Origin: Deltaproteobacteria bacterium
GTDB lineage: Bacteria; Myxococcota; JACPTQ01
Assembly: GCA_016192705.1 (NCBI GenBank)
Contig: JACPTQ010000014.1
Span: 15,503-79,502, forward strand
DNA length: 64,000 bases
Direction of reading: 5' to 3'
The notes beneath the pieces are model-generated. The model was not told where the DNA came from, did not search any database, and worked only from the letters and a program-made list of their open reading frames with translations. This document shows, in pieces, positions 1 to 64,000 of the stretch. Both the position numbers and the translations under genes were made by a program. Within the stretch, counting starts at the first letter, position 1; each line of letters begins with the position of its first letter.

Positions 1-445
1 AAGCGGCACCGACCTCCTTGGCGACATCGCGATCTCGATTCCACGCGCACGACAGCAGGCGCGAGAGCGCGGGCACAGTCTTCTCGACGAGATGACGCAT
101 CTTTTGTGTCACGGGATTTTGCATCTCAAGGGGTACGACCACGCGACGCGAGCGGACCGTTTCGCGATGCAGCGTGAAGAGGCGCGGCTCCTCGCGGCCG
201 TTGGTTTGCCGCCCTTGCCCTGGCCGGGCGATCGACCTACGGCATCCCGAGACGCCGCAAATCCTCGCCGCCGTAATGCTCCGGCCGACGTTCGCGATCC
301 CGCTCGCCGTCGCCACCCGAAATCGCGCGAAGCGTGGCGCTCGCTTCCTTTGTCGCCGGCACCTGATATTTCGGGCGCACGTGATAAACACCCGACAAAA
401 CGCGCAAAAACGCCTTCGCGATCTCGTGCAGGTCGCGGAGCGTGA
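1..445 (+). CDS. ybeY: rRNA maturation endoribonuclease YbeY (5' partial; 3' end uncertain)
   Basis: Frame-2 translation from window start reads ..DLLGDIAISIPRARQQARERGHSLLDEMTHLLCHGILHLKGYDHATRADRFAMQREEARLLAAVGL, matching the conserved YbeY C-terminal zinc-binding region (HGxLHLxGYDH). The ORF runs to TGA at 443-445, about 70 codons past where YbeY proteins normally end. Confidence 0.6.
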   Translation, partial: SGTDLLGDIAISIPRARQQARERGHSLLDEMTHLLCHGILHLKGYDHATRADRFAMQREEARLLAAVGLPPLPWPGDRPTASRDAANPRRRNAPADVRDPARRRHPKSREAWRSLPLSPAPDISGARDKHPTKRAKTPSRSRAGRGA

Positions 446-2870
446 GGTCGCACTCGTCGAGCTGCCCGTCGGTAAATTTCATGTTGATAATTTTTTGCAC
501 GAGACCTTGCAGCCGTGCGGGCGTTGGATCGTCGATGGTGCGTGCTGCGGCCTCGATCGAATCGGCGAGCATGGCGATCCCCGTTTCGCGCGTTTGCGGT
601 TTCGGCCCAGGGTAGCGGTAATCGACTTCTTGGATGCGCTCGCCATCGCCCTTTGCGTCGGCTTGCTCCACGGCCTTGTTGAAAAAGTAGCTGATAAGCG
701 TCGTGCCGTGGTGCTGCTCGATGAAATCGACAATCGGCTCCGCGATGCCGTTCTCTCGCGCCATTTCGGCTCCGTCTTTGACGTGCGCCTTGATGATGAG
801 GCCGCTCATCGAGGGCGTCAGGCGATCGTGCGGATTTTCGCCACGCACCTGGTTTTCGGCGAAGTAGTGCGGGTTTTTGATTTTTCCGAGGTCGTGGTAG
901 TAGCACCCGACGCGACCAAGAAGTGAGCGCGCGCCAATCGCTTCGGCGGCAGCTTCGACGAGGTTGCCGACGACCATGCTGTGGTGATAGGTGCCGGGCG
1001 CTTCGATGATGAGCGTTTTGAGCAGCGGGTGGTTGAGGTTCGCGAGCTCGAGCAACTTGACGTCGGTTGTGTAGCCGAATCCGGCCTCGGCGAGCGGAAC
1101 GACGGCGGCCACGACAAACGACGCGAGAACGCCCGAGAGGAGCCCGGCTCCGAGGGATGCGAGCGCGCCCGCGTTCAAAATGCTTCCACCTTCTGGAAGG
1201 GCATCGGCCATGAGTTCGGGCGGGGCGGATGATGCGAGGAGCGAGAAGGCGACCGTGAGCCCCGCAGCGATGAGCCCCGTGACAAAGCCGGCTCGCAAAA
1301 GGGCCACGCGGTTTTTCGCCTGTGCGGCGAGTGCCGAGCCCGCGAGCGAACCGACGAACACATACGCTGAAAAGAAGAAATTGAATTGAAACAGGAGCCC
1401 AACCGCGAACGCAATGAGAACCGAAAAGACGAGCGCGAGACGGGCGGTCGTCAGAAGGCGAACGACCATGGCGCCCGCGGGCACCGGGATCATGTAGTAG
1501 AAGGCGACGAGCGGAACTTCGTGGTAGCGCTGCCAAAAGATGTCGGAGACGCCGAGCGCGAAGCGGGTTGCGGCGAGGACGAGGAGCACCATGGCGACGA
1601 GGAGCATGATGTCGCGTGGTTCAACGGCGGCGCGGAGAAATTGTGCGCGATGCGAGCCGACAACGGCGAGCACAAGGAGCGCGAGCAGGACGAAGTTGCC
1701 GAGGTGTGCGGCGAAGTCGGACGAGGCGATCTCCTCTTGGTGGAGCCGCTGCAAGAGGTCGACGTTTTCGGCGGTGACGGTTTCGCCGACGCGAAGGATG
1801 ATTTGGCCGCGCGTGACGCGGACGATGGGCGGCGTGCCGTCGATTTCGCGAAGGGCGCGGATTTGGCGGTCGCGCGTGAGGAGCTCTGAGAAGGTCAAGT
1901 TGGGCGTGATGAGGCCGTGCGCAATCGAAACGAGCGCCGCGCGGGCGGCTGGGTCGAGGTCGGTAAGGATTTTCGTTGCCTCGGATTGGATGCGCGAACG
2001 AACTTGAAGAGTGTCGACGACGGCGCCGAATGTGGCGGTGGCCTTATCGAGAGCCATCGCCGCGGCTCCGCCCTTTTGGACAAGAACATTTCGACTCTCG
2101 CGAAAGAGCCGCACGGGGTCATCGGGTATCAGGAACTTAAACGCAAACCCCACGAGGCGAATGAGCCGATTTTCTGTGTCGATTCCAAATCGCAACCGCA
2201 CGAGCGATTCGTATTCATCGTCTTCGAGCCGCAACGTTCTTTGGACGCCCGTTCGTGCTTCGGCGAGATCCTCCGCATACTTTGTCCGAAGGGCCCGCAC
2301 GGAAGGCACGTCCGCGAACGCGCCGTCGGGACCACCGACCGCACGGCGGGCTGCGTGCTCGACCAAATCGGCCTCGCGCTCTGGAACGGCCGCCGCGCGT
2401 GGTGGCGGTGGTGGGACGCTTCCGACCGCAACCTCAGTTTTGGGTCGCGCCCCGGCCGCCCGCGCCGCATTTTTCAGCCGCTCAATCTCAGCGTCGATTC
2501 GCCGCTTCCCCGCATCGAGGACGCGCCGCATTTTCGAAAACGCCTCACGGACGACCGCCTCGCGTCCTTGGCCGACGTCCGCGTCAAAGACGTAGACGAG
2601 CGCCGCGTTGCGTTCGGCCGCGCGTTTTCGTCGTTCGAGCGTCGCGACATCCTTCAAATGAACCGTGCGCGGGGCGACGACGGCTCGGCGTGCGGGTTTG
2701 CCGATTTCGGCGGGTCCGATTTCAACGCCTTCGATCGACGGGTTTCGCGTGGCCAGCAGCGTGGCGACAACCGTTGCGAGGAGGAGCCCGAACCACAGCC
2801 CAAGCCCCGTTGAAAGGTGGCGAGCGAGGCGGGAAATATAATGACGTAGTTTCCGACCGGTGGCGCTCAT
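237..2870 (-). CDS. 7TM receptor with intracellular HD hydrolase domain (7TMR-HD / PgpH-like HD phosphohydrolase)
   Basis: Long minus ORF with N-terminal TM segment, a block of hydrophobic helices, and an HD motif (HHSMVVGNL..YHDLGKIKNPHYF). Internal ATG at 2870-2868 overlaps the phoH stop (ATGA), consistent with the common phoH/7TM-HD arrangement. The ORF-track N-terminal 55 aa are Arg-rich and probably not translated. Confidence 0.8.
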   Translation of the reverse strand: MSATGRKLRHYISRLARHLSTGLGLWFGLLLATVVATLLATRNPSIEGVEIGPAEIGKPARRAVVAPRTVHLKDVATLERRKRAAERNAALVYVFDADVGQGREAVVREAFSKMRRVLDAGKRRIDAEIERLKNAARAAGARPKTEVAVGSVPPPPPRAAAVPEREADLVEHAARRAVGGPDGAFADVPSVRALRTKYAEDLAEARTGVQRTLRLEDDEYESLVRLRFGIDTENRLIRLVGFAFKFLIPDDPVRLFRESRNVLVQKGGAAAMALDKATATFGAVVDTLQVRSRIQSEATKILTDLDPAARAALVSIAHGLITPNLTFSELLTRDRQIRALREIDGTPPIVRVTRGQIILRVGETVTAENVDLLQRLHQEEIASSDFAAHLGNFVLLALLVLAVVGSHRAQFLRAAVEPRDIMLLVAMVLLVLAATRFALGVSDIFWQRYHEVPLVAFYYMIPVPAGAMVVRLLTTARLALVFSVLIAFAVGLLFQFNFFFSAYVFVGSLAGSALAAQAKNRVALLRAGFVTGLIAAGLTVAFSLLASSAPPELMADALPEGGSILNAGALASLGAGLLSGVLASFVVAAVVPLAEAGFGYTTDVKLLELANLNHPLLKTLIIEAPGTYHHSMVVGNLVEAAAEAIGARSLLGRVGCYYHDLGKIKNPHYFAENQVRGENPHDRLTPSMSGLIIKAHVKDGAEMARENGIAEPIVDFIEQHHGTTLISYFFNKAVEQADAKGDGERIQEVDYRYPGPKPQTRETGIAMLADSIEAAARTIDDPTPARLQGLVQKIINMKFTDGQLDECDLTLRDLHEIAKAFLRVLSGVYHVRPKYQVPATKEASATLRAISGGDGERDRERRPEHYGGEDLRRLGMP

Positions 2871-3877
2871 CTGTTTGTTCCTTTGCCGCCGCCGTTTCCC
2901 TCCGCCTGCTCGTACGCGTCGATCACGCGGGCCACAAGCGGATGGCGAACGACGTCGGAGCTGTCGAATTGGCAAATCGCGACGCCTTCGACCGCGCGCA
3001 GGATTTCGACGGCGTGGACGAGACCCGATTCGCATCCGTTCGGGAGGTCGATTTGCGTTGTGTCACCCGTGACGACGACCCTTGACGAGTGGCCGAGACG
3101 CGTCAAGAACATCTTCATCTGCGCGACCGATGTGTTTTGCGCTTCATCGAGGATGACGAATGCGTCGCTGAGCGTTCGGCCGCGCATGAAAGCGAGCGGT
3201 GCGATTTCGATCGTGCCGCGCTCGACGAGGCGCACGACGGCATCTGGCTCCATGAGGTCGTAGAGCGCGTCGTAAAGTGGACGGAGGTAGGGGTTTATTT
3301 TTTCAGCGAGGTCGCCCGGGAGGTAGCCGAGCTTTTCGCCCGCTTCGACCGCGGGGCGCGTGAGGATGAGGCGCTTCACGTCGCGTCGCGTGAGGGCGGC
3401 GACCGCCATGCCAACGGCGAGGTAAGTTTTTCCGGTGCCGGCCGGGCCAACGCCGAAAACGATGTCGTGTTCGCGAATCGCTTCGACGTACCGTTTTTGG
3501 CTGAGTCCGCGCGGGCTGACGACGCGATTGCCGGAGGCGACGACGACTTTGTCGAGAAAAATGTCTGAGAGAACCGCGGACCGGTCGGCGGAAAGTTCGG
3601 TGATCGCGCGATCGACGTCGGCCGGGAAGAGGGCGTAACCGCGTTGGACAAGTCCGTAAAGCTGCCGGAGCACCGCTTCGGCGGTTTCGAGCGCGGGCGC
3701 GGCGCCACCGAGAGTGACCTGATTTCCACGCACGTTCACGGCGACACCCAGCCTTGCTTCGATCGATTTGAGGTGGTCGCCCTGCTGGCCGAGGACGGCG
3801 CGCAAATGGCTGTTGTCGTCAAACGTGAGTCGCACGCGCGCGTCGGACCTGTCGCTTGAAGCCCCATCACGTCCCAT
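2867..3877 (-). CDS. phoH: PhoH-like ATPase (PhoH/YbeZ family)
   Basis: Walker A GVGPAGTGKTYLAV, Walker B-like FVILDEAQN, overall PhoH-like layout. Confidence 0.85.
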   Translation of the reverse strand: MGRDGASSDRSDARVRLTFDDNSHLRAVLGQQGDHLKSIEARLGVAVNVRGNQVTLGGAAPALETAEAVLRQLYGLVQRGYALFPADVDRAITELSADRSAVLSDIFLDKVVVASGNRVVSPRGLSQKRYVEAIREHDIVFGVGPAGTGKTYLAVGMAVAALTRRDVKRLILTRPAVEAGEKLGYLPGDLAEKINPYLRPLYDALYDLMEPDAVVRLVERGTIEIAPLAFMRGRTLSDAFVILDEAQNTSVAQMKMFLTRLGHSSRVVVTGDTTQIDLPNGCESGLVHAVEILRAVEGVAICQFDSSDVVRHPLVARVIDAYEQAEGNGGGKGTNR

Positions 3878-4026
3878 TCAGCGGCCTAAGTATAGGCTTG
3901 GGTCAGCCGCGAGTCACGAGGACGGGTGGGTGTCGTGCCTACATGGACGCGCGAAGCACTTGCGTTTTGAAGGTGACGTGCGCGACGGGGATTCGCTCGT
4001 GGGCGCGAAGGCGTGGTGCTGTAGAG

Positions 4027-6144
4027 TTACATCTCTGCTGATGCGGGAGTCGTGTGACCCTTCGCGCGTGCGAAGAGCGCTCGGCCGCCCGCGGCGATCG
4101 TGCGACGGAAAAGGACGAGAACGACGGCCGCGAGGAAACCCAAGACAGCGCTGAGAATCACGAGGGCGCCCGACGATACGAGGAGAACGCGCACCGCGCG
4201 GGGTGGGTCGCTCGCCATCATCTCACGTTGAAAGTGGGTCTGGCGATTTCCGTGGGGTAAGTCGATTTTTGCCGGAAGCCCTTGGTAAGACGCGCCGTCG
4301 GCGGCGGTTGTCGTGGTGACGTCGCCGGCGGCGATTTCGGTTTTGGTGCGCTCACCCGTGAGCTTGCCGGCCGATTTTTGCCAGACGTTGCCGGACGACG
4401 TGGAGGGTGCCATGTACTTTGCGTCGCGGCTTTTACAGCCGTCGCCAAACCCGAAGACTCCGACGTTGCCAACGACGAGCGCCGCGACGACGAGACCTGC
4501 GACCGTCGCGATTCGAAGATTGAGCGTCTTCAGCCCGCGAATCCAGCCGACGAGCCAGACGATTGAAACAAGCGCGTTCGCGGCGACGATCGCTTCGAGG
4601 CCGAGAGTTGACGTCGCGGCGAGCCCGACGACCAGCGAGATGAAAACGCGTCGCCGAAGCGCGAACCCAAGCGCCGCGAGGTCTCGCTCGGTCCAGATTA
4701 AGAGAAGGATGAAAAGGAGACTCGCGGCCATCGATGGAACCCAGACTTTCGTTTCGTTGTCGAACTCTTCGTAAAGCGGCGTCCAGCCTCTTGGGTAGCG
4801 CATTTCGACGCTGCCGCTTGTCGCGGGAACGGTCACCTGCGGGAGAAAAACCGTGCCCGATGCGAAGACGGCGTTGATGCCGAATTTTTGTCGATGCTGG
4901 GTGAGCAGGTCTTGGCGGCCTTGCGATATCGGAAGCCAGAGGTTGCCGTCTTTGTTTTTCGTCAAGAGGACGGGGGCCGACTGGATGCTCGCGTAGGTCG
5001 GCTCGGACTTCATGGGGAGCGTGATGTCGGGCGCGCCCTGGTTGTCGATTGAGAGGAGCGTCTCGCCGAGCGCGGTGCCGCCGGTTGTGAGGAAGAAGAT
5101 GTGCCGAATCGCGCTGACCGCGAAGCTCGTCGTGCGGAGAGCTTGGAGGCGTGTGATCTTCCAGGCGAGCGATTCGCCGGGCGCGAGGAGGAAGGCTTGT
5201 GCGCCGCGGAATTGCGACGAAAGGCCAACTTCGCTTTGCGCGACGCGTTTCGATGCGCCGGTGATTTCGGGGCGAAGCAGCGGGTGACTCTCGATGAGGG
5301 CGTACGAAATGCTTGCGGCGACGGGCGGCGCGAACGACGGCTTCACGAGCGTCCCTTGGATGACGATCGACGACTCGCCGGGCGGCAGGTCGAAGCGGTA
5401 TCGGCCTTTGTCGACGTCGTACGTTGCGCGTGCGTCGACTTGTTGCACGGTTTCGCCGCTTGCGAGCGTGACGTCGAACGGTTGGTGCGCGCGGTTTGGG
5501 TTTCGCACGTCGAGTTGATAGCGAAAGCGCGTCTCTTCGGGGTGGAGCGAGAGACGGTAACGCGCGGTGGCGCTCGGTTTTACCGTTTCGGTCGCGGTCC
5601 CCGTTTGGCGAACAACGGAGAAGGAGCGCTCGCCGCTCGATTCGTCGGTCGCAACGAATTCGCCGTCGGTGACCGCCGACTCAACCCATAAGACGGCGGT
5701 GCTCGCGGTCATTTGTACGCGGTCGCTCCCGCTCGTTGCGACGCGGCATCGTGCGGAGAAGCGCGACGCGAGCGGTGACACGTCGAAGCGGCCGCCGTCT
5801 GAGCGCGAGACGATGGCGTCGCCTTCGCACGCGTAGAGGCGAACGCCTTGGGAGCCCGTGAGGAGAACGGCGGTCGGGAGTTTACCGGTTGCGCGTCCCG
5901 AAAATTGAATCGCGAGATCCTTCGCGCGAAACGACCCTTGAAGGCGCATGAGGTCAATGACGGTGAGCGATGGGCGCTCGTCGCCTTTGCGGAGGCGGTC
6001 AAAGTCGGCGAGGTCGAGCGTCACTTTTCCGGCGGCTGAGGAAGTGGCTGCGGTTTCGGGCATTGGTGGTTTCGGAACCGCGGCGTTCGCGTTTGAGAAT
6101 GACAGCGAGATGAGCATGGCTATGAACAAAGTCGGAGATGTCAT
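4027..6144 (-). CDS. hypothetical secreted/membrane protein (signal peptide, C-terminal TM helices)
   Basis: Internal start MTSPTLFIAMLISLSFSNANAAVP is signal-peptide-like; C-terminal third has several hydrophobic helices. No family recognised. The upstream 123 codons of the track ORF look like run-in. Confidence 0.5.
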   Translation of the reverse strand: MTSPTLFIAMLISLSFSNANAAVPKPPMPETAATSSAAGKVTLDLADFDRLRKGDERPSLTVIDLMRLQGSFRAKDLAIQFSGRATGKLPTAVLLTGSQGVRLYACEGDAIVSRSDGGRFDVSPLASRFSARCRVATSGSDRVQMTASTAVLWVESAVTDGEFVATDESSGERSFSVVRQTGTATETVKPSATARYRLSLHPEETRFRYQLDVRNPNRAHQPFDVTLASGETVQQVDARATYDVDKGRYRFDLPPGESSIVIQGTLVKPSFAPPVAASISYALIESHPLLRPEITGASKRVAQSEVGLSSQFRGAQAFLLAPGESLAWKITRLQALRTTSFAVSAIRHIFFLTTGGTALGETLLSIDNQGAPDITLPMKSEPTYASIQSAPVLLTKNKDGNLWLPISQGRQDLLTQHRQKFGINAVFASGTVFLPQVTVPATSGSVEMRYPRGWTPLYEEFDNETKVWVPSMAASLLFILLLIWTERDLAALGFALRRRVFISLVVGLAATSTLGLEAIVAANALVSIVWLVGWIRGLKTLNLRIATVAGLVVAALVVGNVGVFGFGDGCKSRDAKYMAPSTSSGNVWQKSAGKLTGERTKTEIAAGDVTTTTAADGASYQGLPAKIDLPHGNRQTHFQREMMASDPPRAVRVLLVSSGALVILSAVLGFLAAVVLVLFRRTIAAGGRALFARAKGHTTPASAEM

Positions 6145-6211
6145 AAGGCCCCCTTTCGACCAAGCAACCGATGGGTGGGCTGAGTTTAGTCCCAGCGAGA
6201 GCGTCGCGCGA

Positions 6212-6892
6212 TTAGAAATGATACCGAAGCGCGAAGGCGGGTTGCCAGGAGAGGAGAGACGAACCGATTCTGTCTTTGAGGTCCTTGGAGAGCGGGATGA
6301 GAAGGCCGACGCCAAGCGGCGTGAACGACATGTCCACGCGGTCTTGGAGCGAGAAGCCGCAACCGAATGCGGCGCGGCCCGCAAACGAATGCATGGCTCC
6401 GAGCGGCCCGTCATACTCCCAGGACTTTGACGTGCCCCAGCCGATCTGGTAGCCGGCGCCGGCTTCCGCGAACACAAAGAACGAGGTGCGCGCGGGTCGA
6501 AGAGTGAATTCAACGGTTGGGATGATGTCGACGGTGTGCAAGTCGGTCGTCACGTCGGGTTTGGTCGTGCCGCATGTACCTCCATTGCCTGAGAGATCAG
6601 GAATGCAACTGTCTATTGAAGTGGAATTCGAGCGGACTTTAATTTGGGAGTAGTTCAAATCGAGGCGTACGGCGACGCCTGAGCGTGTCGGCAAAAGGGA
6701 GAATCCCGCGGAGAGGCTCGCGCCGAGGGACGGCGGGACGTCTGGAGTTCCATAGTTGACGCTGTCTCCCGGCGCCCAAACGGTGGTCGTCATTTTGGTG
6801 CCCAAGAAGGGTCCGCGTTCCGCGAATGATGTACGCGCGGCGGTCATCGACGCGATGAAGACGGCGAGCAGCAAGTATCTCGTTCGAACCAT
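6212..6892 (-). CDS. small outer-membrane beta-barrel-like protein
   Basis: Signal peptide (MVRTRYLLLAVFIASMTAARTSFA), alternating amphipathic strands, C-terminal ..ALRYHF ending in Phe as in many OM barrels. Confidence 0.45.
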   Translation of the reverse strand: MVRTRYLLLAVFIASMTAARTSFAERGPFLGTKMTTTVWAPGDSVNYGTPDVPPSLGASLSAGFSLLPTRSGVAVRLDLNYSQIKVRSNSTSIDSCIPDLSGNGGTCGTTKPDVTTDLHTVDIIPTVEFTLRPARTSFFVFAEAGAGYQIGWGTSKSWEYDGPLGAMHSFAGRAAFGCGFSLQDRVDMSFTPLGVGLLIPLSKDLKDRIGSSLLSWQPAFALRYHF

Positions 6893-7109
6893 GAGGCACC
6901 TCACTCGTTGCCAGTATGAGACCCTGTCGCATCAGTCGCAATACCCGCGCCAATTCCCCGATGCGGAGTCTGCGCGAAATGCTTTCGTTTCTGACGCGTT
7001 CGCGGCCGCGAGTGGGCGACGCGACATGTCGCGTGACGTCGCCGTGCGACACGAATGCGACGAAGGGGCTGCCTTGACGCAATCGGCGCCGCACGAAAGA
7101 GTCGCCTCG

Positions 7110-8840
7110 ATGTTGAAACGGGTGGATGCTCGAACCCTTCTGTTGTTGCTCGCGGGTGCCCTCGCGTGCGCGGCGACTCCGGTAGCGCGTCCGCCGGAAG
7201 TGCGCGTCGGAGCGGGCGGGCAACTTCTGGGTCGGCACGCGGTCGTTGCAGCCGACAATGTGGATGCGGCGCGGATTGGGGCGGAAATCCTTGCAGCGGG
7301 CGGAAATGTTGTGGACGCGGCGGTCGCGACGGCGTTCGCGCTTGGGGTTGCGCAGCCTGAGTCGAGCGGAATTGGCGGCGGCGGTTTTCTCGTTTACTTC
7401 CGCAGCGGCGCGAGCCGAGCCGACGTCGTCGATTTTCGCGAGGTGGCGCCCGCACGCGCGCATCGAGACATGTATATGCGAAACGGGAAAGCCGTCGCAG
7501 GCGCATCGGTCGATGGCCCGCTCGCGGTTGGTGTACCGGGCGAAGTTGCGGGGCTCGTTCGCGCACATGCGCGGTTCGGGAAACTGCCGTGGGACAGCGT
7601 TGTGTTGCCCGCAGCACAACTGGCGTCACGTGGGTTTCGCGTGAGCGCGTCGCTCGCCGCTGCGCTCGCGCGGTTTGCCGATCGCGAGTTTCAGTCGAAG
7701 TGGCCGGCGTTTCGTCGCGAGTTTTTTCGCGCCGATGGTTCCGCGTATCGGGCCGGCGATTTCATGCGTCGCGTCGATCTCGGGCGAACGCTTGAACGGA
7801 TCGCGAAGGGTGGGCGCGACGCGTTTTATCGCGGCGAAACCGCGCGCGACATTACTGGAGCCGCCGGTGTGACATCGGGCGGCATTCTAACCGACGCCGA
7901 TTTGATCGCGTACGAACCGAAAGAGCGCGAGGCGATTCGCGGAAGTTACCGCGGGCGCACGGTTTTCACGATGCCACCCCCGTCGTCGGGGGGCGTCGTG
8001 CTCCTTGAGGCGCTCGCCCTCCTTGAGGTGTTCGACTTACCGGCGCTGTTTAGAGCGAACGCGTACCACCACGTGGTCACGCAGGCGCTCATTTTTGGTT
8101 TCGCCGATCGCGCGAATTTGCTTGGCGACGCCGACAGCTCGGATGTTCCGTGGCGCCGGCTCCTCACGGCGGGACACCGCGACAAGCTGCGCGCGGCGTT
8201 TGACCCAACGCGCGCAACTCCGCACCCTGACTGGCCGCGCCCAACGATCAAGCCGCGCGACGACAGCGGCACGAGCCACCTCTCGGTCATGGACGCCGAA
8301 GGGAACGCGGTCGCCCTGACGACGACGATCAACACGACGTTTGGCTCGAAAGTGGTTGTGCCGGGAACCGGCATTTTACTCAACAACCAGATGGACGACT
8401 TTTCGATCCAGCCCGGTGTGCCGAACGCGTATGGTCTCGTCGGAGGCGAAGCGAATGCGGTCAAGGCGGGGCGACGGCCTCTCTCCAGCATGAGCCCGAC
8501 GATTGTCGTTGAGAATGGGCGTGCCGTGATGGCGCTCGGCGGCGCGGGCGGGCCGCGCATTATTTCGGCGACGCTGCAAACTTTATTGAACGCGATCGAT
8601 TTGCGATGGCCGGTCGCGCGCGCGGTTGCGGCGCCGCGGCTCCATCATCAGTGGGTGCCAGACCGCGTAGGATTTGAAGCGGGGGTTGGCGATGACGTCG
8701 TTCGCGCGCTTACATCCCGCGGCCATCGAGCCGAGCGCGAGGATTTCTTCGGCATCGTTCAGATTGCAGCGCGCCGCGCGGACGGGCGGCTCGAAGCGGT
8801 TAGCGATCCGCGCAAGGGCGGCGAGCCCGCGGGTTTCTAA
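7110..8840 (+). CDS. ggt: gamma-glutamyltranspeptidase
   Basis: Signal peptide MLKRVDARTLLLLLAGALACAA; conserved autoprocessing/catalytic Thr region (..DDSGTSHLSVMDAEGNAVALTTTIN) and GGT-like N-terminal region (PESSGIGGGGFLVY). Confidence 0.85.
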   Translation: MLKRVDARTLLLLLAGALACAATPVARPPEVRVGAGGQLLGRHAVVAADNVDAARIGAEILAAGGNVVDAAVATAFALGVAQPESSGIGGGGFLVYFRSGASRADVVDFREVAPARAHRDMYMRNGKAVAGASVDGPLAVGVPGEVAGLVRAHARFGKLPWDSVVLPAAQLASRGFRVSASLAAALARFADREFQSKWPAFRREFFRADGSAYRAGDFMRRVDLGRTLERIAKGGRDAFYRGETARDITGAAGVTSGGILTDADLIAYEPKEREAIRGSYRGRTVFTMPPPSSGGVVLLEALALLEVFDLPALFRANAYHHVVTQALIFGFADRANLLGDADSSDVPWRRLLTAGHRDKLRAAFDPTRATPHPDWPRPTIKPRDDSGTSHLSVMDAEGNAVALTTTINTTFGSKVVVPGTGILLNNQMDDFSIQPGVPNAYGLVGGEANAVKAGRRPLSSMSPTIVVENGRAVMALGGAGGPRIISATLQTLLNAIDLRWPVARAVAAPRLHHQWVPDRVGFEAGVGDDVVRALTSRGHRAEREDFFGIVQIAARRADGRLEAVSDPRKGGEPAGF

Positions 8841-8882
8841 GTCGACTTCTCGGGTTTGTTCGTTGTGGGCCGATGATGGAAC

Positions 8883-9977
8883 TCAGAGCCCCCGCGTCAT
8901 GATGAGATCGCGCAAGCTCGGCGTTTTCGCGTAGGGCGAGTCCAAACAGTCGATGAGGACCGGTTCGTTGGCGCTCACGGCTTTGACGAGGACATCGCCG
9001 CTCATGAGTTCGCGGCACGAAATCTGTCCCTTTTGAAGAGGAACCGCGAGGTAGACGTCGCGTTCCGTGAGGATGTGACCCACGGGAAGGTCGCGCGCGG
9101 CGTAGACCCCTCGAACAAGCGCGTCGAGGTACTTTGTCTCGCGATCCGTAGGAATTCGTTTTTGGTTGCCGGGCGGGCCACACATTTCCTTGACCTTCTT
9201 GAACGACCGGAACCAAACGTCGCACTGCTCAGGGTCGGTGCAGTAAGGCGAAAACGGCTTGTCCTCGGTCCGAATATCAATATGTCGCTCAAACGTTCGC
9301 GCACCCTTGGCGTACGCAATCACGATCGACGACGTCCAGTCCTTGTATTCATGCGTTGACAGGCCAATCGTGAGGTTCGGGTATCGGCCGCGCAGAAAAT
9401 CGATTTGGTTGAGCTCGAGCTCACTGTCTTCAGTCGGGTAAAGTGCGACGCAGTGGTTGAGCGCGAGCGGGATGTTCCGGTTCTCGCAGAACTTGACCAG
9501 ATCGTCGACGTCTTTGACGGACGACCCCCCGGTTGACGCGATGATGGGTTTCCGCGTCCGACCCATCTTTTCGATGAGGACCCAGTCGTTAATATCGGAG
9601 CTCGCGAGCTTCAGGATCTCAACCCCAATTTCGAGGCACGTATCGACCGATTCTTCGTCGAACGCCGTCGCCATCCGAATGCATCCGCTTCGGCGAATGG
9701 CCTCGGCCATCTCGGCGAGATGCTCCCTGGACATTCGCGTTTCCACCGTCTTTTTGATGTATCGAATGTCGTCTCGCCCGCGGAAGCTCTTGTGAACGAA
9801 CGAATCGACATCGCGGACTTGGAGTTTGATCGCCGCCCGAACGTTGTTGTATCGGACGACCTTGCTAAATTCCTGGATTATCCTGAGTCCGCGTTCGAGG
9901 CTTCCCCAGTGGTTATTGGCAAGCTCAAGTACGAAAAGCTCGTCGAAAACAGATTGGTTTACCATGGCGGACGGCAT
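8883..9977 (-). CDS. NeuB-family nonulosonic acid synthase (N-acetylneuraminate / pseudaminic / legionaminic acid synthase-like)
   Basis: N-terminal TIM-barrel motifs (FVLELANNHWGSLE.., TGGSS, ALNHCVALYPTEDSELELNQIDFL, GLSTHE, FERHIDI) and C-terminal SAF-like domain. Hand-sampled GC is about 53-57%, well below neighbours. Confidence 0.8.
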   Translation of the reverse strand: MPSAMVNQSVFDELFVLELANNHWGSLERGLRIIQEFSKVVRYNNVRAAIKLQVRDVDSFVHKSFRGRDDIRYIKKTVETRMSREHLAEMAEAIRRSGCIRMATAFDEESVDTCLEIGVEILKLASSDINDWVLIEKMGRTRKPIIASTGGSSVKDVDDLVKFCENRNIPLALNHCVALYPTEDSELELNQIDFLRGRYPNLTIGLSTHEYKDWTSSIVIAYAKGARTFERHIDIRTEDKPFSPYCTDPEQCDVWFRSFKKVKEMCGPPGNQKRIPTDRETKYLDALVRGVYAARDLPVGHILTERDVYLAVPLQKGQISCRELMSGDVLVKAVSANEPVLIDCLDSPYAKTPSLRDLIMTRGL

Positions 9978-10021
9978 TTTGAGTTGAGGGGTGGAGAATT
10001 GTCAAGTTGACGGTTTCTCCA

Positions 10022-13000
10022 CTAGTTCTCGGTGCCGGGGATTCTCGCGTTGAGCGGCGGCGCTTGGTCGGGGATGTTGTCGACGCGTATCATGCCGCGG
10101 TTGTAGCAGGTGACATAGAGTGAGCGCGCGCGACCCGCGAGCGTCGATTTGTCGAACGTCGCTGCGGCGGCGCGGCAGCCAAAGTCGCGGTCGTCGGCAA
10201 GGCGGCTCCATGTGACGCCATCGAACGTCGCGAAGACGCCGGTGTTGCCAACGGCGAAGCGCGTGCGTGGCTCGTCGGCGACGAAGACCATGTCGGTCAA
10301 GAGCGCCGAGAGTCCGCCCACGCCGTAATCGCGCTCGACCCAGGCTTCTGTCGCGCGCGACTCGGGGTTTCCATACGGGGCGCCGACGAGCGTTGCGAGG
10401 TTTTCGAGCGAAGCGACGCGCGTCCAGGTGCGGCCGCCGTTTTGCGTGATTTTGATCCCGGCGGGGCACGCCCCAGAGCCCGGGTCGTCGATGTAGACCA
10501 TCGCGCTGTTGTACGGGTTTACGAAAAAGCTTGAGACCGCGCACGCTCCGTTGGTGCCAGGGCTCGCCGTGTTAACGACCTTCAAGACGCTCGTCCAGCT
10601 GCCCATGTTCGCGATTCGAAGGAGGTCGCCGCTGCGCGTCCAAGCGTAGTTGACCGGATTCGCGTGCCCGCCGGCTGGTTGGACGATCGCGGTGTCGGCT
10701 GGAAGTCCGCTCGCGACGACACCCCACCGGTTGGTGTAAGGCGTGCTCGGGCAGGCCGCGGTGTTTCGATCGGCGTCGATCACTTGCGCGCGGAAAAGCG
10801 TGACGCCGTCGGGCGCCGGACGGCTGCCATTCGGCTCATAGTAATCGAGCATCACGAGATCCGCGGCAAGCGGGCAGCCGGAGACCGTGCCGGTCGTTGT
10901 GGGAATTTCGGCCGGTAGCGTCTGGATGACGTGGCGATTTCCCCAGCCCCAGATGGGGGGCGCCGACGTTGCGCCATCGGGCGCGGCGACGAACGGCACG
11001 CTGTAGAATCGAACGCCACCGCCGATGTCGCGCGAACCGAAGGCCGGTGTACAGCCGGGTGTGTTCGAGCCGACGCACCACTGGTAAGGAGCGGTCGGGT
11101 AACGGCCGTTCGTGGCGAAGATGCCGAAGCTCGACGATCCGCGGGGGTGATCGACTTGGACGACGCGATCCGCGGCGGCTGGGTGGGCGTCGGCCATGAA
11201 GCGGCCACAGTCGCCGCACGTTCCCGTTTCGCCGGTCCAGTTTGTTGCGGGGTCGGGGTTGGAGGAGCTGTCCCAACTTGTGGGCGGTGAGTCTGGGTTT
11301 ACGTAGAAGTAGTCGTTGTCCTGCGTGCCGGAGTAGTGCGCGGGGCGAGACGCGCCTGGGCGTGAAAGCGTCGCACCGCCCGTCATCCAAAGTGTCCCGA
11401 GACCGCGGCCGGATGCGGGTTTTGTCGCGAAAGGCGAGAGGTTGCAACCGGGTGTGAGGAGGCCGAAGAGCGTTTTCGGGCACGTGCGGATCGTTCCTGC
11501 GGGCGAGGCGTAAAGGCCGCCGTCGTTCGCGACGAACGCGCGGCCCGCGGTGTGGATGAGGCTCGCGTTTGCGCAGGCGGCGCGGCGCGATGCGGCGCAC
11601 CCGGGCTGGATGGCGAACGTTGCGGCGAAATCGTCCGATACGTAGACGTCGTGCGGATCGACGTGGATGAAGAGTGGCGCATCGCCTTCGGCCGGGTTTT
11701 GGCCGTCAAGGCGCGCCCAGCGGCCGAGTTGCGGCGCGGCCGGTGAGTCGATGGGGGGGAGGCCGTCATGAACGTGAACGGTCGTCGCGTCGGCGAAAAA
11801 GAGGTAAAAGCCGGTGCCGCTCGGCTTTCGCGTCGCGAGGATTGCGGGTCGTCCGGAAGGCGTCGCTTGTCCGAAGTAACTCGGCGGCGACGCGAGAGGC
11901 GATGACGCCCATCGAACGACGCGCGCGGCTGGGTCGAAGGACCCCATCCAAAGCCCGGCCTCGCCGCAGCCGAGATTCGCGGACGCGGCGGCTGGGCACT
12001 CGGCTGGCGCACCGCGGGGCGGGTTAACGGGGGCACCGCAGCGCGTCCCTTCAATTTGGCATGCGTCGAAGTACCGTGGGCCGCGCGAGGTGTTGGCGAG
12101 TGTGACGACTATCGTTCCGGGGGTTGTGGGGGGGGTGGCGAGGGCATGGGGGGCACCGGTCCAGCTGCAGCCGTACGCGCGATTGGGACCGAGGCCGAAG
12201 TTCGTCGTGAACGTCGCGCCGCTGTCGATCGAAACGGCGAATCCCGCGGCCCCGCACGCGTAAACGCGATTTCCCGTCGTCGTGCGTTCGGAAACGGCGA
12301 TGTAGTTGAGCGCGGGACGACCGCCGTTGGGGGCGCGCCCGACTTCCGTCCAGTTGCGTCCCCCATTGCGGCTGACGGCGAGCCCGCACGATCCCGCGGC
12401 GAACACGGTGTTCGGGTCGTCGGGTGCAAAGCGAACTTGGGTGACGACGGCGCCCTTACCGCAACTCGGCATGTACGTCGGCATCCACGTACGTCCCGCG
12501 TCGTTCGAAGTCCAGACGCCGCCTGCGTACGACTTGAGGAAGCCGCTGTTCTCAAAGTCGCCGGTCGCGAGGAGAACGGTCGAGCCGTCGGCTGGCGTTG
12601 GTGAAACGGCGATTTCGTTGATCTGCGAAACCCCAGGCGAGAAAAAGGGCGATGTGAGGGGGTGGCGGCACGCGACCTTCGTGTTCGCTTGGCACCAGTT
12701 CGCGCCGTAGTCGTCGGAGCGCCAGAGTCCTGTTCGAAGGCCGGTTGCGTAGAGGCGACGGCCGCTTGGCGAGCCGCTCATCGCGCGGACCGGGCCCGCG
12801 AGTGACTGTCGAGCGGGGTCGCGGGTGCGCGACGCGGGGCCGACGTCGGTGATGGTGATGCGTGGGCGCGGTGACGTCGGGGACGGCTCATGCTCGCGCG
12901 GAAGGGCGACGTGGGTTTGCGGCGTCGGGCGGAGTGCGTCGGTGCTCGCGCGCGTCTCGGGTGAGCCGTCACCACAGGCGACGACGGCGAGAAGAAGCGA

Positions 13001-13042
13001 AATCAGCTTGAGAGAAGCGGTTGTTGGTCGTCGTGATGGCAT
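10022..13042 (-). CDS. large BNR/Asp-box repeat lipoprotein (sialidase / glycosidase-like beta-propeller)
   Basis: Lipoprotein-type signal (MPSRRPTTASLKLISLLLAVVACGDG) and several Asp-box motifs S-x-D-x-G-x-T-W (WRSDDYGANW, TSNDAGRTW, SRNGGRNW, SIDSGATF, TQNGGRTW). Start chosen at the internal ATG preceding the signal peptide. Confidence 0.6.
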   Translation of the reverse strand: MPSRRPTTASLKLISLLLAVVACGDGSPETRASTDALRPTPQTHVALPREHEPSPTSPRPRITITDVGPASRTRDPARQSLAGPVRAMSGSPSGRRLYATGLRTGLWRSDDYGANWCQANTKVACRHPLTSPFFSPGVSQINEIAVSPTPADGSTVLLATGDFENSGFLKSYAGGVWTSNDAGRTWMPTYMPSCGKGAVVTQVRFAPDDPNTVFAAGSCGLAVSRNGGRNWTEVGRAPNGGRPALNYIAVSERTTTGNRVYACGAAGFAVSIDSGATFTTNFGLGPNRAYGCSWTGAPHALATPPTTPGTIVVTLANTSRGPRYFDACQIEGTRCGAPVNPPRGAPAECPAAASANLGCGEAGLWMGSFDPAARVVRWASSPLASPPSYFGQATPSGRPAILATRKPSGTGFYLFFADATTVHVHDGLPPIDSPAAPQLGRWARLDGQNPAEGDAPLFIHVDPHDVYVSDDFAATFAIQPGCAASRRAACANASLIHTAGRAFVANDGGLYASPAGTIRTCPKTLFGLLTPGCNLSPFATKPASGRGLGTLWMTGGATLSRPGASRPAHYSGTQDNDYFYVNPDSPPTSWDSSSNPDPATNWTGETGTCGDCGRFMADAHPAAADRVVQVDHPRGSSSFGIFATNGRYPTAPYQWCVGSNTPGCTPAFGSRDIGGGVRFYSVPFVAAPDGATSAPPIWGWGNRHVIQTLPAEIPTTTGTVSGCPLAADLVMLDYYEPNGSRPAPDGVTLFRAQVIDADRNTAACPSTPYTNRWGVVASGLPADTAIVQPAGGHANPVNYAWTRSGDLLRIANMGSWTSVLKVVNTASPGTNGACAVSSFFVNPYNSAMVYIDDPGSGACPAGIKITQNGGRTWTRVASLENLATLVGAPYGNPESRATEAWVERDYGVGGLSALLTDMVFVADEPRTRFAVGNTGVFATFDGVTWSRLADDRDFGCRAAAATFDKSTLAGRARSLYVTCYNRGMIRVDNIPDQAPPLNARIPGTEN

Positions 13043-13200
13043 TGGGCCTCCTTGCTGTGGAAAGCCGAAAAAGCAAACGCGGGACCGGCCAGAATCCCGC
13101 GTAACATCGCGCACGTGACGCGCGACGAAGTGCGATCGTTGATCGCGAATGGGGGAGAATTGATCGGGGTTGGGCGCCGTCGCGAATGCGCCCGTCGGCG

Positions 13201-14223
13201 TCAGGCGCCCACGACGAGCACGACTTTCCCGATGTTTCGCCGTTCTTGAATGTAGCGGTGCGCCAGGGAGGCCTCGCCCATCGGAAAGGTTCGGTCGACG
13301 CGTGGACTCAGCTTGCCGTCGCGCACCCACGCGAGAATCTGGTCGAGGTCACGCGCGAGCGAGTCGGGGTTTTTGATGGCGAAGTGATTCATGTTGATGC
13401 CGAGCACGGCGCGGTTTTGGTTCATGAGCGAAACTGGATGAAACCGGGGCATACCGAGGAGCGTTTTTAATGCGCTCCAGATGCTGCGCCGCTCGCCCGT
13501 GACCATCGACGACACGCCGTACATCACGAGGCGGCCGCCGTGTTTGAGAATGCGCGCGCCCTTTTTGAGCGACGAGCCGCCCTGCGAATCGAGAACGACG
13601 TCGACGCCGACGCCATTTGTGAGGCGCATGACTTCGGCCTCGAAATCTTGCGAGCGGTAATCAATAACGTGCGCAACCCCTTGTCCCACAAGGAAATCGC
13701 GCTTGGCCGCCGACGCCGTGCCGATCACCGTCGCGCCCGCGATTCGACAAAACTCGATCGCCGCAAGCCCGACGCCGCCAGCGGCCGCGTGCACAAGAAC
13801 CGTCTCTCCCGCCTTGACGGTCGTCGCACCGAACAGCCCGCGGTACGCCGTCAGGTAAACCACGGGAATTGACGCCGCTGTCGCATCGTCGCATCCGTCC
13901 GGAATGGCCCGCACCGCGCGTGCATCGGCAACGGCGAGCTCCGCGTAGCCCCCGAACATGACGGGCGCGACCACGCGAATCCCCGCGGGAAGCCCGTGCT
14001 CGGGGAGCGCGTTGACCAGCGTCCCCGCGACCTCGTACCCCAGAATCATCGGGCGTGGCGGCGCATCGGGGTAAAGCCCAAGCCGCGCGACGATGTCCGC
14101 GAAGTTGACGCCCGCGGCGCGGACGCGAATCAGCGCCTGGCCCGCTTTCGGCACGGGATCGGGCGCGTCGGCGACCTCGAGTCGCTCGGGCGGACCGAAC
14201 TTGCGAACGACCACAGCTTTCAT
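13201..14223 (-). CDS. NAD(P)H-dependent quinone oxidoreductase-like protein (MDR superfamily, Zn-independent)
   Basis: MKAVVV..GxxE..V.AAGVNFAD.. and Rossmann AAGGVGLAAIEF motifs; start ATG 14223 overlaps the stop of the upstream UbiA gene (ATGA). Confidence 0.8.
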   Translation of the reverse strand: MKAVVVRKFGPPERLEVADAPDPVPKAGQALIRVRAAGVNFADIVARLGLYPDAPPRPMILGYEVAGTLVNALPEHGLPAGIRVVAPVMFGGYAELAVADARAVRAIPDGCDDATAASIPVVYLTAYRGLFGATTVKAGETVLVHAAAGGVGLAAIEFCRIAGATVIGTASAAKRDFLVGQGVAHVIDYRSQDFEAEVMRLTNGVGVDVVLDSQGGSSLKKGARILKHGGRLVMYGVSSMVTGERRSIWSALKTLLGMPRFHPVSLMNQNRAVLGINMNHFAIKNPDSLARDLDQILAWVRDGKLSPRVDRTFPMGEASLAHRYIQERRNIGKVVLVVGA

Positions 14224-15179
14224 AAATAAATGATGATCGCCGTGGCACCGCCCCATGCGAGCGCCGACAAAACGATATGCGGGTCGGTCAAGACGACGCG
14301 CGTCGGGCTCCCACCTTTGCCGTGTCGGTGCACGAGATAGAGGTAGCGAAAAATCCCATACGCGACGATCGGCAGCGTAAAGACGAGGTTGGGGCCAAGG
14401 CGTTCGACCGTGTGGTGATCGAGCGTGTAGAGCGCATATGAAACGAGCGCGAGCGCGGCGGTGATTGCGGTGAGCTGGTCGAGGAGGCTGACGTCGTATT
14501 CGCCGAGGATTTGGCGAAAGCGAGCCGCCGTGCCGTTCCCCTCGGTGATTTCACCGCGACGTTTAGCGACTGCGAGGAAGAGCGCGAGGAAGATCGTGCA
14601 TGCGAGGAGCCACGACGACGCCGCGACGTCGATCGCGATGGCGCCCGCAAAGACGCGAATGACGAAGCCGAGCGAAACGATAAACACGTCGAGGATAACG
14701 ATCTCTTTGAGCTTGAGCGAATACGCGACATTGAGGACGAGATAAAACGTGACGGCGAGCCCCAGCGGGACCTTGAGCGCGAACGCGCCGCCGAGCGCGG
14801 CAACCGCGAGCAGAAGCGCAATCCAAAGCGCGACCGACGCCGGAACGAGCCCGCTCGCGATCGGGCGCGACGCCTTCTCGGGGTGCTCGCGATCGAAGTC
14901 GCGGTCGATGACGTCGTTCAAAAGGTAGACGGCGCTTGCGGCCGCGCAAAAAGCCGCGAAGGCGAGAGCCGCGGCGACGACGCGCCCCGAGTCGTTGACC
15001 TTCTGCGCGAAAAAGAGCGGCGCAAAGATGAACCCGTTTTTCACCCACTGGGCCGGCCGCATGGCTCGCGCAACGCCCCAGGCGACGCTCAAAACGTCGC
15101 CTCGCGCGCAATCGGGCGATAACGGTCCGCCTGCGGTTGCATCATTTGACTCACGTATGCGCGGAATGGGACTGGCCAT
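14220..15179 (-). CDS. UbiA-family prenyltransferase resembling decaprenyl-phosphate phosphoribosyltransferase
   Basis: Polytopic membrane protein with RPAQWVKNGFIFAPLFFA and the Asp-rich NDVIDRDFDREHPEK motif, as in DPPR-synthase-like UbiA enzymes. Start could be the internal ATG at 15062. Confidence 0.7.
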   Translation of the reverse strand: MASPIPRIRESNDATAGGPLSPDCARGDVLSVAWGVARAMRPAQWVKNGFIFAPLFFAQKVNDSGRVVAAALAFAAFCAAASAVYLLNDVIDRDFDREHPEKASRPIASGLVPASVALWIALLLAVAALGGAFALKVPLGLAVTFYLVLNVAYSLKLKEIVILDVFIVSLGFVIRVFAGAIAIDVAASSWLLACTIFLALFLAVAKRRGEITEGNGTAARFRQILGEYDVSLLDQLTAITAALALVSYALYTLDHHTVERLGPNLVFTLPIVAYGIFRYLYLVHRHGKGGSPTRVVLTDPHIVLSALAWGGATAIIIYL

Positions 15180-15187
15180 TTCAACTT

Positions 15188-16678
15188 TTACCCTTGGGGC
15201 AGCGTTCCCGCGTCGGCGTGTTCGCGAAGGCCGAACTCTTTCATTTTGTTTTGCAACCCTTTACGCGAGATTTTAAGCAGTTTCGCGGCCCTTGTCACGT
15301 TTCCTGCGGTCGACGTGAGCGCCCGCTGAATCAGGTCTTTTTCGATGCGGAGCGTCGTCTCCTTGACGATCGCCTTGAGCGAACCCGTTTGCGGCGCCGC
15401 GCTTGCCGGCGCCATCCCCGCGGCCAACGCCGTCGCCGTTTCCGCGGCAGCGCTCGCCTCGGCACGATTCACGCGCTCGCGAAGCGCCGTAGGCAAATCC
15501 GGTAAATCAAGCCGCTCGCTCTCCGCGAAAAGAAGCGCGCGTTCGAGCACGTTTTCAAGCTCGCGAATGTTCCCCGGCCACGAATACGCCATCAGCGCCG
15601 CCATGGCCGAATCGCTCACGTCGCGGACCGACTTCTTGAGGCGCCGGTTGTACTTCTCGATGAAGTGCTGCACGAGGAGCGGCACGTCGTCCCGGCGATC
15701 GCGAAGCGGCGCGAGCGCAACCGGCACGACGTGAATCCGATAGTAAAGGTCTTCGCGAAAACCGCCCGCGGCGATGTCCTTTTCGAGGTCGCGGTTCGTC
15801 GCCGCGATGAGCCGCACGTCGACTTTGATCGTGCGCACGCCGCCGACGCGTTCGAATTCGCCCTCCTGCAGCGCGCGAAGGAGCTTCACTTGCATTTCAA
15901 GCGGAATTTCGCCGACCTCGTCGAGAAAAAGCGTTCCGCCGTGCGCGAGTTCAAACCGCCCCGGCTTCGATGTGGTCGCCCCCGTGAACGCCCCTTTTTC
16001 GTACCCGAACAGCTCGCTCTCCATAAGCGTCTTTGGGATCGCGGCGCCGTTGATCGCGATAAACGGTTTGTCCTTGCGCGCACTCTCGGTGTGCAGCGCC
16101 TTCGCGATGAGCTCTTTGCCGGTGCCGCTTTCGCCCGTGATGAGCACCGTCGACGGCGTGTCGGCGACTTTGCGGATGATTTGAAAAACATCCTGCATCT
16201 CGCGCGATCGCCCAACGATATCGAACGCGCCCGTTGTCACCGGCGCCGCTTCGCCCCCCGACGTCAGTTCGCCCGCGATTGCCGGTTCCGCTTGGACCTC
16301 CTGCGCCGACAGCTCGGCCGTCGCAAGCGCCTTTTGAACGACCTGCACGATCTCCTCTTGCTCAAACGGTTTTGTGATGTAGTCGAACGCGCCGGTTTTG
16401 AGCGCCTCAACGGCGGTGTCGATGGTGCCGTGCGCCGTGATGACGATGACCGGCAACCCCGGCGATTCGGCGCGCGCGCGCTTAAGAACTTCCATTCCAC
16501 CGATCCCCGGCATTTTGAGGTCGGTGATGACCACCTGAAACTCGTGTTCGCGCATCAGCGAGAGCGCCTCGGCGCCGTCGGCCGCGGCCCAGACTTCGTA
16601 GCCTTGGCGTCGCAGAATAGCCGAGAGCACCTTTCGCAGATTGAGCTCGTCGTCAGCGATGAGAATTTGCGCGTCCAT
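15188..16678 (-). CDS. sigma-54-dependent response regulator (REC + AAA+ + Fis-type HTH; NtrC family)
   Basis: REC (ILIADDE..D), Walker A GESGTGKE, sigma-54 interaction GAFTGA motif, [16 protein letters not shown]-terminal HTH. Confidence 0.9.
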
Positions 16679-16704
16679 TTTTCGACCAGCGTCCTATCTT
16701 GTTT

Positions 16705-17667
16705 TCACTTGCCGGGCCGTGACCATAACACGACGCGATTTCTCCCGGCACGCTTCGCGACATAGAGCGCCTCGTCCGCGAGCTGCAACAAATCGATCGC
16801 CTCCTCCGCGGGGTGAAACGGGAACGCGGCGATTCCGACGCTGGCGGTGATGCGCACTTCAACCTCGCCATTTTTAAAGCTGTGCGCTTCGAGCTTCGCG
16901 CGCACGCGCTCGCCGGCTTCGAGGATCCAATCGGGCGCATTCGTTGAGCGAAGGGGCGCGCCTTGTGCGTCGATCGCGGGCATAACGATGACGAACTCTT
17001 CGCCGCCGTATCGCGCGATGATGTCGGTTTCGCGGATCGCAGCCTTAAAAAGGTCCGACGCTTCCTTGAGAACAAAGTCGCCGACGAGGTGACCGAACGA
17101 GTCGTTCACATTCTTGAATTCGTCGATGTCGATGAGCGACACAGCGAGCTGCGTCCCATAGCGGCGCGCGCGCAAGAACTCGTACGCCAGCCGCTCGAGC
17201 AGATGTCGGCGGTTGTAAAGGCCCGTGAGCGAATCGGTCACCGCGAGGTCGCGGAGGCGATTCGTCGTTTCTTGGAGGAGGTCGTGCTGCTCTTTGACCT
17301 GCAAGTGGTTTCGAATGCGCGCCTCGACTTCGGTGATGTCGAACGGCTTTTGGAGGTACCCGTCGGCGCCGCGCGAGAAACCGCGGATGCGATCTTCGGT
17401 GTCGGCGAGCGCGGTGACGAGCAAGATGGGGAGATAGCCGGCGTTTGGGTCGCCTTTTAAGAGGCGGCAAACTTCGAATCCGTTTTGGCCCGGCATCAAG
17501 ATGTCGAGGAGAATGAGGTCGGGGCGCTCGGAGCGCGCGACGCGAAGCGTTTCGTCGCCGGTACGCGCGGTGACGACTTGATAGCCGGCGAGCGTGAGGG
17601 CTTCACGCAAAACATCGAGAGCGGTTTCGTCGTCGTCTGCGACGAGGATTTTCGGCGGCTTGTTCAT
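16705..17667 (-). CDS. response regulator with GGDEF diguanylate cyclase domain
   Basis: N-terminal REC (KILVADDDE), C-terminal GGDEF domain with RYGGEEF active-site motif. Confidence 0.85.
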   Translation of the reverse strand: MNKPPKILVADDDETALDVLREALTLAGYQVVTARTGDETLRVARSERPDLILLDILMPGQNGFEVCRLLKGDPNAGYLPILLVTALADTEDRIRGFSRGADGYLQKPFDITEVEARIRNHLQVKEQHDLLQETTNRLRDLAVTDSLTGLYNRRHLLERLAYEFLRARRYGTQLAVSLIDIDEFKNVNDSFGHLVGDFVLKEASDLFKAAIRETDIIARYGGEEFVIVMPAIDAQGAPLRSTNAPDWILEAGERVRAKLEAHSFKNGEVEVRITASVGIAAFPFHPAEEAIDLLQLADEALYVAKRAGRNRVVLWSRPGK

Positions 17668-17771
17668 CGTGAGCGTTGAACCCCGGGCCGGATACTCCCA
17701 TTCTTAGAGGTGAATGACAACAGCATCGTTTGGGGCGGGTTCAGCGACAAACCCTGATTCCCGGATAACGG

Positions 17772-18304
17772 GCAAGATTTTCGTGGGGCGGGCGGGATTT
17801 GGGCTTGCTCCGGCTCGCGGAAGTCCTCGGGTCTGACATGAAATGTGAGTCTCCACAGAATGAATCAAACATCATGAGAACGGCAATCCCACGCCCCATC
17901 GGCACCTCATCCCCTGCGCAAAGGTGCGCTGCGGGCTGCGCGGCACTGCCGCGACACCAAGTTCGGTCGAGCACAACCTGCATTTGCAACTCCGAGCACG
18001 CAAAGGTCTCGGGTGTTCCGTCGCCCTCGCGATTCTGTTCGCGTCGGCAAGCCACAGGCTTGCCAACGATTGCTCACAGAATACGCGACCCGGAGCAAGC
18101 CCAATCGCCGCCCGCCCAACCAGAATCCAGCTGTTTCCCTGGAGCGGCGGTTCAAGGACTTGGGGGTCGATCGAACGCTGGCCGACACCCAACGGGTGAA
18201 ACCTTCGTACCGCCCTCAAACCTAAAGAATACGTCCCCGGAAAGCGGCACCTGCCGACGCTACGCGCGGAAGATGACTGGTCGCTTAACCGGGGATCGAG
18301 GCGA
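17772..18304. mobile_element. MITE-like interspersed repeat, copy A (non-coding, mosaic)
   Basis: About 145 bp shares near-identity with 21019-21163 and 44524-44670. Imperfect terminal inverted repeat (left ..TTCCCGGATAACGG.., right ..CTTAACCGGGGA). Flanked by a perfect 11-bp direct repeat TCAGCGACAAA at 17761-17771 and 18305-18315. No conserved reading frame among copies. Confidence 0.7.
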
Positions 18305-21001
18305 TCAGCGACAAAGGCTCGCCCAAGTGGTCGAGTTGCCCACACTCCAAACGACGACGACGTTGCCGAAGGGATCGATGGCCATGGACGGAAAGAGCGC
18401 GCTTCCCGCGTCAGGGTTCGGGATGTCAACGGTACCCGCGTCGTCCCATCGGCCGCTACCTTCGGTGTCGAGGATGTACGATGAAATGAGAATGCGCCCC
18501 AATCCAGCGATCGTCTCGCTCCAGAGGATCGTCGCGCGCCCCGTTGGGGAGGTTGCGAGGGAGAGCGACTGCGAGGAAATCCCGGATGCCGTGTGGATTG
18601 TCGTGCTCGGTCCCCATCCCGCATCGATGAATGACGCGGAGCCGACGACTGAATAGTTCGGCGAGAAGAAGTTCGCTATCCATGCCACATGGATGCTGCC
18701 GTTCGGGGTCGCAGCGGCCGCCGTGTCGTAGAGGAGTCCACCGTCGGTCGACGCGACGGGGCCGGCGTCGCCCCAACCCGCGTCGGGTTCGAATCGGTTG
18801 CTTTCCACAAGCTGGCCACCGACATCGCTAAAAAACACCGCGACATTCCCGTCAGGGTCGCCGGCTGCCGAGACGGCGCCCGCGGGCGCAGTATTCCCAT
18901 CGATCCACAGCTCGCCTTGCCATCCCTGGCCAGGAACGTAACGATTTGCCCATATCTGATCGCTTGGGCCCGAGCGCGACCCAATGACCATTGTGTTCCC
19001 GGCTGAATCAACGACCGGTTTTATCACGTTGAGATTGCTCACGGCGGCGTCGGTCAGCGTTACGGGCGCGCTCCATCCAGCGTCGGGGTCAAATCGCGCG
19101 GCGCGCGAAACCTTGGGCATCGCCTTTGCCCAAACCGCGGTCACGCGCCCCCAGCCGTCGACAACGACTTTGGGCGCCTGCCCGTTTTCGAGCGAATCGG
19201 AGATCATGACGGGCGATGCGGTTGTCCAGCCGCCGTCGGGCGCGATTCGGATCGACCACACTTCGTTGAGGGCTCCAAACAGGCGGACGATCGTTGCATA
19301 ACCCGCGGAGTCGATCGCGACGACGGGGTTTCGTTGCACCTCGCCGCTCGGCTCAAGAATCTCCGGCGTTCGCCACCCCGCGGGCCAGCCGTCCGACGCG
19401 ACGTACCGCGCGGTCACGATCTTGTGAGTCCCCCCGGGCTCCGTGAGCTCCCATGCGACGAGCGCGTCGCCGTTTGGTCCCGTTGCGACTTGTGGTGCCG
19501 ACGATACGCTCCCATCGAGCGCGCTCGGCAGCGCAACCGGCGTTTCGCATCGAAGGCTTGACGAGGGCGTCGCGCTAACCGCGGTGCAAAATGGGCCAAC
19601 CCCGGCGTCGTTCGCCGCGCGCACAGCATAGAAGTACGGCTGACCGTTCGTCAGGCCCGTGTCGTTATACAAAGTCGAGGCGGAGGCATCGAGCGATGTG
19701 AACGGTCCGCCGGCATCGACCGCCCGATGGACTTCGTACGATGTTGCACCGATTGTCGCGAGCCACGTGAGCGAGACGCGCGCGTCTGATGGCGTCGCGA
19801 CGAGACCCGCTGGCGCCGCAGGAACCGTGAGCCGCGATGCCTCGGCCGATGCTGGCCCTTCACCTGAGCTGTTTGACGCGCGAACGATGTAGGTGTTCGT
19901 GACGCCCGGTGAACCGTTTGGGTCTGAAAAAACTGGCAAAATCGTGGTCCCGGCGTCAACGAAGACGCCACCATCTGCGTCCCGTCGATAAATGGAATAC
20001 GATGTCGCGGAAACCGATGCGTCCCACGTAAGTCCAACCAACGGATTGCCTCCCGTCGTGACGAGGTCGGTCGGCGCTGGCGGCCGCGTGAGAGCAACGA
20101 CTTCATTTGAGAACAGCCCCTCGCCTCCATCGTTTACGGCCATCACAACATAGAAATAGGAAGATCCCGCGATTAGGCCGGTGTCTGTGAACGTCGGTGC
20201 GCTTGTCGCGCCACGCTGAGCGTAAGGCTCGCCCGACACGATATTTCGGTAGACGACGTAGCTTGTCGCGCTGACCGAGGCGTCCCAAGATAACGCGATC
20301 GATGTATCGCCGCCCGCGGCGATAATTCCGGACGGTGCGGCGGGCCGCGTGAGCACTTGCGCTTCCAACGAATTCGGTCCCGCGCCCGTCGCGTTTTGCG
20401 CGCGCACGACATAGTAGTACCAAGTCCCGGGAGCGAACGATGTGTCCGAAAAGACTGTCGTTGATGCGTCGCCGATGTCGACCGGAGCCGCTGGATAAAC
20501 GCCGCGCGCGACAACGTACGACGTCGCGGACCAAGCCGTCGTCCAATTGATGCTGACCGATGTCGGATTAGCGATGGCCGAAAAAACCGTGGGTGCCGCG
20601 GGGAGCGTGAGGGCACTTGCTTCGACGGAGTTGTCGCTCCGTCCCGCGGGCGAAAGTGCGGCGACGACGTAGTAGTAAGTTGTGCCAGCCGCGAGCCCAG
20701 AGTCGCTGTACTCGGTTTGTGTCGGCGCCGCGATCTGCGTGTAGGGTCCGCCCGCAGCGGTCGCGCGCATGACCGCGTACCCCGTCGCGCTCGAGACGGC
20801 GTTCCACACAAGTTCGACCATGTTGAGGCTTCCCATGGCCGCGAGCCAATTTGGACCCGGCCCCGTTGTTCCTCCATCGGTCGCAATCCCACTGTCCGCG
20901 CCGGTTTGCGAGCCTTCCTTAAAGGGCGAAGTCCGAATACACGACGTGCCGATGGCAGCCATGACGGCCACAACCACGACCGGTCGAACGCGGATCGTCA
21001 T
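18305..21001 (-). CDS. secreted protein with tandem fibronectin type III-like repeats
   Basis: Signal peptide (MTIRVRPVVVVAVMAAIGTSC), at least 5 repeats of about 90 aa with recurring SATSY.V.R / Y.Y.V.A motifs typical of FN3, then a Trp/Gly-rich C-terminal region. Confidence 0.55.
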   Translation of the reverse strand: MTIRVRPVVVVAVMAAIGTSCIRTSPFKEGSQTGADSGIATDGGTTGPGPNWLAAMGSLNMVELVWNAVSSATGYAVMRATAAGGPYTQIAAPTQTEYSDSGLAAGTTYYYVVAALSPAGRSDNSVEASALTLPAAPTVFSAIANPTSVSINWTTAWSATSYVVARGVYPAAPVDIGDASTTVFSDTSFAPGTWYYYVVRAQNATGAGPNSLEAQVLTRPAAPSGIIAAGGDTSIALSWDASVSATSYVVYRNIVSGEPYAQRGATSAPTFTDTGLIAGSSYFYVVMAVNDGGEGLFSNEVVALTRPPAPTDLVTTGGNPLVGLTWDASVSATSYSIYRRDADGGVFVDAGTTILPVFSDPNGSPGVTNTYIVRASNSSGEGPASAEASRLTVPAAPAGLVATPSDARVSLTWLATIGATSYEVHRAVDAGGPFTSLDASASTLYNDTGLTNGQPYFYAVRAANDAGVGPFCTAVSATPSSSLRCETPVALPSALDGSVSSAPQVATGPNGDALVAWELTEPGGTHKIVTARYVASDGWPAGWRTPEILEPSGEVQRNPVVAIDSAGYATIVRLFGALNEVWSIRIAPDGGWTTASPVMISDSLENGQAPKVVVDGWGRVTAVWAKAMPKVSRAARFDPDAGWSAPVTLTDAAVSNLNVIKPVVDSAGNTMVIGSRSGPSDQIWANRYVPGQGWQGELWIDGNTAPAGAVSAAGDPDGNVAVFFSDVGGQLVESNRFEPDAGWGDAGPVASTDGGLLYDTAAAATPNGSIHVAWIANFFSPNYSVVGSASFIDAGWGPSTTIHTASGISSQSLSLATSPTGRATILWSETIAGLGRILISSYILDTEGSGRWDDAGTVDIPNPDAGSALFPSMAIDPFGNVVVVWSVGNSTTWASLCR

Positions 21002-21018
21002 ATCAACATTATATATAG

Positions 21019-21373
21019 CCTGATTCCCGGTTAACGGCCGAGACCTGCGTGGGGCGGTCGGGTTTGGGCTCGCTCCGGCTCGCAAAAGTCCTCGGGTCTG
21101 ACATTAAATGTGAGTCTGCACGAAACGAATCAAACGTCACGAGAACGGCAATCCCACGCCCCATCGGCACCTCATCCCCTGCGGATGCGAGCCTTTGCGT
21201 GCCCAATCTCCGCCCGCCCAATTAGGACTCGGCCGTTTTCCTGGAACGGCGCTTACGATACTTGGGGGTCGATCGATCGTCAGCCGACACCGAGCGGGTG
21301 AACTCTTTGTACCGCCCCCAAGCCCAGACCCCGCCCGTCCCACGCAAATCTTGCCCGTTATCCGGGAATCAGG
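21019..21373. mobile_element. MITE-like interspersed repeat, copy B (two inverted copies of the left module)
   Basis: Left end 21019-21062 and right end 21330-21373 are about 40-bp near-perfect inverted repeats (CCTGATTCCCGGTTAACGGCC.. / ..GCCCGTTATCCGGGAATCAGG). Core shared with copies A and C. Lies between divergent FN3 and OM-barrel genes. Confidence 0.7.
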
Positions 21374-21450
21374 GCGTTTACGGACCCCCCGGCGATGCGG
21401 TATCGTCCGCGAGCAGATTTCGACGCAGGTTTGAGAGGAGGGTGCATTTG

Positions 21451-22914
21451 ATGCGGCACACGCGATGGGTCGGGCTCTCTGTTGTTGTCTTGGGTTTCGC
21501 GCAGAGCGCGGGCGCGAGCGACATGTACTACCAAGACTTTTTGTTTGGCGAACGCGCAACCGGGATGGGCGGCGCGTTTACCGGGCTCGCGAACGACCCG
21601 GCCGCAGCGTATTACAACCCGGCTGGCCTCGCCTTTGAGCTCGACCAATATTTGTCGGGGAGTCTCAACTTTTTCAATTTTGACAAAGTGACGATGAAAG
21701 ACGGGATGCGGCTCGGGACGGTTTCACAAACGCTCGAGTCGGCGCCCGTCGCGCCTTTCCCGTCGGCTGGGTTCATTCCCGCCGAGTGGCGCGGCAACTA
21801 CTTCGCGTTCACGACGGTTGTGCCGCACCTCACGCGACGCAGCTTTTCGGGGTCGCTCGAAAGCGGCGCTCAGAAGCTGAACACGTCGCTCTCGGAGGAA
21901 GACACGACCGTGTGGATTGGCGGGACCTACGCGCGACGACTTGGGAAAAAATTCGCGATGGGTGCGTCGATCCTATACGGGACCCGAACTTACTCGCGCG
22001 TGCGCGACGACACGGCGGTCACGACCAACACGAACGCGGCGACGTCGGGCACCGCGGAGATTGAAAGCCAACGCATCGAGACGTTTCGGACGGGGTTTGA
22101 CGTCAAGCAGCTCGTGATTCGGCTCGGCTTTTTGATCTTGCCGACGCCGCAGCTTCGCATCGGTCTCTTGCTCGGGATTCCGTCGATCACGATCAGCGGA
22201 AGCGGGTCGCGCTCGTGGCGGTCGGCGCTCATCAACATCGATAGTTCGCCCGTCGTGATTGGCCCGGGCGATACGCGCGCAACCGTGATTTCGGCGCAGT
22301 ACAAGACTTTTGAGAAAGGGCTCGACGCCGAGTCGAAACGGCCGTTCGAGGCGCGGCTTGGGATTTCGTATGCTTTTACGCCGCGACTGACGGTTGCGGC
22401 CGACGTCTCGATTCACTTGCCAACCGAGTATCTGCGGATGCCGAGCGCGACGATCCCGGGCTCGCCCGAAGATCCAAACGACCACGAGTTCGTCAATAAT
22501 GTGACGAGAAACTTTGTCCACAACTACAACCTTGGTTTCGAGTGGTACATCGGCGGTCGCGTCCCGCTTAGGCTTGGCGCGTTTACGAATTTTTCGTCGG
22601 CGCCGGAAATCCCCGCGAACCCGACGGAGGCGTATTTGTCGCAAATTCACTTGATGGGCTTTACGGGAAGCATCGGCTACACGGGCGAACGCGGGAGCAT
22701 CAACGTTGGGTTCATGTATGTCGCGGGGAACGGCTACGGGATTATTTATGACAACGCGGCGTTGCGTCGCGTCGAAATTGGGCAGCGGTCGATTCAGATT
22801 TTCGTGTCGGGCGGTATCAGCTTCTTGTCGGAGAATGTGAAGGGGCTCTTCATCAAGAGGCGAAAGCCGTCGCGTGATGAACAGATTAAAGAGGAGGTTC
22901 CATGGCGCGAGTAG
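21451..22914 (+). CDS. outer-membrane beta-barrel protein, FadL/OmpP1-like (putative hydrophobic-compound transporter)
   Basis: Signal peptide (MRHTRWVGLSVVVLGFAQSAGA) followed by LFGERATGMGGAFTGLANDPAAAYYNPAGLAF, resembling the FadL-family N-terminal signature; beta-strand-like periodicity. Confidence 0.5.
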   Translation: MRHTRWVGLSVVVLGFAQSAGASDMYYQDFLFGERATGMGGAFTGLANDPAAAYYNPAGLAFELDQYLSGSLNFFNFDKVTMKDGMRLGTVSQTLESAPVAPFPSAGFIPAEWRGNYFAFTTVVPHLTRRSFSGSLESGAQKLNTSLSEEDTTVWIGGTYARRLGKKFAMGASILYGTRTYSRVRDDTAVTTNTNAATSGTAEIESQRIETFRTGFDVKQLVIRLGFLILPTPQLRIGLLLGIPSITISGSGSRSWRSALINIDSSPVVIGPGDTRATVISAQYKTFEKGLDAESKRPFEARLGISYAFTPRLTVAADVSIHLPTEYLRMPSATIPGSPEDPNDHEFVNNVTRNFVHNYNLGFEWYIGGRVPLRLGAFTNFSSAPEIPANPTEAYLSQIHLMGFTGSIGYTGERGSINVGFMYVAGNGYGIIYDNAALRRVEIGQRSIQIFVSGGISFLSENVKGLFIKRRKPSRDEQIKEEVPWRE

Positions 22915-24692
22915 GCGCACTGTCGCTCGTCGTTATCGCCTGCTTCACGGCGCGCGCGGAGGCGGCCGTCGAAATCATGAAGGAAGCCGACGTTAAGCCC
23001 GGAATGAAGGGGTACGGGCTGTCGGTTTTTAAGGGCGGCGCGATCGAGCGGTTTGATGTCGAGGTGATAGGGACGCTCAAGAACGTCATGCCGAAGCACA
23101 GCATCATCTTGGTGCGATGCGCGGGGCAGGGGCTTGAGCGTACGGGGATCATCGCGGGAATGAGCGGGAGTCCCGTTTATATCGATGGGAAGCTCATCGG
23201 CGCAATCGCGTATGGGTGGGGGTTTTCGAAGGACCCTGTGGGCGGCGTGACGCCGATCGAGGCGATGCTTGAGGAGGGGCGGCGGCCGCTGCACGGCGAG
23301 TTGGCGAGGAGAGGGAATAAACGCAAAGACGCAAAGACGCAGAGCGAAGAGATTTCTGTCATTGCCCCTTCGCGCCTTGGCGACTTTGCGTTGAATCAGG
23401 CTGCCGTGGACGGCGCGATTCGGCCGCTTGCGACGCCCGTGGTGATGGCTGGCTTTGATCCGCGGGTTGTTGAGCGGCTGCGACCGGAGCTTGCGAATTT
23501 TGGGATGATGCCGGCGCAAGGCGCGGGCGGAGGGCCGATGGCAGCACCAGGAGGCGCGGCGCTCGATTTGACGCCAGGCGCGGCGATCGGTGTTCAGCTG
23601 ATGCGCGGCGACCTGAACATGACAGGCGTTGGGACGGTGACGCACCGCGATGGCAATCGCGTACTCGCGTTTGGGCACCCGATGTTCGGGCTCGGCGAGC
23701 AGTACATGCCGATCACGACCGCATGGGTTCACCACGTCTTTGCGGGGATGGCGCAGTCTTTCAAGATGGCGAGCCCCATCGATGTCGTCGGGTCGCTTAC
23801 GGGCGATCGGCAGCCGTGCATCGTCGGTGAGGTCGGGCGAAAGGTCGACACGATTCCGGTGACGGTCAACATCGCGCGCGCCGATGGAAGCTACAAGCGC
23901 ATTTACAAGGTCCAGGTGCTGAAGCACCGCCTCTTTTTTCCAGTTCTCGCACGGGCCGCGGTTGTGAGCGCCATGCTCGCCGCCGAGGGCGACCTTGCGG
24001 AAGCGACTTACTCGATGGGCGTCACCATCAAGATGAAGGGGCGCGAGCCGCTCAAACTCAAGACCGACATTTTTAGCCCGATTGGTCTCTTCGACCCGCG
24101 GGCGATGTTTTTTGGGACGGGCGTGCTCGCGGTCTCGGCGCTCCTCAATAACCCCTTCGCACCCGTGGAAATCGAGTCGGTCACGCACGACATTTCGATC
24201 GCATTTAAGCGCGATTTCGCGATGATTGAATCGGTCTATCTCGCCGAGTGGGAAGTTGTTGAGGGCGGGACGGTCGATCTGTACGTCGTGCTTCGGCCAA
24301 TTCGCGGCGAGCCGTTTACGATCAAAGTGCCGGCGCGAATCCCCGATGGGCTGGGCGGACGGGACGCCGTGATTGAAGTCGCCGCGGGGCGCGAAACGCG
24401 GCCCGATCAGGCGCCGCCGCATACGCTCGACGACTTCATCCGCAACATTCGCGAAGAGTACGACGCGCGGACAATCGTCGCGACGGTCGGGCGGAACGCA
24501 TGGGGTGTGAAGATGCGGGGCGCGAAGCTTGAGCATTTGCCGCGAACGTTTCTTGAGGTGCTGACGCCGACGCAGACGGTCGTGGGCGGTGGCATGGTGT
24601 ACAACGACGTTGAAGTCACAAAGAAATCGATCGGGCGGCTGGTTTCTGGGCGCGCGCATTTGCGGGTGCGCGTGGTTGAGAGAAAGGACTGA
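22902..24692 (+). CDS. SpoIVB-like serine peptidase (peptidase S55 family), secreted
   Basis: Signal peptide; motif GIIAGMSGSPVYIDGKLIGAIAYGW closely resembles the S55 (SpoIVB) catalytic Ser region. Overlaps upstream OM barrel gene by 13 nt and downstream gene by 1 nt (TGATG). Confidence 0.65.
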   Translation: MARVGALSLVVIACFTARAEAAVEIMKEADVKPGMKGYGLSVFKGGAIERFDVEVIGTLKNVMPKHSIILVRCAGQGLERTGIIAGMSGSPVYIDGKLIGAIAYGWGFSKDPVGGVTPIEAMLEEGRRPLHGELARRGNKRKDAKTQSEEISVIAPSRLGDFALNQAAVDGAIRPLATPVVMAGFDPRVVERLRPELANFGMMPAQGAGGGPMAAPGGAALDLTPGAAIGVQLMRGDLNMTGVGTVTHRDGNRVLAFGHPMFGLGEQYMPITTAWVHHVFAGMAQSFKMASPIDVVGSLTGDRQPCIVGEVGRKVDTIPVTVNIARADGSYKRIYKVQVLKHRLFFPVLARAAVVSAMLAAEGDLAEATYSMGVTIKMKGREPLKLKTDIFSPIGLFDPRAMFFGTGVLAVSALLNNPFAPVEIESVTHDISIAFKRDFAMIESVYLAEWEVVEGGTVDLYVVLRPIRGEPFTIKVPARIPDGLGGRDAVIEVAAGRETRPDQAPPHTLDDFIRNIREEYDARTIVATVGRNAWGVKMRGAKLEHLPRTFLEVLTPTQTVVGGGMVYNDVEVTKKSIGRLVSGRAHLRVRVVERKD

Positions 24693-26863
24693 TGGCGATG
24701 AAGATGCGAGTGGGACGATGGGCGCGCGGGTTGGCGGTTTGCGCGATGGCGCTCGGTTTTGAGGCGGGGTCGGCGCTGGCGGTTTCGACGACCGAGTGGA
24801 AACTTGAGACGGCTGAGGGTTTTCGCGCGGGCAAGCTGGAGGGCGTCGCTGTTTCGTCGCTCGGAGAGGCGACGGCTGGCTTTCGTCTCAAGGGGCAAAA
24901 GACGACCGAGCAGCTCGTCTGGTGTCTCGCGCGCGCGACCAAGGAACTTGTCTATTTTGGTACGGCGTCAAACGGGCTCATTTACAAATGGGAAGCGGGG
25001 CGGCTTGCGGTCGCGCATAAGACGGGGCAAACAGCGGTGACGGCGCTGGTCGCGGATGGAGCGGGCGGCGTTTTTGCGGGGACGATTCCAAACGGGAAGA
25101 TTTACAAGGTTGCTGCGGACGGGACGTTGACCGAGTTTGCGAAGCTCGCCGTGAAATACATTTGGGCGCTGGCGTTCGATGCGGCGTCGCGGACGCTGTA
25201 CGTTGGAACGGGGCCCAAGGGGACGGTTTACAAGGTCGATGAGAGCGGGCGCGCGTCGATTTTGGCTGACACGAAGACGGAACACGTCTTGGCGCTCGAG
25301 CTTGATGCGTCGGGGCAGATCTACGCGGGGACGGCGCGAAACGGGCTGCTTTTAAAGATTTCGAAAGCGGGGAAGATGGTGGTTGTCGCGGATATTGGCG
25401 GCGACGAGGTGCGTGCGATTGCGCTTCACGGCGGGGCGATTTTCGCGGCGACGAATGGCAGTCAGCGCCGTGGGATGGTGCCGCCGGGGTTGCCGGTGTT
25501 TGGCGGGTCGTTCATCGCGGCGCCCATCGTGGTTCAACCTGCGGGCGTGGTCGGACGACCGGTCGGGGTGCCCGTCCCAGCGGCCTTTCCGCGCGACCCA
25601 GGGCAGGGGACGCTCTATCGAATCGAAGCTGAAGGGCGCGTCGAGACGCTCCTTCAGTTGCCGCGCGGTTTTTTTACCGCGATCGAAGTCGACCCCGATG
25701 GGAATGTCTACGTCGCCGTTGGCGAAGATGGGCGCGTCTATCGGGTGACGCCCGACAAGATTGTTCACACGGTTTTTGATTTGAAGGAGAAGCAGGTGCT
25801 GGCATTGTCGGTCACGGGGGCGGAGCCCAAGCTCCTCGCGACCGGAAACGCCGGGGCGGTGTACCAAGTTTCGGGTGGGCGCGCCCGAAACCCGCGGTTC
25901 ACGTCGCCGGTGTACGACGCGAAGTTCGTATCGCGTTGGGGTGTCGTCGATTATCGCGCGAGTGGGAAAATTACCATTCGCACGCGCAGTGGAAATACGC
26001 CGAAACCCGACACGACGTGGTCGGACTGGTCGGACGGCGCGAGCGATGCGGCGAAAGTGACGAGCCCGCCTGCGCGTTATTTGCAGTTGCGCGCGGAGTG
26101 GTCGGATCACGACGCGGTGCTCAGGCAGATTCGCGTTTTTGTGCTGAACCAAAATCAGCGCGCGCGGCTCACGGAGGTAACGGTCGATGGGGTTGGAGCG
26201 GTTTCGCCGCCCATCGTCCAGCCGGTTGGAATGCCCACAGGATACCCATCGCCCATGGTGCATCGCGCGCCAATGATGCCGTTCCAACACGCGATGCCGG
26301 GCGCGGCGCTTCCGCGGCGCAATCCCACGAAGCGGCTCGCGTGGAAGGCCGAGAACCACGACGGCGATCCGCTGGTTTATTCGGTCTATGTGCGCGAGGA
26401 GGCGTCGCAGAACTGGATTCACCTGACGCGCAAGGGACCCATCCACGAAACTTATTTCAGTTGGGACACGGAGTCGTTCCCCGACGGCTGGTACCGCGTC
26501 AAAGTGGTCGCGAGCGACGAGCGCGCGAATCCACCGCACCTTGTCTTGACGCACGAGTGGGTGACGCATTCGGTGCTCGTCGATAACCGCGAGCCGGACA
26601 TCGTCGATCTTGTTGTTGAGGGCGACCTAACGGTCCGTGGAATGGCGCGCGACAATTTCAGCACCATCAAGCGGCTCGAATACTCCCTCGACGGAGGCGA
26701 TTGGGTGCTCGTTTTCCCGGAGGGAGACCTTCACGACGGGACCGCGGTTCGGTTTAGATTCCGGTTGCCGAAGCCAGCGATGGGTGCGCATACGCTCCAT
26801 GTTCGCGCGATTGACGCCGGGAACAACATTGGCGTTGCGAGCCGGATTTTCACGATCAAATAG
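24692..26863 (+). CDS. secreted beta-propeller repeat protein (NHL/SMP-30-like blades)
   Basis: Signal peptide (MAMKMRVGRWARGLAVCAMALGFEAGSALA), recurring G(T/K)(I/V)YKV / GNVYVA blade motifs. Start coupled to S55 peptidase stop. Confidence 0.55.
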   Translation: MAMKMRVGRWARGLAVCAMALGFEAGSALAVSTTEWKLETAEGFRAGKLEGVAVSSLGEATAGFRLKGQKTTEQLVWCLARATKELVYFGTASNGLIYKWEAGRLAVAHKTGQTAVTALVADGAGGVFAGTIPNGKIYKVAADGTLTEFAKLAVKYIWALAFDAASRTLYVGTGPKGTVYKVDESGRASILADTKTEHVLALELDASGQIYAGTARNGLLLKISKAGKMVVVADIGGDEVRAIALHGGAIFAATNGSQRRGMVPPGLPVFGGSFIAAPIVVQPAGVVGRPVGVPVPAAFPRDPGQGTLYRIEAEGRVETLLQLPRGFFTAIEVDPDGNVYVAVGEDGRVYRVTPDKIVHTVFDLKEKQVLALSVTGAEPKLLATGNAGAVYQVSGGRARNPRFTSPVYDAKFVSRWGVVDYRASGKITIRTRSGNTPKPDTTWSDWSDGASDAAKVTSPPARYLQLRAEWSDHDAVLRQIRVFVLNQNQRARLTEVTVDGVGAVSPPIVQPVGMPTGYPSPMVHRAPMMPFQHAMPGAALPRRNPTKRLAWKAENHDGDPLVYSVYVREEASQNWIHLTRKGPIHETYFSWDTESFPDGWYRVKVVASDERANPPHLVLTHEWVTHSVLVDNREPDIVDLVVEGDLTVRGMARDNFSTIKRLEYSLDGGDWVLVFPEGDLHDGTAVRFRFRLPKPAMGAHTLHVRAIDAGNNIGVASRIFTIK

Positions 26864-26865
26864 GC

Positions 26866-27774
26866 TCAGAACGACGCGGTTTCGGTGGCGATTCGCCGAT
26901 AAACGTCGGTGATGGCTCGTGTGAGCGGACCGGGCCGCCCGCTCGCAATCGTGTGGTCGTCGCACGACGCGACCGGCATTACTTCGCGAATGGAGCTCGT
27001 GATGAAGGCTTCATCGGCCTCGTAAAGGTCGTCGGCTTGAAGCGTGCGCTCACGCGCCAAAATTCCGCGTCGCTTGCAAATCGTCATCACGGTACGGCGC
27101 GTGATCCCTTCGAGGATTCCCGCGTCAAGAGGCGGTGTCGCGACTTCGCCGCGTCGCACGATAAAAAGGTTCGACGAACTCCCTTCGCACAGGGCGCCCT
27201 CAGCGTTTTTCATGACCGCCTCGTAAGCGCCAGCCGCAAGCGCCTCGCGGAGCGCTTGAATGCTCGACAAATAGTTCCCCGACTTCGCGCGCGGGTCGAC
27301 GCCGGCGCCGCTTCGCTGAACGGAAACGATGCGAAGCTTACAGCCGCGTTCGTACAGCTCCGCGGGTGGGCTTGAAAGTTCCTTGACGATGATGACGCGG
27401 TTGGGTGTCGTCGCGAGTGCCGGATCGAGGCCGATCGGACCGGCGCCGCGCGTGACAACGACGCGAACGTACGACTCGGCATTTCCCGATTCTTCGAGCG
27501 TTGCCTTAAGCGCTGTCGTGGCGTCGGCCGTTGTCCAGCCGAGTGACATTCCGAGTCGCCTCGCGGAGCTTTCAAGTCGTTCCCAATGCGCCGCCCACGC
27601 GAACGGCTTTCCGCCGTACGTGCGCATGACTTCGTAGACGCTGTCGCCGTACAGGAAACCGCGGTCAAACACCGGCACGACCGCCTGTTCAGCGCCGACA
27701 ATTTGTCCGTTCAGAAAGACGCGCGTTGCCAATGACGGGAAGCGCTTGCTAGTCGAGGGCAGACTTGAAAACAA
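26866..27774 (-). CDS. class IV PLP-dependent aminotransferase (branched-chain / D-amino-acid aminotransferase or aminodeoxychorismate lyase family)
   Basis: N-terminal ..VFLNGQIV..VPVFDRGFLYGDSVYEV.R and overall length of about 300 aa, typical of fold-type IV enzymes. Confidence 0.7.
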   Translation of the reverse strand: MFSSLPSTSKRFPSLATRVFLNGQIVGAEQAVVPVFDRGFLYGDSVYEVMRTYGGKPFAWAAHWERLESSARRLGMSLGWTTADATTALKATLEESGNAESYVRVVVTRGAGPIGLDPALATTPNRVIIVKELSSPPAELYERGCKLRIVSVQRSGAGVDPRAKSGNYLSSIQALREALAAGAYEAVMKNAEGALCEGSSSNLFIVRRGEVATPPLDAGILEGITRRTVMTICKRRGILARERTLQADDLYEADEAFITSSIREVMPVASCDDHTIASGRPGPLTRAITDVYRRIATETASF

Positions 27775-29110
27775 ACGGGAACGAAACGACCGACTGACAC
27801 GCCGCCTGTGGGAAGATCCAGCGCGTCACCTGGCCGCGAATGCACCCTTCAACGTTTGCATTCCGCATCGAGCTCGATTCAACCGACGAGCGCTGAACGC
27901 GTCCCTCGGGGCTTATCGTCCAGTTGATAACGATCTTGCCAGCGATTTTCGGGTCACGTTGCAGCTCTTTCTCGTAACAAAACTGAACGCCCGCTTTGTG
28001 CGCCATAACCACGCGCGAGATCTGACCCTTGTTCAAGCAGTTCGATTCATCCGCCTGCGGCGCCTCGGTCCTGAAAACGACGTTCGACTGCTTCTTGCTG
28101 CCGATGCGCGCGCGCACCCCGCGGCCGCCGCCCGTGTCGACGTTCGCCGTGCCCCACACGCGCCCCCAGCCCGTTCCGCCACCGCCCGTCCCGGTTCCCT
28201 TCGTGCTCCAGCCGCCCGACCCGTGCCCCATCACGAACTCGTTCCCAGTGCCGTTCATGGCCGCCGACAGCTGATTCCCAAACCCTTGCGTGTTCGAGTC
28301 GAAGACGTCTTTCAACGCCCCGCCGACCGCGTTCGAATTGAGCGACCCGAGCGCGCCGATCTTCGTGACGTTGATCTGGATCGGACGCTTGTCCTCGGGA
28401 ATTTTCGTCTTGATGTGTTTCGGCTTGTCCTTTTCGCCGGCCTTGCCTTCCTTGCCCATGTGGCGCTTGCCGACGTTTTCCTTTTTGACCGCCTCAGGCA
28501 TTTTCTCTTCCTTGGGCGGTGGCGGCGTCGCCTGCGTTGGGATGAACTGCATGATGCGCTGCTGAATCGCCGTCCCCGAATCGAGAATGTTCGGGTCCCA
28601 GAGCGTTCGCGCGAGGAACATCACAACCCCGAACACGACCGCGCAAATCGTCAAGATGACGACAAGCTGCGTGTCGGTCACGAGGCCGGTCTTTTTCAGC
28701 TTGTCGACCTTTGGCGTCGACTGAAAGAAGAACCCGACGTCGCCGAGCGTCACCAGGCCCCAGTCTTTGGGTCCAAGCGCAATTTCCCAACCGCCGTTGC
28801 TGCGCCCGCCGTCGCCCGATTTCTTCAAATACTCCTTGAGCGGAACGCTCTCTTCGCCGACGGTGAGTTTTCCACCCATTTCGTCGGCGACATGCAGCGT
28901 GTAACTTCCGCCGCTCGTCGGCTTAAGGAGATTCCACGAGGCGGGCATCGACTGGGTCGGCACGGTAAACGTGTTCTTCACGTCCTCGCCGATCGTCACC
29001 ACAGCGGAATCGTGCTTAAACGTTCGTTCGTCGACGACGTTTCCGTGCCAAAGCATCGCGACGCGGAGGTCGGTGGGCACGTTCGATTTCACTTGTTCCG
29101 GGCTCGCCAT
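27749..29110 (-). CDS. membrane protein with Lys/Pro-rich linker and AgmX/PglI-type (TonB-C-like) Cys-containing C-terminal domain
   Basis: Single TM helix (LVVILTICAVVFGVVMFLA), Lys/Pro/Glu-rich then Gly-rich linker, C-terminal ..VQFCYEKEL..GKIVINWTISPEGRV..VEGCIRGQVTRWIFPQ.. with two conserved Cys; a similar C-terminal module occurs in the 39775-41103 protein. Confidence 0.5.
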   Translation of the reverse strand: MASPEQVKSNVPTDLRVAMLWHGNVVDERTFKHDSAVVTIGEDVKNTFTVPTQSMPASWNLLKPTSGGSYTLHVADEMGGKLTVGEESVPLKEYLKKSGDGGRSNGGWEIALGPKDWGLVTLGDVGFFFQSTPKVDKLKKTGLVTDTQLVVILTICAVVFGVVMFLARTLWDPNILDSGTAIQQRIMQFIPTQATPPPPKEEKMPEAVKKENVGKRHMGKEGKAGEKDKPKHIKTKIPEDKRPIQINVTKIGALGSLNSNAVGGALKDVFDSNTQGFGNQLSAAMNGTGNEFVMGHGSGGWSTKGTGTGGGGTGWGRVWGTANVDTGGGRGVRARIGSKKQSNVVFRTEAPQADESNCLNKGQISRVVMAHKAGVQFCYEKELQRDPKIAGKIVINWTISPEGRVQRSSVESSSMRNANVEGCIRGQVTRWIFPQAACQSVVSFPFVFKSALD

Positions 29111-29250
29111 GGCTCATTCACCTCATCACCGAAGTGGCACCTTGCTGGGTCCCCAAAAAGCAGACAAGGCACCAGTCCAAAATAATTGTATACCACATCT
29201 AAGGACGTGGGAGAACAGCAAAAGATCTGCGGGCGGAGGTCGTTTTAGCC

Positions 29251-29940
29251 GTGGAAATTATTAGGGGTTTTGTCAACACCATTCTTTTCTTGAGCCTCAC
29301 CGCGATTTGGGCAACCGTTGCGTTCGTTTCGTTGCCGTTTGCGCCCGGCGGCCACGGGCTCCTCTTCTGCTCGTTTTTGTGGGGACGAACGGCGTTGCCG
29401 CTCTGCGGGGTGCGTGTCGAGCTCCGCGGCGCCGAGAATTTGCCATCGGGCTCGATGATTCTGATGCCAAACCACGCGTCGAACATCGACGTGCCGTGCC
29501 TCATGTCGGTCATTCGCAACATCCGATTCGTGACGAAGCACACGATTAAATGGATTCCTGTTTTTGGATGGGGGCTCTGGCTTGCGGGGTTTGTGTTCGT
29601 TAACCGCAAAAATCGCGCGAGCGCGATCAAGAGCCTCGCGGTTGCGGCAAAGCGGATTCGGCGTCATGGGCACACGACCGTGATTTTTCCCGAGGGGACG
29701 CGAAGCCGAGATGGACGGCTCGGCGCGTTTAAGAAGGGGGGCTTTGTGCTCGCGATGGAGGCGAAGGTGCCCGTCGTTCCCGTGCGGGTACGCGGAACGC
29801 GCGGCGTTCTTCCGAAGGGGAGCGCGCTCATTCGGCCGGGGCGCGTGACGATTGATGTGGGTGAGCCGGTCGACGTTGCGATGTGCGAAACGAAGGAAGA
29901 GCTGATGGACCGCGTGCGTGCGGCTCTAGAGGGTTGCTGA
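29251..29940 (+). CDS. plsC: 1-acyl-sn-glycerol-3-phosphate acyltransferase
   Basis: Acyltransferase motifs NHxSxxD (MPNHASNIDVP) and FPEGTRS. Confidence 0.8.
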   Translation: MEIIRGFVNTILFLSLTAIWATVAFVSLPFAPGGHGLLFCSFLWGRTALPLCGVRVELRGAENLPSGSMILMPNHASNIDVPCLMSVIRNIRFVTKHTIKWIPVFGWGLWLAGFVFVNRKNRASAIKSLAVAAKRIRRHGHTTVIFPEGTRSRDGRLGAFKKGGFVLAMEAKVPVVPVRVRGTRGVLPKGSALIRPGRVTIDVGEPVDVAMCETKEELMDRVRAALEGC

Positions 29941-30081
29941 AAAACGCCCATCTGCGGCGTTGGCGCGTCGCCGCTCGCTTCCGCGTATATCTGAATACAG
30001 CGTCAGCTCGCGGCTTTTCGCGCCTGCCTTGCATCTGGACGTTTTTGAGCAACCTCCCCAAACCACATTCCCCGCACCCTG

Positions 30082-30621
30082 TTACGGCGCCAAGTGGATC
30101 GTGACGCGAGAGCCAACGCGGATGCGGTTTTCGTCTGCGAAGCCGCCGTTCACTTCGATGACGTAGCGCGAGGGGCGGCCAACGCCACGCGAGGTTTCGT
30201 CGTGCGGTGTCGCGCGTTTGACAATACCGACGACGCGGTGTGCGCTGTCGACAAAAATCATGTCAAGCGGAATGAAGGTGTTTTTCATCCAAAACGTGTG
30301 CTGGTCCTCGCGGTCGAACAGAAACAGCATTCCATGGTGCGCTTCGAGAGATTTTTTGTGCATGAGGCCGCGGGCGCGCGCGGCGTCATCGGCGGCGACA
30401 TCAACTGTAACAACGAGATCGCTGTCGCCTTCGCGATGAAACGTGACGGAGGGCGCGGGTGCCGGCTCGGGTGCTTTTGAACCTTGCGGTTCCCGCGGAG
30501 CCAGCGATGTCCTTGAAGTCTGCGCGTCCGAGACGCCGTTTGTCGAACGACAGGCGGGCAGAAATTGAACATGCACCACAGAGACACAGAGAACCACAGA
30601 GCGCGGAAACACAGAGGGCAT
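30082..30621 (-). CDS. DUF192 (COG1430) family secreted protein
   Basis: Signal/lipoprotein-like N-terminus; core ..FWMKNTFIPLDMIFVD..G.V characteristic of DUF192. Confidence 0.55.
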   Translation of the reverse strand: MPSVFPRSVVLCVSVVHVQFLPACRSTNGVSDAQTSRTSLAPREPQGSKAPEPAPAPSVTFHREGDSDLVVTVDVAADDAARARGLMHKKSLEAHHGMLFLFDREDQHTFWMKNTFIPLDMIFVDSAHRVVGIVKRATPHDETSRGVGRPSRYVIEVNGGFADENRIRVGSRVTIHLAP

Positions 30622-30671
30622 GGGGGCACACTAGCGTTGCGCCGGGCGCGCGATCAAACGAGAATGTCGGG

Positions 30672-31529
30672 ATGAAGGAATTTGACGAAGTGCTTGAAGT
30701 GATGCGGCGATTGCTCGCGCCGGATGGGTGCCCGTGGGATCGCGAGCAGACGCTCACGACGCTGCGGACGTACGTGCTTGAGGAAACGTACGAGGTGCTT
30801 GAGGCGATCGATAAGGGCGATGCGGCGCACCACTGCGAAGAGTTGGGCGATCTGCTCTTTCAAGTCGTGTTTCAGGCGGCGCTCTGCGAGCGCGATGGGG
30901 CGTTCGGGATGGCGGATGTTTGTCGGGCGATTGTCGAGAAGTTGGTGCGGCGGCATCCGCACGTGTTTGGCGACGTCAAGGTGAAGGATGCGGACGAGGC
31001 GTATCGGAATTGGGAGAAGTTGAAGGCGAAGGAGAGGGAGGAGAAGAAAAAGGCGGGTAAGAAAAAAGAAGCGGTTGCGGGTGCGGGTGCGGGTGCGGGC
31101 GCGGGCGCGGATGCGGGCGCGGGCGGGCACCCGAGTGCGCTGGACGGCGTGCCGAAGGATTTGCCGGCTCTCCTTAGGGCGCTTCGTGTGCAGGAAAAGG
31201 CGGGGCGTGTGGGGTTCGACTGGAATCACGAGGACGACGTCATCGCAAAAGTCGCGGAAGAGGCGCGCGAATTGGTTGTCGAGCTCGCGCGCGGGAACGC
31301 GCCGCGTGCCGAGGAGGAGCTTGGCGACATGCTCTTTTCGATCGTGAATGTCGCGCGGCGCAAAGGCCTCAACCCCGAAGACGCGCTTCGGGGCGCGGTC
31401 GGGCGTTTCTCGACGCGGTTTCGGTACATCGAGGCGGCACTCGCCCGTCGTGGCGAACGGTGCGAGGACAAAACGCTCGCTGAGCTCGACGCGATGTGGG
31501 ACGAAGCGAAGCGCGCGGGGAAGCGATGA
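30672..31529 (+). CDS. mazG: nucleoside triphosphate pyrophosphohydrolase MazG (tandem MazG domains with low-complexity linker)
   Basis: N-terminal ..LLAPDGCPWDREQT..L..Y..EE.YEV and second MazG-like EExGDxLF segment; internal Lys/Glu and (Ala-Gly)n linker. Confidence 0.8.
   Translation: MKEFDEVLEVMRRLLAPDGCPWDREQTLTTLRTYVLEETYEVLEAIDKGDAAHHCEELGDLLFQVVFQAALCERDGAFGMADVCRAIVEKLVRRHPHVFGDVKVKDADEAYRNWEKLKAKEREEKKKAGKKKEAVAGAGAGAGAGADAGAGGHPSALDGVPKDLPALLRALRVQEKAGRVGFDWNHEDDVIAKVAEEARELVVELARGNAPRAEEELGDMLFSIVNVARRKGLNPEDALRGAVGRFSTRFRYIEAALARRGERCEDKTLAELDAMWDEAKRAGKR
31077..31124 (+). repeat. hexanucleotide tandem repeat (GCGGGY)x8 inside mazG, encoding an (Ala-Gly)n linker
   Basis: Eight consecutive GCGGGT/GCGGGC/GCGGAT units read directly from the sequence. 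Confidence 0.9.
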
Positions 31530-31548
31530 TGCGTGAAGGCCAAGTCCG

Positions 31549-32517
31549 TTGAGGCCAACCGAACGTCGGTTGCTGATAACGGGGGCAAATGGCTTTGTTG
31601 GTCGGCATCTTTGTGCCGAGAGCATCAAGCGGGGATGGCAAGTCCGGGCCGCTTTGCGTTCGGCGGCTTCGGTTTGTTCGGGCGCCGAATCGGTCGTTGT
31701 TGGTCAAATTGATGAGCAAACCGACTGGACCAACGCACTTCGCGACGTGGATACGATTATCCACCTTGCCGCACGGGTGCATGTCATGCGCGACGACGCC
31801 GATGATCCGCTTCGCGAGTACCGCCGGTTCAATACGCGCGCCACGGAGCGATTGGCACGTTGCGCGGCCGCGGCGGCCGTGAAGCGGCTTGTGTTCGTGA
31901 GCACAATCAAAGTGAACGGCGAGGAGACGCTCGGTGGGCACCGGTACAAGGAGAGCGATGCGCCCGCTCCGCAGGATTCGTATGGAGTCTCGAAGTGGGA
32001 AGCGGAGGAGGCGATTCGCCGCGTCGCCGAGAAAACGAAACTGCAGGCCGTCATTGTGCGGTCGCCTCTGGCGTACGGCGCAGGCGTGAAGGGTAATTTC
32101 AAACAGATGCTCAACGTGCTGGCGAGAGGGATTCCGCTGCCCTTCGCGTCTGTGCGCAATTTGCGCAGTTTCGTCTCGGTCGGAAATCTGGTCGACGCGC
32201 TCGTTGCTTGTGCGTCACATCCCGCGGCGGCCGGGCAAACCTATCTCTTGAGCGATGGCGATGACATTTCAACCCCCGAGCTCCTTCGTCAGTTGGGCGC
32301 CGCGCTGGGGCATCCGGCTCGCCTGCTTCCCTGCCCTCCCGCTTTGTTGAGGCTCGTGGGTCGTTTGACCGGCCGGTCAGATCAGGTCGAACGCCTGCTC
32401 GGGTCGCTGCAGATCGACAGCGATAAGATCCGCCGCGAACTTCAATGGGCGCCGCCCGTCAACTTGCAAGACGGATTGCGGCAAACGGCGGAGTGGTATC
32501 AAAGGACGGATCCGTGA
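31549..32517 (+). CDS. NAD-dependent sugar epimerase/dehydratase (extended SDR)
   Basis: TGANGFVG Rossmann motif, YxxxK (YGVSKWEAE); TTG start in the ORF track, exact start uncertain. Confidence 0.75.
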   Translation: MRPTERRLLITGANGFVGRHLCAESIKRGWQVRAALRSAASVCSGAESVVVGQIDEQTDWTNALRDVDTIIHLAARVHVMRDDADDPLREYRRFNTRATERLARCAAAAAVKRLVFVSTIKVNGEETLGGHRYKESDAPAPQDSYGVSKWEAEEAIRRVAEKTKLQAVIVRSPLAYGAGVKGNFKQMLNVLARGIPLPFASVRNLRSFVSVGNLVDALVACASHPAAAGQTYLLSDGDDISTPELLRQLGAALGHPARLLPCPPALLRLVGRLTGRSDQVERLLGSLQIDSDKIRRELQWAPPVNLQDGLRQTAEWYQRTDP

Positions 32518-32528
32518 TCCCCTACGCA

Positions 32529-33491
32529 CCCATGGTCGCCGTCGTGGTCACTTTGCTCTTCACCACCGTTATTTTACGCACGGGGTTGGGCAAGAAGGTC
32601 CAAGATGTTCCGAACGCGCGCTCGCTGCATGTCGCCCCCATTCCGCGCATCGGTGGTCTCGGCATCATGGCTGGCCTGTTGTGCGGTTGGGCTTTGATGA
32701 TAACGTCGCTGTCGTGGTGGGTCGTGGTGCCCCTCATCGGGTTGTTCGGTGTTTCGCTGCTCGATGATATGCGCGGGTTGCCAGTCTACGCGCGTTTGCT
32801 CGCGCACCTTGGCGCCGCGGCGATTCTCGTCGGTGGCTCCTTTCTCTTCACCTCCAAAGACGTTGTCATGGCGGTGGCGACGTTTTTGTTTTCGGTGTGG
32901 ATGACGAATCTTTTTAATTTCATGGATGGCTCAGATGGATTGGCCGGCGGAATGGCGCTCTGTGGCTTCGGGCTGTATGGAACGGCCGCTCTGATGAGGC
33001 AGAACGATGCGTTTGCGATGCTGAATTTCACCATCGGCGCGGCGGCCCTCGGGTTTCTGTTCAAGAACTTTCATCCTGCGAAAGTCTTTATGGGCGATGC
33101 GGGCTCGATTCCGCTCGGGTTCCTTGCGGCGGCCATGGGGTTGTGGGGATGGCAAGAGGCGGTTTGGAGCGCCTGGTTCCCGCTGCTCATCTTCTCACCG
33201 TTCATCGTCGATGCCAGTGTGACGTTGCTTAAGCGGGGCGTGCGTGGGGTGAAGATCACGGAGGCGCATCGTGAACATTATTATCAACGTCTGATTCAGA
33301 TGGGCTGGGGACATCGTAACGTTGCGCTGGTCGAGTATGCCGTGATGCTGGGCGTTGGGGTGTCGGCGCTCGCCGCCTTGAATCAAGAGTTTCCGTTGGT
33401 CGTATTGGCCGTGTGGAGCGGCGTTTATGCTCTGCTCATGTTGTCGATTGATGTCGCGTGGAGACGGTTTGAACGGGAGCGGAATGCTTAA
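32529..33491 (+). CDS. polyprenyl-phosphate N-acetylhexosamine-1-phosphate transferase (WecA/WbpL/MraY family)
   Basis: Polytopic membrane protein with NLFNFMDGSDGLAGG and VFMGDAGS motifs. Confidence 0.8.
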   Translation, partial: PMVAVVVTLLFTTVILRTGLGKKVQDVPNARSLHVAPIPRIGGLGIMAGLLCGWALMITSLSWWVVVPLIGLFGVSLLDDMRGLPVYARLLAHLGAAAILVGGSFLFTSKDVVMAVATFLFSVWMTNLFNFMDGSDGLAGGMALCGFGLYGTAALMRQNDAFAMLNFTIGAAALGFLFKNFHPAKVFMGDAGSIPLGFLAAAMGLWGWQEAVWSAWFPLLIFSPFIVDASVTLLKRGVRGVKITEAHREHYYQRLIQMGWGHRNVALVEYAVMLGVGVSALAALNQEFPLVVLAVWSGVYALLMLSIDVAWRRFERERNA

Positions 33492-35340
33492 TTTGAACCG
33501 CTTTACGGTGCTGGCGGTGCTGCACGATTTTCTAGCGGCTGGTGCGGCGTGGGCGGGCGCTTACTTGTTGCGCTTCAATTTTGATCTGCAGTCGCCCTAC
33601 GACAGTGAAATGTTAAATACCGTCCTATGGGTGGCGCCGCTGCAGTCGGTCGTTTTTGTGAGCATGGGCCTTTATCGTGGCATCTGGCGGTACGCAAGCA
33701 TGGCCGACCTGCGACGCATCTTCGTGGCGGTCATGCTGGCTTCCACGTTGATTCCGCTCGTGCTCTTGATGTTTCGCGTCGAAGCCGTTGCGCCGCGGTC
33801 CGTGCTCATCATCGACCCGATCCTCCTTTTGTTGGGAATGGGCGGCGACCGGCTGCTTTACCGACTTTGGAAAGAACGGGCGTTGCTGAGCGACACCAAG
33901 CGGAAGGGAGCGCCGGTCCTGGTTCTTGGCGCTGGACAGTCGGGCGTGGGGTTGTCGAAGGATCTTGCGTTGAGCAGCGAGTGGCATCAGGTCGGGTTCC
34001 TTGATGATGACGACGACAAGCAGGGGCGGATATTGAACGGCATCAAGGTTCTGGGGAAACTGGAGAGTCTTTCATATTGGGCGAAGCGTTTTCGGATTGC
34101 GCAAGTCATCATTGCGATGCCGTCGGCCAACCCCGCGGAACGGAAGCGGGCCATCGATCTCGCGAACACAAGCGGTGTCAAGGCGCTGACTGTGCCGACG
34201 TTCGAAGACCTTTTGAGTGGGCGTGTCTCTGTTTCGAAATTGCGGGCTGTGGAATTGGACGACCTGCTCGGACGAGATCCGGTGAGACTGAACGATGTCG
34301 GGTTGAACGAGCTCTTGACCGACAAGGTCGTGCTGGTCACCGGCGCGGGGGGGTCGATTGGGTCTGAGCTGTGTCGCCAGATCTTGCGGTTTAAGCCCAA
34401 GGAACTCGTGCTGTTTGAAGCCAATGAATTCGCGCTTTACAACATCGAACAGGAGTTTGAGCAGGCTCCTTCGCAATCGGAGCGAACCTATTTGATCGGT
34501 GATGTGCGCGACGAGGTGCGACTTGAGCAGTTGTTCGACGAACATCGACCCAGCGCCGTTTTCCATGCGGCGGCGTACAAACATGTTCCGCTTATGGAGC
34601 GCCACAACGCTTGGCAGGCGGTGCGGAACAATGTGTGGGGCACCTGGCGCGTCGCGAACTGCGCGAAAAGGCACGGCGTCGAGAAGTTTGTGCTCGTGTC
34701 CACGGACAAGGCGGTCAATCCCACGAACGTGATGGGAGCGACAAAGCGAATGGCTGAGATGGTTTGCCAGGGGTTGCAGGAGGAGGGCGGGACGCGGTTC
34801 GTCCTCGTGCGCTTCGGCAATGTGCTTGGCAGCAACGGCAGCGTGATTCCAAAATTTCGCTCCCAGATTGCGAGAGGTGGGCCGGTCACCGTGACGCATC
34901 CCGAAATCACGCGTTTCTTCATGTCGATTCCTGAAGCCGCGCAATTGGTCATGCAAGCCGGTTACATGGGCCGGGGCGGCGAAATATTCGTGCTCGATAT
35001 GGGTGAGCCGGTCAAGATCGTCGATCTCGCGCGCGATCTGATCCGCCTTTCCGGACTGGGCGAGGACGACATCAAGATCGAATTTGTCGGTTTGCGGCCC
35101 GGTGAGAAGCTGTACGAGGAGCTGCTCGCCGACAATGAGCACACGCTCCCGACGCCCCATCCCAAGCTGCGCGTCGCCGAGTCCGGTCAAGTCCAGGTTG
35201 AGTGGATGGCCGAGGTATCGAAATGGCTGGAGCACGAAGTCGAGCGGAGCGACGAAGAAGTTCGGGCGGTGCTGAGCAAATGGATTCCAGAGGCGCGGCT
35301 TGCGATCTATAATCCGAGGCACCATGACAAAGGGAATTGA
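33484..35340 (+). CDS. membrane-anchored UDP-sugar 4,6-dehydratase (PglF/CapD/WbpM family)
   Basis: N-terminal TM helices, two Rossmann-like segments (VLVLGAGQSG.., VLVTGAGGSIGSEL), YxxxK (AAAYKHVPL), C-terminal CapD-like region. ATG 33484 overlaps upstream stop by 8 nt. Confidence 0.8.
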   Translation: MLNLNRFTVLAVLHDFLAAGAAWAGAYLLRFNFDLQSPYDSEMLNTVLWVAPLQSVVFVSMGLYRGIWRYASMADLRRIFVAVMLASTLIPLVLLMFRVEAVAPRSVLIIDPILLLLGMGGDRLLYRLWKERALLSDTKRKGAPVLVLGAGQSGVGLSKDLALSSEWHQVGFLDDDDDKQGRILNGIKVLGKLESLSYWAKRFRIAQVIIAMPSANPAERKRAIDLANTSGVKALTVPTFEDLLSGRVSVSKLRAVELDDLLGRDPVRLNDVGLNELLTDKVVLVTGAGGSIGSELCRQILRFKPKELVLFEANEFALYNIEQEFEQAPSQSERTYLIGDVRDEVRLEQLFDEHRPSAVFHAAAYKHVPLMERHNAWQAVRNNVWGTWRVANCAKRHGVEKFVLVSTDKAVNPTNVMGATKRMAEMVCQGLQEEGGTRFVLVRFGNVLGSNGSVIPKFRSQIARGGPVTVTHPEITRFFMSIPEAAQLVMQAGYMGRGGEIFVLDMGEPVKIVDLARDLIRLSGLGEDDIKIEFVGLRPGEKLYEELLADNEHTLPTPHPKLRVAESGQVQVEWMAEVSKWLEHEVERSDEEVRAVLSKWIPEARLAIYNPRHHDKGN

Positions 35341-35519
35341 ACGTTGGAAGAGTCAGGCGACGTGGCAGGGGATGCAGGCGCTGGGTGCGGGGCTTGGGAG
35401 CGCGGCGTTGTTCGCGTGGGTGCACTGGATACCGGGTGTCGGCGCGGGCGTTTTCGCGGGGTATCTCGCGTACCGCTGGTTCATGTTTCGTGCGCGCCAC
35501 GGCCTTCGGTTTTAGCGTC

Positions 35520-35927
35520 ATGCGAAGCACCTGCTTGCTCGTCGCCGTCGCCGCGGCGGTGGCGTCGTGTAAATCTGGGGATGGGGGCGTGCGGGTTTCA
35601 CGCGAGGGGGTTGGGTATGCGCTGTCGCTGAGTCACGCGAAGACCGCGCCCAACCAATCGGCAGCGGCGAATCTGCGCGTTGTGGGACGCCAAGGCTTCA
35701 AGATAAACGTCCCGTATCCACATACGGTCGTGGAGTTTTCGACATCGGGCGGGGTTGACGTTCGGCCAACGTTTGACGCCCGCTGTGCCGTTTCAGGCGC
35801 GCGCGGGCGCGGGGACGGTGGGGGTGAGCGTTAAGTTCAGCGTGTGCAACGACACCGAGTGCCTCACCCCGACCGAGACGTTCGAGTGGAGGCCGCTCGA
35901 AAGTGAAACCCGAGCTCGCTGAGAAGA
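35520..35927 (+). pseudogene. DsbD-N (alpha-domain)-like lipoprotein with apparent frameshift
   Basis: Frame-3 ORF begins with lipoprotein-like signal MRSTCLLVAVAAAVASC. The C-terminal conserved block ..AGAGTVGVSVKFSVCNDTECLTPTETF.. (C-x5-C-x-(P/T)P, like DsbD alpha) is in frame 1 and ends at the TGA overlapping uvrC. The frames must be joined by an indel near 35735-35790. Confidence 0.4.
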
Positions 35928-37891
35928 TCGACCGGCTGCCCGAGTCGCCGGGCGTTTACCTCATGCGGGCGACGTCGGGCGACGTCGTTTACGTTGGGAA
36001 GGCGGTCCATCTTCGGGCGCGCGTGCGGTCGTATTTTCACCGGTCGGGCGACACGCGGGCGTTTGTGCCGATGCTCGGAGAGCTGCTTGGCGACATCGAA
36101 ACGATCGTCACGCGAACTGAGAAGGAGGCTCTGCTTCTCGAGCGGACGCTGATTGCGCGGCATCGCCCGCGATTCAATATTATTTTTCGCGACGACAAAT
36201 CGTATTTGTCGCTCAGGGTCGACAGCGCGCACGCATGGCCCCGCGTCGAGGCGGTGCGATCGCGAAACGTCGTCTTGCGTGCGGAGGGGGACGCGGCGAG
36301 GCACTTTGGGCCGTATCATTCGGCGACGTCGATTCGCGAAACGCTGAGCTTGTTGAATCGGCACTTTCAGTTGCGCACCTGTTCGGATTATGAACTCGCG
36401 CATCGCAAGCGGCCGTGCATTCAATACGACATCAAGCGGTGCCCCGCGCCGTGCGTGCTGCCGGTTGACGGAGGCGAGTATCGGGCGCGCGTCGAAGAAA
36501 CGATTCTCTTTTTGAGCGGGCGCGGGCGAGAGCTGCTTGACCAGCTTCTGGCGCGAATGAAGGACGCGTCGGAAGCGCTCGAGTTCGAACGGGCGGCGCA
36601 GATTCGCGACCAGATATCGGCCGTGGAGCGGTCTCTCGAGCGTCAGGCGGCGATCCTTGAGGCGCGCGTCGACACCGATGTCTTCGCGCTCCATCGCGAG
36701 GGGGACGTGGGCGAGGGCGCCGTATTGTTTGTGCGCGCGGGGCAGCTTGTTGGCGCGAAGGCGTGGCCGCTCAAGGCGGTGGTGTTGCCCGACGACGAGG
36801 TGCTCGCGGGTCTGGTCGCCGCGCACTACAGCGCGACGCGCGATTTCCCGGAGGAGGTGTGGCTTCCGCGGGCGCTGTCGCCGGATGCGGTTGGGATTGA
36901 GGCGCTTGGTGAATGGTTGTCGGAGCGGAGTGGACGGCGCGTGCGCGTTATTGCGTGGGAGCGGGGCGAGCGACGGCGCGTGCTTGAGCTTGCGCTTGAG
37001 AATGCGCGGACAGCGTTCGCCGTGAGAATGTCGAAGACGGAGCGAAACCGCGAGGTGCTCGAGCGTGTAAGCGAGAAGCTGCACTTGCTGCGGCGGCCCG
37101 AGCGGATTGAGTGTTACGACATTTCGAATCTTCAGGGGACCGACATCGTTGGCGCGCGCGTTGTGTTTGTGCGCGGCGAGCCGTCGAGGGCCGATTATCG
37201 GCGGTACAAGGTACGCGGCGTCGCGGGGCAGGACGACTTTGCGGCGATGCGCGAGGTGCTAAGGAGAAGATTTGGGGAAAAGAGAAGAGAAACCACAGAG
37301 ACGCTGAGTTCACGGAGGTCGGAGGAGAAGAAAAAGAAGAATAGGACGGGAGCGGTTGCGGACAGCGCAAGCGGACTTCGGGATGCGGATGCTGGAGCCG
37401 GGTTGGAACCGTTGCCGGACCTTGTTGTGCTCGACGGTGGGCCGGGGCAACTCGGCGCGGGTGCGGCTGTGCTGAAAGATTTGGGCGTTACAGTGCCGAT
37501 CGTCGGGCTCGCGAAGGCGCGCGTAAAATCACGCGGCGCGACGAACGAACCCGAACAAACGGTCGAGCGCGTGTTTCTCGTGGGGCGGAAAAACCCGGTT
37601 GTCCTTCCGCCGGCGTCGCGCGAGCTGCAACTCCTCATGCGGATTCGGGACGAAACGCACCGGTTCGTGATCACGTTTCATCGGCATCGACGCGGGAAGG
37701 CCGCACGAACGTCGCGGCTCGAGGAGATTCCGGGCGTCGGTCGCGCCCGCGCGCGCGCCATCTTGCGCCACTTCGGGAGCTTGAAGCGGACGGAAGGTGC
37801 GACGATTGAAGAGTTTGCGCGGGTTCCCGGGATTTCGAAGCGTCTGGCGGCGCAGATTTCGCAGGCGCTTCGGCGCGGGGTAACTCAGTAA
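35903..37891 (+). CDS. uvrC: excinuclease ABC subunit C
   Basis: N-terminal GIY-YIG (PESPGVYLMRATSGDVVYVGKA), UvrBC-interaction and C-terminal HhH regions; GTG start. Contains a Lys/Arg-rich low-complexity insertion. Confidence 0.9.
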   Translation: MKPELAEKIDRLPESPGVYLMRATSGDVVYVGKAVHLRARVRSYFHRSGDTRAFVPMLGELLGDIETIVTRTEKEALLLERTLIARHRPRFNIIFRDDKSYLSLRVDSAHAWPRVEAVRSRNVVLRAEGDAARHFGPYHSATSIRETLSLLNRHFQLRTCSDYELAHRKRPCIQYDIKRCPAPCVLPVDGGEYRARVEETILFLSGRGRELLDQLLARMKDASEALEFERAAQIRDQISAVERSLERQAAILEARVDTDVFALHREGDVGEGAVLFVRAGQLVGAKAWPLKAVVLPDDEVLAGLVAAHYSATRDFPEEVWLPRALSPDAVGIEALGEWLSERSGRRVRVIAWERGERRRVLELALENARTAFAVRMSKTERNREVLERVSEKLHLLRRPERIECYDISNLQGTDIVGARVVFVRGEPSRADYRRYKVRGVAGQDDFAAMREVLRRRFGEKRRETTETLSSRRSEEKKKKNRTGAVADSASGLRDADAGAGLEPLPDLVVLDGGPGQLGAGAAVLKDLGVTVPIVGLAKARVKSRGATNEPEQTVERVFLVGRKNPVVLPPASRELQLLMRIRDETHRFVITFHRHRRGKAARTSRLEEIPGVGRARARAILRHFGSLKRTEGATIEEFARVPGISKRLAAQISQALRRGVTQ

Positions 37892-38493
37892 ACGAATTCG
37901 CTTGCAACGAAGGCGGCTCGCGCGCGGACGGCCGAGAGAAAGCGGCGCACCGCGGGGAATGGCGCGAAGTCGAAGCCGCCCGCGTCGAGTGCCGCGAGAA
38001 CGGCGCCGTAACAACAATCGACGAGGGTGAACGCGTTGCCGAGCATCCACGCGTGCGCGGTGAGGTTCGTGTTGATGATGTCGATCGGGCGCACGAGATC
38101 GGCGCGCGCTTTTTCGATCGCGGCGTCGTCGACGTTGCGCCCCGCGCGGCGAAGGACCGTTTCCGAAAACCAAACGGTGCCGATCCGTTCGGCGAGTGTG
38201 CTCGTTTCGTAAAAAAGCCAACGCGCGGCGTTTCCGCGTCCTTGTGCGTCTTGCGGCCAGAGGCGGGACTCGCGTTCACCGAGGTACGTCAAAATGGCGT
38301 TCGACTCCCAGAGCAGGAAGCCATCGTCGTCGAGAAGCGGCACTTTTCCGTTCGGGTTCAGCGCGCGAAAAGGCGGCTCGCGCTGTTCGCGTTTGAAAAG
38401 GTCGACTTCGATGCGCTCGTAGGGGATGCCGAGCTCCTCGAGCGCGAGGCGGCACTTCTGCGGATTAAACGACCAGTACCAATAGAGCTTCAT
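37885..38493 (-). CDS. glutathione S-transferase
   Basis: N-terminal thioredoxin-like MKLYWYWSFNPQKCRLALEELGIPYE and ESNAILTYL motif. Confidence 0.75.
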   Translation of the reverse strand: MKLYWYWSFNPQKCRLALEELGIPYERIEVDLFKREQREPPFRALNPNGKVPLLDDDGFLLWESNAILTYLGERESRLWPQDAQGRGNAARWLFYETSTLAERIGTVWFSETVLRRAGRNVDDAAIEKARADLVRPIDIINTNLTAHAWMLGNAFTLVDCCYGAVLAALDAGGFDFAPFPAVRRFLSAVRARAAFVASEFVY

Positions 38494-38605
38494 AGAATCA
38501 CGCGCGATGTCATTCGCTGTCGCTAACACGGCCGCGCGCGCGGTTCAACGTGACGACTTGGGTTGCCGTTTCGTCGGGGGCCGAGTTGGTGTAAAGAGGT
38601 GATTC

Positions 38606-39091
38606 ATGAGTGACAACATGAGTGCGTTTTGGGTGTTTGCAACCGAGATCGGAAACGTTGGGATCGCGTGGAGCGACGTGGGGGTGACGCGCGTTGAGAT
38701 CGCGACGACAGAGCGTACGACCGGCGCGGCACCAGCGTGGGTGAGGGGCGTTGCGGAAAAAATCCGCGGGCATTTTGCGGGACACGCGCAGGAGTTTAGC
38801 GAAGTGCCGCTCGATTGGAGCGCGGTGACGCCGTTTCGGCGGCGCGTTTACGAGGCGGCGCGGGCGATTCCGAGTGGCGCGACCGCGACGTACGGCGATG
38901 TTGCGCGCACGATCGGCGCGTCGGGTGCGGCACGCGCGGTTGGGCAGGCGCTCGGGAGGAATCCGTTCGGGATCATCGTGCCGTGTCATCGCGTGGTTGC
39001 AGCCGGCGGCAAGATGGGGGGGTTCTCGGCGCCGCGTGGCATTGAGCTCAAACGAAAGATGCTGGGCATTGAGGCGGCTTTCGAATGCTGA
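38606..39091 (+). CDS. ogt: methylated-DNA--protein-cysteine methyltransferase
   Basis: Active-site IVPCHRVV motif and HTH-like region. Confidence 0.85.
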   Translation: MSDNMSAFWVFATEIGNVGIAWSDVGVTRVEIATTERTTGAAPAWVRGVAEKIRGHFAGHAQEFSEVPLDWSAVTPFRRRVYEAARAIPSGATATYGDVARTIGASGAARAVGQALGRNPFGIIVPCHRVVAAGGKMGGFSAPRGIELKRKMLGIEAAFEC

Positions 39092-39699
39092 ACGGTCACG
39101 CGGGTGCGGTGCGTGCGCTCGCAAAGGCCGACCGCGATTTGGCGCGGCTTATGAAACGCGTCGGGCGGTGTCGGCTCGAAGTTGCGGAGATGCAGAGCCC
39201 GTTCGAGGCGCTCGCGGAAGCGATCGTGTACCAGCAGCTGACCGGGAAGGCGGCGGCAACGATTTTCGGCCGCGTGAAGGCGGTTGCGGGCGGAAAGCGT
39301 CTCAGGCCAGACGCGGTGCTCGCCGCGACCGATGAAGCGCTTCGCGGTGCGGGTTTATCGCGTGCGAAACTCGCGGCGCTCCGCGATTTGGCCGACAAAA
39401 CAAAAACAGGCGTTGTCCCTTCGTTCGCCGCGCTGAAACGCTTGGGCGACGACGCGATCGTTGAGCGCCTCACCTCGATTCGCGGTGTCGGCCGCTGGAC
39501 CGTCGAGATGCTCCTCATCTTTCGCTTGGGTCGCCCCGATGTATTGCCCACGGCCGATTACGGCATCCGCAAAGGATTTGCGCGCACGTTCGGCCTTTCG
39601 GATTTGCCGGCGCCGCGCGATGTCGCCGCCCGCGGTGAGCGCTGGCGCCCGCACCGCACCGTCGCCTGCTGGTATCTTTGGCGCTCGTTGGAGCTTTGA
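39085..39699 (+). CDS. alkA: DNA-3-methyladenine glycosylase II (HhH-GPD family, AlkA-like)
   Basis: HhH-GPD layout (..LTSIRGVGRWTVEMLLIF..); ATG overlaps ogt stop (ATGCTGA), so ogt-alkA are coupled. Confidence 0.7.
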   Translation: MLNGHAGAVRALAKADRDLARLMKRVGRCRLEVAEMQSPFEALAEAIVYQQLTGKAAATIFGRVKAVAGGKRLRPDAVLAATDEALRGAGLSRAKLAALRDLADKTKTGVVPSFAALKRLGDDAIVERLTSIRGVGRWTVEMLLIFRLGRPDVLPTADYGIRKGFARTFGLSDLPAPRDVAARGERWRPHRTVACWYLWRSLEL

Positions 39700-39774
39700 C
39701 ACCCCGGGCCGACTTGACGCGCCCGCGCATCCCCGCGAGACTTCCCGCGATCGACGCGTGCACGGAGGGACGTC

Positions 39775-41103
39775 ATGCGAAACAAAACCTTTCTGTTGAG
39801 TTCGCTGTTTTTAGCTGTAGCTGTGTCGGCGTCCGCGCTTGCGGGACCACCGGCCACTCACCGTTCGCGCGACATCGTTCGGCTTTACGGCGGTGAGGCG
39901 CACAAGGTTCCCAAGGGAAACATCGTCGCGGTGCTCGCGAACACGGTTTTTATTTTGGGCGAAAAACTCGCGATTCAAAAAGTCTTTCGATTCGATCCCG
40001 TCCACGTCGCGTCGGCCGGTGCGCCCGATCATGTCGAGGTCGTCGATCTCGATGCCGATGGCGAAGCGGAAATTCTTATTACCGGGAAACCCACGTACGT
40101 CGTGGATATGAAGGGTGAGCCGAAATTTCATGTCGCGGATCGCTGCGATGAAGTTTACGTTTACAAACACACCGTCGAGGCGAAGTCGCTCGTCTTGTGC
40201 TCGGCTGGGAATCGCGTTCAAGTTTGGCGTTGGGATGGCCAGAGATTGTGGGAGATGTCGTTTGCGAAAAAATCGCAGGTGCCGACGCGGTTCTCGTTCA
40301 AGGATTTCGATGGCGACGAGCAACCGGACGTTGAGTTCGAGCTCTTGCGCGCGAGGAAGGCGGTTTACCGCGTGGCGGGCGCGGCCGGGCGTTCGATTGG
40401 CGAGTATTCGGAGCGCGAGGCGCCGTTCGAGGATTTGGGTGCGCGGCGCGCTAAGCAGATCCAGAGCGAGCTCGCGTCGAAGCTCGATGTCGATTTCGGC
40501 GGCGACGGGAAAATTTGGAAGGTCGTGCTGGACGGCGGGACGCTTCGGTTGTTCGACCATGAAGAGGGCGTGCGCGGGAGCTTCAAGGTGCCGGGCGGCA
40601 AGGTGAGTGGAATGGTTTTGGCCGATATGGGCGGTGGCGGAAAGAAGAACTTGGTGGTTGCGCACGGGGCGTCCGTTACGTTGCTGGACGACGCGATGCA
40701 GGTCGTTGCGGCGGCGACGATCGATCCGAAGTCGATCGCGCGGTCGACGCACGTCAAGCTTGAGGCGGTGCATTTTCAGGGGTTTGCGGAGATGGGCGCT
40801 GTGCAAAAATATTTTCTCGACCATTTGGACGATCTCAAGTCGTGCTACAACGCGCGGCTCAAGAAGGACGGTGTTGCGCGACAGGGGAAGTTTATGGTCG
40901 AGGGCGCGACGCGTAAGGACGGCTCGGTTTCAAAGGTCGAGAAGGTGTTTAACGCGCTGGGGTACGGCGATGTTGAGAGCTGTCTTCTCGGGCGATTGAA
41001 GCGGTGGCGATTGCCGGAGCCGAAAGAGGGAACCGAGGGGAGTTTTTCGGCGACGATTTTCTTTTCGTGGCGCGACGAGGCGCGGGGCATGGCGAAGAAA
41101 TAG
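39775..41103 (+). CDS. secreted protein with AgmX/PglI-type Cys-containing C-terminal domain
   Basis: Signal peptide (MRNKTFLLSSLFLAVAVSASALA), SD GGAGG 8 nt upstream; C-terminal ..KSCYNARL..GKFMVEG..VESCLLGRLKRWRLPEP.. parallels the C-terminus of the 27749-29110 protein. Confidence 0.5.
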   Translation: MRNKTFLLSSLFLAVAVSASALAGPPATHRSRDIVRLYGGEAHKVPKGNIVAVLANTVFILGEKLAIQKVFRFDPVHVASAGAPDHVEVVDLDADGEAEILITGKPTYVVDMKGEPKFHVADRCDEVYVYKHTVEAKSLVLCSAGNRVQVWRWDGQRLWEMSFAKKSQVPTRFSFKDFDGDEQPDVEFELLRARKAVYRVAGAAGRSIGEYSEREAPFEDLGARRAKQIQSELASKLDVDFGGDGKIWKVVLDGGTLRLFDHEEGVRGSFKVPGGKVSGMVLADMGGGGKKNLVVAHGASVTLLDDAMQVVAAATIDPKSIARSTHVKLEAVHFQGFAEMGAVQKYFLDHLDDLKSCYNARLKKDGVARQGKFMVEGATRKDGSVSKVEKVFNALGYGDVESCLLGRLKRWRLPEPKEGTEGSFSATIFFSWRDEARGMAKK

Positions 41104-41116
41104 GTTCGGGCGCGAT

Positions 41117-41930
41117 TCAGTTCTTACACGGCTGGTCGCCGTGCGCGCCTGAAAGCGTTTGTTTTGTGTAAAGCTCGAAGTTGAAGCGGTCCGAATGTTC
41201 GGGCGTGTGGCACGGAGCGCATTTTTCCTTGGTGACTTTACACGCGATGCGCCCCGCGGCTTTTGGATTTGCCGCGTGAAGCGAGCCAGTCCCGTGGCAC
41301 GCTTCGCACTGAACATTGGTGAGCCCGGTGGTCGCGCCAATTTTCGATCCGAGCGGGGCCATATACGCCGTCACGTGGCAGCTCACGCAGTCGCCGTCGT
41401 GCTCCTTGCCGAGGGTGGTCAGGGTTTTCCACGCGCGCGCGTGCGCGGTTGTGAGCCACTGCGCGTGTTCGTCCGGGTGGCAACCGGCGCAAGTCGCGCC
41501 GTTCACGACGACCGCTTGTCCGCGTTTGGGCTCGGGCAGCTTCACGGAGGCAAAGTGCGCGACATTGATTTCGCCGACGCGGCGGTTGTACGCGGCGAGC
41601 TTTGCCGCCATGGCGTCGTTTCGAGGCCCGGTGCGCTCAAGCGGGACGAGCTCGTACGTGAAACCGTGGGCGTCGGGCGGCGGTTTTCGCGCCAACGCGG
41701 CGACGCGCCGTTCGGCCTCAAGCGCGCGCAAGCGTCCCTCGAATTCGACGAGCTTCTCTTGAAGCGCAACGGCATCGGCGGTTCGACCTTCGCGACGCGC
41801 GGCCCGCATCTTGTCGCGCGCGTTGACGACTTTTTTTTCGACGAGCGCGATGTCTGCGGGATCGGGCGGCGATAAATCGACGAAGCGTGTCGCGCCCGGT
41901 GTCTCGGTCAGCGTCAGGAGGCCGACGTGT
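41117..41930 (-). CDS. tetraheme c-type cytochrome segment (probably C-terminal part of a frameshifted larger gene)
   Basis: Four CxxCH heme-binding motifs (CAGCH, CVSCH, CEACH, CAPCH). No signal peptide in this frame; upstream track extension is Arg-rich junk. Confidence 0.5.
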
Positions 41931-41931
41931 T

Positions 41932-42615
41932 TCAGATCTTGTCCCGCTTGTAGACGCGTGCTTCTGGTGACGCGGCGTGCCCAGCCACCACGAAATCCGC
42001 GCCCGCATCTGTTCTCGCGAGGGCGCGAGCATCGGCCGCCGAGCCGTGAAAGAGACGAAGGGTCGCGGGCCCGATGCGCACGGTCGCATCGCGCGCGAAG
42101 GGACGCGAAAGTTTCAGCGCGTCGACAAGGAAAGCCTCGCCCGCCGCGAGATCGCTTTCGCCCACAACCCACTGCTTGATGCCGAGCGTCGACAGCGTGT
42201 CGAAAAGCGTCGCCGCTTTGAGCTTTGTTTGCGCCGCATTCAGCGAGGAAAGCTTCGCGCCGCTAAAAAGGGCGTCTCCAGCGCTGACGATTTCAACCGC
42301 AGCGAAACTCTCGCGAATCCGCTCGACCAGTGCCCCCAGGTAATCGACGCCGCCAAGCGGCTTCGATTGACAGCCACACGGCTCTAAGTAACCGCGAACG
42401 GATGTGAGCACGAGAACGGCGATGCGATCCGTTTTGAGGGGGAAGGCGCGGAGTGAAGCCCCTGCATCAGCGGGTCTGGTGTGCGCTGCCGGGTCGCTCA
42501 CATGCGTTAGGGGGATCGGCGCGTTCGGCTTGGATTTGCAACCGGCCACGATCACGAGCAATTGCACGACAACGTTGACGACAACGCGAGAAACGCGGAT
42601 GGAGGTTGCGAGCAC
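41932..42615 (-). CDS. lipoprotein with degenerate metallophosphatase-like domain (probably N-terminal part of the cytochrome gene)
   Basis: Lipoprotein signal (LLVIVAGCKS), weak GD/GH motifs. ORF stops at 41932 where the cytochrome frame becomes protein-like, offset by 1 nt. Confidence 0.35.
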   Translation of the reverse strand: MLATSIRVSRVVVNVVVQLLVIVAGCKSKPNAPIPLTHVSDPAAHTRPADAGASLRAFPLKTDRIAVLVLTSVRGYLEPCGCQSKPLGGVDYLGALVERIRESFAAVEIVSAGDALFSGAKLSSLNAAQTKLKAATLFDTLSTLGIKQWVVGESDLAAGEAFLVDALKLSRPFARDATVRIGPATLRLFHGSAADARALARTDAGADFVVAGHAASPEARVYKRDKI

Positions 42616-42619
42616 GCGG

Positions 42620-44419
42620 CTAGGCGTACATCTGGTCGAGGAGCGTCTGGTATTTTTCGGTCGTGAACTTCCGCTTCACTTTGAGCGTCGGCGTCAATTC
42701 GCCCGTGTCTTGCGCGAGATCGTGATCGAGGATCACAAACTTCTTGATCGATTCATACGACGCGAGCTCACGGTTTTTTTCCTCAATGACACCCTGAAGG
42801 AGCGCCCGAACCTCCGGCCGTTGCGAAAGCTCGGCGAAGCTCCCCGCCGAAATCCCTTGGTGCGCTGCCCACGCTTTCACATTCTCCTCGTTCAACGTGA
42901 TCAGCGCTGTGAGGTAATTTCGTTTGTCGCCGTGGACCATCACTTGGCTCACAAAGCGGCTCGTTTTCAGCGCGTTCTCGATGTTTTGCGGCGCGACGTT
43001 CTTCCCACCGGCCGTGACAATCAAATCCTTCTTGCGATCGGTGATCGTCAAGATCCCACTCTTATCGATGACGCCGATGTCGCCCGTGTGGAACCAACCA
43101 TCCGGCGTCAGGCACGCGCGCGTGTCGTCCGGCTTTTTATAGTATTCGCGCATGATGTTCGGCCCGCGCAAAAGCACCTCGCCGTCCTCCGCGATCTTGC
43201 AGTCGACGCCCGGGAGCGCCGGCCCGACCGACCCGAAGCGATACATGTCGAGTCGATTGACGTGCGACGCGGCCGTCGTTTCGGTGAGCCCAAACCCTTC
43301 GAGGATGAGGAGCCCAGCCGCATGAAAGAACTCGGCGATCTCGCGCGACAATGGGGCGCCGCCCGACACGAAGAATTTGAGGTTGCCGCCGAATCGCGCC
43401 TGCAGCTTTGAGAAGACGAGCTTCGTCGCAATCTTGTATTTGAAGGCGAGCCACCCCGTCGGCAGATCGCCGCGCTGCTTCATCACCGAAACCTCGCGCC
43501 CGACCTTAACGGCCCAATCGAAAATCTTCTTTTTGAGGCCACCCGCGGTTTCCACGTCGCCTTTGACTTTGCCGTACACCTTCTCGTAAATGCGCGGCAC
43601 CGACGCCAAGAACGTCGGCCGAATCTCGCCGACGTTGTCGATCAACTTTTCAATCGACTCGGCGAACGCGATCATCGAGCCCGTTTGAATCGACGCGAAC
43701 ACCAAGATCTTCGCGAAGATGTGTGCGAGCGGCAAAAACAACACTTGCTCGTCGTCTTCGCCGAGCGTCAGCGCTTGGTTAACCGCGTCACACTCGAACA
43801 CGAAATTCGCGTGCGTCAAGACGACGCCCTTCGGCGGGCCCGTTGTTCCTGATGTGTAAACGAACGTGATCGGATCGCCGGGCTTAATCGCCGACGTGCG
43901 CGCTTCAAACTCCGCGCTGTGCGCAACGCCATACTCCGCGCCGCGATTCAGAAAGTCGGCGTAGCCCACGACCCACGCCGCATCGACGCCGTTCCCGACG
44001 GTTCCCGAGACCAAGATGACCTTCTCAACCGACTTGAGGTTGCCGCGAATCTTTTGGAGCTTCGCCAGCTGCGCCGCATCTTCCGCGACGACGTACCGCG
44101 ACTCCGAATCGTTCAAAATATATTCACACTGATCCGGTGTGTTCGACTGGTAAATCGGCACCGTGATGCCGCCCGCGCCGATAATGCCGAAATCCGATTC
44201 GACCCACTCCGCGCGCGAGTTCGACAGAATCGCAACGCGATCGCCCGCCTTCATGCCGGTCGCCATGAGCGCGAGCGAAAAGTTCTTTGACGTTTGCGCC
44301 CACTGATTCCACGTTACGGCGCGCCACTGCCCGTCGACCTTTTTCTTGAGCGCAATTCGATCGCCACTTGTCGCGACGCGGCTCTTGAACACCTCGAACA
44401 TATTTCGTGCGGTTGCCAT
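42620..44419 (-). CDS. long-chain-fatty-acid--CoA ligase (AMP-binding superfamily)
   Basis: AMP-binding signature YTSGTTGPPKGVVLTHANF and C-terminal adenylate-forming domain. Confidence 0.85.
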   Translation of the reverse strand: MATARNMFEVFKSRVATSGDRIALKKKVDGQWRAVTWNQWAQTSKNFSLALMATGMKAGDRVAILSNSRAEWVESDFGIIGAGGITVPIYQSNTPDQCEYILNDSESRYVVAEDAAQLAKLQKIRGNLKSVEKVILVSGTVGNGVDAAWVVGYADFLNRGAEYGVAHSAEFEARTSAIKPGDPITFVYTSGTTGPPKGVVLTHANFVFECDAVNQALTLGEDDEQVLFLPLAHIFAKILVFASIQTGSMIAFAESIEKLIDNVGEIRPTFLASVPRIYEKVYGKVKGDVETAGGLKKKIFDWAVKVGREVSVMKQRGDLPTGWLAFKYKIATKLVFSKLQARFGGNLKFFVSGGAPLSREIAEFFHAAGLLILEGFGLTETTAASHVNRLDMYRFGSVGPALPGVDCKIAEDGEVLLRGPNIMREYYKKPDDTRACLTPDGWFHTGDIGVIDKSGILTITDRKKDLIVTAGGKNVAPQNIENALKTSRFVSQVMVHGDKRNYLTALITLNEENVKAWAAHQGISAGSFAELSQRPEVRALLQGVIEEKNRELASYESIKKFVILDHDLAQDTGELTPTLKVKRKFTTEKYQTLLDQMYA

Positions 44420-44523
44420 TGGAAAACCTCCTTGGCCAGAAACGTCGCGGATTATTGCGGTCGCCCGCGTTGGGTGTCAAGGAGTCCAACATGCGTCAGG
44501 TCGGGGACGAGGCGCCTTGCGTT

Positions 44524-45252
44524 GCCTGATTCCCGGTTAACGGCCAAGACCAGCGTGGGGCGGTCGGGGTTGGGCTCGCTCCGGCTCGCGAAAGTCCTCG
44601 GGTCTGACATGAAATGTGAGTCTGCACGAAATGAATCAAACATCATGAGAACGGCAATCCCACGCCCCATCGGAACCTCATCCCCTGCGGACGCGACCCG
44701 GAGCAAGCCCAATCCCCGCCCGCCCAACCAGAAACTGCCCGTTTCCCTGGAACGTCGGCTAGGAGACTTGGGGGTCGATCGATCGTCAGCAGACACCCAG
44801 CGGGTGAACTCTTCTAACCGCCCTCAAGCCCAGAAAACACGTCTCCGAAAAACGGTCCGCCCGGATTTGCGTAGGGTCGGCAGGGGCGCAGCGTAGGCGC
44901 GCCTATTCCGCGAGCAGTCTGTCGGCAAGCCAGCGGCTATTTCCGCTGCCTTCTGCGGATGCTCCAGTGCGAGCGGAATGGCAAGGGCGACGGAACACCC
45001 GAGATCTTTGTGTGCTCGGAGTTGCAAATGCCGGTTGTGCTCGACCGAACTTGGTGTCGCGGCAGTGCCGCGCAGCCCGCAGCCCGACCTTCGCGCAGGG
45101 TCAGAGGTGTCATGTATGCACGGATTTCCATTTATTCCCATGTTTTCATTTGAGCGACTTGCGAACGGATTGAGGGCCAGACCCGAGGACGTCGGCGCGC
45201 CGAAGCGGGCTCCTGTCGACCCTCGCGCTCACGAGCAAACGAACTGCTTAAC
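44524..45252. mobile_element. MITE-like interspersed repeat, copy C (mosaic)
   Basis: Left 145 bp near-identical to copies A and B. Contains in inverted orientation an ~85-bp module present in copy A (17940-18030). Flanked by a perfect 22-bp direct repeat CGGGGACGAGGCGCCTTGCGTT at 44502-44523 and 45253-45274. Confidence 0.7.
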
Positions 45253-45355
45253 CGGGGACGAGGCGCCTTGCGTTTATGGTGCCGACGGGCCAGACTTCGA
45301 ACTCCGTTCACCGAGCGGGCGAACGGGACCGGCCGGTGGTGATGGAGGTGGCGCA

Positions 45356-45802
45356 ATGACTCTGGATCTCGCAACGGTTCAATCGATGATGGAAGGTGGT
45401 CTCCCCTACGTGAAGAAGCTTGGCGTCAAGCTGGAGGAGGGCGGTGGGAATCGAGCGTTTCTGCGGCTTCCGTGGGACCCAACGAATACGAACCACGTCG
45501 GTACGCTTCACGCGGGGGCGCTCTTCACGTTTGCCGAAACAGCGGGCGGCGCCGGGATCCTTTTCTCGTTCGACCTTTCGAAGGTTCGCCTTCTCGCGAA
45601 GCAAGCGACGATCGAATACAAGCGCCTCGTCACCGGCGATGTGACAAGCGAAGTCGTTGTACCGCCTGCGGATGTCGCGCGCGTCATGGCTGAAGTCGAT
45701 GCGGGTGGGCGTGCGACGTACGATTTACGCGTCACGCTGAAGGACGATTCCGGCGAAGCCGCGGCGCTCGTCTCGATCACGTACCACTTCAAAAAACTTT
45801 AG
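45356..45802 (+). CDS. hotdog-fold acyl-CoA thioesterase (PaaI/YiiD-like)
   Basis: About 148 aa with ..NHVGTLHAGALFTFAETAGG.. hotdog core; strong SD GGAGG 7 nt upstream of ATG 45356. Confidence 0.6.
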   Translation: MTLDLATVQSMMEGGLPYVKKLGVKLEEGGGNRAFLRLPWDPTNTNHVGTLHAGALFTFAETAGGAGILFSFDLSKVRLLAKQATIEYKRLVTGDVTSEVVVPPADVARVMAEVDAGGRATYDLRVTLKDDSGEAAALVSITYHFKKL

Positions 45803-47343
45803 ACCTGCTGCACGACGGGAATGTTGGCAACACCGGTCGGGTGTGTGACCGACGCGGGTTCCGCCTTGGCGCGAGCGAGCGACGAGACTTTTTCAACAAG
45901 CGGCGAAAAGTCGCGTTCCTTTCGAACGTATCCGTCGACGTTGAGCCCAGCAACGATTCTCGACGCCTCGTAGGCCGGTCGCCCGGAGTGAATTACGATG
46001 GGGACCGTGGCGGTTGCCGGCGCGCGACGAAGCGCCTTCACGACGCCCACCGATGTCGCGCCGTTTACGAGCAGGTCGAGGACGATCGCAACGGGGTCAA
46101 CTTCGCGCGCGAGATCGATTGCGCGTTCGCACGTCTCGGCCGCAAAGACCGCGAAACCGGCGGCCATGAACGCTTCGCGCGCCATGCGCAAAATGAGCCG
46201 ATCGTCGTCGAGGATGACAACGCGTGGCCGATCGGCGAACTCGCGGATGAGCGCCCGAATTTTTGAACGCCCCGCGGGACCGTCGGATAGGGCGATGCCG
46301 ATTCCGTACGTCGCGTCGTTTGAACCCAGCGGATAACGTTGAACCCACGCTACCTCGCCGCCCACGCGAATCGGAGCGAGAAGGCTCGGGACCGCGAGCT
46401 TCACGGTGATCGGCGACCCCACCGGAATTCGCCGCGCCGAGTGAACAAGGATTTCGGACGATGAAAGGCGCGCGACGACATCGGTCAGGTCGTCGTCGTC
46501 GGCGAGCGAGGCCTCGATTTCGGTTGGGAGCGATTCGGCCGATCGGCCCCGCATCGAGAGGAAGCGGCGCGTGAGGTTGGTGATCTCTTCAAAGGTGAAC
46601 GGTTTTTGGAGGTATCCGTCGGCACCGAGAGCGCGGCAGATTTCGAAGGCGTCGCCTTCACGATGGGTCGCTGTTGCCACGACCGGTATTGTGCGAATCC
46701 CGTCGCGCGCTTTGAGGAATTGGCAGAATTTCGCGCCGACTTCGGCCCTGTCTTGAAGGTCGATGACGACGAGCGCAATTCGGTGGGCGAGCAAAAGTTC
46801 CTTGCCGTCACCGACCGAATCCGCGGTGACGACATCGAATCCGCCGCCTGAGAGGCCACGGGCGAGCGAAGATGCGGCGTGCACATCGGAGTGGAGTACG
46901 AGAATTCGGTGTGGCGCGGCGTTTTGCGGTCGAAGCCGCGCGGCGGGCAGCGCTTCGGTCTCCACCTCGATGGGGCGCTCGCAAGCCCGTCGGATCTCCT
47001 CGATCGTTTCGTTCATCTCGACGAGGCGCGCGCGATCCCACGGCTTTTCGAGAAAAAAATGGGCGATCGTGTCTCCTTCGTTCTCAGGTGTGGCGTGCGC
47101 CGACGTGAGAACGCGAACGACTCCCGGATACCGGTTGCGGACCATCGCGAGAAACTCCGAACCGCTCATTCCCGTCATGCGTTGATCGGAAATCACAGCG
47201 TCTGGAACCGTCTCTTCGAGCGCGTCGAGGGCGGCCTCGGCCGAATCGAAGAGGTGGCACTCGTGATCGCTGCAACGCGTTAGCTCGCGGCGTAGCGCGC
47301 TCAAGATTGACGGCTCATCGTCAACAAGAAAAAGGACTCGCAT
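45799..47343 (-). CDS. multi-domain response regulator (REC - REC-like - PilZ-like - REC)
   Basis: N-terminal REC (VLFLVDDEPS..D), a second receiver-like segment, a central segment resembling PilZ, and a C-terminal REC (VVILDDD..). Confidence 0.65.
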   Translation of the reverse strand: MRVLFLVDDEPSILSALRRELTRCSDHECHLFDSAEAALDALEETVPDAVISDQRMTGMSGSEFLAMVRNRYPGVVRVLTSAHATPENEGDTIAHFFLEKPWDRARLVEMNETIEEIRRACERPIEVETEALPAARLRPQNAAPHRILVLHSDVHAASSLARGLSGGGFDVVTADSVGDGKELLLAHRIALVVIDLQDRAEVGAKFCQFLKARDGIRTIPVVATATHREGDAFEICRALGADGYLQKPFTFEEITNLTRRFLSMRGRSAESLPTEIEASLADDDDLTDVVARLSSSEILVHSARRIPVGSPITVKLAVPSLLAPIRVGGEVAWVQRYPLGSNDATYGIGIALSDGPAGRSKIRALIREFADRPRVVILDDDRLILRMAREAFMAAGFAVFAAETCERAIDLAREVDPVAIVLDLLVNGATSVGVVKALRRAPATATVPIVIHSGRPAYEASRIVAGLNVDGYVRKERDFSPLVEKVSSLARAKAEPASVTHPTGVANIPVVQQV

Positions 47344-47565
47344 CCGACGACCTCCAAATTCTAATTCTGCCTACGTTATCCCACACCGTATTTTCGGCGC
47401 CGCGTGGCGCGCTGCCTTGTTAGAAAAGCAAATCGTGGGCCGAGGCGCGGACCCAAGTCGCGCGGGAAAAATCGCAGTGATAACCAGCCGGCGTGCCCGA
47501 TCTCTCGGCACGACAGCGGATCGAGAGCTTAGAATTCCAATCGTTCGATCATTTTTCTTCAGAAG

Positions 47566-48486
47566 TCAGGAGCGCGGGTGCAGGCGATCGATGACGGATT
47601 TGAGGCGCTTGCGATCAACATGGGTGTAAATCTGCGTGGTCGCGATGCTTTGATGGCCGAGGAGAAGTTGCACGGAACGGAGGTCGGCGCCGCGTTCGAG
47701 GAGGTGCGTCGCGAAGGAGTGGCGGAGCGTGTGCGGAGAAAACGTCGCGACGATTCCGGCGTCGCGGGCGCGTCGGCGAAGCAATTTCCAAAAACCCTGG
47801 CGCGTCATCGCGCGTCCGCGCGGCGAGAGGAAAAGCGCGCTCTCGGTCGCGCGTCGGACGAATCGTGGTCGCGAGAGCTTAAGGTAGGCGCGAAGGGCGT
47901 CGAGCGCGATTTCGCCGACGGGCACGACGCGTTCCTTGCCGCCTTTCCCGCGGCAGCGCACGATGCCGCGCGTTTCGTCGACGCTGTTCATGGTGAGCGA
48001 CACGAGTTCGCTGACGCGGAGCCCGGTCGCGTAAAGGAGTTCGAGCATCGCGCGGTCGCGCAACGTCGCGCGGGTTTCCTTGGGCGGCGGCGCGAGGAGG
48101 CGTTCGACGTCATCGAGCGAAAGTGCATGCGGCAAGCGGCGCCCGGCTGGTGGAACCGCGACTTCGCGCGCGGGATCGTCGGTTGCGCCGAGCTCGTCGT
48201 GCGCATAGCGGTGAAGTGTGCGAACAGCCGAGAGGGCCCGCGCAATTGAGCGAAGGCCAAGCCCCCGGTGAGTGAGCGATGACACGAACCGGCGAACGTC
48301 GTCTTCAGTGGCCGCGGTCAGCGATGTTCGTCCCGACTTGTCGAGCGTCGCGCGATACGCGTCGAGGTCTGCGGCGTACGCGGTTACGGTGCGCGGCGAC
48401 AAGTTGCGTTCGAGTCGAAGGTGATCGAGGAATGCCGCGAGCTCGTCGATAAGCGCCACGTGAGCGACGATAGCCGGCCCAGGTGT
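47566..48486 (-). CDS. tyrosine recombinase, XerC/XerD family
   Basis: C-terminal catalytic region ..HTLRHSFATHLLERGADLRSVQLLLGHQSIATTQIYTHV.. with R..HxxR..Y residues; N-terminal core-binding domain begins near ..ALIDELAAFLDHLRLERNLSPRT. Upstream 75 track codons probably not translated. Confidence 0.8.
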   Translation of the reverse strand, partial: TPGPAIVAHVALIDELAAFLDHLRLERNLSPRTVTAYAADLDAYRATLDKSGRTSLTAATEDDVRRFVSSLTHRGLGLRSIARALSAVRTLHRYAHDELGATDDPAREVAVPPAGRRLPHALSLDDVERLLAPPPKETRATLRDRAMLELLYATGLRVSELVSLTMNSVDETRGIVRCRGKGGKERVVPVGEIALDALRAYLKLSRPRFVRRATESALFLSPRGRAMTRQGFWKLLRRRARDAGIVATFSPHTLRHSFATHLLERGADLRSVQLLLGHQSIATTQIYTHVDRKRLKSVIDRLHPRS

Positions 48487-48520
48487 TGATCGCAAAGAAG
48501 TTGCGCTGCCATGCGCGATG

Positions 48521-49378
48521 TTACATCTCGACGGTTTCGCGGATTGGACGTCCGGGAGCTTCGTTGCGAGTTTCAGGTCGTCCGCAAGGTTCAGCGTGAC
48601 CTGGTTGAAGGGGATGGTCAGTCCGTTCTCGTTGCAGATCCGGACGAGCGCCGTATGGACGTCCCGCAGGAGGTCCTCGCGTATCCCGGCGCACCGTCCG
48701 TCCGCGTCCAAAACGATTTCCAGGTCCAGGGAACTGCTGGCGGCCTTCGGCGCTCTCGAACACGACGAGCCATCGCCAAATCGGAGCGGGGTAAGGGTAG
48801 GCGCCGATGCGGAGGCGCGATTCAGTGGGCAACCCGTCGAGTGCGAGTTTCAGCGCGCGTCGCCGAAAGTGGGCTTTCGCGAGCCAGTACGCGACGACAA
48901 CGGCCCACGTGATCCCCGAAAGGACCACGCGTTCAGCTGGGAATTCGAGCGACAACACGATCCCCGCGAGGAAGAGGAACGGGAGAAAGGGGTCCATGAA
49001 GGCGACCAAATCCCACGAGACAAAGCGGCGAGACCAGCCGCGAAAGACTTGGGCGCCGTGGGAGTTTGTAATGTCGAGCAGGCTGTGGAGGAGGACGCCG
49101 GCGAGACCCGTGAGAAAGAGCGGCAAAAAACGGCTGTCGGGATAAATCGCCGTGAGCGTGGCCGCGACGGCAGCGGCCGTGAGCGGCATCCCGAAAACGG
49201 AGTGCGTAAAGGTTCGGTGGGCGCGGAGCGCGGCGGCGCCGCCTTTGGCTTTTGAGAAGAGATCGAGGTCAGAGAACGTCGCTGACAGGATGATGTTGAT
49301 TGTGGCGTGGGGGTCGGCCGTGTCGAGACCGAGGAACGACAGGCTTGCGCCGGCGAGAGCGTGGCTGACGGTATCCAC
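48521..49378 (-). CDS. membrane-bound metal-dependent hydrolase (DUF457 / YdjM-like)
   Basis: MDTVSHALAGASLSF..TFTHSVFGMPL..LHSLLDITNSHGAQVF pattern of His/Asp ligands in a small polytopic membrane protein; the last ~70 codons are low-complexity run-on. Confidence 0.55.
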   Translation of the reverse strand: MDTVSHALAGASLSFLGLDTADPHATINIILSATFSDLDLFSKAKGGAAALRAHRTFTHSVFGMPLTAAAVAATLTAIYPDSRFLPLFLTGLAGVLLHSLLDITNSHGAQVFRGWSRRFVSWDLVAFMDPFLPFLFLAGIVLSLEFPAERVVLSGITWAVVVAYWLAKAHFRRRALKLALDGLPTESRLRIGAYPYPAPIWRWLVVFESAEGRQQFPGPGNRFGRGRTVRRDTRGPPAGRPYGARPDLQRERTDHPLQPGHAEPCGRPETRNEAPGRPIRETVEM

Positions 49379-49475
49379 GCGCCTGGGTTACACGCGGGGG
49401 GCGATTTAGTCAAGCGAGTCGGAATCGGGGCGCATAGATTTATTGGGGAAACTGGTCGAAAGTGGTGGGTTGGGG

Positions 49476-49490
49476 TGTGACGGTGTCACA
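49476..49490. promoter_or_regulatory. perfect palindrome TGTGAC-GGT-GTCACA in divergent intergenic region (candidate operator)
   Basis: 6-bp arms that are exact reverse complements, 3-bp spacer, in a locally AT-richer intergenic segment; a TTGACA hexamer follows at 49499-49504. Confidence 0.3.
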
Positions 49491-49565
49491 AAATGTAGTT
49501 GACAGGTGGCCTATGTAGGCGGAGAATAAGGAGATATACGGAGTAGCGTTGAGAGCTTTGTATGG

Positions 49566-49907
49566 ATGAAAAAGGTGTCGGGGGATAGCGTGATTAATCG
49601 GTTTTTTGACCAGGTTCGGCAGAGCTGGGCCGATGCGGGTGAGTTCGCCCAATCGGTTAAGGAGCGTATTTGGAGTGGGCCGGAGGCGAGGCGCGTTCGT
49701 GCCCTCGCGATTCCGGCCGCGCCGAGCGCGACGCTTGTCGACAAGGCCAAGGCGTCGGTTGCGCTGACGCTCATCGGTGTTTTTGCTGGAATCGCGATTG
49801 CGTCGCTGTCGACCCTCGTGACGTCGCTGATTTTTATTTACTTGTTGGTTACGCGTGTCCTCGGGATTCGCATCGACCTCGACCCTGAGGCGATGCCCAA
49901 GTTCTGA
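49566..49907 (+). CDS. small hypothetical membrane protein (single C-terminal TM helix)
   Basis: 113-codon ORF with hydrophobic C-terminal segment ALTLIGVFAGIAIASLSTLVTSLIFIYLLV; no obvious SD. Confidence 0.35.
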   Translation: MKKVSGDSVINRFFDQVRQSWADAGEFAQSVKERIWSGPEARRVRALAIPAAPSATLVDKAKASVALTLIGVFAGIAIASLSTLVTSLIFIYLLVTRVLGIRIDLDPEAMPKF

Positions 49908-49920
49908 GACGGAGGCTAGG

Positions 49921-52900
49921 ATGAAAAAAGTTTTTGCCGCGGTGGGTTTCGTTGTCTGTGCGGTCTTCTTGGGTGCGTGCGAAGACGCGGCGCAAGTGGG
50001 TGGCCCCGCTGTGCGGCCATGCACGCAGGACCCCGATTGCCCGTCGGGGCAGGTGTGTGGTGCAGCGCGGCGATGCGAGCCGGTGGCGCGCGTGGTTGAC
50101 GCGGGGCCGGGCGCGGATGCGGATGCAGGGGCGGTTGCGGATACGGATGCCGGGGCGGTTGCGGATACGGATGCGGGTGCGGAGGCGGATGCGGGGGTGG
50201 TTGTGGACGCGGGTCCCGTCGGCGGCGCGTTCGGCACGTCGTGCACGCTCGACAGCGATTGCGAATCAGGGCTCTGCGTTGGGGAGCAACCGGAACCGGG
50301 CGTGTGTACGCAGTTTTGCGGCGATTGTCCGCTTGGGTGGACGTGTCGCGGGATTACGACACGCGGCGGCTCGCAGACCGCGTTTGTCTGCACGCCAATG
50401 GCACAAACGGTTTGTCGCGTCTGTTCGACCGATGGTGACTGCGGCTCGGGGACGCGTTGCCGCGACGTGCTTGGGGAGAAACGATGTTTGCAAGCGTGTG
50501 ATGCGGTGAGCTGCACGGGCGCGGCGTATACGTGCGTTGAATCGGCGTCACCGACGAATCCAGCGGCGACCGAGAAAAACTGCGCGCCGACGTCGGGGTC
50601 GTGCGTGCCGTGCACCGATAAAGATGGCGATGGGTATGGTGTCGGAACGGCGTGTCTGGGAGTCGATTGCAACGACAACGACCCGAACATCCATCCCGCG
50701 GCGGTCGAGGTCTGCGACGGAATCGACAACAACTGCAACAGCCAGACGGACGAGGGTTTCGACTTGCAGAGCGACCCGGCGAACTGCGGGGTGTGCGGTA
50801 CAACGTGCGACACGGGGCGTGGGCAGGCGTGTTGCGCGGGGGCGTGCGTCGCGCTTGGTTCGGCGATCGCGAATTGCGGCGCGTGCGGGGTTTCGTGTGT
50901 GGGCGTCGGCGCGGCGTGTTGCGGGGGCGGTTGCACGACGACGGTGTCGAACGCGGCGAACTGCGGGGCGTGTGGGCGCGCGTGTGACGTGGTTGCGGGC
51001 GAGATTTGCTGCGGGAGCGGGTGCGTCAATCGGCTGAACGACGACCAGAATTGCGGCGCGTGCGGAAACGTTTGCGGCGCGAACGAGAAGTGTTGTGGCG
51101 GAACGTGCACCGACGTTAAGGCGAACGCGGCGGCGTGCGGCGCGTGCGGTGTGACGTGCGATACGACCGCGGGCGAAGCGTGTTGTGACGGCGCGTGTAA
51201 GAACACGAAGACGGAGCACGATTTCTGCGGTTCGTGCACGACGGCGTGTGGCACGAGCGATTCGTGTTGCGCGGGGAGTTGTGCCGATCCGCAATCGGAT
51301 GAGGCCAACTGCGGTGGCTGTGGTGTGAAGTGCCCAGCGGGTGGGCTTTGTTGCGGTGCGGGGTGCGTCGATCCGTCGACGGACGTTGCGAATTGCGGGG
51401 CGTGCGGTGCGGCGTGTGCGTCGGGGAGTTTGTGCTGCCCGACGGGTGGCGCGGCGCCCGCAGGAACGTGTCGCGATCCGCAGAACGATGTCAACAACTG
51501 CGGTGGGTGCGGAAACGTCTGCGCGGCCGGCCAGACGTGCTGCGGGGGCGGTTGCAAGGACCTCCTCGCTGATGCGAACAACTGTGGGACGTGCGGAAAT
51601 GCGTGCGCGACGGGGCAAACCTGTTGTGGTGGCGCGTGCGTCGATCCGAACCTCGATGCCCCGAACGCGTCGGCGCCTTTTGATGACGCGAATTGCGACG
51701 GCGTCGATGGTGTCGCGGCGAAGTCAATTTTCGTCGATGCGCTGACGTCGTGCTCGCTGAACCTTGGCACGAAGGCGTGCCCAATGAAGACGATTCAAAT
51801 GGCGATCAACGTTGCCGCCGCATCGCTTGTGACCGCGACGCCCAAGGCGAGTGTCCTCGTTTCAGCGGCGACGTACAACGAGTCGCTTACGCTCAAGCGC
51901 GGTGTGAGCGTTTACGGTGGTTACAGCGCGACGCAGAATTGGGCGCGGAGCGCGAGCAACGTCGTCACAATCAACGGTGGGACGACCGCCGTTCGGACCG
52001 ATTCGGCGCAGACATTTAATGTTGCGACGGTGTTCGATCGCTTCACGATTCTTTCGGCCTCGAACACATCGCCGGGTGGCGCGTCGATCGGCGTGCTCGT
52101 GAAGAACGCGACGAGTGCGCTGGTTTTGCGAAACTTGACGGTGCAGGCCGGGAACGGTGGAAACGGGACCGACCAATCGTCGACGCGCGCGGCGACGGGC
52201 GATTCGGGCGGTGACGGGAACACGGGCGGCAACGGCGCGGAGGATTGCTCGCAGTCGGGTGCGGGACGCGGCGGCACGGGTGGATGGAGTTCGTGCGGAC
52301 GGTCGGGCGGGCGTGGTGGCTATGCGGCGTGCGGCTGGGCGATTGGCGAGACGGGGCCGAGCGGGACGGGGTCGTACCCGGGTTATGGCGGAAGTGGTGG
52401 TGCGGGCGGGAATCCGACGGGGTGGCCGAGCTGCAGCTCGACGACGTACGGCGCGGGCGGGAACGCGGGATCGAATGGGCGCGACGGGAGCGATGGGGTT
52501 GCGGGGAGCGGAACCGGCGTCGTGAATTCGAGCGGCGATTGGGTGGCGTCGAATGGAACGCCGGCGACATCGGGCACGTCGGGCGGCGGCGGTGGTGGCG
52601 GCGGTGGCGGTGGCGGTGGGGCGTCGACGCATTCGTGCGACTTCTGGTGTTCGCTCGGAATCTGCGATGACAACTTGGGCGGCGGTGGCGGTGGTGGTGG
52701 AGCGGGAGGCTGTTCCGGGAACGCGGGCGCGAGTGGCGGCGGCGGTGGCGGCTCGTTCGCGATTTATTTGTGGAACGCGTCGCCCACGGTGCAGTCGGTC
52801 GTCGGGCGCGCCGGGACCGGTGGCAAGGGCGGGCGCGGGCAGTCGGGCGGTTGGGGCGGATGGGGTGGCATCGGGCGGAGCGGGGGCTCGAAGGCGCCAG

Positions 52901-53142
52901 ACGACGACGGCGGCGGCGGTGGAAAGGGCGGAAACGGCGGTAGCGGTGGCAATGGCGGTTATGGCGCGGGCGGTGGCGGTGGGCCGTCGTACGGGCTCTT
53001 CCGCGCGAACGCGGCGTCGGCGCCGACGTTGTCCGGGAACAGTTGGGTCAAGGGGATCGCTGGAGCCGGAGGCTATGGGCCGGCGTCGAACAGTGGCGCG
53101 ACCGGCGTCGCGTCGAGCTGTAACGCCGGAACCTGCAATTAG
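49921..53142 (+). CDS. giant cysteine-rich repeat lipoprotein (MopE-like metal-binding motif, at least 10 tandem NCGxCG..CC.G.C repeats, Gly-rich C-terminus)
   Basis: SD GGAGG 5 nt upstream; lipoprotein signal [20 protein letters not shown]; motif [41 protein letters not shown]; about ten ~30-aa repeats; C-terminal region of poly-Gly runs. Confidence 0.65.
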
Positions 53143-53599
53143 GGCGGTCGTTCAGCGCGTCGCGCGGGCTTCGGTTTGCGTCGTCGAGGGCGGAAACGAT
53201 TGCGTGGTCGCCTCGATTGGGAACGGGTTTCTCGTGTTTCTTGGGGTTGCGCCCGACGACACACCCGACGATGTAAGCTGGCTCGCGGAAAAGATTGCGA
53301 CGTTGCGGGTCTTCGAAGATTCCGCCGGCAAGATGAATCGGTCGCTCGTCGACGTTGGCGGAAGCGCGCTGGTCGTTTCGCAGTTCACGCTTTTCGCCGA
53401 TTGTTCGCGTGGGCGTCGCCCGTTTTTTGGGGCGGCCGCAGCGCCGGTAGTCGCTGAACCGATGGTCGACGCGTTCGCCAAGGCCATCGGCGCATTTGTT
53501 CCCGGTGTGTCGACGGGGCGCTTCGGTGCGCAGATGGCGGTCGAGCTCGTCAACGATGGCCCGGTCACGATTTCGCTCGATTCGCGGCTCCGGATTTGA
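53138..53599 (+). CDS. dtd: D-aminoacyl-tRNA deacylase
   Basis: ..[59 protein letters not shown].. matches Dtd throughout. The conserved N-terminus aligns to codons starting at ATT 53138-53140, overlapping the upstream stop TAG. Confidence 0.8.
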
Positions 53600-53649
53600 C
53601 TTTGAGCAACGTGCTCGCCATCCTCTAAGAGGAGGGTGGAGACTCGGGA

Positions 53650-54831
53650 GTGATCCGAATTCGACCAGTTTTTTTTCTTTTTTTGGGGTGCACGTCGGTC
53701 ACTGCGTCGATGGGGCCGATGGGTCCGAGCGGAGACGCGGGATCCGTTGGAGCGCAGGGGGTTCCCGGTCCTTCGGGTGATGCTGGGCCGATGGGATTGA
53801 CAGGAATTGCCGGCCCGCCCGGTGACGCGGGACCGGCAGGGCCGCCGGGTCCTTCGGGAGACGCTGGGCCGCAAGGGCCTCCAGGCCCGTCTGGTGACGC
53901 CGGAGCGGACGGGAATTCTCGAATCTACGGGAGTGGTGTCGCGGGGGCGGTTGTTATTTCTGGAGATACGCTTTGGAGCGCATTTCCCCCGCCGAGCACG
54001 CAGTTCACGGATTTTACGGTGAATACTGGCGTTGAGCTTACCGTGACGAGCGGAACTGTGATTCGGTGTACGGGGACCTTCACGAACAACGGAACGATTT
54101 TTGTGTATTACGGCGTCTCCGGTGGCAATCGGCTACTGCAGGATAGCGACGCCGGCGCTCTTCCGCGCGTTCAATCGCCGCACCCCGGGTTCTCGTTGGC
54201 GCCAGCCGGATTTGGCCATTTCGGAAGCTCAGCCACACGTCAATACGGCGGGTCCGGTGGCAGTCCCATTTACCTGTTCGCCGCGCGAAACCTGACGCGG
54301 CCTGGTCCTTGGGGAGGTGGCGGCGGCGGGGGCGCCTATGCAGCGGGAGGTAATGGTGGCGGATCGCTTCTGGTTCTCGCGCGGACGGCCGTTGTAATTG
54401 GAGGATCGGGGATTATCAATGCGGATGGCGCGGGTCCGGTATGGGGCGGCGGCGGTGGCGGCGGTGGGATTGTGGTTCTTGCATCGGGCGGCTCCATCAC
54501 GAATTCGGGGGTGATCAGCGCGAAGGGCGGCGAAGGTGGATACAGCATTTCGCTTACCGCGGCAGGAGGCGGCGGCGGAGGAGGAATCGTTCACCTGATT
54601 GCGCCGAGTATTACACAGGGTACCGTCGTGGTTGCGGGTGGTGACGCCGGGAGCGGGGCGGAAGCTGTTACGGGCAATCCGCGTTACGCCGGTGGTGGCG
54701 GTGGAGCGTGCGGTGGTAGCGGCGGGACCGGAGGGACCGTATATGAAAGCGGTACCGAGTCAGTGGGCCAGTACGCGGGGACCAGCGGCTATTCCTTGAC
54801 CACATTGGAGGATCCGGCGTTTCATTTTTAG
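53650..54831 (+). CDS. collagen-like triple-helix repeat lipoprotein with Gly-rich beta-helix-like C-terminal domain
   Basis: GTG start; signal/lipobox-like [14 protein letters not shown]; about 22 uninterrupted G-X-Y triplets ([41 protein letters not shown]); then Gly-run-rich domain. Middle part is about 50-52% GC by hand count. Confidence 0.6.
53669..53684 (+). repeat. homopolymeric tract T8-C-T7 within signal-peptide codons of the collagen-like gene
   Basis: Read directly: TTTTTTTTCTTTTTTT encoding VFFLFL. Confidence 0.9.
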
Positions 54832-54923
54832 TGAAGTTGTTTCGTTCGCGCGCACCACGCGCTTTCGCCGCTTGAATTCGCGGGGCGGCTCATCGATGAT
54901 GCCGAGCCAAGAGGGCTTTGGCG

Positions 54924-56402
54924 ATGTCGAAACGAGTTGTGCAGATCGGCGTTCAGGAAGTTGCGGCGCGGGTTCGCGAGGCGCGCGAGGCAGAGCGCGA
55001 GTGGGCGCGGCGTGCGGCGTCGGAGCGTGCGGGCGTCATGCGCGGCGTTCGTGCGGCGTTTTTGGATGCGGCCGAGGCGATTGTCGATGCGACGGCGCGT
55101 GAGACGGGGAAGCCGCGCGCGGAGGCGTGGCTCGGCGATTTTATTCCAAACGTCGATTTGTTCGGCTATTGGATTAAGGAAGCGCCGCGACTTCAGCGCC
55201 CCGAGCGGGTGTGGCTAAACCCGATCAACTTTCCGCGCAAGCGCGCGACAATTGAGCTGGTCCCGCGCGGTGTCGTCGCTCTCATCACGCCGTGGAACTA
55301 TCCGGTGTCGATCCCGCTTCGCACGATCGTTCCGGCACTGCTCGCGGGGAATGCGGTCGTCTGGAAGCCGTCCGAAGTCGCGCCCGAAGTGGCTGGGCTC
55401 GTCGCAGACACTTTCGAGAAAGGTGGACTGCCGCGCGGATTGCTCACGACCGTGATGGGCGAAGGCGATGTCGGCGATGCCGTGGTGCGCGCTGAAGTTG
55501 ATCATGTGGTCTTCACGGGTGGTCTTGCGACCGGGCGCCTCGTCGTACGCGCTGCGGCGGAGCGGATGACGTCGTGTTCGCTTGAGCTCGGTGGAAAAGA
55601 TGCGGCGATTGTTTTGGACGATGCGAACCTCGACCGTGCGATTCCCGGGGTCGCGTGGGGCGCATTCACGAACGCGGGGCAAAACTGCGCGGGAATTGAG
55701 CGCGTTTTTGTGACGCGTGAGGTTTCGAAGAAATTCATCGACGGTCTCGTTGCGTACACGGCGACGTTGAAGTCGGGAAGCGACGTCGGGGCGCTGACGA
55801 CGGACAGGCAGTTCGAGATCGTCAAGGCGCATGTCGCCGATGCCGTTGAACGTGGCGGGAAGGTGCGGGTGGGCGGGAAGCCCGGCAGGGGAAAGCGCGA
55901 GTTCGAGCCGACGGTGCTTACCGATGTTGCGCGCGACGCGAAGGTTTTTACGGATGAGACGTTTGGACCGGTGGTGCCCGTTGAAGTCGTTGAGACCGCG
56001 GACGAGGCGGTTCGGCGCGCAAACGAGGCGGGTTACGGATTGACGGCGAGCCTTTGGACGGCGGATGAGGCGGGTGCGGTGAAGCGCGCACGGGTGCTGG
56101 AGTGTGGCGTCGTCAGCGTTAACAACCACGCGTTCACGGGCGCGGTGCCGTCACTGCCGTGGACGGGCGTCAAGGGATCGGGGCACGGGATCACAAATTC
56201 GAAGTATGCGTTTTTCGAATTGACGCGGCCGAAGACGCTTCTTGTCGATCGGCTCGGTGCGGCGCGAGAGCCGTGGTGGTTCCCTTACGGTTCGCGGGCG
56301 GAGGCGCTTGGGAAGGCGATGGTGGAAGTCATGCGCCACGGGCCGTCGCGCGTGCCGGGGCTCCTCGGTGCGTTTGCGTCGCGGTGGAAGGAGACGGAGT
56401 GA
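54924..56402 (+). CDS. NAD(P)-dependent aldehyde dehydrogenase
   Basis: ALDH motifs ..ELGGKDA.. (catalytic Glu region) and ..FTNAGQNCAGIER.. (catalytic Cys region). Confidence 0.85.
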   Translation: MSKRVVQIGVQEVAARVREAREAEREWARRAASERAGVMRGVRAAFLDAAEAIVDATARETGKPRAEAWLGDFIPNVDLFGYWIKEAPRLQRPERVWLNPINFPRKRATIELVPRGVVALITPWNYPVSIPLRTIVPALLAGNAVVWKPSEVAPEVAGLVADTFEKGGLPRGLLTTVMGEGDVGDAVVRAEVDHVVFTGGLATGRLVVRAAAERMTSCSLELGGKDAAIVLDDANLDRAIPGVAWGAFTNAGQNCAGIERVFVTREVSKKFIDGLVAYTATLKSGSDVGALTTDRQFEIVKAHVADAVERGGKVRVGGKPGRGKREFEPTVLTDVARDAKVFTDETFGPVVPVEVVETADEAVRRANEAGYGLTASLWTADEAGAVKRARVLECGVVSVNNHAFTGAVPSLPWTGVKGSGHGITNSKYAFFELTRPKTLLVDRLGAAREPWWFPYGSRAEALGKAMVEVMRHGPSRVPGLLGAFASRWKETE

Positions 56403-57739
56403 ACGGCGCGCCCGCGCAACTCTTTGACGAAACGCTCGAACTTCTCCGCACCCTGATTCGAATCGACACGACGAACCCGCCCGGCAACGAACTCCCGGCG
56501 GCAGAGCTTCTCGCCGATTATTTTCGGCGGGCGGGACTCGAACCCGTTTTGCTCGAATCTGCGCCCGGACGCGGAAATCTCGTCGTGCGCGTCCGCGGCG
56601 ACGGAACGCTACCACCCCTTCTGTTGACGGGGCATCTCGACGTCGTTCCAGCCGAGGCGGACGCATGGACGCATCCACCCTTCTCTGGCGACGTCGCGGA
56701 TGGGTGCGTTTGGGGGCGCGGCGCGGTCGACATGAAGCAGATGGTCGCGCTTTCGGCAGCCGTCGTTGCGGCGATGGCGCGTGAAGGGCGGAAACTCACG
56801 CGGGATTTGGTTTTTGCGGCCGTCGCGGACGAGGAAGAAGGGTGCACGTTCGGTTCGAAGTTTCTGGTTGACGAGCATAAGGACCTCGTCGCCGCGGAGT
56901 ACGCGCTCGGCGAAGTGGGTGGTTTCACGGTTGCGATGAACGGGCGAACGATTGTGCCGGTGCAGGTCGCGCAGAAAGGGATCGTGTGGCTGCGAGCGCG
57001 GGCCGAGGGTGACCCCGGGCACGGGTCGATGCCGACGCGCGCCAATGCGACGGTTCGGCTTGCGCGGGCGATGGCGCGGCTTGGCGAGTCGCGGCTGCCG
57101 CAGCACAACACCGAAGTGATGGAGCGCTTTATTCACGCGGTTGCCGACACCCAGCCTGCGCTCAAGGGGTTTATCTTGCGCCGGCTGCTGAGCCCCACGT
57201 TTTCGGATTTCATTTTGACGCGTCTCTTCCCCGACCCGGATCTTGCGCGCCCGTTTTATGCGCTCCTCTCAAACACGGCGACGCCGACGGTTCTGCGCGC
57301 GGGCTCAAAGACGAACGTGATTCCGAGTGTCGCGGAAGGCGAGATCGACGGGCGCACGTTGCCCGGTCAGTCGGCTGACGATCTTGTGCGCGAGGTCTTT
57401 GAGGTTACAGGAACGGCCATCGACCTCGAACCGATGCGCGTATTGCCGCCCCTTGAGACCGATGTCGACACACCGCTTTTCGTGGCGATTCGCGCCGCGG
57501 TGAATCGGCACTTGCCCGACGCGACGGTCGTTCCGTCGCTGACGCCAGGCTTCACCGACGCGGTGAACTTCGCGCGGCTGGGGACGAAATATTACGGCTT
57601 TGTGCCGACGGTTTTCCCCGAGTCGATGAAGTTCAGTCGCCTCTTTCATGGACACGACGAACGCGTTCCCATCGATGGGTTGCGCGTGGGGCTCGATGTC
57701 CTTTACGACCTCGTGACGACTTTTTGTTGCGCCGTGTGA
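56399..57739 (+). CDS. M20 family metallopeptidase (ArgE/DapE/CPG2-like)
   Basis: GTG start overlapping ALDH stop (GTGA); motifs ..LTGHLDVVPA.., ..GRGAVDMKQ.., ..ADEEEG... Confidence 0.8.
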   Translation: MNGAPAQLFDETLELLRTLIRIDTTNPPGNELPAAELLADYFRRAGLEPVLLESAPGRGNLVVRVRGDGTLPPLLLTGHLDVVPAEADAWTHPPFSGDVADGCVWGRGAVDMKQMVALSAAVVAAMAREGRKLTRDLVFAAVADEEEGCTFGSKFLVDEHKDLVAAEYALGEVGGFTVAMNGRTIVPVQVAQKGIVWLRARAEGDPGHGSMPTRANATVRLARAMARLGESRLPQHNTEVMERFIHAVADTQPALKGFILRRLLSPTFSDFILTRLFPDPDLARPFYALLSNTATPTVLRAGSKTNVIPSVAEGEIDGRTLPGQSADDLVREVFEVTGTAIDLEPMRVLPPLETDVDTPLFVAIRAAVNRHLPDATVVPSLTPGFTDAVNFARLGTKYYGFVPTVFPESMKFSRLFHGHDERVPIDGLRVGLDVLYDLVTTFCCAV

Positions 57740-58059
57740 GCAGGTTTCGGTCGCCGCGCACCCAGGTAATGCCCCAGGAGAAACCAGTCGCGCGCCGACA
57801 TCGCCGTGAACCGAACGCCGACGCCGTCGTTTGGTCCCGCGCGGACCACTTTGCCGATGGCGCGAATGACAACGTTTGATTTTGGAATTTCAAATTCAAG
57901 CCCCATGACATCGGGCAGTGACGACGGCTCGAGAATCGGCTCGAGAAAAACGCCGGACGCGGACAAGTCGGTCGCGCGCGACAGAAAAACGCCGCTCGTT
58001 GTGCGCTTGTTGACGAAGAGGCTTGTCTCGTGCCGGAGGAAACGACGCCGATTCTTCAT
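57703..58059 (-). CDS. PilZ domain protein
   Basis: N-terminal RRRFLRHE.. (RxxxR-like) and ..DLSASGVFL.. (D.S.GG-like) c-di-GMP-binding motifs, about 118 aa. Confidence 0.5.
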   Translation of the reverse strand: MKNRRRFLRHETSLFVNKRTTSGVFLSRATDLSASGVFLEPILEPSSLPDVMGLEFEIPKSNVVIRAIGKVVRAGPNDGVGVRFTAMSARDWFLLGHYLGARRPKPAHTAQQKVVTRS

Positions 58060-58128
58060 GGCGCGAACCTAGCACGTTGGTTCGATTTGGCCAAAAAACT
58101 GGGTCGGGTGGTGATGGTTCGTGCGGAA

Positions 58129-59151
58129 TTAGCTCGACACCGACAGAACCCAATCGGGCACGGACCGTGGGGTTGAGATGGCCGGAAGTCGACCCGCGAA
58201 GGTCTGCCAGAAAAGAATGGGGCCCGCGTTGCGAGACGCGTTGGAAGCGCGCGTAAGGAACGCCGCGAACGCTTTGGCCGTGTAAGTCGTTTCGAGCGCG
58301 AGGCCTTGGGCTTGCGCGGTCGCAACGGCTTCGTGCGCGGCTTCTGTCGGATGGGCGTATCCGGCGCCAAGTTGCGTGTCGTCGAGGCGAAGGAGTTTCG
58401 CCGCCTGCGCCACGTATCGCGCATCGCGGATCGACTGCGCGGTTCCACGGATAACGTGCAATGCGCGCGCAATGAGTGCAAGCGTTGCCGGGCGCGACGA
58501 GACAGGGAGCGGCACGACGCGAACGCCAACGACCGTGATGTCCAGGTCTTTGAGCGCGAAACCGAGAGCGAGACCGGCCGCCGTTCCTGAAGAACCGAAT
58601 GGGACAAAGACGGCTTGTGGTTTTGGACAATCGCCGCGGTGGATTTGGTCCGCGAACTCGAACGCGGCTTCGACGAAGCCGACCGTTCCGATGGGTGACG
58701 ATCCGCCACCTGGTATCCACGCGACGCGCGGCGAGAGCGACATGCGAAGGACCGCAGCCGCATCCGCGAGGAGAGACCTCGATGTCGGCGGCAGGCGGCG
58801 CACATCCGCAAGCGATGCGGTCGCGCGAAGCGTTTCGCAATCTTTCGGCGACATCGGCTGCGGGAAGAGGAGAGCATGCGGCTCGAATCCGGCGGCGCGC
58901 GCGTACCAAGCCGTAGCGAACGCGTGATGCGATCCGTAAGCGCCGAGCGTCCAAATGGATTCGTGACCGCGCGACTTGGCCGCGGCGAGCAAAAATTCGA
59001 GCTTCCGAACTTTGTTGCCGCCGTATGACGTGCTTGATTCGTCGTCGCGCTTAACCCAGACTTCGCGTCCCGCCTCTTCCGACAAACCAGTTAGCCGATG
59101 GACGCGAGTCGGAAGCGTCGCGAGCGAAAGCCTCGGAACGTCGGTTGTCAT
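58129..59151 (-). CDS. PLP-dependent ACC deaminase / D-cysteine desulfhydrase family protein
   Basis: ..VKRDDESSTSYGGNKVRKLEFLL.. with PLP-lysine context typical of this fold-type II family. Confidence 0.8.
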   Translation of the reverse strand: MTTDVPRLSLATLPTRVHRLTGLSEEAGREVWVKRDDESSTSYGGNKVRKLEFLLAAAKSRGHESIWTLGAYGSHHAFATAWYARAAGFEPHALLFPQPMSPKDCETLRATASLADVRRLPPTSRSLLADAAAVLRMSLSPRVAWIPGGGSSPIGTVGFVEAAFEFADQIHRGDCPKPQAVFVPFGSSGTAAGLALGFALKDLDITVVGVRVVPLPVSSRPATLALIARALHVIRGTAQSIRDARYVAQAAKLLRLDDTQLGAGYAHPTEAAHEAVATAQAQGLALETTYTAKAFAAFLTRASNASRNAGPILFWQTFAGRLPAISTPRSVPDWVLSVSS

Positions 59152-59158
59152 CGGCGCT

Positions 59159-60412
59159 TCAAAAGGTCACCTCGCGACCGCCCTTCCAAACGCGAACCGC
59201 GTGCGAAACACCGAAATGATAAAAGAGCTCCGCGACGCTGCGGACGCCCCACAAAACGAAATCCGCTTCCTTACCGGCTTCGAGGCTTCCGACGCGCGTC
59301 TCAAGCCCGACGGCGTTTGCCGCGGCGTGGGTGATTGCATACAGCGCTTCGCTCGGCGACATCCCGTAGCGCATACAGGCGAGGCTCCCCATGAGCAGTA
59401 GGTTCTCAGTCATCGACGTGCCCGGATTTAAATCGGTTGCAACCGCGACCTTCACGCCCGCCGCAAGGAGTTTTCGCGCGGGTGCGACGAGGTGATCGCC
59501 CGGGCCGAGGGCGGCACCTGGGAGAAGAACGGCGACGACGCGTGCCTTGGCGAGGGCGTCGATTCCCTCGGGCGAAATCCGTTCGAGGTGGTCGGCTGAC
59601 GTGGCGCCAACCTCAGCCGCGAGCTCTGCGGCATGTGTGCACGACAATTGGTCGGCATGCATTTTCGGTTTTAAGCCGGATCGCGCCGCGGCCGCGAACA
59701 CCGTGCGCGCCTCGTCGACCGAAAACGCGCCGTCATCCACGAAGACGTCGCAAAACGCTGCGAGGCCATCGAACGCAATCTCCGGAATCATCTCCTTTAC
59801 AATCTTCTCGATATACGCGGCCCGGTCGTGTCGATACTCGCGCGGAAAAACGTGCGCACCGAGAAAAGTTGGCACGACATCGACGGGCTGGCCGGACGTC
59901 GCGCGCTTCAGGACGCGCAGCGCCCGCAGCTCGTTTTCTGTATCGAGACCGTAACCCGACTTTGCCTCAACCGTCGTGATGCCAAACGACAACGCCCGTG
60001 CGAGGCGTCCGCGCACCAGGCGCTCAAGCTCGTCATCGCTGGCCGCGCGCGTCGCAATGACGGTGCGAAGGATTCCACCGCCGTTTTGAGCGATATCGAG
60101 GTATTTTTCGCCCGCGATGCGCCGTTCAAATTCGTCCGCGCGATTTCCGGCAAATACGGGGTGCGTGTGCGAATCGACGAGACCCGGCGTCACCAAGTAC
60201 CCAGCCGCGTCGATCTGAGCGACGTCGGCCCAGCTGCGGCGCACGTCAGATGCGGGCAACACCTCGACGACGCGTCCGTCCCGAACGAGCATCGTCGCGC
60301 GACGTATCTCAGCGGACAATCCCGGTGTTGCGCGGGGAGTAACACACGGCGCGACAACGGCGTTCGTGATGACGAGGTCAGGGGGACGAAATGGATCCAA
60401 GTTCGATTGCAT
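59159..60412 (-). CDS. hutI: imidazolonepropionase
   Basis: ..GLVDSHTHPVFAGNRADEFERRIAGEKYLDIAQNGGGILRTV.ATRAAS.. matches the HutI amidohydrolase signature. Confidence 0.8.
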   Translation of the reverse strand: MQSNLDPFRPPDLVITNAVVAPCVTPRATPGLSAEIRRATMLVRDGRVVEVLPASDVRRSWADVAQIDAAGYLVTPGLVDSHTHPVFAGNRADEFERRIAGEKYLDIAQNGGGILRTVIATRAASDDELERLVRGRLARALSFGITTVEAKSGYGLDTENELRALRVLKRATSGQPVDVVPTFLGAHVFPREYRHDRAAYIEKIVKEMIPEIAFDGLAAFCDVFVDDGAFSVDEARTVFAAAARSGLKPKMHADQLSCTHAAELAAEVGATSADHLERISPEGIDALAKARVVAVLLPGAALGPGDHLVAPARKLLAAGVKVAVATDLNPGTSMTENLLLMGSLACMRYGMSPSEALYAITHAAANAVGLETRVGSLEAGKEADFVLWGVRSVAELFYHFGVSHAVRVWKGGREVTF

Positions 60413-61307
60413 GCCAACGAAAACGACTCTCGAGGATCGTTTTCCAATACGCTACCTTATGTCCCCCCTGCCAGTAAACGCCGGGCGGCGAGGTGGCCGG
60501 TCCGTCGAGAATTACGTCGTGCGCGAGCCCCGCAGCTATCCAGCGCGCCGACACTTCGCGCGTCGAAGGTCCCGAGTCGAGGGGCTTTCCACGCGGGTCT
60601 TTCGCGTCGCTCGTTTGGATGCGAAGTTTTAACGAGCCTGCGTCGACGCGTGCTTTGATTGCGGCGAGCTCGGCGTCGCTGTAACGGTTTTGCATCTGTA
60701 GTTTCTTGTTGGCGAAACCAACGCCGGGACCATAAAAGGCTGCGCTCATGCACGCCGCCGCGCGAAACACGGTTGGATTCGACAGCGCGTACTGAATCGC
60801 GTTGTAGCCTCCGAGCGAAATCCCGTCGATCGCCATTCGCTCCGGCTGTTCGCCCACGTTACCCATGACGCGCTTCCACACGAGCGACGGGAATTCCTTC
60901 GTCACGAACTTGTGCCACTTGGCGAATTTTCCGGTCGTGCCCGTCACGTAATAGACGCGGCTTGACTCGGGCTCGGACGGCATCACTTGATCGGGCGATG
61001 CAAACACGAACTTATTCACTGCGCTGTCGCCAAACAGTTTGTCGAGCGTCGGGTAAACGCCCAGGTTCTTGAAGAGGCCGTTTACGTAGGGTTCGCCGGT
61101 TTGAAGGAAGACAAGGACCGGGAGTCGCTGTCCCTTTTCAAATCCCTTCGGCAAGTAAACGCTGTACGTGCGCCGTCCGAGCGATGGGAACGTCGACGTG
61201 CAGCGAAAGGTCGTGCCGATCGTCGGCGGTGACGTGACGATCTTGCAATCGGACGGGGGCGCGTACCCCAAAAGTGTCGACAGCAAGGTCGTAGCGACCA
61301 TCGTCAT
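60378..61307 (-). CDS. alpha/beta-hydrolase esterase (putative esterase family)
   Basis: Nucleophile elbow GISLGG, length about 300 aa; ATGA overlap with upstream HEAT gene stop. Confidence 0.6.
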   Translation of the reverse strand: MTMVATTLLSTLLGYAPPSDCKIVTSPPTIGTTFRCTSTFPSLGRRTYSVYLPKGFEKGQRLPVLVFLQTGEPYVNGLFKNLGVYPTLDKLFGDSAVNKFVFASPDQVMPSEPESSRVYYVTGTTGKFAKWHKFVTKEFPSLVWKRVMGNVGEQPERMAIDGISLGGYNAIQYALSNPTVFRAAACMSAAFYGPGVGFANKKLQMQNRYSDAELAAIKARVDAGSLKLRIQTSDAKDPRGKPLDSGPSTREVSARWIAAGLAHDVILDGPATSPPGVYWQGGHKVAYWKTILESRFRWHAIELGSISSP

Positions 61308-62545
61308 TTAGCAGCTCCTAAGAGTGCCCCGGCGGCGCGAAGCGAAACGCGGAAATCTGCGGACTGCATGGCTGTGCGAATATCCGCGACGCGCAGGAGT
61401 TCGCCCACAGCGCACAATCGGACAGCGGGCTCGACATCCGAAAGACCAGCAATGTGTCGGGCTGCATCGTAAAGCCCGCCGTACATTGTGCCTTCCCATT
61501 TCCGTATTTCCTCGCATTTTCTATTCAGATAGTCGAATCGCCCGCTGTACCGCATCGCCTCGCACCGATCCGCAGCCGCCGCCGAATCGGCCTTCGCTTC
61601 TAAATCAGCGCCGTAAGCAACTCGTGCGGCCGCACGACGCACCCACCACGACCTGTCCTTTTCAAGCGCCCGAACCTGTCGCTCCGCCGCGTCGCAATGC
61701 GGTGCCGTCAATGCGGGCGCTTTCAAGAACGCGCCAAGGGCTCGCGCCGCGCGCCATCGTACTTGCGCGAACTTGTGCTTCGCCGCCTTTTCGAGGAGCG
61801 CGAGCTTTTTCGCCGGTGCGATGTTGAACGCCGCGATGGCATCGACTGCGTTCGTCGAGACGTTGCCGTCGCCGCGGTAACGAAGGGCGCGCTCGAGGAT
61901 CGGAACGCGCACGCCATCTGAAACGTGCTCGAGCATGAGCGGCGCCCAGCGCACAGCCCACCCCTCGGTCTTTTCGACGCCCGGCCGTTTTGGCCCCACG
62001 GTTTTGTCGGAGAGCGCCCCGCGAATGATTCGCAGCGCTTCGCCGCGCACCGCCGGCGCCTCAGCCATCGCGCGCATGGCGGCCCAGTACCGCGCCTCTT
62101 TGTGCGATCCGCGCATGATCGCCTTCAATGCTTTTTCGTGAACGCACTTCTCTTTAAGCGCCGTCCAATCGGTTTTCGACGAACACTGAACACCCGTGTC
62201 CGGCGTCGCAGGGTGCATCTTGTGTGTGCGGTACTCGGCGAGCGACAAGTCGTCATCGTACGTCGCGATCGGCCGCAAATCCGCGCAGCCACCGGGCTTC
62301 CCGGCGCCGATCTCTTCGAGCTTATCGACGACGGCGAGCCTCACGTTGAACTTTTCGTCGGCTGCCGCAATCCTTAAGAGCGGCTCAACATCGGCGCATG
62401 GGCCTTTCGGCAGCGCGCGAACGGCGGTGAGGCGAACGCGCACGTCGGGCGAGCGCAACGCCTCCTCGAGCTTTTTTTTCGCTTCGGCGCGCGCGTCATC
62501 TTTTTGTCCGAGAGACGCGATGGCAACAAGAACAGCGAACATCAT
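61304..62545 (-). CDS. HEAT/ARM-like repeat protein, secreted
   Basis: Signal peptide (MMFAVLVAIASLG), repeated ..VR..A..AL.. helices; ATGA overlap with upstream gene. Confidence 0.45.
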   Translation of the reverse strand: MMFAVLVAIASLGQKDDARAEAKKKLEEALRSPDVRVRLTAVRALPKGPCADVEPLLRIAAADEKFNVRLAVVDKLEEIGAGKPGGCADLRPIATYDDDLSLAEYRTHKMHPATPDTGVQCSSKTDWTALKEKCVHEKALKAIMRGSHKEARYWAAMRAMAEAPAVRGEALRIIRGALSDKTVGPKRPGVEKTEGWAVRWAPLMLEHVSDGVRVPILERALRYRGDGNVSTNAVDAIAAFNIAPAKKLALLEKAAKHKFAQVRWRAARALGAFLKAPALTAPHCDAAERQVRALEKDRSWWVRRAAARVAYGADLEAKADSAAAADRCEAMRYSGRFDYLNRKCEEIRKWEGTMYGGLYDAARHIAGLSDVEPAVRLCAVGELLRVADIRTAMQSADFRVSLRAAGALLGAAK

Positions 62546-63753
62546 GGCGCCACATCGAACGCGTAAAAGAACCCGTCGCGGCTCCCCACGTAAATCGCTC
62601 CGTCGACAATGACCGCGGTCGAAATCACATAGTTCCCCGTTTGAAATCGCCCAATCCCTTTGCCGGTCGCGGCGTCGACGCGATGAATCACTCCCGCCCA
62701 ATCGCCGACGACAACCTGCCCATCGACGACCACCGGTGACGCCCAAATCCCCGCGTCGGCCTTGTACTTCCAAAGGACGCGCCCGTCATCCGGATCGAAT
62801 GCATAAAGATGCCCGTCATCGCTCCCGACAATCACTTTGCCGTCGGCGATCGCCGCGCTCGACCAAACGCCGCCGTGCGTTTTTCGTTTCCAAATCAGCT
62901 CGCCGGTTTCCGCGTCGATCGCATAGACCCACGAATTCTCACTTCCCAAGTAAAGACGCCCGTTCCAGTACGCCGCTGTCGTGTCGGTGTCGTCGCCCGT
63001 TTCGAACGTCCAAATCAACGTCCCATTCCGTCGATCGAGCGCATACAAATGCCCATCGTAATTCGCAACGTACAATCGATGCCCAACGATCGTCGGCGAC
63101 GATTCAACATCGGCGGTTGTCTGATACTTCCATTGCACTTTTCCCGTCTTTGGGTCGGCCGCGTAAATGCCGCCGTTCTCGCTCGCGAAGTAGAGCACGC
63201 CATCAAAAACGATCGGCGCCACATCGATGTCGCGCCCCGGCGTTGGAATGCTCCATCGCTTTTTCCCCGTGCGCCGGTCATAGGCATCCATGCGATGCGA
63301 TCGCGACCCGACGAAAATCGTTTCGCTCCAAACGCCCATCGAACACTTGATCGACCGCCCCACGCGCGTCTCCCAGCGCTTCTTTCCATCTTTCGTTCGC
63401 AGCGCATAAAGCCACCCGTCGACCGACCCCACGTAAACCATGTCGCCGACGACCGTCGCTTGCCCCGACCACCCCGTTCCCGTCCAAACGAGCGGCTTTC
63501 CGCCCGCCTTAATCCGTTCATCGATGAGCTCGCGCGTTTTGAACTTCCACCGCACCTTCATCTTGCCGCGCCCGAGTTTTCCGCGCCCGTAGTAAGCCCG
63601 CCGCGCGTCGCCGCGAAACATTTGGATCGTTTCTTTCGAAAACGAATAGCCAGCCTTCGACGCCTCGTCGAACGTTTCGGGGAACGGCTCATCCGCGCGC
63701 GCTGTTTCAAGCGCGCCAAGCAAAAGCGCCGTGAAGAGAAGAGCGGATTTCAT
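62542..63753 (-). CDS. PQQ-like beta-propeller repeat protein (BamB-like)
   Basis: Signal peptide (MKSALLFTALLLGALETARA); repeated ..DG.LYA.D..TGK..W.. blades. Confidence 0.6.
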   Translation of the reverse strand: MKSALLFTALLLGALETARADEPFPETFDEASKAGYSFSKETIQMFRGDARRAYYGRGKLGRGKMKVRWKFKTRELIDERIKAGGKPLVWTGTGWSGQATVVGDMVYVGSVDGWLYALRTKDGKKRWETRVGRSIKCSMGVWSETIFVGSRSHRMDAYDRRTGKKRWSIPTPGRDIDVAPIVFDGVLYFASENGGIYAADPKTGKVQWKYQTTADVESSPTIVGHRLYVANYDGHLYALDRRNGTLIWTFETGDDTDTTAAYWNGRLYLGSENSWVYAIDAETGELIWKRKTHGGVWSSAAIADGKVIVGSDDGHLYAFDPDDGRVLWKYKADAGIWASPVVVDGQVVVGDWAGVIHRVDAATGKGIGRFQTGNYVISTAVIVDGAIYVGSRDGFFYAFDVAP

Positions 63754-63769
63754 GCGGGTCAAAGTGATG

Positions 63770-64000
63770 TCAATCGTTCGAAGGGGCGGGCGCCGGCGGC
63801 GCATCGGGCTGTTTTGGCGCGCACTGCTGCATCACCTTCGGAATCTCCGTCTGAATGAACGTCCGCATCTGTTCGCCGACCTCTTTCATCGCGATCGGCA
63901 TCTTCTTCATCATCGCGCGCCCGAGCTTGCTCGTGTAGAACTTGTGCATCGCGTTGATTTCATCGCCCGTCAAAATTCGCGCGAGCACCTCGACCGACTT
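63770..64000 (-). CDS. DUF2059-like protein (5' partial; continues beyond window end)
   Basis: ..LTGDEINAMHKFYTSKLGRAMMKKMPIAMKEV.. resembles the DUF2059 motif; reading frame is open to the window edge. Confidence 0.35.
   Translation of the reverse strand, partial: KSVEVLARILTGDEINAMHKFYTSKLGRAMMKKMPIAMKEVGEQMRTFIQTEIPKVMQQCAPKQPDAPPAPAPSND

Follow-up and report, generated by a model that had tools for sequence, protein, structure and literature searches.

By its sequence, the region at 41117-42615 on the minus strand of the window (the whole stretch of 64,000 nucleotides that was analysed) is a single broken gene of the 'UshA-like (seleno)protein' type. The break is probably a real and recent deletion in this strain, which would make the locus a young pseudogene.

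Layout of the locus

ORF A occupies 42615 to 41932 on the minus strand and encodes 227 amino acids, with a GTG start codon at 42613-42615 and a TGA stop codon at 41932-41934 (both taken from the ORF list). The start codon is located 5 nt past the stop of the gene for an AMP-binding acyl-CoA ligase (42620-44419), and the gene call on an independent Logan contig (L162) uses the identical start. In the ancestral gene, the start codon and the lipoprotein signal peptide (MLATSIRVSRVVVNVVVQLLVIVAG) correspond to 42541-42615 (minus strand), based on the ORF list and on the n-region, h-region and lipobox read from the sequence. Arg7 and Arg10 are located in the n-region, and the signal peptide is directly followed by a cysteine (…LLVIVAG, then C). 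The lipobox V-A-G-C is present at 42538-42549 (minus strand), with the codon of the lipidated Cys26 at 42538-42540; this motif was also read from the sequence. The lipoprotein call is based on the pattern [LVI][ASTVI][GAS]C, a rule applied by eye, and ORF A has the trait which characterises bacterial lipoproteins, a signal peptide ending in a lipobox, as the preliminary description of this DNA had proposed. A Cys right behind the signal is also seen in many homologues in the alignment. The remainder of ORF A contains, at 41956-42477 (minus strand, frame A), an N-terminal domain of the UshA/5'-nucleotidase fold which is catalytically degenerate. This domain was recognised by tblastn, the NCBIfam model NF041198, Foldseek and the family profile, and is 72% identical to residues 63-233 of the closest homologue, P0001 (tblastn).

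The second reading frame (frame B) is open on the minus strand from 42172 to the stop codon at 41117-41119, and it is offset from ORF A by 1 nt modulo 3, since (42615-42172) mod 3 = 2. Its upstream stretch is Arg-rich nonsense, and it resembles a real protein from 41953 downwards. The part at 41495-41953 (minus strand, frame B) comprises the end of the N-terminal domain, a long helical linker and a small beta domain, and is 82% identical to P0001; in the AF2 secondary structure this part has two helices (274-297 and 303-328) and a strand (337-346). The part at 41120-41494 (minus strand), directly before the stop codon, is a cytochrome c554-like tetraheme domain, based on PF13435 and on the family profile against 1bvb. 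Frame B contains exactly four CxxCH motifs: CAGCH (41477-41491), CVSCH (41375-41389), CEACH (41294-41308) and CAPCH (41207-41221); these are the four that had been reported earlier for the downstream frame. Pfam Cytochrome_C554 (PF13435) matches frame B with 50.3 bits (E 4.8e-13) against a cut-off of 20.8, and the assignment to this family is based on a score above the gathering threshold together with the four motifs. The tblastn identity between frame B and P0001 is 82% over 285 amino acids. Because of the Pfam score and this identity, the coding character of frame B is not due to chance.

Concerning the start of the cytochrome part, no signal peptide is found from any in-frame start codon of frame B, in line with the earlier claim that the cytochrome segment has none of its own. 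The only in-frame start codons are the GTG at 42172 (MGCGRKRSRGGRGF…), whose Arg-rich product is an out-of-frame read of the N-terminal domain, the ATG at 41809 (MRAARREGRT…), and later ones which lie within the domain.

Comparison with the UshA-like (seleno)protein family

The COG0737 'UshA-like, CxU' selenoprotein family was first listed from ocean metagenomes with no function given (PMC2398784), and the listing of the CxU selenoproteins was repeated in later reviews, again with no function (PMC9312934, PMC13188914). The corresponding NCBIfam model is NF041198, 'UshA-like (seleno)protein' (UshA_like_PCGU; 519 positions), which matches both halves of the locus: profile positions 25-127 match residues 66-167 of ORF A (60 bits) and positions 316-519 match frame B (129.9 bits). 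Intact homologues match the model end to end (positions 17-518) with 169-254 bits, the closest intact relative having 209. The curated equivalog cut-off of 275 bits is reached neither by the two halves in the window nor by these intact relatives, and the window gene is a homologue outside the curated equivalog which shares the NF041198 architecture. The likeness extends from end to end (signal peptide, UshA fold, P-C-G-[C/U], linker and four-haem c554-like domain); the four-haem domain is present with all its motifs, but in the other frame and behind a stop. The window gene differs from NF041198 in having the Cys form rather than Sec, in the shortened N-terminal domain and the loss of the motif I Asp (features of the clade of the window and P0001), in its interruption and in its scores under 275 bits.

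A search with the joined sequence found 75 proteins which carry both parts, nearly all of them 435-627 amino acids long. Together with the JGI contig L001, the 160 loci which were fetched (80 each from the genome and metagenome sets) gave 161 related loci for comparison, and a frame change within the gene is seen in none of these 161. Five of them match in two frames, and each of the five represents separate copies. The closest relative is P0001 (523 amino acids, on L001), which is 76% identical, uninterrupted and syntenic. No closer relative is found in genome_contigs and metagenome_contigs, where all others have at most about 44% identity, and tblastn with P0001 found no second intact paralogue in the window.

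Judging from these homologues, the cytochrome domain and the N-terminal domain were clearly in one polypeptide ancestrally. The preliminary description had read the two ORFs as one gene, and this reading holds, given the matches of both halves to NF041198, the 75 two-part proteins and the absence of frame changes at the 161 loci. The search for homologues which it had suggested found both parts in one protein and in one frame, and not as separate genes with a signal peptide on the cytochrome. The secreted fusion of a phosphoesterase-like domain with a tetraheme cytochrome which it proposed is supported by the fused homologues, in the form of a lipoprotein fusion with a phosphoesterase fold. 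The intact product would have about 505 amino acids, and its lipoprotein signal suggests Sec export and lipid anchoring.

The lesion

When the DNA of the window is aligned with L001, a single gap of 25 nt is seen on the window side, and its position coincides exactly with the frame switch. At the lesion site (41954-41955, minus strand) the window has two bases, GT, versus 27 nt (nine codons, AEAVGGSFI) in L001, a net deletion of 25 nt: L001 reads GAA GCG CGC, then GCC GAG GCC GTT GGC GGT TCG TTC ATC, then TTG CAG GCC GGG, whereas the window reads GAA GCA CGC, then GT, then CTA CAA GCG GGA. By tblastn, the frame -2 match covers residues 63-233 of P0001 and stops at 41956, and true identity is found again in frame -1, beginning with residue 243 at 41953; nothing in the window corresponds to the residues between, 234-242 (AEAVGGSFI). 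The homology in frame A therefore ends at 41956 with …VVAGHAASPEAR, and that in frame B begins at 41953 with LQAGQDLKHVG…. The lesion falls just beyond 41925-41950, the span proposed earlier for the inspection of reads. The '1-nt frameshift' of the preliminary description is correct as regards the offset of the frames (1 nt modulo 3), but the event itself is a net 25-nt deletion relative to L001. It had also placed the stop of ORF A at 41932, where the other frame turns protein-like, and this is confirmed, the homology switching about 20 nt upstream of the stop.

The deletion takes out nine codons which form two core beta strands and moves the downstream part to another frame. In the AlphaFold model of P0001 (pLDDT 83, pTM 0.78) residues 234-242 span the strand 235-237 and the beginning of the strand 240-244, and each of the 30 aligned homologues, the closest one among them, keeps the missing segment. 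Translation from the true start ends at 41932 after seven wrong residues, at the premature TGA of the out-of-frame read-through (…EAR-VYKRDKI and stop; 41932-41934, minus strand, from the ORF list and the reading of the frame). The product as written would be a lipoprotein of 227 amino acids without the last strands of its domain. The cytochrome part, without a start or a signal peptide, would not get to the periplasm, the site of haem attachment. Attachment of c-type haem needs export and, because the cytochrome part has neither start nor signal peptide, the gene as written is probably non-functional.

An older, tolerated in-frame deletion of 24 nt, followed by the loss or miscall of one T (GTC TTA CAA to GTC TAC AA), is an improbable origin of the gap; its second step would be the 1-nt frameshift of the preliminary description. 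The pairwise alignment can be redrawn with gaps of 24 nt and 1 nt within three bases, and the clade of the window and P0001 is already without other N-domain segments which are present in the rest of the family. However, two independent events would have to be adjacent (about 6 in 1500 if the position within the gene were random), and they would affect a segment which is conserved throughout the aligned homologues and which comprises core beta strands in the AlphaFold model of P0001.

A functional split, either by programmed -1 ribosomal frameshifting or by separate expression of two proteins, is extremely improbable. The two frames overlap, as frame B is open from 42172, and a shift in the overlap would join them; but no slippery heptamer of the type X XXY YYZ was seen in the frame-A codons 42000-41932 (read by eye), the homology changes frame exactly at the deletion and not at a slip site, and the reading frame runs on unchanged in the nearest relative and at each of the 161 loci. 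The shifted product would also still be without the two core strands. Concerning expression of the cytochrome part on its own, a plausible start, a Shine-Dalgarno sequence and a signal peptide are all missing, and export is required for its haems. Both programmed frameshifting and independent cytochrome expression were rejected because no slip site, start codon or signal peptide was found.

It is also highly improbable that a real deletion has left the 227-amino-acid P-C-G-C lipoprotein in use as a stand-alone protein, or that ribosomes bridge the gap to give a shortened fusion. If either were true, the locus would be a natural experiment which parts the Cys-x-Cys domain from the haem wire.

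Age and reality of the break

Relative to L001, dN/dS is 0.07 in the N-terminal part and 0.12 in the C-terminal part, which indicates strong purifying selection in both, with 0.54-0.74 synonymous differences per site. No further stop or frameshift is found in the 275 codons downstream of the break. As neither half has further damage and both are strongly conserved, the break is either recent or an artefact, with a single close relative (P0001/L001, 76% identical) as the outgroup for dating it.

A genuine recent deletion is the likelier of the two. An artefact of the assembly or consensus is possible but rather doubtful; the gene of the organism would in that case be intact, with about 505 codons, and the gap would stem, for example, from low coverage or from the collapse of strain variants. 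The absence of other decay in the gene and the strong purifying selection fit an artefact. Coverage also appears to be low, because the per-run contigs of the strain measure only 2-6 kb and adapter sequence is found at the end of one, and the junction is confirmed by no independent contig, the Logan contigs ending at 42193, 41813, 41551 and 41406. Against an artefact, four Logan contigs from three Illumina (Nextera) runs (SRR12113390, SRR12113426 and SRR12113428), which came from look-ups with the two neighbouring genes, match the window at 100% identity at 44551-42193 and at 35859-41813, i.e. over about 8.3 kb on both flanks, and because of this identity base accuracy here is high. Clean 25-nt deletions without a repeat are rarely made by short-read assemblers, and a gap of this length is atypical of indels from base calling and makes a real mutation more likely. 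The indel rate is low, as shown by the long ORFs of 600-1100 amino acids which are intact throughout the window and make an indel-prone assembly less likely.

The greedy ORF map shows no obvious excess of broken genes in the window, and GC3 is not discriminating as a frameshift flag at its GC content of 62.6%. No junction pattern accepting the deleted or the undeleted allele is present in metagenome_contigs. The exact products of ORF A, of the 351-amino-acid frame-B ORF and of its ATG-started version of 230 amino acids have no entry on record.

One of the Logan contigs, L163 (SRR12113390_2455522), ends at 5956-5974 (about 41814-41832 of the window) in CTGTCTCTTATACACATCT, which is the Nextera transposase adapter. 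This unmatched tail of 19 nt was considered as a variant of the locus and was ruled out on account of its adapter origin.

Fold, catalytic motifs and the P-C-G-C site

UshA, CD73, SoxB and the periplasmic 5'-nucleotidases are calcineurin-like metallophosphoesterases with a dimetal site. No Pfam domain, Metallophos included, is found on ORF A. The N-terminal UshA/5'-nucleotidase-fold domain of the NF041198 architecture is present, with structural evidence from the close homologue P0001: Foldseek finds CD73, the Thermus 5'-NT and E. coli UshA at E 1e-9 to 1e-7, and the family profile matches 2z1a (6e-21) and SoxB (5e-14). The term 'degenerate metallophosphatase-like', used for this domain in the preliminary description, is apt, as NF041198 is matched and the fold and profile matches are 5'-nucleotidases.

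In the alignment to 2z1a and 5h7w, the motifs D-x-H, G-D, G-N-H-[DE] and G-H-x-H have been lost except for GD. Motif I (NDTH) is aligned to t-d-l-k-G in the family and is TSVRG in the window; GNHEFD is aligned to GeaDlarG in the family and is GESDLAAG in the window; and the GGH of motif V is aligned to vvg, with GH absent. The window gene shares the N-domain fold of the 5'-nucleotidases, UshA, CD73 and SoxB and keeps the GD of motif II, but it is without the motif I His, the motif III Asn-His (GNHE to G-E-S-D) and the motif V GH-x-H, and their C-terminal substrate-binding domain is replaced by the linker and the cytochrome. An active calcineurin-like metallophosphoesterase or 5'-nucleotidase (COG0737) was not recognised in the window gene, the catalytic motifs being gone apart from GD. 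Phosphoesterase activity is not expected, because the metal-binding and catalytic motifs are lost, Metallophos is not matched and the substrate-binding domain has been replaced.

The length of the N-terminal domain differs within the family: in the clade of the window and P0001, and partly in the group of P0018, P0019, P0024 and P0037, about 50-90 of its residues are missing (columns 260-357 of alignment A2). In the former clade the motif I Asp is also replaced (TSVRG versus D-L-x-G), yet the dN/dS of the N-terminal domain is 0.07.

The family signature P-C-G-C (CCG TGT GGC TGT) is located at 42370-42381 (minus strand); in the window the second Cys is the Cys form (TGT) and not TGA. It represents the P-C-G-[Cys/Sec] motif which NF041198 has behind its first beta strand. 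The four residues P, C, G and C do not vary among 43 aligned sequences, and the signature falls directly after the 'HLEP' of metallophosphatase motif I in 2z1a, i.e. in the former active site. At the second Cys, TGA is found in about 49 of the 161 relatives (40 of 40 read-through cases, and nine with an ORF restart after PCG-TGA), and 103 of the 161 loci have the C-G-C form. The TGA forms agree with the CxU selenoproteins listed in the literature (PMC2398784, PMC9312934, PMC13188914). Switching between Cys and Sec is frequent and is found across phyla; selenocysteine forms are seen, for example, at L030, L033, L038, L050, L057 and L146 (…EPCG, stop codon, PK…). At five loci (L030, L096, L101, L106 and L124) the tblastn match contains one extra in-frame stop beyond the Sec codon; possible causes are a further broken copy, an additional Sec site or a fault of the alignment.

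Concerning the tetraheme domain, Nitrosomonas europaea cytochrome c554 (CycA; PDB 1bvb/1ft5) also has four CxxCH motifs, whose order and spacing class agree with those here, and the family profile matches 1bvb at E 2.7e-24. It is a free soluble carrier, whereas here the cytochrome forms the C-terminal part of a larger lipoprotein. With the NF043010 equivalog the score is 31.5 bits against a cut-off of 400, and the gene neighbourhood contains no link to hydroxylamine oxidation. In the intact protein the four haems would pass electrons to or from the Cys-x-Cys/Sec site. The protein is predicted to be a lipid-anchored periplasmic redox enzyme, on the basis of motif conservation and domain fusion.

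Gene neighbourhood

The part of the window at 35903-41103 (plus strand) contains DNA-repair genes: UvrC (35903-37891), an MGMT-type methyltransferase (DNA_binding_1) and an HhH-GPD glycosylase (39085-39699). A GST gene is found among them on the opposite strand. A secreted protein of 442 amino acids with a faint FG-GAP match (39775-41103, plus strand) converges on the broken gene, with a gap of 13 nt between the two. The neighbourhood on L001 matches that of the window (a gene of 453 amino acids, HhH-GPD and MGMT), with the order conserved.

When the neighbouring ORFs were clustered over the 161 loci, the recurrent ones were housekeeping genes only. The rimM-trmD-rplS genes are divergent and adjoin the family gene at about 41 of the 161 loci, and NadA-like, RlpA-like and acyl-CoA dehydrogenase genes are located downstream at 12-18 of the 161. 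No conserved redox or maturation partner gene is found across the 161 loci, and the window shares none of the neighbours which recur among them.

Elsewhere in the window, two ORFs at 10022-13330 (minus strand) and 49855-53142 (plus strand), of 1102 and 1095 amino acids, have a GC content at the second codon position of 0.62 and 0.67, respectively, versus about 0.45-0.5 for the other long ORFs. These two may encode repeat or low-complexity proteins, or may be shadow ORFs.

Implications for annotation and for the family

The locus is a disrupted member of a family which is known already and is defined by computation, and it does not represent a new kind of gene. Concerning its annotation, 41117-42615 should be entered as one disrupted gene (as a pseudogene or as 'frameshifted, check reads') and not as two hypothetical proteins, and the cytochrome should not be counted as a working electron carrier of the organism. 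The UshA-like CxC/CxU tetraheme lipoproteins are widespread, the genome set containing at least 534 loci and the metagenome set at least 533. Their hosts are mostly Myxococcota, and members are also found in Krumholzibacteriia, Acidobacteriota, Nitrospirota and Latescibacterota. The wider interest is in this family rather than in the locus: it is a candidate for a new class of periplasmic redox enzymes, in which four haems are fused to a phosphoesterase fold that is catalytically dead and has a Cys/Sec site.

Follow-up and report, generated by a model that had tools for sequence, protein, structure and literature searches.

A putative AUU start codon of the D-aminoacyl-tRNA deacylase gene dtd that overlaps the stop codon of an upstream lipoprotein gene

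In the stretch of DNA analyzed here (the window, 64,000 nucleotides of contig JACPTQ010000014.1 from a Deltaproteobacteria bacterium of the Myxococcota), the dtd gene has ATT at the position where other Dtd genes have their start codon, and the last base of this ATT is the first base of the TAG stop codon of a co-directional gene for a putative lipoprotein. Comparison with a divergent relative that has the same junction leads us to favor, with moderate confidence, the view that dtd is AUU-initiated, weakly expressed and probably assisted by ribosomes that finish translation at the overlapping UAG. The features concerned are the following, in coordinates of the window.

49921–53142, + strand: upstream Cys-rich, Gly-rich putative lipoprotein gene, 1073 aa from ATG 49921; PF04885
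53138–53599, + strand: dtd, predicted D-aminoacyl-tRNA deacylase, 153 codons plus TGA; PF02580, TIGR00256
53138–53140, + strand: ATT, proposed dtd initiation codon, aligned to Met1 of Dtd families and solved structures
53140–53142, + strand: TAG, stop codon of the upstream lipoprotein gene; T53140 is common to ATT and TAG

The dtd gene and its junction with the lipoprotein gene

The predicted Dtd protein matched the complete Pfam profile PF02580 (Tyr_Deacylase; E = 1.8e-49, positions 1–144 of 144), with profile position 1 falling on the Arg right after the Ile encoded by ATT. With the ATT start it also covered positions 1–145 of 146 of the NCBIfam equivalog TIGR00256, with a score of 151.7 bits where the cut-off is 101.5. 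Among solved Dtd structures the best sequence match had an E-value of 4.8e-32, and Met1 of the Aquifex Dtd (2dbo, MRAVIQRV) aligned to the Ile encoded by ATT. These three alignments bear out the sequence-only reading, which had placed ATT at the conserved Dtd N-terminus and over the upstream TAG; the span that it gave for the N-terminal segment, 53138–53160, begins correctly but ends one base short, since IRAVVQRV occupies 53138–53161. In an alignment of 34 Dtd sequences that included that of the window, R2, A3, Q6, R7 and V8 were invariant, as were the columns S81, Q82, F83, T84 and L85 and, further on, N139, G141, P142, V143 and T144. The latter two groups belong to SQFTL and NXGPVT (Gly-cisPro), which we take to be the Dtd active-site motifs, and the window's protein carries SQFTL and NDGPVT. 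An AF2 model of the product had a pLDDT of 94.4 and a pTM of 0.89, and residues 2–17 form strand 1 of the model, with a pLDDT of 97 there. The NCBI protein MBI3071154.1, of 153 aa, begins MRAVVQRV and starts at this ATT. It is an automatic, homology-guided call that lends no independent support, but the reading is thus already on record. A literature search found no paper tying dtd to an ATT start.

To place the ATT in the family, we collected the Met1-aligned codon of 160 other Dtd loci from genomes and metagenomes, all of them, among the matches listed, at most 63% identical to the window's Dtd. The codon was canonical in all 160 (ATG in 121, GTG in 34 and TTG in 5), showing that the Dtd N-terminus is positionally fixed in the family. 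Against this background, ATT is a derived state of a small clade.

At the junction, the upstream frame on the + strand reads ACC TGC AAT TAG, whereas the dtd frame reads GCA ATT AGG GCG GTC GTT CAG CGC GTC, encoding A I R A V V Q R V. The two co-directional genes therefore overlap by the 5 nt ATTAG (53138–53142). Such an overlap is impossible with an NTG start codon: to share its last base with the stop, the start has to end in T. Reversion to ATG is barred in the same way, since a G in place of T53140 would create ATG at the cost of the upstream stop and extend the lipoprotein by 105 aa in the window. Codons around the junction are non-preferred, at least by the usage of a hand-picked gene set: AAT makes up 27% of the codons for Asn and AGG 2.4% of those for Arg, and 8 of 34 stop codons are TAG. 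Together, the conserved Arg2 and the gene overlap force TAG and AGG, and the use of AAT instead of AAC is the sole free site that preserves ATT.

The upstream protein consists of six Stig1-like Cys-rich repeats (PF04885, otherwise a family name of plant stigma proteins) followed by a long Gly-rich C-terminal half. Its gene most likely starts at ATG 49921, not at the mechanically listed GTG 49855; ATG 49921 is preceded by GGAGG (−9.5 kcal/mol) and begins a signal peptide with a lipobox-like LGAC. When the C-terminal 500 aa were used as a query, the best matches outside the clade for which an identity was given were 31–40% identical and paralog-like, several of them from Myxococcota, and were probably swamped by Gly-rich words. 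The gene that follows dtd (53650–54831) encodes collagen triple-helix repeats (PF01391) with a Gly-rich stretch behind them; AGGAGG at 53630–53635 provides it with a very strong Shine-Dalgarno sequence, and its product has a hydrophobic N-terminus ending in LGC. Thus dtd is sandwiched between the genes of two Gly-rich proteins that are probably exported. Very long open reading frames on the minus strand and in other frames of 49440–53151, such as one of 776 aa at 49440–51770 (−), give the Pro/Ala/Arg-rich translations typical of GC-rich repetitive coding DNA, and almost certainly none of them is a gene. About 1 kb upstream of the lipoprotein gene lies a tyrosine recombinase gene (47566–48849, − strand; Phage_integrase with an N-terminal SAM-like domain). 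Downstream, an aldehyde dehydrogenase gene (54918–56402) is annotated at NCBI as encoding 492 aa (MBI3071156.1), which places its start at ATG 54924 and not at the mechanical TTG 54918. The nearest relatives of this enzyme outside the organism are only about 51–53% identical, many of the next matches being Polyangiaceae- or Polyangiales-named, indicating that the lineage is poorly sampled.

The start codon in two lineages

A 191-nt segment around the junction was 100% identical in three Logan assemblies from different runs (SRR12113426, SRR12113428 and SRR12113385). A Dtd protein search returned only two proteins above 63% identity, P0001 from the window's own organism and P0002 from L084, an unrelated JGI metagenome contig; scans of genomes and metagenome contigs, in which the window's own metagenome-assembled genome and L084 were absent, yielded, among the matches listed, only Dtd at 60% identity or less. 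Further members of the clade beyond L084 may exist. Between the window and L084, Dtd is 74% identical (dN 0.175, dS 0.92, dN/dS 0.19) and the lipoprotein 87% identical (dN 0.08, dS 1.0). L084 carries the same TGCAATTAGGGCG junction, in the context TGC AAT TAG GGC G, with ATT at 2052–2054 in the Met1 position, so the junction is identical despite a dS of about 0.9–1.0 between the lineages. The same T-to-G change would lengthen the L084 lipoprotein by 15 aa. The gene order lipoprotein, dtd, collagen-like gene is also kept in L084.

We compared the two sequences on either side of the ATT. In the 63 nt (21 codons) before it, 11 of the 15 substitutions fall at third positions of the lipoprotein frame, for which dN is 0.09 and dS 1.7, so that synonymous change in that frame is unsuppressed, contrary to what dual coding would lead one to expect. 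In the dtd frame the same 63 nt have a pN of 0.35 and a pS of 0.07, and there is therefore no dtd-frame constraint upstream of ATT. The putative N-terminal extension that this segment could encode (21 residues in the window, TERRRTAAPRVRPRTATRGRA in L084) is unconserved. Downstream, codons 2–22 of dtd have a dN of 0.18 and a dS of 0.49, with synonymous changes at codons 7, 9, 10, 15 and 18; this purifying selection places the true start at or upstream of 53138. Taken together, the comparison shows that purifying selection in the dtd frame starts at the ATT itself.

The first seven dtd codons (53138–53158; 2052–2072 in L084), ATT AGG GCG GTC/ATC GTT CAG CGC, show zero synonymous differences, against a dS of about 0.9 elsewhere. 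With so few codons this may be coincidence, or the initiation region may be under constraint.

The sequence-only reading had stated that no in-frame ATG, GTG or TTG exists near the conserved N-terminus. This holds from 14 codons upstream to 21 codons downstream of the ATT but fails beyond those limits, where three candidates are found.

53075–53077, + strand: ATG, 21 codons upstream; rival start with GGAG 9 nt upstream (−5.6 kcal/mol, 18th percentile)
53093–53095, + strand: GTG, 15 codons upstream; rival start, GCG in L084
53204–53206, + strand: GTG, 22 codons downstream; start chosen by the automatic caller, giving the 131-aa P0001; GAA in L084

Translation could begin at lineage-specific upstream codons, namely ATG 53075 or GTG 53093 in the window and GTG 2019 in L084, which would give Dtd an Arg-rich extension of 11–21 residues and make ATT an ordinary Ile codon. 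Such canonical codons are indeed present in frame, ATG 53075 has its GGAG, and canonical codons are far better initiators than AUU (PMC3592434; bioRxiv 10.1101/063800). However, none of these starts is positionally conserved: ATG 53075 is ACG in L084, where the window's GGAG and GGAGG have become GGGG and GGCGG, and GTG 2019, at codon −11 of L084, is GCG in the window and lacks a Shine-Dalgarno sequence (−1.7 kcal/mol). About one canonical codon per approximately 21 codons is expected by chance at this composition, and the extension is free of coding constraint in the dtd frame, as described above. An upstream start would moreover require independent solutions in two lineages, in a family whose 160 other loci all start exactly at the Met1 position. 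We consider it unlikely.

A start at the downstream GTG 53204, leaving the preceding part non-coding, is very improbable, even though, of the candidates, this codon is preceded by the strongest Shine-Dalgarno-like match (−7.4 kcal/mol, 5th percentile) and was the start called in the three Logan assemblies. Codons 2–22 are kept as protein, with synonymous changes, and the resulting 131-aa form lacks TIGR00256 profile positions 1–19 and strand 1, and with them the invariant R2, A3, Q6, R7 and V8. The GTG is GAA in L084, and the caller picked another position there, a TTG at codon 31 that yields 122 aa. The 131-aa and 122-aa products are gene-caller artefacts.

Loss of the start codon in a gene that is now silent or decaying in the clade would account for the absence of a canonical start at the conserved position and for the weak Shine-Dalgarno sequence, but we regard it as very unlikely. 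The frame is intact in two lineages at a dS of about 0.9 and a dN/dS of 0.19, the SQFTL and NXGPVT motifs are intact (NNGPVT in L084), and the TIGR00256 score is well above the equivalog cut-off. By these measures dtd, the predicted D-aminoacyl-tRNA deacylase gene, is intact and under selection.

Programmed +1 frameshifting at AAU-UAG, fusing Dtd to the lipoprotein, seems extremely unlikely: dtd does lie in the +1 frame at a slowly decoded stop that is followed by the rare codon AGG, but tRNA-Asn re-pairs poorly on AUU, a stimulatory Shine-Dalgarno sequence and any Rfam element are absent, and export as part of such a fusion would separate a tRNA-editing enzyme from its substrate.

A base-call or assembly error hiding a real ATG, which the sequence-only reading had kept as its alternative, has nothing in its favor beyond the rarity of ATT starts and can be dismissed, as four assemblies of the same organism (counting the window) agree, the divergent L084 has the same ATT/TAG, and a G at 53140 would also remove the lipoprotein stop. 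That reading had also held that ATG or GTG in orthologs would imply such an error; distant orthologs do have ATG, GTG or TTG, yet no error is implied, because L084, the close ortholog, has ATT.

Initiation signals and proposed mechanism

We next consider the signals from which initiation at the ATT could proceed.

53128–53130, + strand: weak Shine-Dalgarno-like GGA, 7 nt before ATT (−3.5 kcal/mol with the anti-Shine-Dalgarno)

The value of −3.5 kcal/mol lies at the 34th percentile of the window background; the corresponding site in L084 reaches −5.7 kcal/mol (17th percentile). The neighboring genes have GGAGG-type sites, with −9.5 kcal/mol for the lipoprotein ATG 49921 and −10.3 kcal/mol for GTG 53650 of the collagen-like gene. 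The local fold around the window's ATT is stable (−27.5 kcal/mol for 63 nt, 5th percentile). We considered an inhibitory hairpin at the ATT that both lineages would conserve and rejected it, since the fold is strong in the window only and ordinary in L084 (−20.9 kcal/mol). A sigma-70 promoter scan of 52700–53750 found none, and an Rfam scan of 52800–53800 with E-values up to 1 returned nothing. Two terminator-like matches inside dtd did not rise above shuffle level. The weak Shine-Dalgarno sequence and the stable fold in the window are indirect hints that dtd may depend on upstream translation.

In the mechanism that we propose, AUU 53138–53140 would be decoded by initiator tRNA as fMet, giving the canonical MRAVVQRV N-terminus. 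Given the inefficiency of AUU and the weak Shine-Dalgarno sequence, most initiation events would be owed to ribosomes fresh from termination at the overlapping UAG, where the lipoprotein gene ends. The P site of such a post-termination ribosome would hold AAU, one nucleotide from AUU. Terminated ribosomes might start again on the AUU themselves, or their presence might keep the site unfolded so that new ribosomes can bind, and both would amount to translational coupling; the two models, ribosome re-use and RNA unfolding, have been reviewed (PMC12548453), and both would fit the ATTAG junction. The ATT would probably be held in place by conflict, as its T also opens the upstream stop codon. That dtd starts at AUU, is coupled and is expressed at a low level is what we infer. 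The sequence-only reading had raised AUU initiation, possibly coupled; the comparison adds support, through the selection boundary at ATT and because no canonical start occupies the same position in both lineages, but stops short of proof.

One base of the junction is free of the conflict. The T of AAT alone separates ATT from ACT, and its retention in two lineages at a dS of about 1 may well be due to chance, the likelihood of which we put somewhere between appreciable and nearly even. Coupling a cytosolic enzyme to a secreted lipoprotein also has no obvious functional logic. We hold it to be rather improbable that ATTAG is a functional device, in which Dtd synthesis would be obligatorily tied to upstream termination, perhaps IF3-sensitive as for infC, and evolutionarily locked. 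If it were one, the level of the Dtd proofreading enzyme would be linked to the state of the initiation machinery.

Relation to known systems and implications

Initiation at AUU is inefficient, amounting to 1–2% of that at AUG in one study (bioRxiv 10.1101/063800) and lying 6–8-fold below AUG/GUG in a different reporter (PMC3592434). A reporter with the infC start site behind a translated first cistron was expressed about twice as strongly as the AUU construct with a single cistron (PMC3592434). The two confirmed AUU-initiated chromosomal genes of E. coli, infC (encoding IF3) and pcnB, resemble dtd in having AUU at the homology-defined N-terminus; in both, AUU limits translation, and infC also closely follows a translated cistron (PMC3592434; bioRxiv 10.1101/063800). 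The infC gene differs, however: its Shine-Dalgarno sequence is usable, a 3-nt gap lies between the preceding stop codon and its start, and its AUU acts as the sensor for IF3 autoregulation, whereas the AUU of dtd shares a base with the stop and its Shine-Dalgarno sequence is weak.

The ATC start of dnaA and the CTG start of rpsL in Deinococcus are a second parallel: in each case the conserved N-terminus of a conserved housekeeping protein begins at a non-NTG codon shared within a clade, the preceding residues are unconserved, and automatic callers give heterogeneous, wrong N-termini. The Deinococcus starts rest on peptides, including a labelled N-terminal peptide for dnaA (PMC2830850), whereas the dtd start rests on a comparison of two lineages. 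For Enterococcus faecalis ebpA, likewise, an in silico prediction favored an ATT start over the downstream one that had been annotated; mutagenesis showed that it lowers expression relative to ATG (PMC4447247). Unlike that of dtd, the ebpA start does not overlap the stop codon of a preceding gene.

[quoted passage not shown] The dtd junction resembles the ATGA and TGATG termination-reinitiation pairs (PMC6728339, PMC10666635, PMC12548453) in that the genes are co-directional, the start adjoins the upstream stop and the Shine-Dalgarno sequence is weak or absent, but it differs in its 5-nt ATTAG overlap, a geometry closed to NTG starts. Coupled pairs are often subunits of one complex, a correlate and not a defining property, whereas the lipoprotein and the cytosolic Dtd are unrelated in function. 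AUU starts and translational coupling are both already established, and dtd adds a new example, with the minor twist of an ATTAG overlap that locks a weak start.

These observations indicate that a near-universal housekeeping gene can be retained through substantial divergence even though its start codon is non-canonical, in which case standard gene callers yield truncated, non-functional-looking proteins, here of 131 aa and 122 aa in place of the real 153 aa. The junction may also serve as a natural test case for the efficiency of post-termination re-initiation on near-cognate codons, and for the question of whether a gene can be trapped with a weak start by a stop codon that overlaps it.

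What the first reader, a model, noticed from the sequence alone, without database searches (positions are those of the whole stretch)
53650..54831. Collagen-like lipoprotein with a T8-C-T7 tract in its signal-peptide codons and a low-GC C-terminal domain
About 22 uninterrupted G-X-Y triplets follow a lipoprotein-like signal peptide. The signal region contains TTTTTTTTCTTTTTTT, extraordinary in a ~68% GC genome and a classic substrate for slipped-strand length variation, so expression could be phase-variable. The following ~250 bp are about 50-52% GC. The C-terminal Gly-run domain resembles the C-terminus of the adjacent giant Cys-rich lipoprotein.
Basis: partly seen in the sequence, partly recalled or inferred. 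Interest (0 to 1): 0.6.

Follow-up and report, generated by a model that had tools for sequence, protein, structure and literature searches.

The report
Collagen-stalked beta-helix lipoprotein gene
This is a real gene for a probably lipid-anchored bacterial envelope protein with a collagen-like stalk and an undescribed glycine-rich beta-helix head. Its striking run of Ts spells the greasy core of the signal peptide and was identical in every assembly I could find, so nothing here shows on/off switching.

Summary
ORF 53650-54831 (+, GTG start, 393 aa) is a genuine gene. It has a 13-residue signal peptide ending in the lipobox-like F-L-G-C. Then come 23 uninterrupted G-X-Y triplets (Pfam Collagen, 49 bits) and a ~300-aa Gly-run domain modelled with pLDDT ~97 as a right-handed beta-helix.

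The head belongs to a widespread family with no Pfam, NCBIfam or PDB sequence match. The exhaustive search found 843 50%-identity clusters. Members occur in Planctomycetota, Bdellovibrionota, Myxococcota, Acidobacteriota and Xanthomonadales, with the same architecture of signal or lipobox, variable collagen, and a head ending in DPTxLF.

T8-C-T7 (53669-53684) is real and rare: no comparable tract in 704 kb of similar-GC DNA. It encodes V-F-F-L-F-L, and a ±1 slip truncates the product to 43-49 aa. The tract was identical in four independent assemblies from four sequencing runs and in the window. No homologue carries such a tract. Both runs fall below the ≥10 cut-off used for poly-A/T phase variation in Campylobacter.

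Several first-reader numbers are wrong. Window GC is 62.6%, not 68%. The "low-GC" stretch is 57%, not 50-52%, and reflects amino-acid composition. The whole gene, however, has atypically low GC3 (0.59 vs 0.72). The giant Cys-rich protein is not adjacent (dtd lies between) and is not homologous.

The parts
53630..53641 (+). Shine-Dalgarno-like AGGAGG / GGAG, 8-14 nt upstream of the GTG start
   Evidence: Read directly from the sequence. An in-frame TAA at 53626-28 precludes an earlier start.
53650..54831 (+). Complete ORF, 393 aa, GTG start and TAG stop: collagen-like lipoprotein with a Gly-run beta-helix head
   Evidence: Homologues reach E 1e-59 to 1e-60. Logan contigs carry the same gene call.
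53650..53691 (+). Signal peptide [13 protein letters not shown] plus lipobox Cys14 (F-L-G-C)
   Evidence: P0075 has the same FLGC lipobox, and P0022/P0084 have equally short lipoprotein signals with Cys15.
53669..53684 (+). T8-C-T7 tract within codons 7-12 (V-F-F-L-F-L), the hydrophobic core of the signal peptide
   Evidence: A ±1 T in either run gives a truncated product of 43-49 aa. The tract is identical in L001, L087, L088 and L089.
53713..53919 (+). Collagen-like region: 23 uninterrupted G-X-Y triplets (residues 22-90), with a degenerate 36-nt (4-triplet) periodicity
   Evidence: Pfam PF01391 at 49.4 bits. Triplet count and composition: Pro in 11 of 23 X positions. TRF finds period 36 at 69% matches.
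53926..54828 (+). C-terminal head (residues 93-393): predicted right-handed beta-helix, member of an unannotated family ending in DPTxLF (here DPAFHF)
54310..54705 (+). Four Gly runs (G7, G8, G7, G5) spaced about 41-42 residues apart. The first three are each followed by three short beta-strands, so Gly-rich and beta-strand coils alternate.
   Evidence: sequence. DNA repeat family D2 has spacing 126/123 nt. DSSP pattern of the model.

Best explanation
The ORF encodes an exported, most likely N-terminally lipidated envelope protein built as anchor, stalk and head.

1. Translation starts at GTG 53650.
2. The 13-residue signal peptide (n-region with R3 and R5, h-region PVFFLFL) ends in F-L-G-C. 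Cys14 is inferred to be acylated and to become the new N-terminus.
3. Residues 22-90 are 23 G-X-Y triplets. They are inferred to form a trimeric collagen triple helix about 20 nm long.
4. Residues 93-393 fold into a right-handed beta-helix in which ordinary three-strand coils alternate with coils made of Gly runs. The collagen rod holds this head away from the membrane, where it most likely acts as a binding (adhesin-like) tip.

The T8-C-T7 tract is the codon spelling of the Phe/Leu-rich hydrophobic core. The whole gene has unusually AT-rich third positions (GC3 0.59 vs 0.72), which fits horizontal acquisition. The tract is a potential frameshift hotspot, but nothing shows that it is used as a switch.

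Shown here: the ORF, the start, the triplets, family membership, the fold prediction, and the invariance of the tract across assemblies.
Inferred: lipidation, trimerisation, surface display and binding function.
For: - Start and signal: SD plus GTG, an upstream in-frame stop, and no SD before ATG 53710. Homologues show lipobox or signal peptide followed directly by collagen.
- Collagen: PF01391 at 49.4 bits and 23 uninterrupted triplets.
- Stalk as a variable spacer: G-X-Y run length ranges 0-33 with median 10 across the family.
- Extracytoplasmic life: Cys140 is 98% conserved and Cys354 72%.
- Stand-alone gene: no conserved neighbour across 80 loci.
- Tract not a demonstrated switch: identical T8CT7 in four independent assemblies from runs SRR12113390, -426, -428 and -385, plus the window. 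No T/A run of 8 or more lies in the 5'/signal region of any homologous gene. Both runs are below the poly-A/T >=10 cut-off. A8 tracts sit mid-gene in two unrelated genes of the same window.
- Whole-gene low GC3: z -4.2 overall and -3.3 for non-Gly codons, the lowest of 33 genes.
Against: - The lipobox is non-canonical (F at -3, L at -2), and Cys14 lies one residue short of the 15-35 range that, from memory, the PROSITE lipoprotein rule requires. No dedicated predictor could be run.
- The collagen part cannot be modelled as a monomer (pLDDT <50-70 for residues 1-60), and no trimer prediction was possible.
- Some family members have no collagen at all (for example P0075), so the head need not be trimeric.
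- The binding function rests on analogy only. No ligand, partner gene or experimental datum exists for any member.
- The all-T-rich codon choice remains improbable for this peptide (6e-4 to 6e-3) and is not positively explained. The 5' mRNA-structure test was neutral.
Confidence: 0.7

Rival explanations
1. Contingency locus. Slipped-strand mispairing in T8 or T7 switches the surface protein ON and OFF by frameshifting within the signal-peptide codons.
For: - The tract lies inside the ORF, and a ±1 T yields truncated products of 43-49 aa.
- The product is an envelope protein, the typical class for such switches (established knowledge).
- The tract is very rare in comparable DNA: 0 in 704 kb.
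- The codon choice is improbable.
- From memory, not checked here: runs of 7-8 nt can switch in bacteria that lack mismatch repair, such as the glpK 7C tract in Mycobacterium tuberculosis.
Against: - All sequences that cover the tract (four independent assemblies from four runs, plus the window) carry the same ON-frame T8CT7 and are 100% identical overall.
- The M21-start product expected from an OFF allele is not on record.
- None of the 80 homologous genes has a T/A run of 8 or more in its 5'/signal region.
- Both runs are below the poly-A/T >=10 cut-off (PMC6321876), and the C interrupts the tract.
- A8 tracts occur in ordinary genes nearby.
Confidence: 0.1
2. The whole gene was acquired horizontally. 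This explains its atypical composition and the T-rich codons. It is compatible with the best explanation rather than exclusive of it.
For: - GC3 is 0.594 against 0.724±0.031 for 32 other genes in the window, the lowest of all. Non-Gly codons give z = -3.3.
- Gly codon use is uniform, whereas the genome is GGC-biased.
- The family has a patchy distribution over at least seven phyla, several genomes hold multiple copies, and there is no conserved context.
Against: - There are no mobility genes, tRNA or flanking repeats next to the gene. Its neighbours are housekeeping genes (dtd, aldehyde dehydrogenase, M20 peptidase).
- No close relative of the genome exists to show presence or absence: the best neighbour-gene identity is about 51-53%.
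- Low GC3 could also reflect weak expression.
Confidence: 0.4
3. The real start is ATG 53710. The protein would then be a cytoplasmic collagen-like protein and the T tract would be 5' leader.
For: ATG is the commoner start codon, and the 13-residue signal peptide is unusually short.
Against: - There is no SD before 53710, while GGAGG/GGAG precedes the GTG.
- Family members carry signal peptides or lipoboxes before the collagen part, including two with Cys15 and one with the same FLGC.
- Gene calls on independent contigs use 53650.
- The 373-aa product is absent from the protein collection.
Confidence: 0.03
4. The gene is a phage tail-fibre gene or prophage remnant.
For: - PHROG tail-fibre families match the collagen part, and phrog_13336 (function unknown) matches residues 93-161.
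- Two BFVD models give Foldseek E about 1e-6.
Against: - tblastn of the head against 50,697 phage genomes finds nothing.
- The IMG/VR scan returns only collagen-part matches.
- No phage genes flank the ORF.
- A lipoprotein signal peptide is not a virion-fibre feature.
Confidence: 0.03

Closest known systems
BclA, the exosporium collagen-like glycoprotein of Bacillus anthracis (own knowledge)
   Same: Same order of parts: N-terminal attachment to the cell structure, a collagen-like stalk of variable length, and a C-terminal globular head displayed at the tip.
   Different: The BclA head is a C1q/TNF-like jelly-roll trimer, and it is anchored by a targeting peptide rather than a lipid. Here the head is a predicted beta-helix, with no sequence or fold match to C1q-like domains.
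Scl1/Scl2 (Streptococcus pyogenes) and Lcl (Legionella) collagen-like adhesins
   Same: Bacterial surface proteins with Pro-rich G-X-Y repeats lacking hydroxyproline. NCBIfam models for these hit the collagen part.
   Different: Scores are 31-41 bits against cut-offs of 325-500, so this is not a member. Scl has the opposite polarity: an N-terminal V domain and a C-terminal LPXTG anchor.
Burkholderia cepacia complex collagen-like lipoproteins (Bcc-CLPs; PMC10224339)
   Same: Predicted lipoproteins carrying collagen-like repeats and proposed to be adhesins.
   Different: They are defined by the Col_mid_reg domain PF15984, which is not found here. They have no Gly-run beta-helix head.
Right-handed beta-helix adhesin domains: TPS domains of EtpA, HMW1, HxuA and FHA; tapirins
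   Different: Only about 40% of the head aligns. Foldseek finds nothing with E<0.9, and there is no sequence similarity. The TPS motifs NPNL and NPNGI are absent from the sequence. The Gly-run coils have no counterpart.
Bdellovibrio MAT (mosaic adhesive trimer) fibres (PMC10769870) and phage tail fibres
   Same: The logic is the same: a trimeric stalk anchored at the N-terminus displays a variable C-terminal binding tip. Family members are frequent in Bdellovibrionota and Myxococcota.
   Different: MAT fibres are about 1000 aa with intertwined trimeric beta-helices, S74 chaperones or other tips, and no collagen. No homology was detected.
Homopolymer-tract (SSR) phase-variable surface genes of Campylobacter, Neisseria and Haemophilus
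   Same: An in-ORF homopolymer near the 5' end of a surface-protein gene, where a ±1 change abolishes the product.
   Different: The tracts are shorter than the accepted poly-A/T cut-off and interrupted. No length variation is seen across four assemblies and the window. The tract is not conserved in homologues.

Membership tests
Collagen triple-helix repeat protein (Pfam PF01391) | Uninterrupted (G-X-Y)n scoring above the Pfam gathering threshold | tested here: met
   49.4 bits against a cut-off of 27.2. There are 23 uninterrupted triplets, residues 22-90, with Pro in 11 of 23 X positions.
Collagen triple-helix repeat protein (Pfam PF01391) | Actual formation of a trimeric triple helix | not testable with these tools
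   Only a monomer could be predicted, and residues 1-60 have low confidence. This needs CD or melting data, or a multimer prediction.
Bacterial lipoprotein (SPase II substrate) | Positively charged n-region, hydrophobic h-region, and lipobox [LVI][ASTVI][GAS]C | tested here: inconclusive
   R3 and R5 are present. The h-region PVFFLFL has 7 residues. The lipobox F-L-G-C is non-canonical at -3 and -2, and Cys is at position 14. P0075 has the same FLGC, and P0022/P0084 have Cys15. No LipoP or SignalP was available.
Uncharacterised family: signal peptide, collagen, Gly-run beta-helix head ending DPTxLF | Full-length match of the ~300-aa head, including the RCxGxFTNxGxI motif, the Gly runs and the C-terminal DPxxxF | tested here: met
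   phmmer E 5e-59 to the best representative, with query residues 1-304 aligned. R139, C140, G142, F144, T145 and N146 fall in columns at least 90% conserved. The C-terminus is DPAFHF against the consensus DPTxLF.
Scl1/Scl2/Lcl collagen-like adhesins (NCBIfam NF038330, NF038329, NF046116) | Score above the curated equivalog cut-off | tested here: not met
   31.7-41.3 bits against cut-offs of 325-500. Only the collagen part matches.
SSR phase-variable (contingency) gene | Repeat tract at or above the length known to switch (poly-A/T >=10 in PhasomeIt) | tested here: not met
   T8 and T7 are separated by a C. The cut-off comes from PMC6321876.
SSR phase-variable (contingency) gene | Tract length differs between isolates, samples or reads | tested here: not met
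   The four Logan assemblies from four runs that cover the tract are identical to the window. Read-level minority variants could not be examined.
SSR phase-variable (contingency) gene | A length change alters the reading frame or expression of the gene | tested here: met
   In-silico ±1 T in either run gives products of 43-49 aa.
Two-partner-secretion (TPS) domain | TPS sequence signature (Pfam haemagglutination activity domain; NPNL and NPNGI motifs) at the N-terminus of a TpsA protein, with a TpsB partner | tested here: not met
   No Pfam hit. The motifs are absent from the sequence. The domain is C-terminal, and no conserved neighbour exists. Only generic fold similarity was found.
Relative of the neighbouring giant Cys-rich (Stig1 / MXAN_6577-like) protein | Detectable homology between the two Gly-rich C-terminal regions | tested here: not met
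   BLASTP E>7. hhalign probability 7.5% over 32 columns. The family HMM gives no hit at E<=10.

The most novel reading that the evidence does not exclude
The head may be a previously undescribed kind of beta-solenoid. In it, every second coil would be built from a poly-glycine run, possibly in polyglycine-II-like conformation, stacked on ordinary three-strand coils. It would then define a new extracytoplasmic binding or trimerisation domain. That domain is displayed on collagen, Cys-box or other stalks by predatory and environmental bacteria (Bdellovibrionota, Myxococcota, Planctomycetota and others). Separately, low-frequency slippage in T8-C-T7, invisible in consensus assemblies, is not excluded (about 0.1).
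Probability: 0.3. Interest if true: 0.5.

Novelty: new variant of a known kind. Interest (0 to 1): 0.3.

Why it matters
Bacterial collagen-like proteins are studied as adhesins and as recombinant collagen scaffolds, and each needs a folding or trimerisation head. This gene belongs to a sizeable environmental family (843 clusters at 50% identity) whose head has no Pfam, NCBIfam or PDB sequence match. The head is nonetheless predicted with very high confidence, so it is a ready target for a domain definition and a structure. The eye-catching T tract is best read as codon spelling of a Phe/Leu signal-peptide core in a compositionally atypical gene, not as a demonstrated phase-variation switch.

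Tried and rejected
- Homology of the head to the giant Cys-rich neighbour: rejected. BLASTP, hhalign and the family HMM were all negative.
- Low-GC stretch as a mosaic or foreign segment: rejected. GC3 is flat along the gene; only GC1 and GC2 change.
- T tract as an intrinsic terminator for dtd or an attenuator: the scan found no stem directly before the tract. By eye, only a 4-bp stem lies 9 nt upstream.
- T-rich codons selected to keep the 5' mRNA unstructured: neutral result. Native ensemble energy is weaker than in 75% of 1152 synonymous variants, but SD/start accessibility is not better than in 78% of them.
- Programmed -1/+1 frameshifting on U UUU UUU: both alternative frames stop after 43-49 codons and encode nothing recognisable.
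- Prophage or tail-fibre origin: rejected.
- Conserved operon partner: none found in 80 loci.
- Strain variants: the metagenome contigs pattern scan across the tract gave 0 hits. Exact look-ups of the 393-aa and 373-aa products in the cluster tables found nothing.
- dtd look-ups with starts 53120, 53075 and 53093 failed. Start 53204 succeeded and yielded three extra assemblies.
- Rfam and tRNA scans of the window were empty.
- No close relative of the genome exists for a locus comparison: the best neighbour-gene identity is about 51-53%.

Full report
**What is there**

The window holds an ORF at 53650..54831 on the + strand, with a GTG start and 393 codons. An in-frame TAA at 53626-28 excludes a longer N-terminus. 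AGGAGG (53630-35) and GGAG (53638-41) lie 8-14 nt upstream of the GTG, whereas the ATG at 53710 has no such site.

The product begins [14 protein letters not shown]. Two arginines are followed by the seven-residue hydrophobic stretch PVFFLFL and then the lipobox-like F-L-G-C, with Cys at position 14.

The tract TTTTTTTTCTTTTTTT occupies 53669-53684. It is simply codons 7-12 (GTT TTT TTT CTT TTT TTG = V F F L F L).

Residues 22-90 are 23 uninterrupted G-X-Y triplets, with Pro in 11 of the 23 X positions. Pfam Collagen scores 49.4 bits against a gathering score of 27.2. At DNA level the collagen part has only a degenerate 36-nt periodicity with 69% matches.

- The window is 62.6% GC, not about 68%.
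- The stretch after the collagen part (53916-54170) is 56.9% GC, not 50-52%.
- GC3 is flat along the ORF (0.58-0.60) while GC1 and GC2 fall from about 0.8 to 0.55. The dip therefore reflects amino-acid composition, not a foreign segment.
- The gene as a whole is unusual. Its GC3 is 0.594 against 0.724 ± 0.031 for 32 other genes of the window (z = -4.2). Non-Gly codons alone give z = -3.3. It is the lowest of all 33 genes.
- Its Gly codons are used almost uniformly, while the genome prefers GGC.
- The giant Cys-rich protein (49855/49921-53142; seven Stig1-like repeats, MXAN_6577-like) is not adjacent, because dtd lies between the two genes.
- Its Gly-rich C-terminus is not detectably related to this head: BLASTP E>7, hhalign probability 7.5% over 32 columns, and no hit with the family HMM at E<=10.

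**Is the T tract more than chance?**

Yes, as a sequence feature.

- The order-0 expectation for a 16-mer with at least 15 T is 2e-5 per window.
- In 704 kb of unrelated loci with at least 58% GC, no 16-mer had at least 15 A or T. A/T runs of 8 or more occurred 0.64 times per 64 kb, against 3 in this window.
- Given the peptide VFFLFL, this all-T-rich codon choice has probability 6e-4 with the window's codon usage and 6e-3 with the gene's own usage.
- However, T8/A8 runs also sit mid-gene in a cytochrome c554-like ORF (41831) and a HEAT-repeat ORF (62472). An 8-mer alone does not mark a special gene in this genome.

**What the protein is**

A search with the C-terminal 305 aa found 395 relatives. 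The best is about 50% identical, and all are "hypothetical". The exhaustive phmmer search found 843, 608 and 256 cluster representatives at E<=1e-3, 1e-10 and 1e-30. The match nearly always runs to the C-terminus of proteins of 350-460 aa.

A scan of one genome per species found 161 relatives. They occur in:
- Planctomycetota and Phycisphaerae;
- Bdellovibrionota and Myxococcota;
- Binatia;
- Acidobacteriota (Paludibaculum, Bryobacteraceae);
- Xanthomonadales-type genera (Tahibacter, Dokdonella, Rudaea, Steroidobacter);
- Emticicia and Paenibacillus.

Several genomes hold more than one copy.

The family architecture is a signal peptide, then a stalk, then the head, which ends in DPTxLF (here DPAFHF).
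- About half the members have a lipobox, for example P0075 ...GFLGC and P0001 ...YVACGTQ. P0022 and P0084 have Cys15 followed at once by G-X-Y.
- About 40% have a small Cys-containing module after the signal peptide.
- The G-X-Y stalk has 0-33 triplets, median 10. The window protein is in the top 3 of 87.

These N-termini support the GTG start and the lipoprotein reading. Independent gene calls on Logan contigs use the same start.

No Pfam family other than Collagen matches any of 87 members. NCBIfam hits only the collagen part, far below cut-offs. A profile search of PDB sequences finds only collagens.

**The head**

AlphaFold2 with the 87-sequence alignment gives pLDDT of about 97 for residues 95-393. 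The signal peptide and most of the collagen part (residues 1-60) are low-confidence, as expected for a monomer.

DSSP shows a run of short strands in residues 101-175. After that come three units of about 41-42 residues. In each unit a Gly run (G7, G8, G7) is followed by three short strands, for example 274-279, 282-285 and 288-290, and then by about 20 non-strand Gly-rich residues. The spacing matches DNA repeat family D2, at 126 and 123 nt.

- Tapirin, bactofilin and ice-binding proteins follow.
- Foldseek on the PDB finds nothing with E<0.9.
- BFVD gives two unnamed viral models at E about 1e-6 and TM 0.37.

So the fold class is clear, but roughly 60% of the head, including the Gly-run coils, has no solved counterpart. 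Cys140 is 98% conserved and Cys354 72%, which is compatible with an extracytoplasmic disulfide.

**Context**

The neighbours are housekeeping genes: dtd upstream, then aldehyde dehydrogenase and an M20 peptidase downstream. No tRNA, Rfam family or mobility gene abuts the ORF. Across 80 loci no neighbour gene is conserved; the largest neighbour cluster covers 8 loci. The gene therefore works on its own.

The head is not a phage module. tblastn against 50,697 phage genomes was negative, and IMG/VR yielded only collagen-part matches. PHROG tail-fibre families match the collagen part, and phrog_13336 (function unknown) matches residues 93-161.

**The phase-variation idea**

In silico, ±1 T in either run gives a product of 43-49 aa, so the tract could act as a switch. 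Five observations argue against it being used as one.

1. The organism is named "MAG: Deltaproteobacteria bacterium" by NCBI. Its nearest relatives are only about 51-53% identical in the neighbouring aldehyde dehydrogenase. It turns up in several Logan assemblies. Four independent contigs from four runs cover the tract: SRR12113390 (L001), SRR12113426 (L087), SRR12113428 (L088) and SRR12113385 (L089). All are 100% identical to the window, including T8-C-T7.
2. The 373-aa product expected from an OFF allele is not on record.
3. Across the 80 homologous genes (121 kb), runs of 8 or more are only G8 in the Gly-run region and a single A8 about 150 nt into the ORF of L012. There is no T-rich tract comparable to T8-C-T7.
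4. The cut-off used for poly-A/T phase variation in PhasomeIt is >=10 (PMC6321876). Here T8 and T7 are separated by a C.
5. A pattern scan of JGI metagenome contigs for length variants found nothing.

Consensus assemblies hide minority variants, and the four runs probably sample one population. I therefore put the switch at about 0.1 rather than zero.

A test of whether the T-rich codons lower 5' mRNA structure was neutral.

**Mechanism proposed**

- Sec export, followed by lipidation and cleavage at Cys14 (inferred).
- A collagen triple helix of 69 residues x 0.286 nm, about 20 nm (inferred from standard collagen geometry).
- A beta-helix head at the tip (predicted) acting as a binding module. 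This is by analogy with BclA, Scl and Lcl, with the collagen-like lipoproteins of Burkholderia (PMC10224339), with phage fibres, and with the trimeric MAT fibres of Bdellovibrio (PMC10769870).
- It is not a member of any of those families (see the membership table).
- The low GC3 of the whole gene and the patchy taxonomic spread fit horizontal acquisition, which would also make T-rich codons less surprising.

**Verdict**

The head belongs to an undescribed but widespread family. The quantitative composition claims and the link to the giant protein are wrong, and phase variation is unsupported. I rate it a new variant of a known kind (bacterial collagen-like surface proteins), of modest interest.

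Noticed in passing
window 53075-53599 (+): The dtd start is ambiguous. The conserved N-terminus (xRAVVQRV) begins at an ATT codon (53138-40) that overlaps the TAG stop of the giant ORF (53140-42). The nearest canonical in-frame starts are ATG 53075, which adds 21 aa and overlaps the giant ORF by 68 nt, and GTG 53204, which removes the conserved N-terminus. The Logan gene calls use GTG 53204. This may be a non-canonical ATT start with translational coupling.
   Followed up: partly
window 49855-53142 (+): Giant protein of about 1070-1095 aa with its own lipobox ([20 protein letters not shown], start probably ATG 49921). It has seven Stig1-like Cys-rich repeats (PF04885, E 8.5e-39; MXAN_6577-like) and a C-terminal region with Gly runs up to G13. 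This kind of protein is typical of Myxococcota. It is not homologous to the collagen ORF.
   Followed up: partly
window 41831-41838, 62472-62479, 12128-12135: Other 8-nt homopolymers lie inside coding regions. There is an A8 (minus strand) at about codon 114 of a cytochrome c554-like ORF, an A8 at about codon 101 of a HEAT-repeat ORF, and a G8 on the + strand (C8 in the coding sense) at about codon 401 of a 1102-aa BNR/sortilin-like ORF. A/T runs of 8 or more are about five times more frequent in this window than in 704 kb of other high-GC loci.
   Followed up: partly
loci L005, L010, L012, L013, L018, L021, L039, L042, L069, L074 (N-termini of the family genes): About 40% of family members replace the lipobox with a Sec signal plus a small conserved Cys module (roughly ICxKxxxGxxxxRxxxCxxGExK) ahead of a short collagen run. 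This is seen mainly in Bdellovibrionota and 'Deltaproteobacteria' MAGs. The module is undescribed as far as these libraries show.
   Followed up: no
loci L033, L036, L054, L056, L058 (Xanthomonadales-type members): Longer family members (580-750 aa) carry a different N-terminal region that begins ...APLA(P/A)QS(S/T)AFTYQGQLNAGG... instead of a short signal-plus-collagen stalk. The head therefore looks like a module mounted on different stalks.
   Followed up: no
window 47566-48711 (-): A XerC/XerD-type tyrosine recombinase (Phage_integrase plus Phage_int_SAM_1) lies about 1.1 kb upstream of the giant protein gene. No other mobile-element features were seen, so it is probably the housekeeping recombinase.
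   Followed up: no
L001 positions 1-21: The Logan contig SRR12113390_2626624 starts with a Nextera adapter remnant (…AGATGTGTATAAGAGACAG) joined to window position 53621. This is an assembly artefact in the public contig, not biology.
   Followed up: yes
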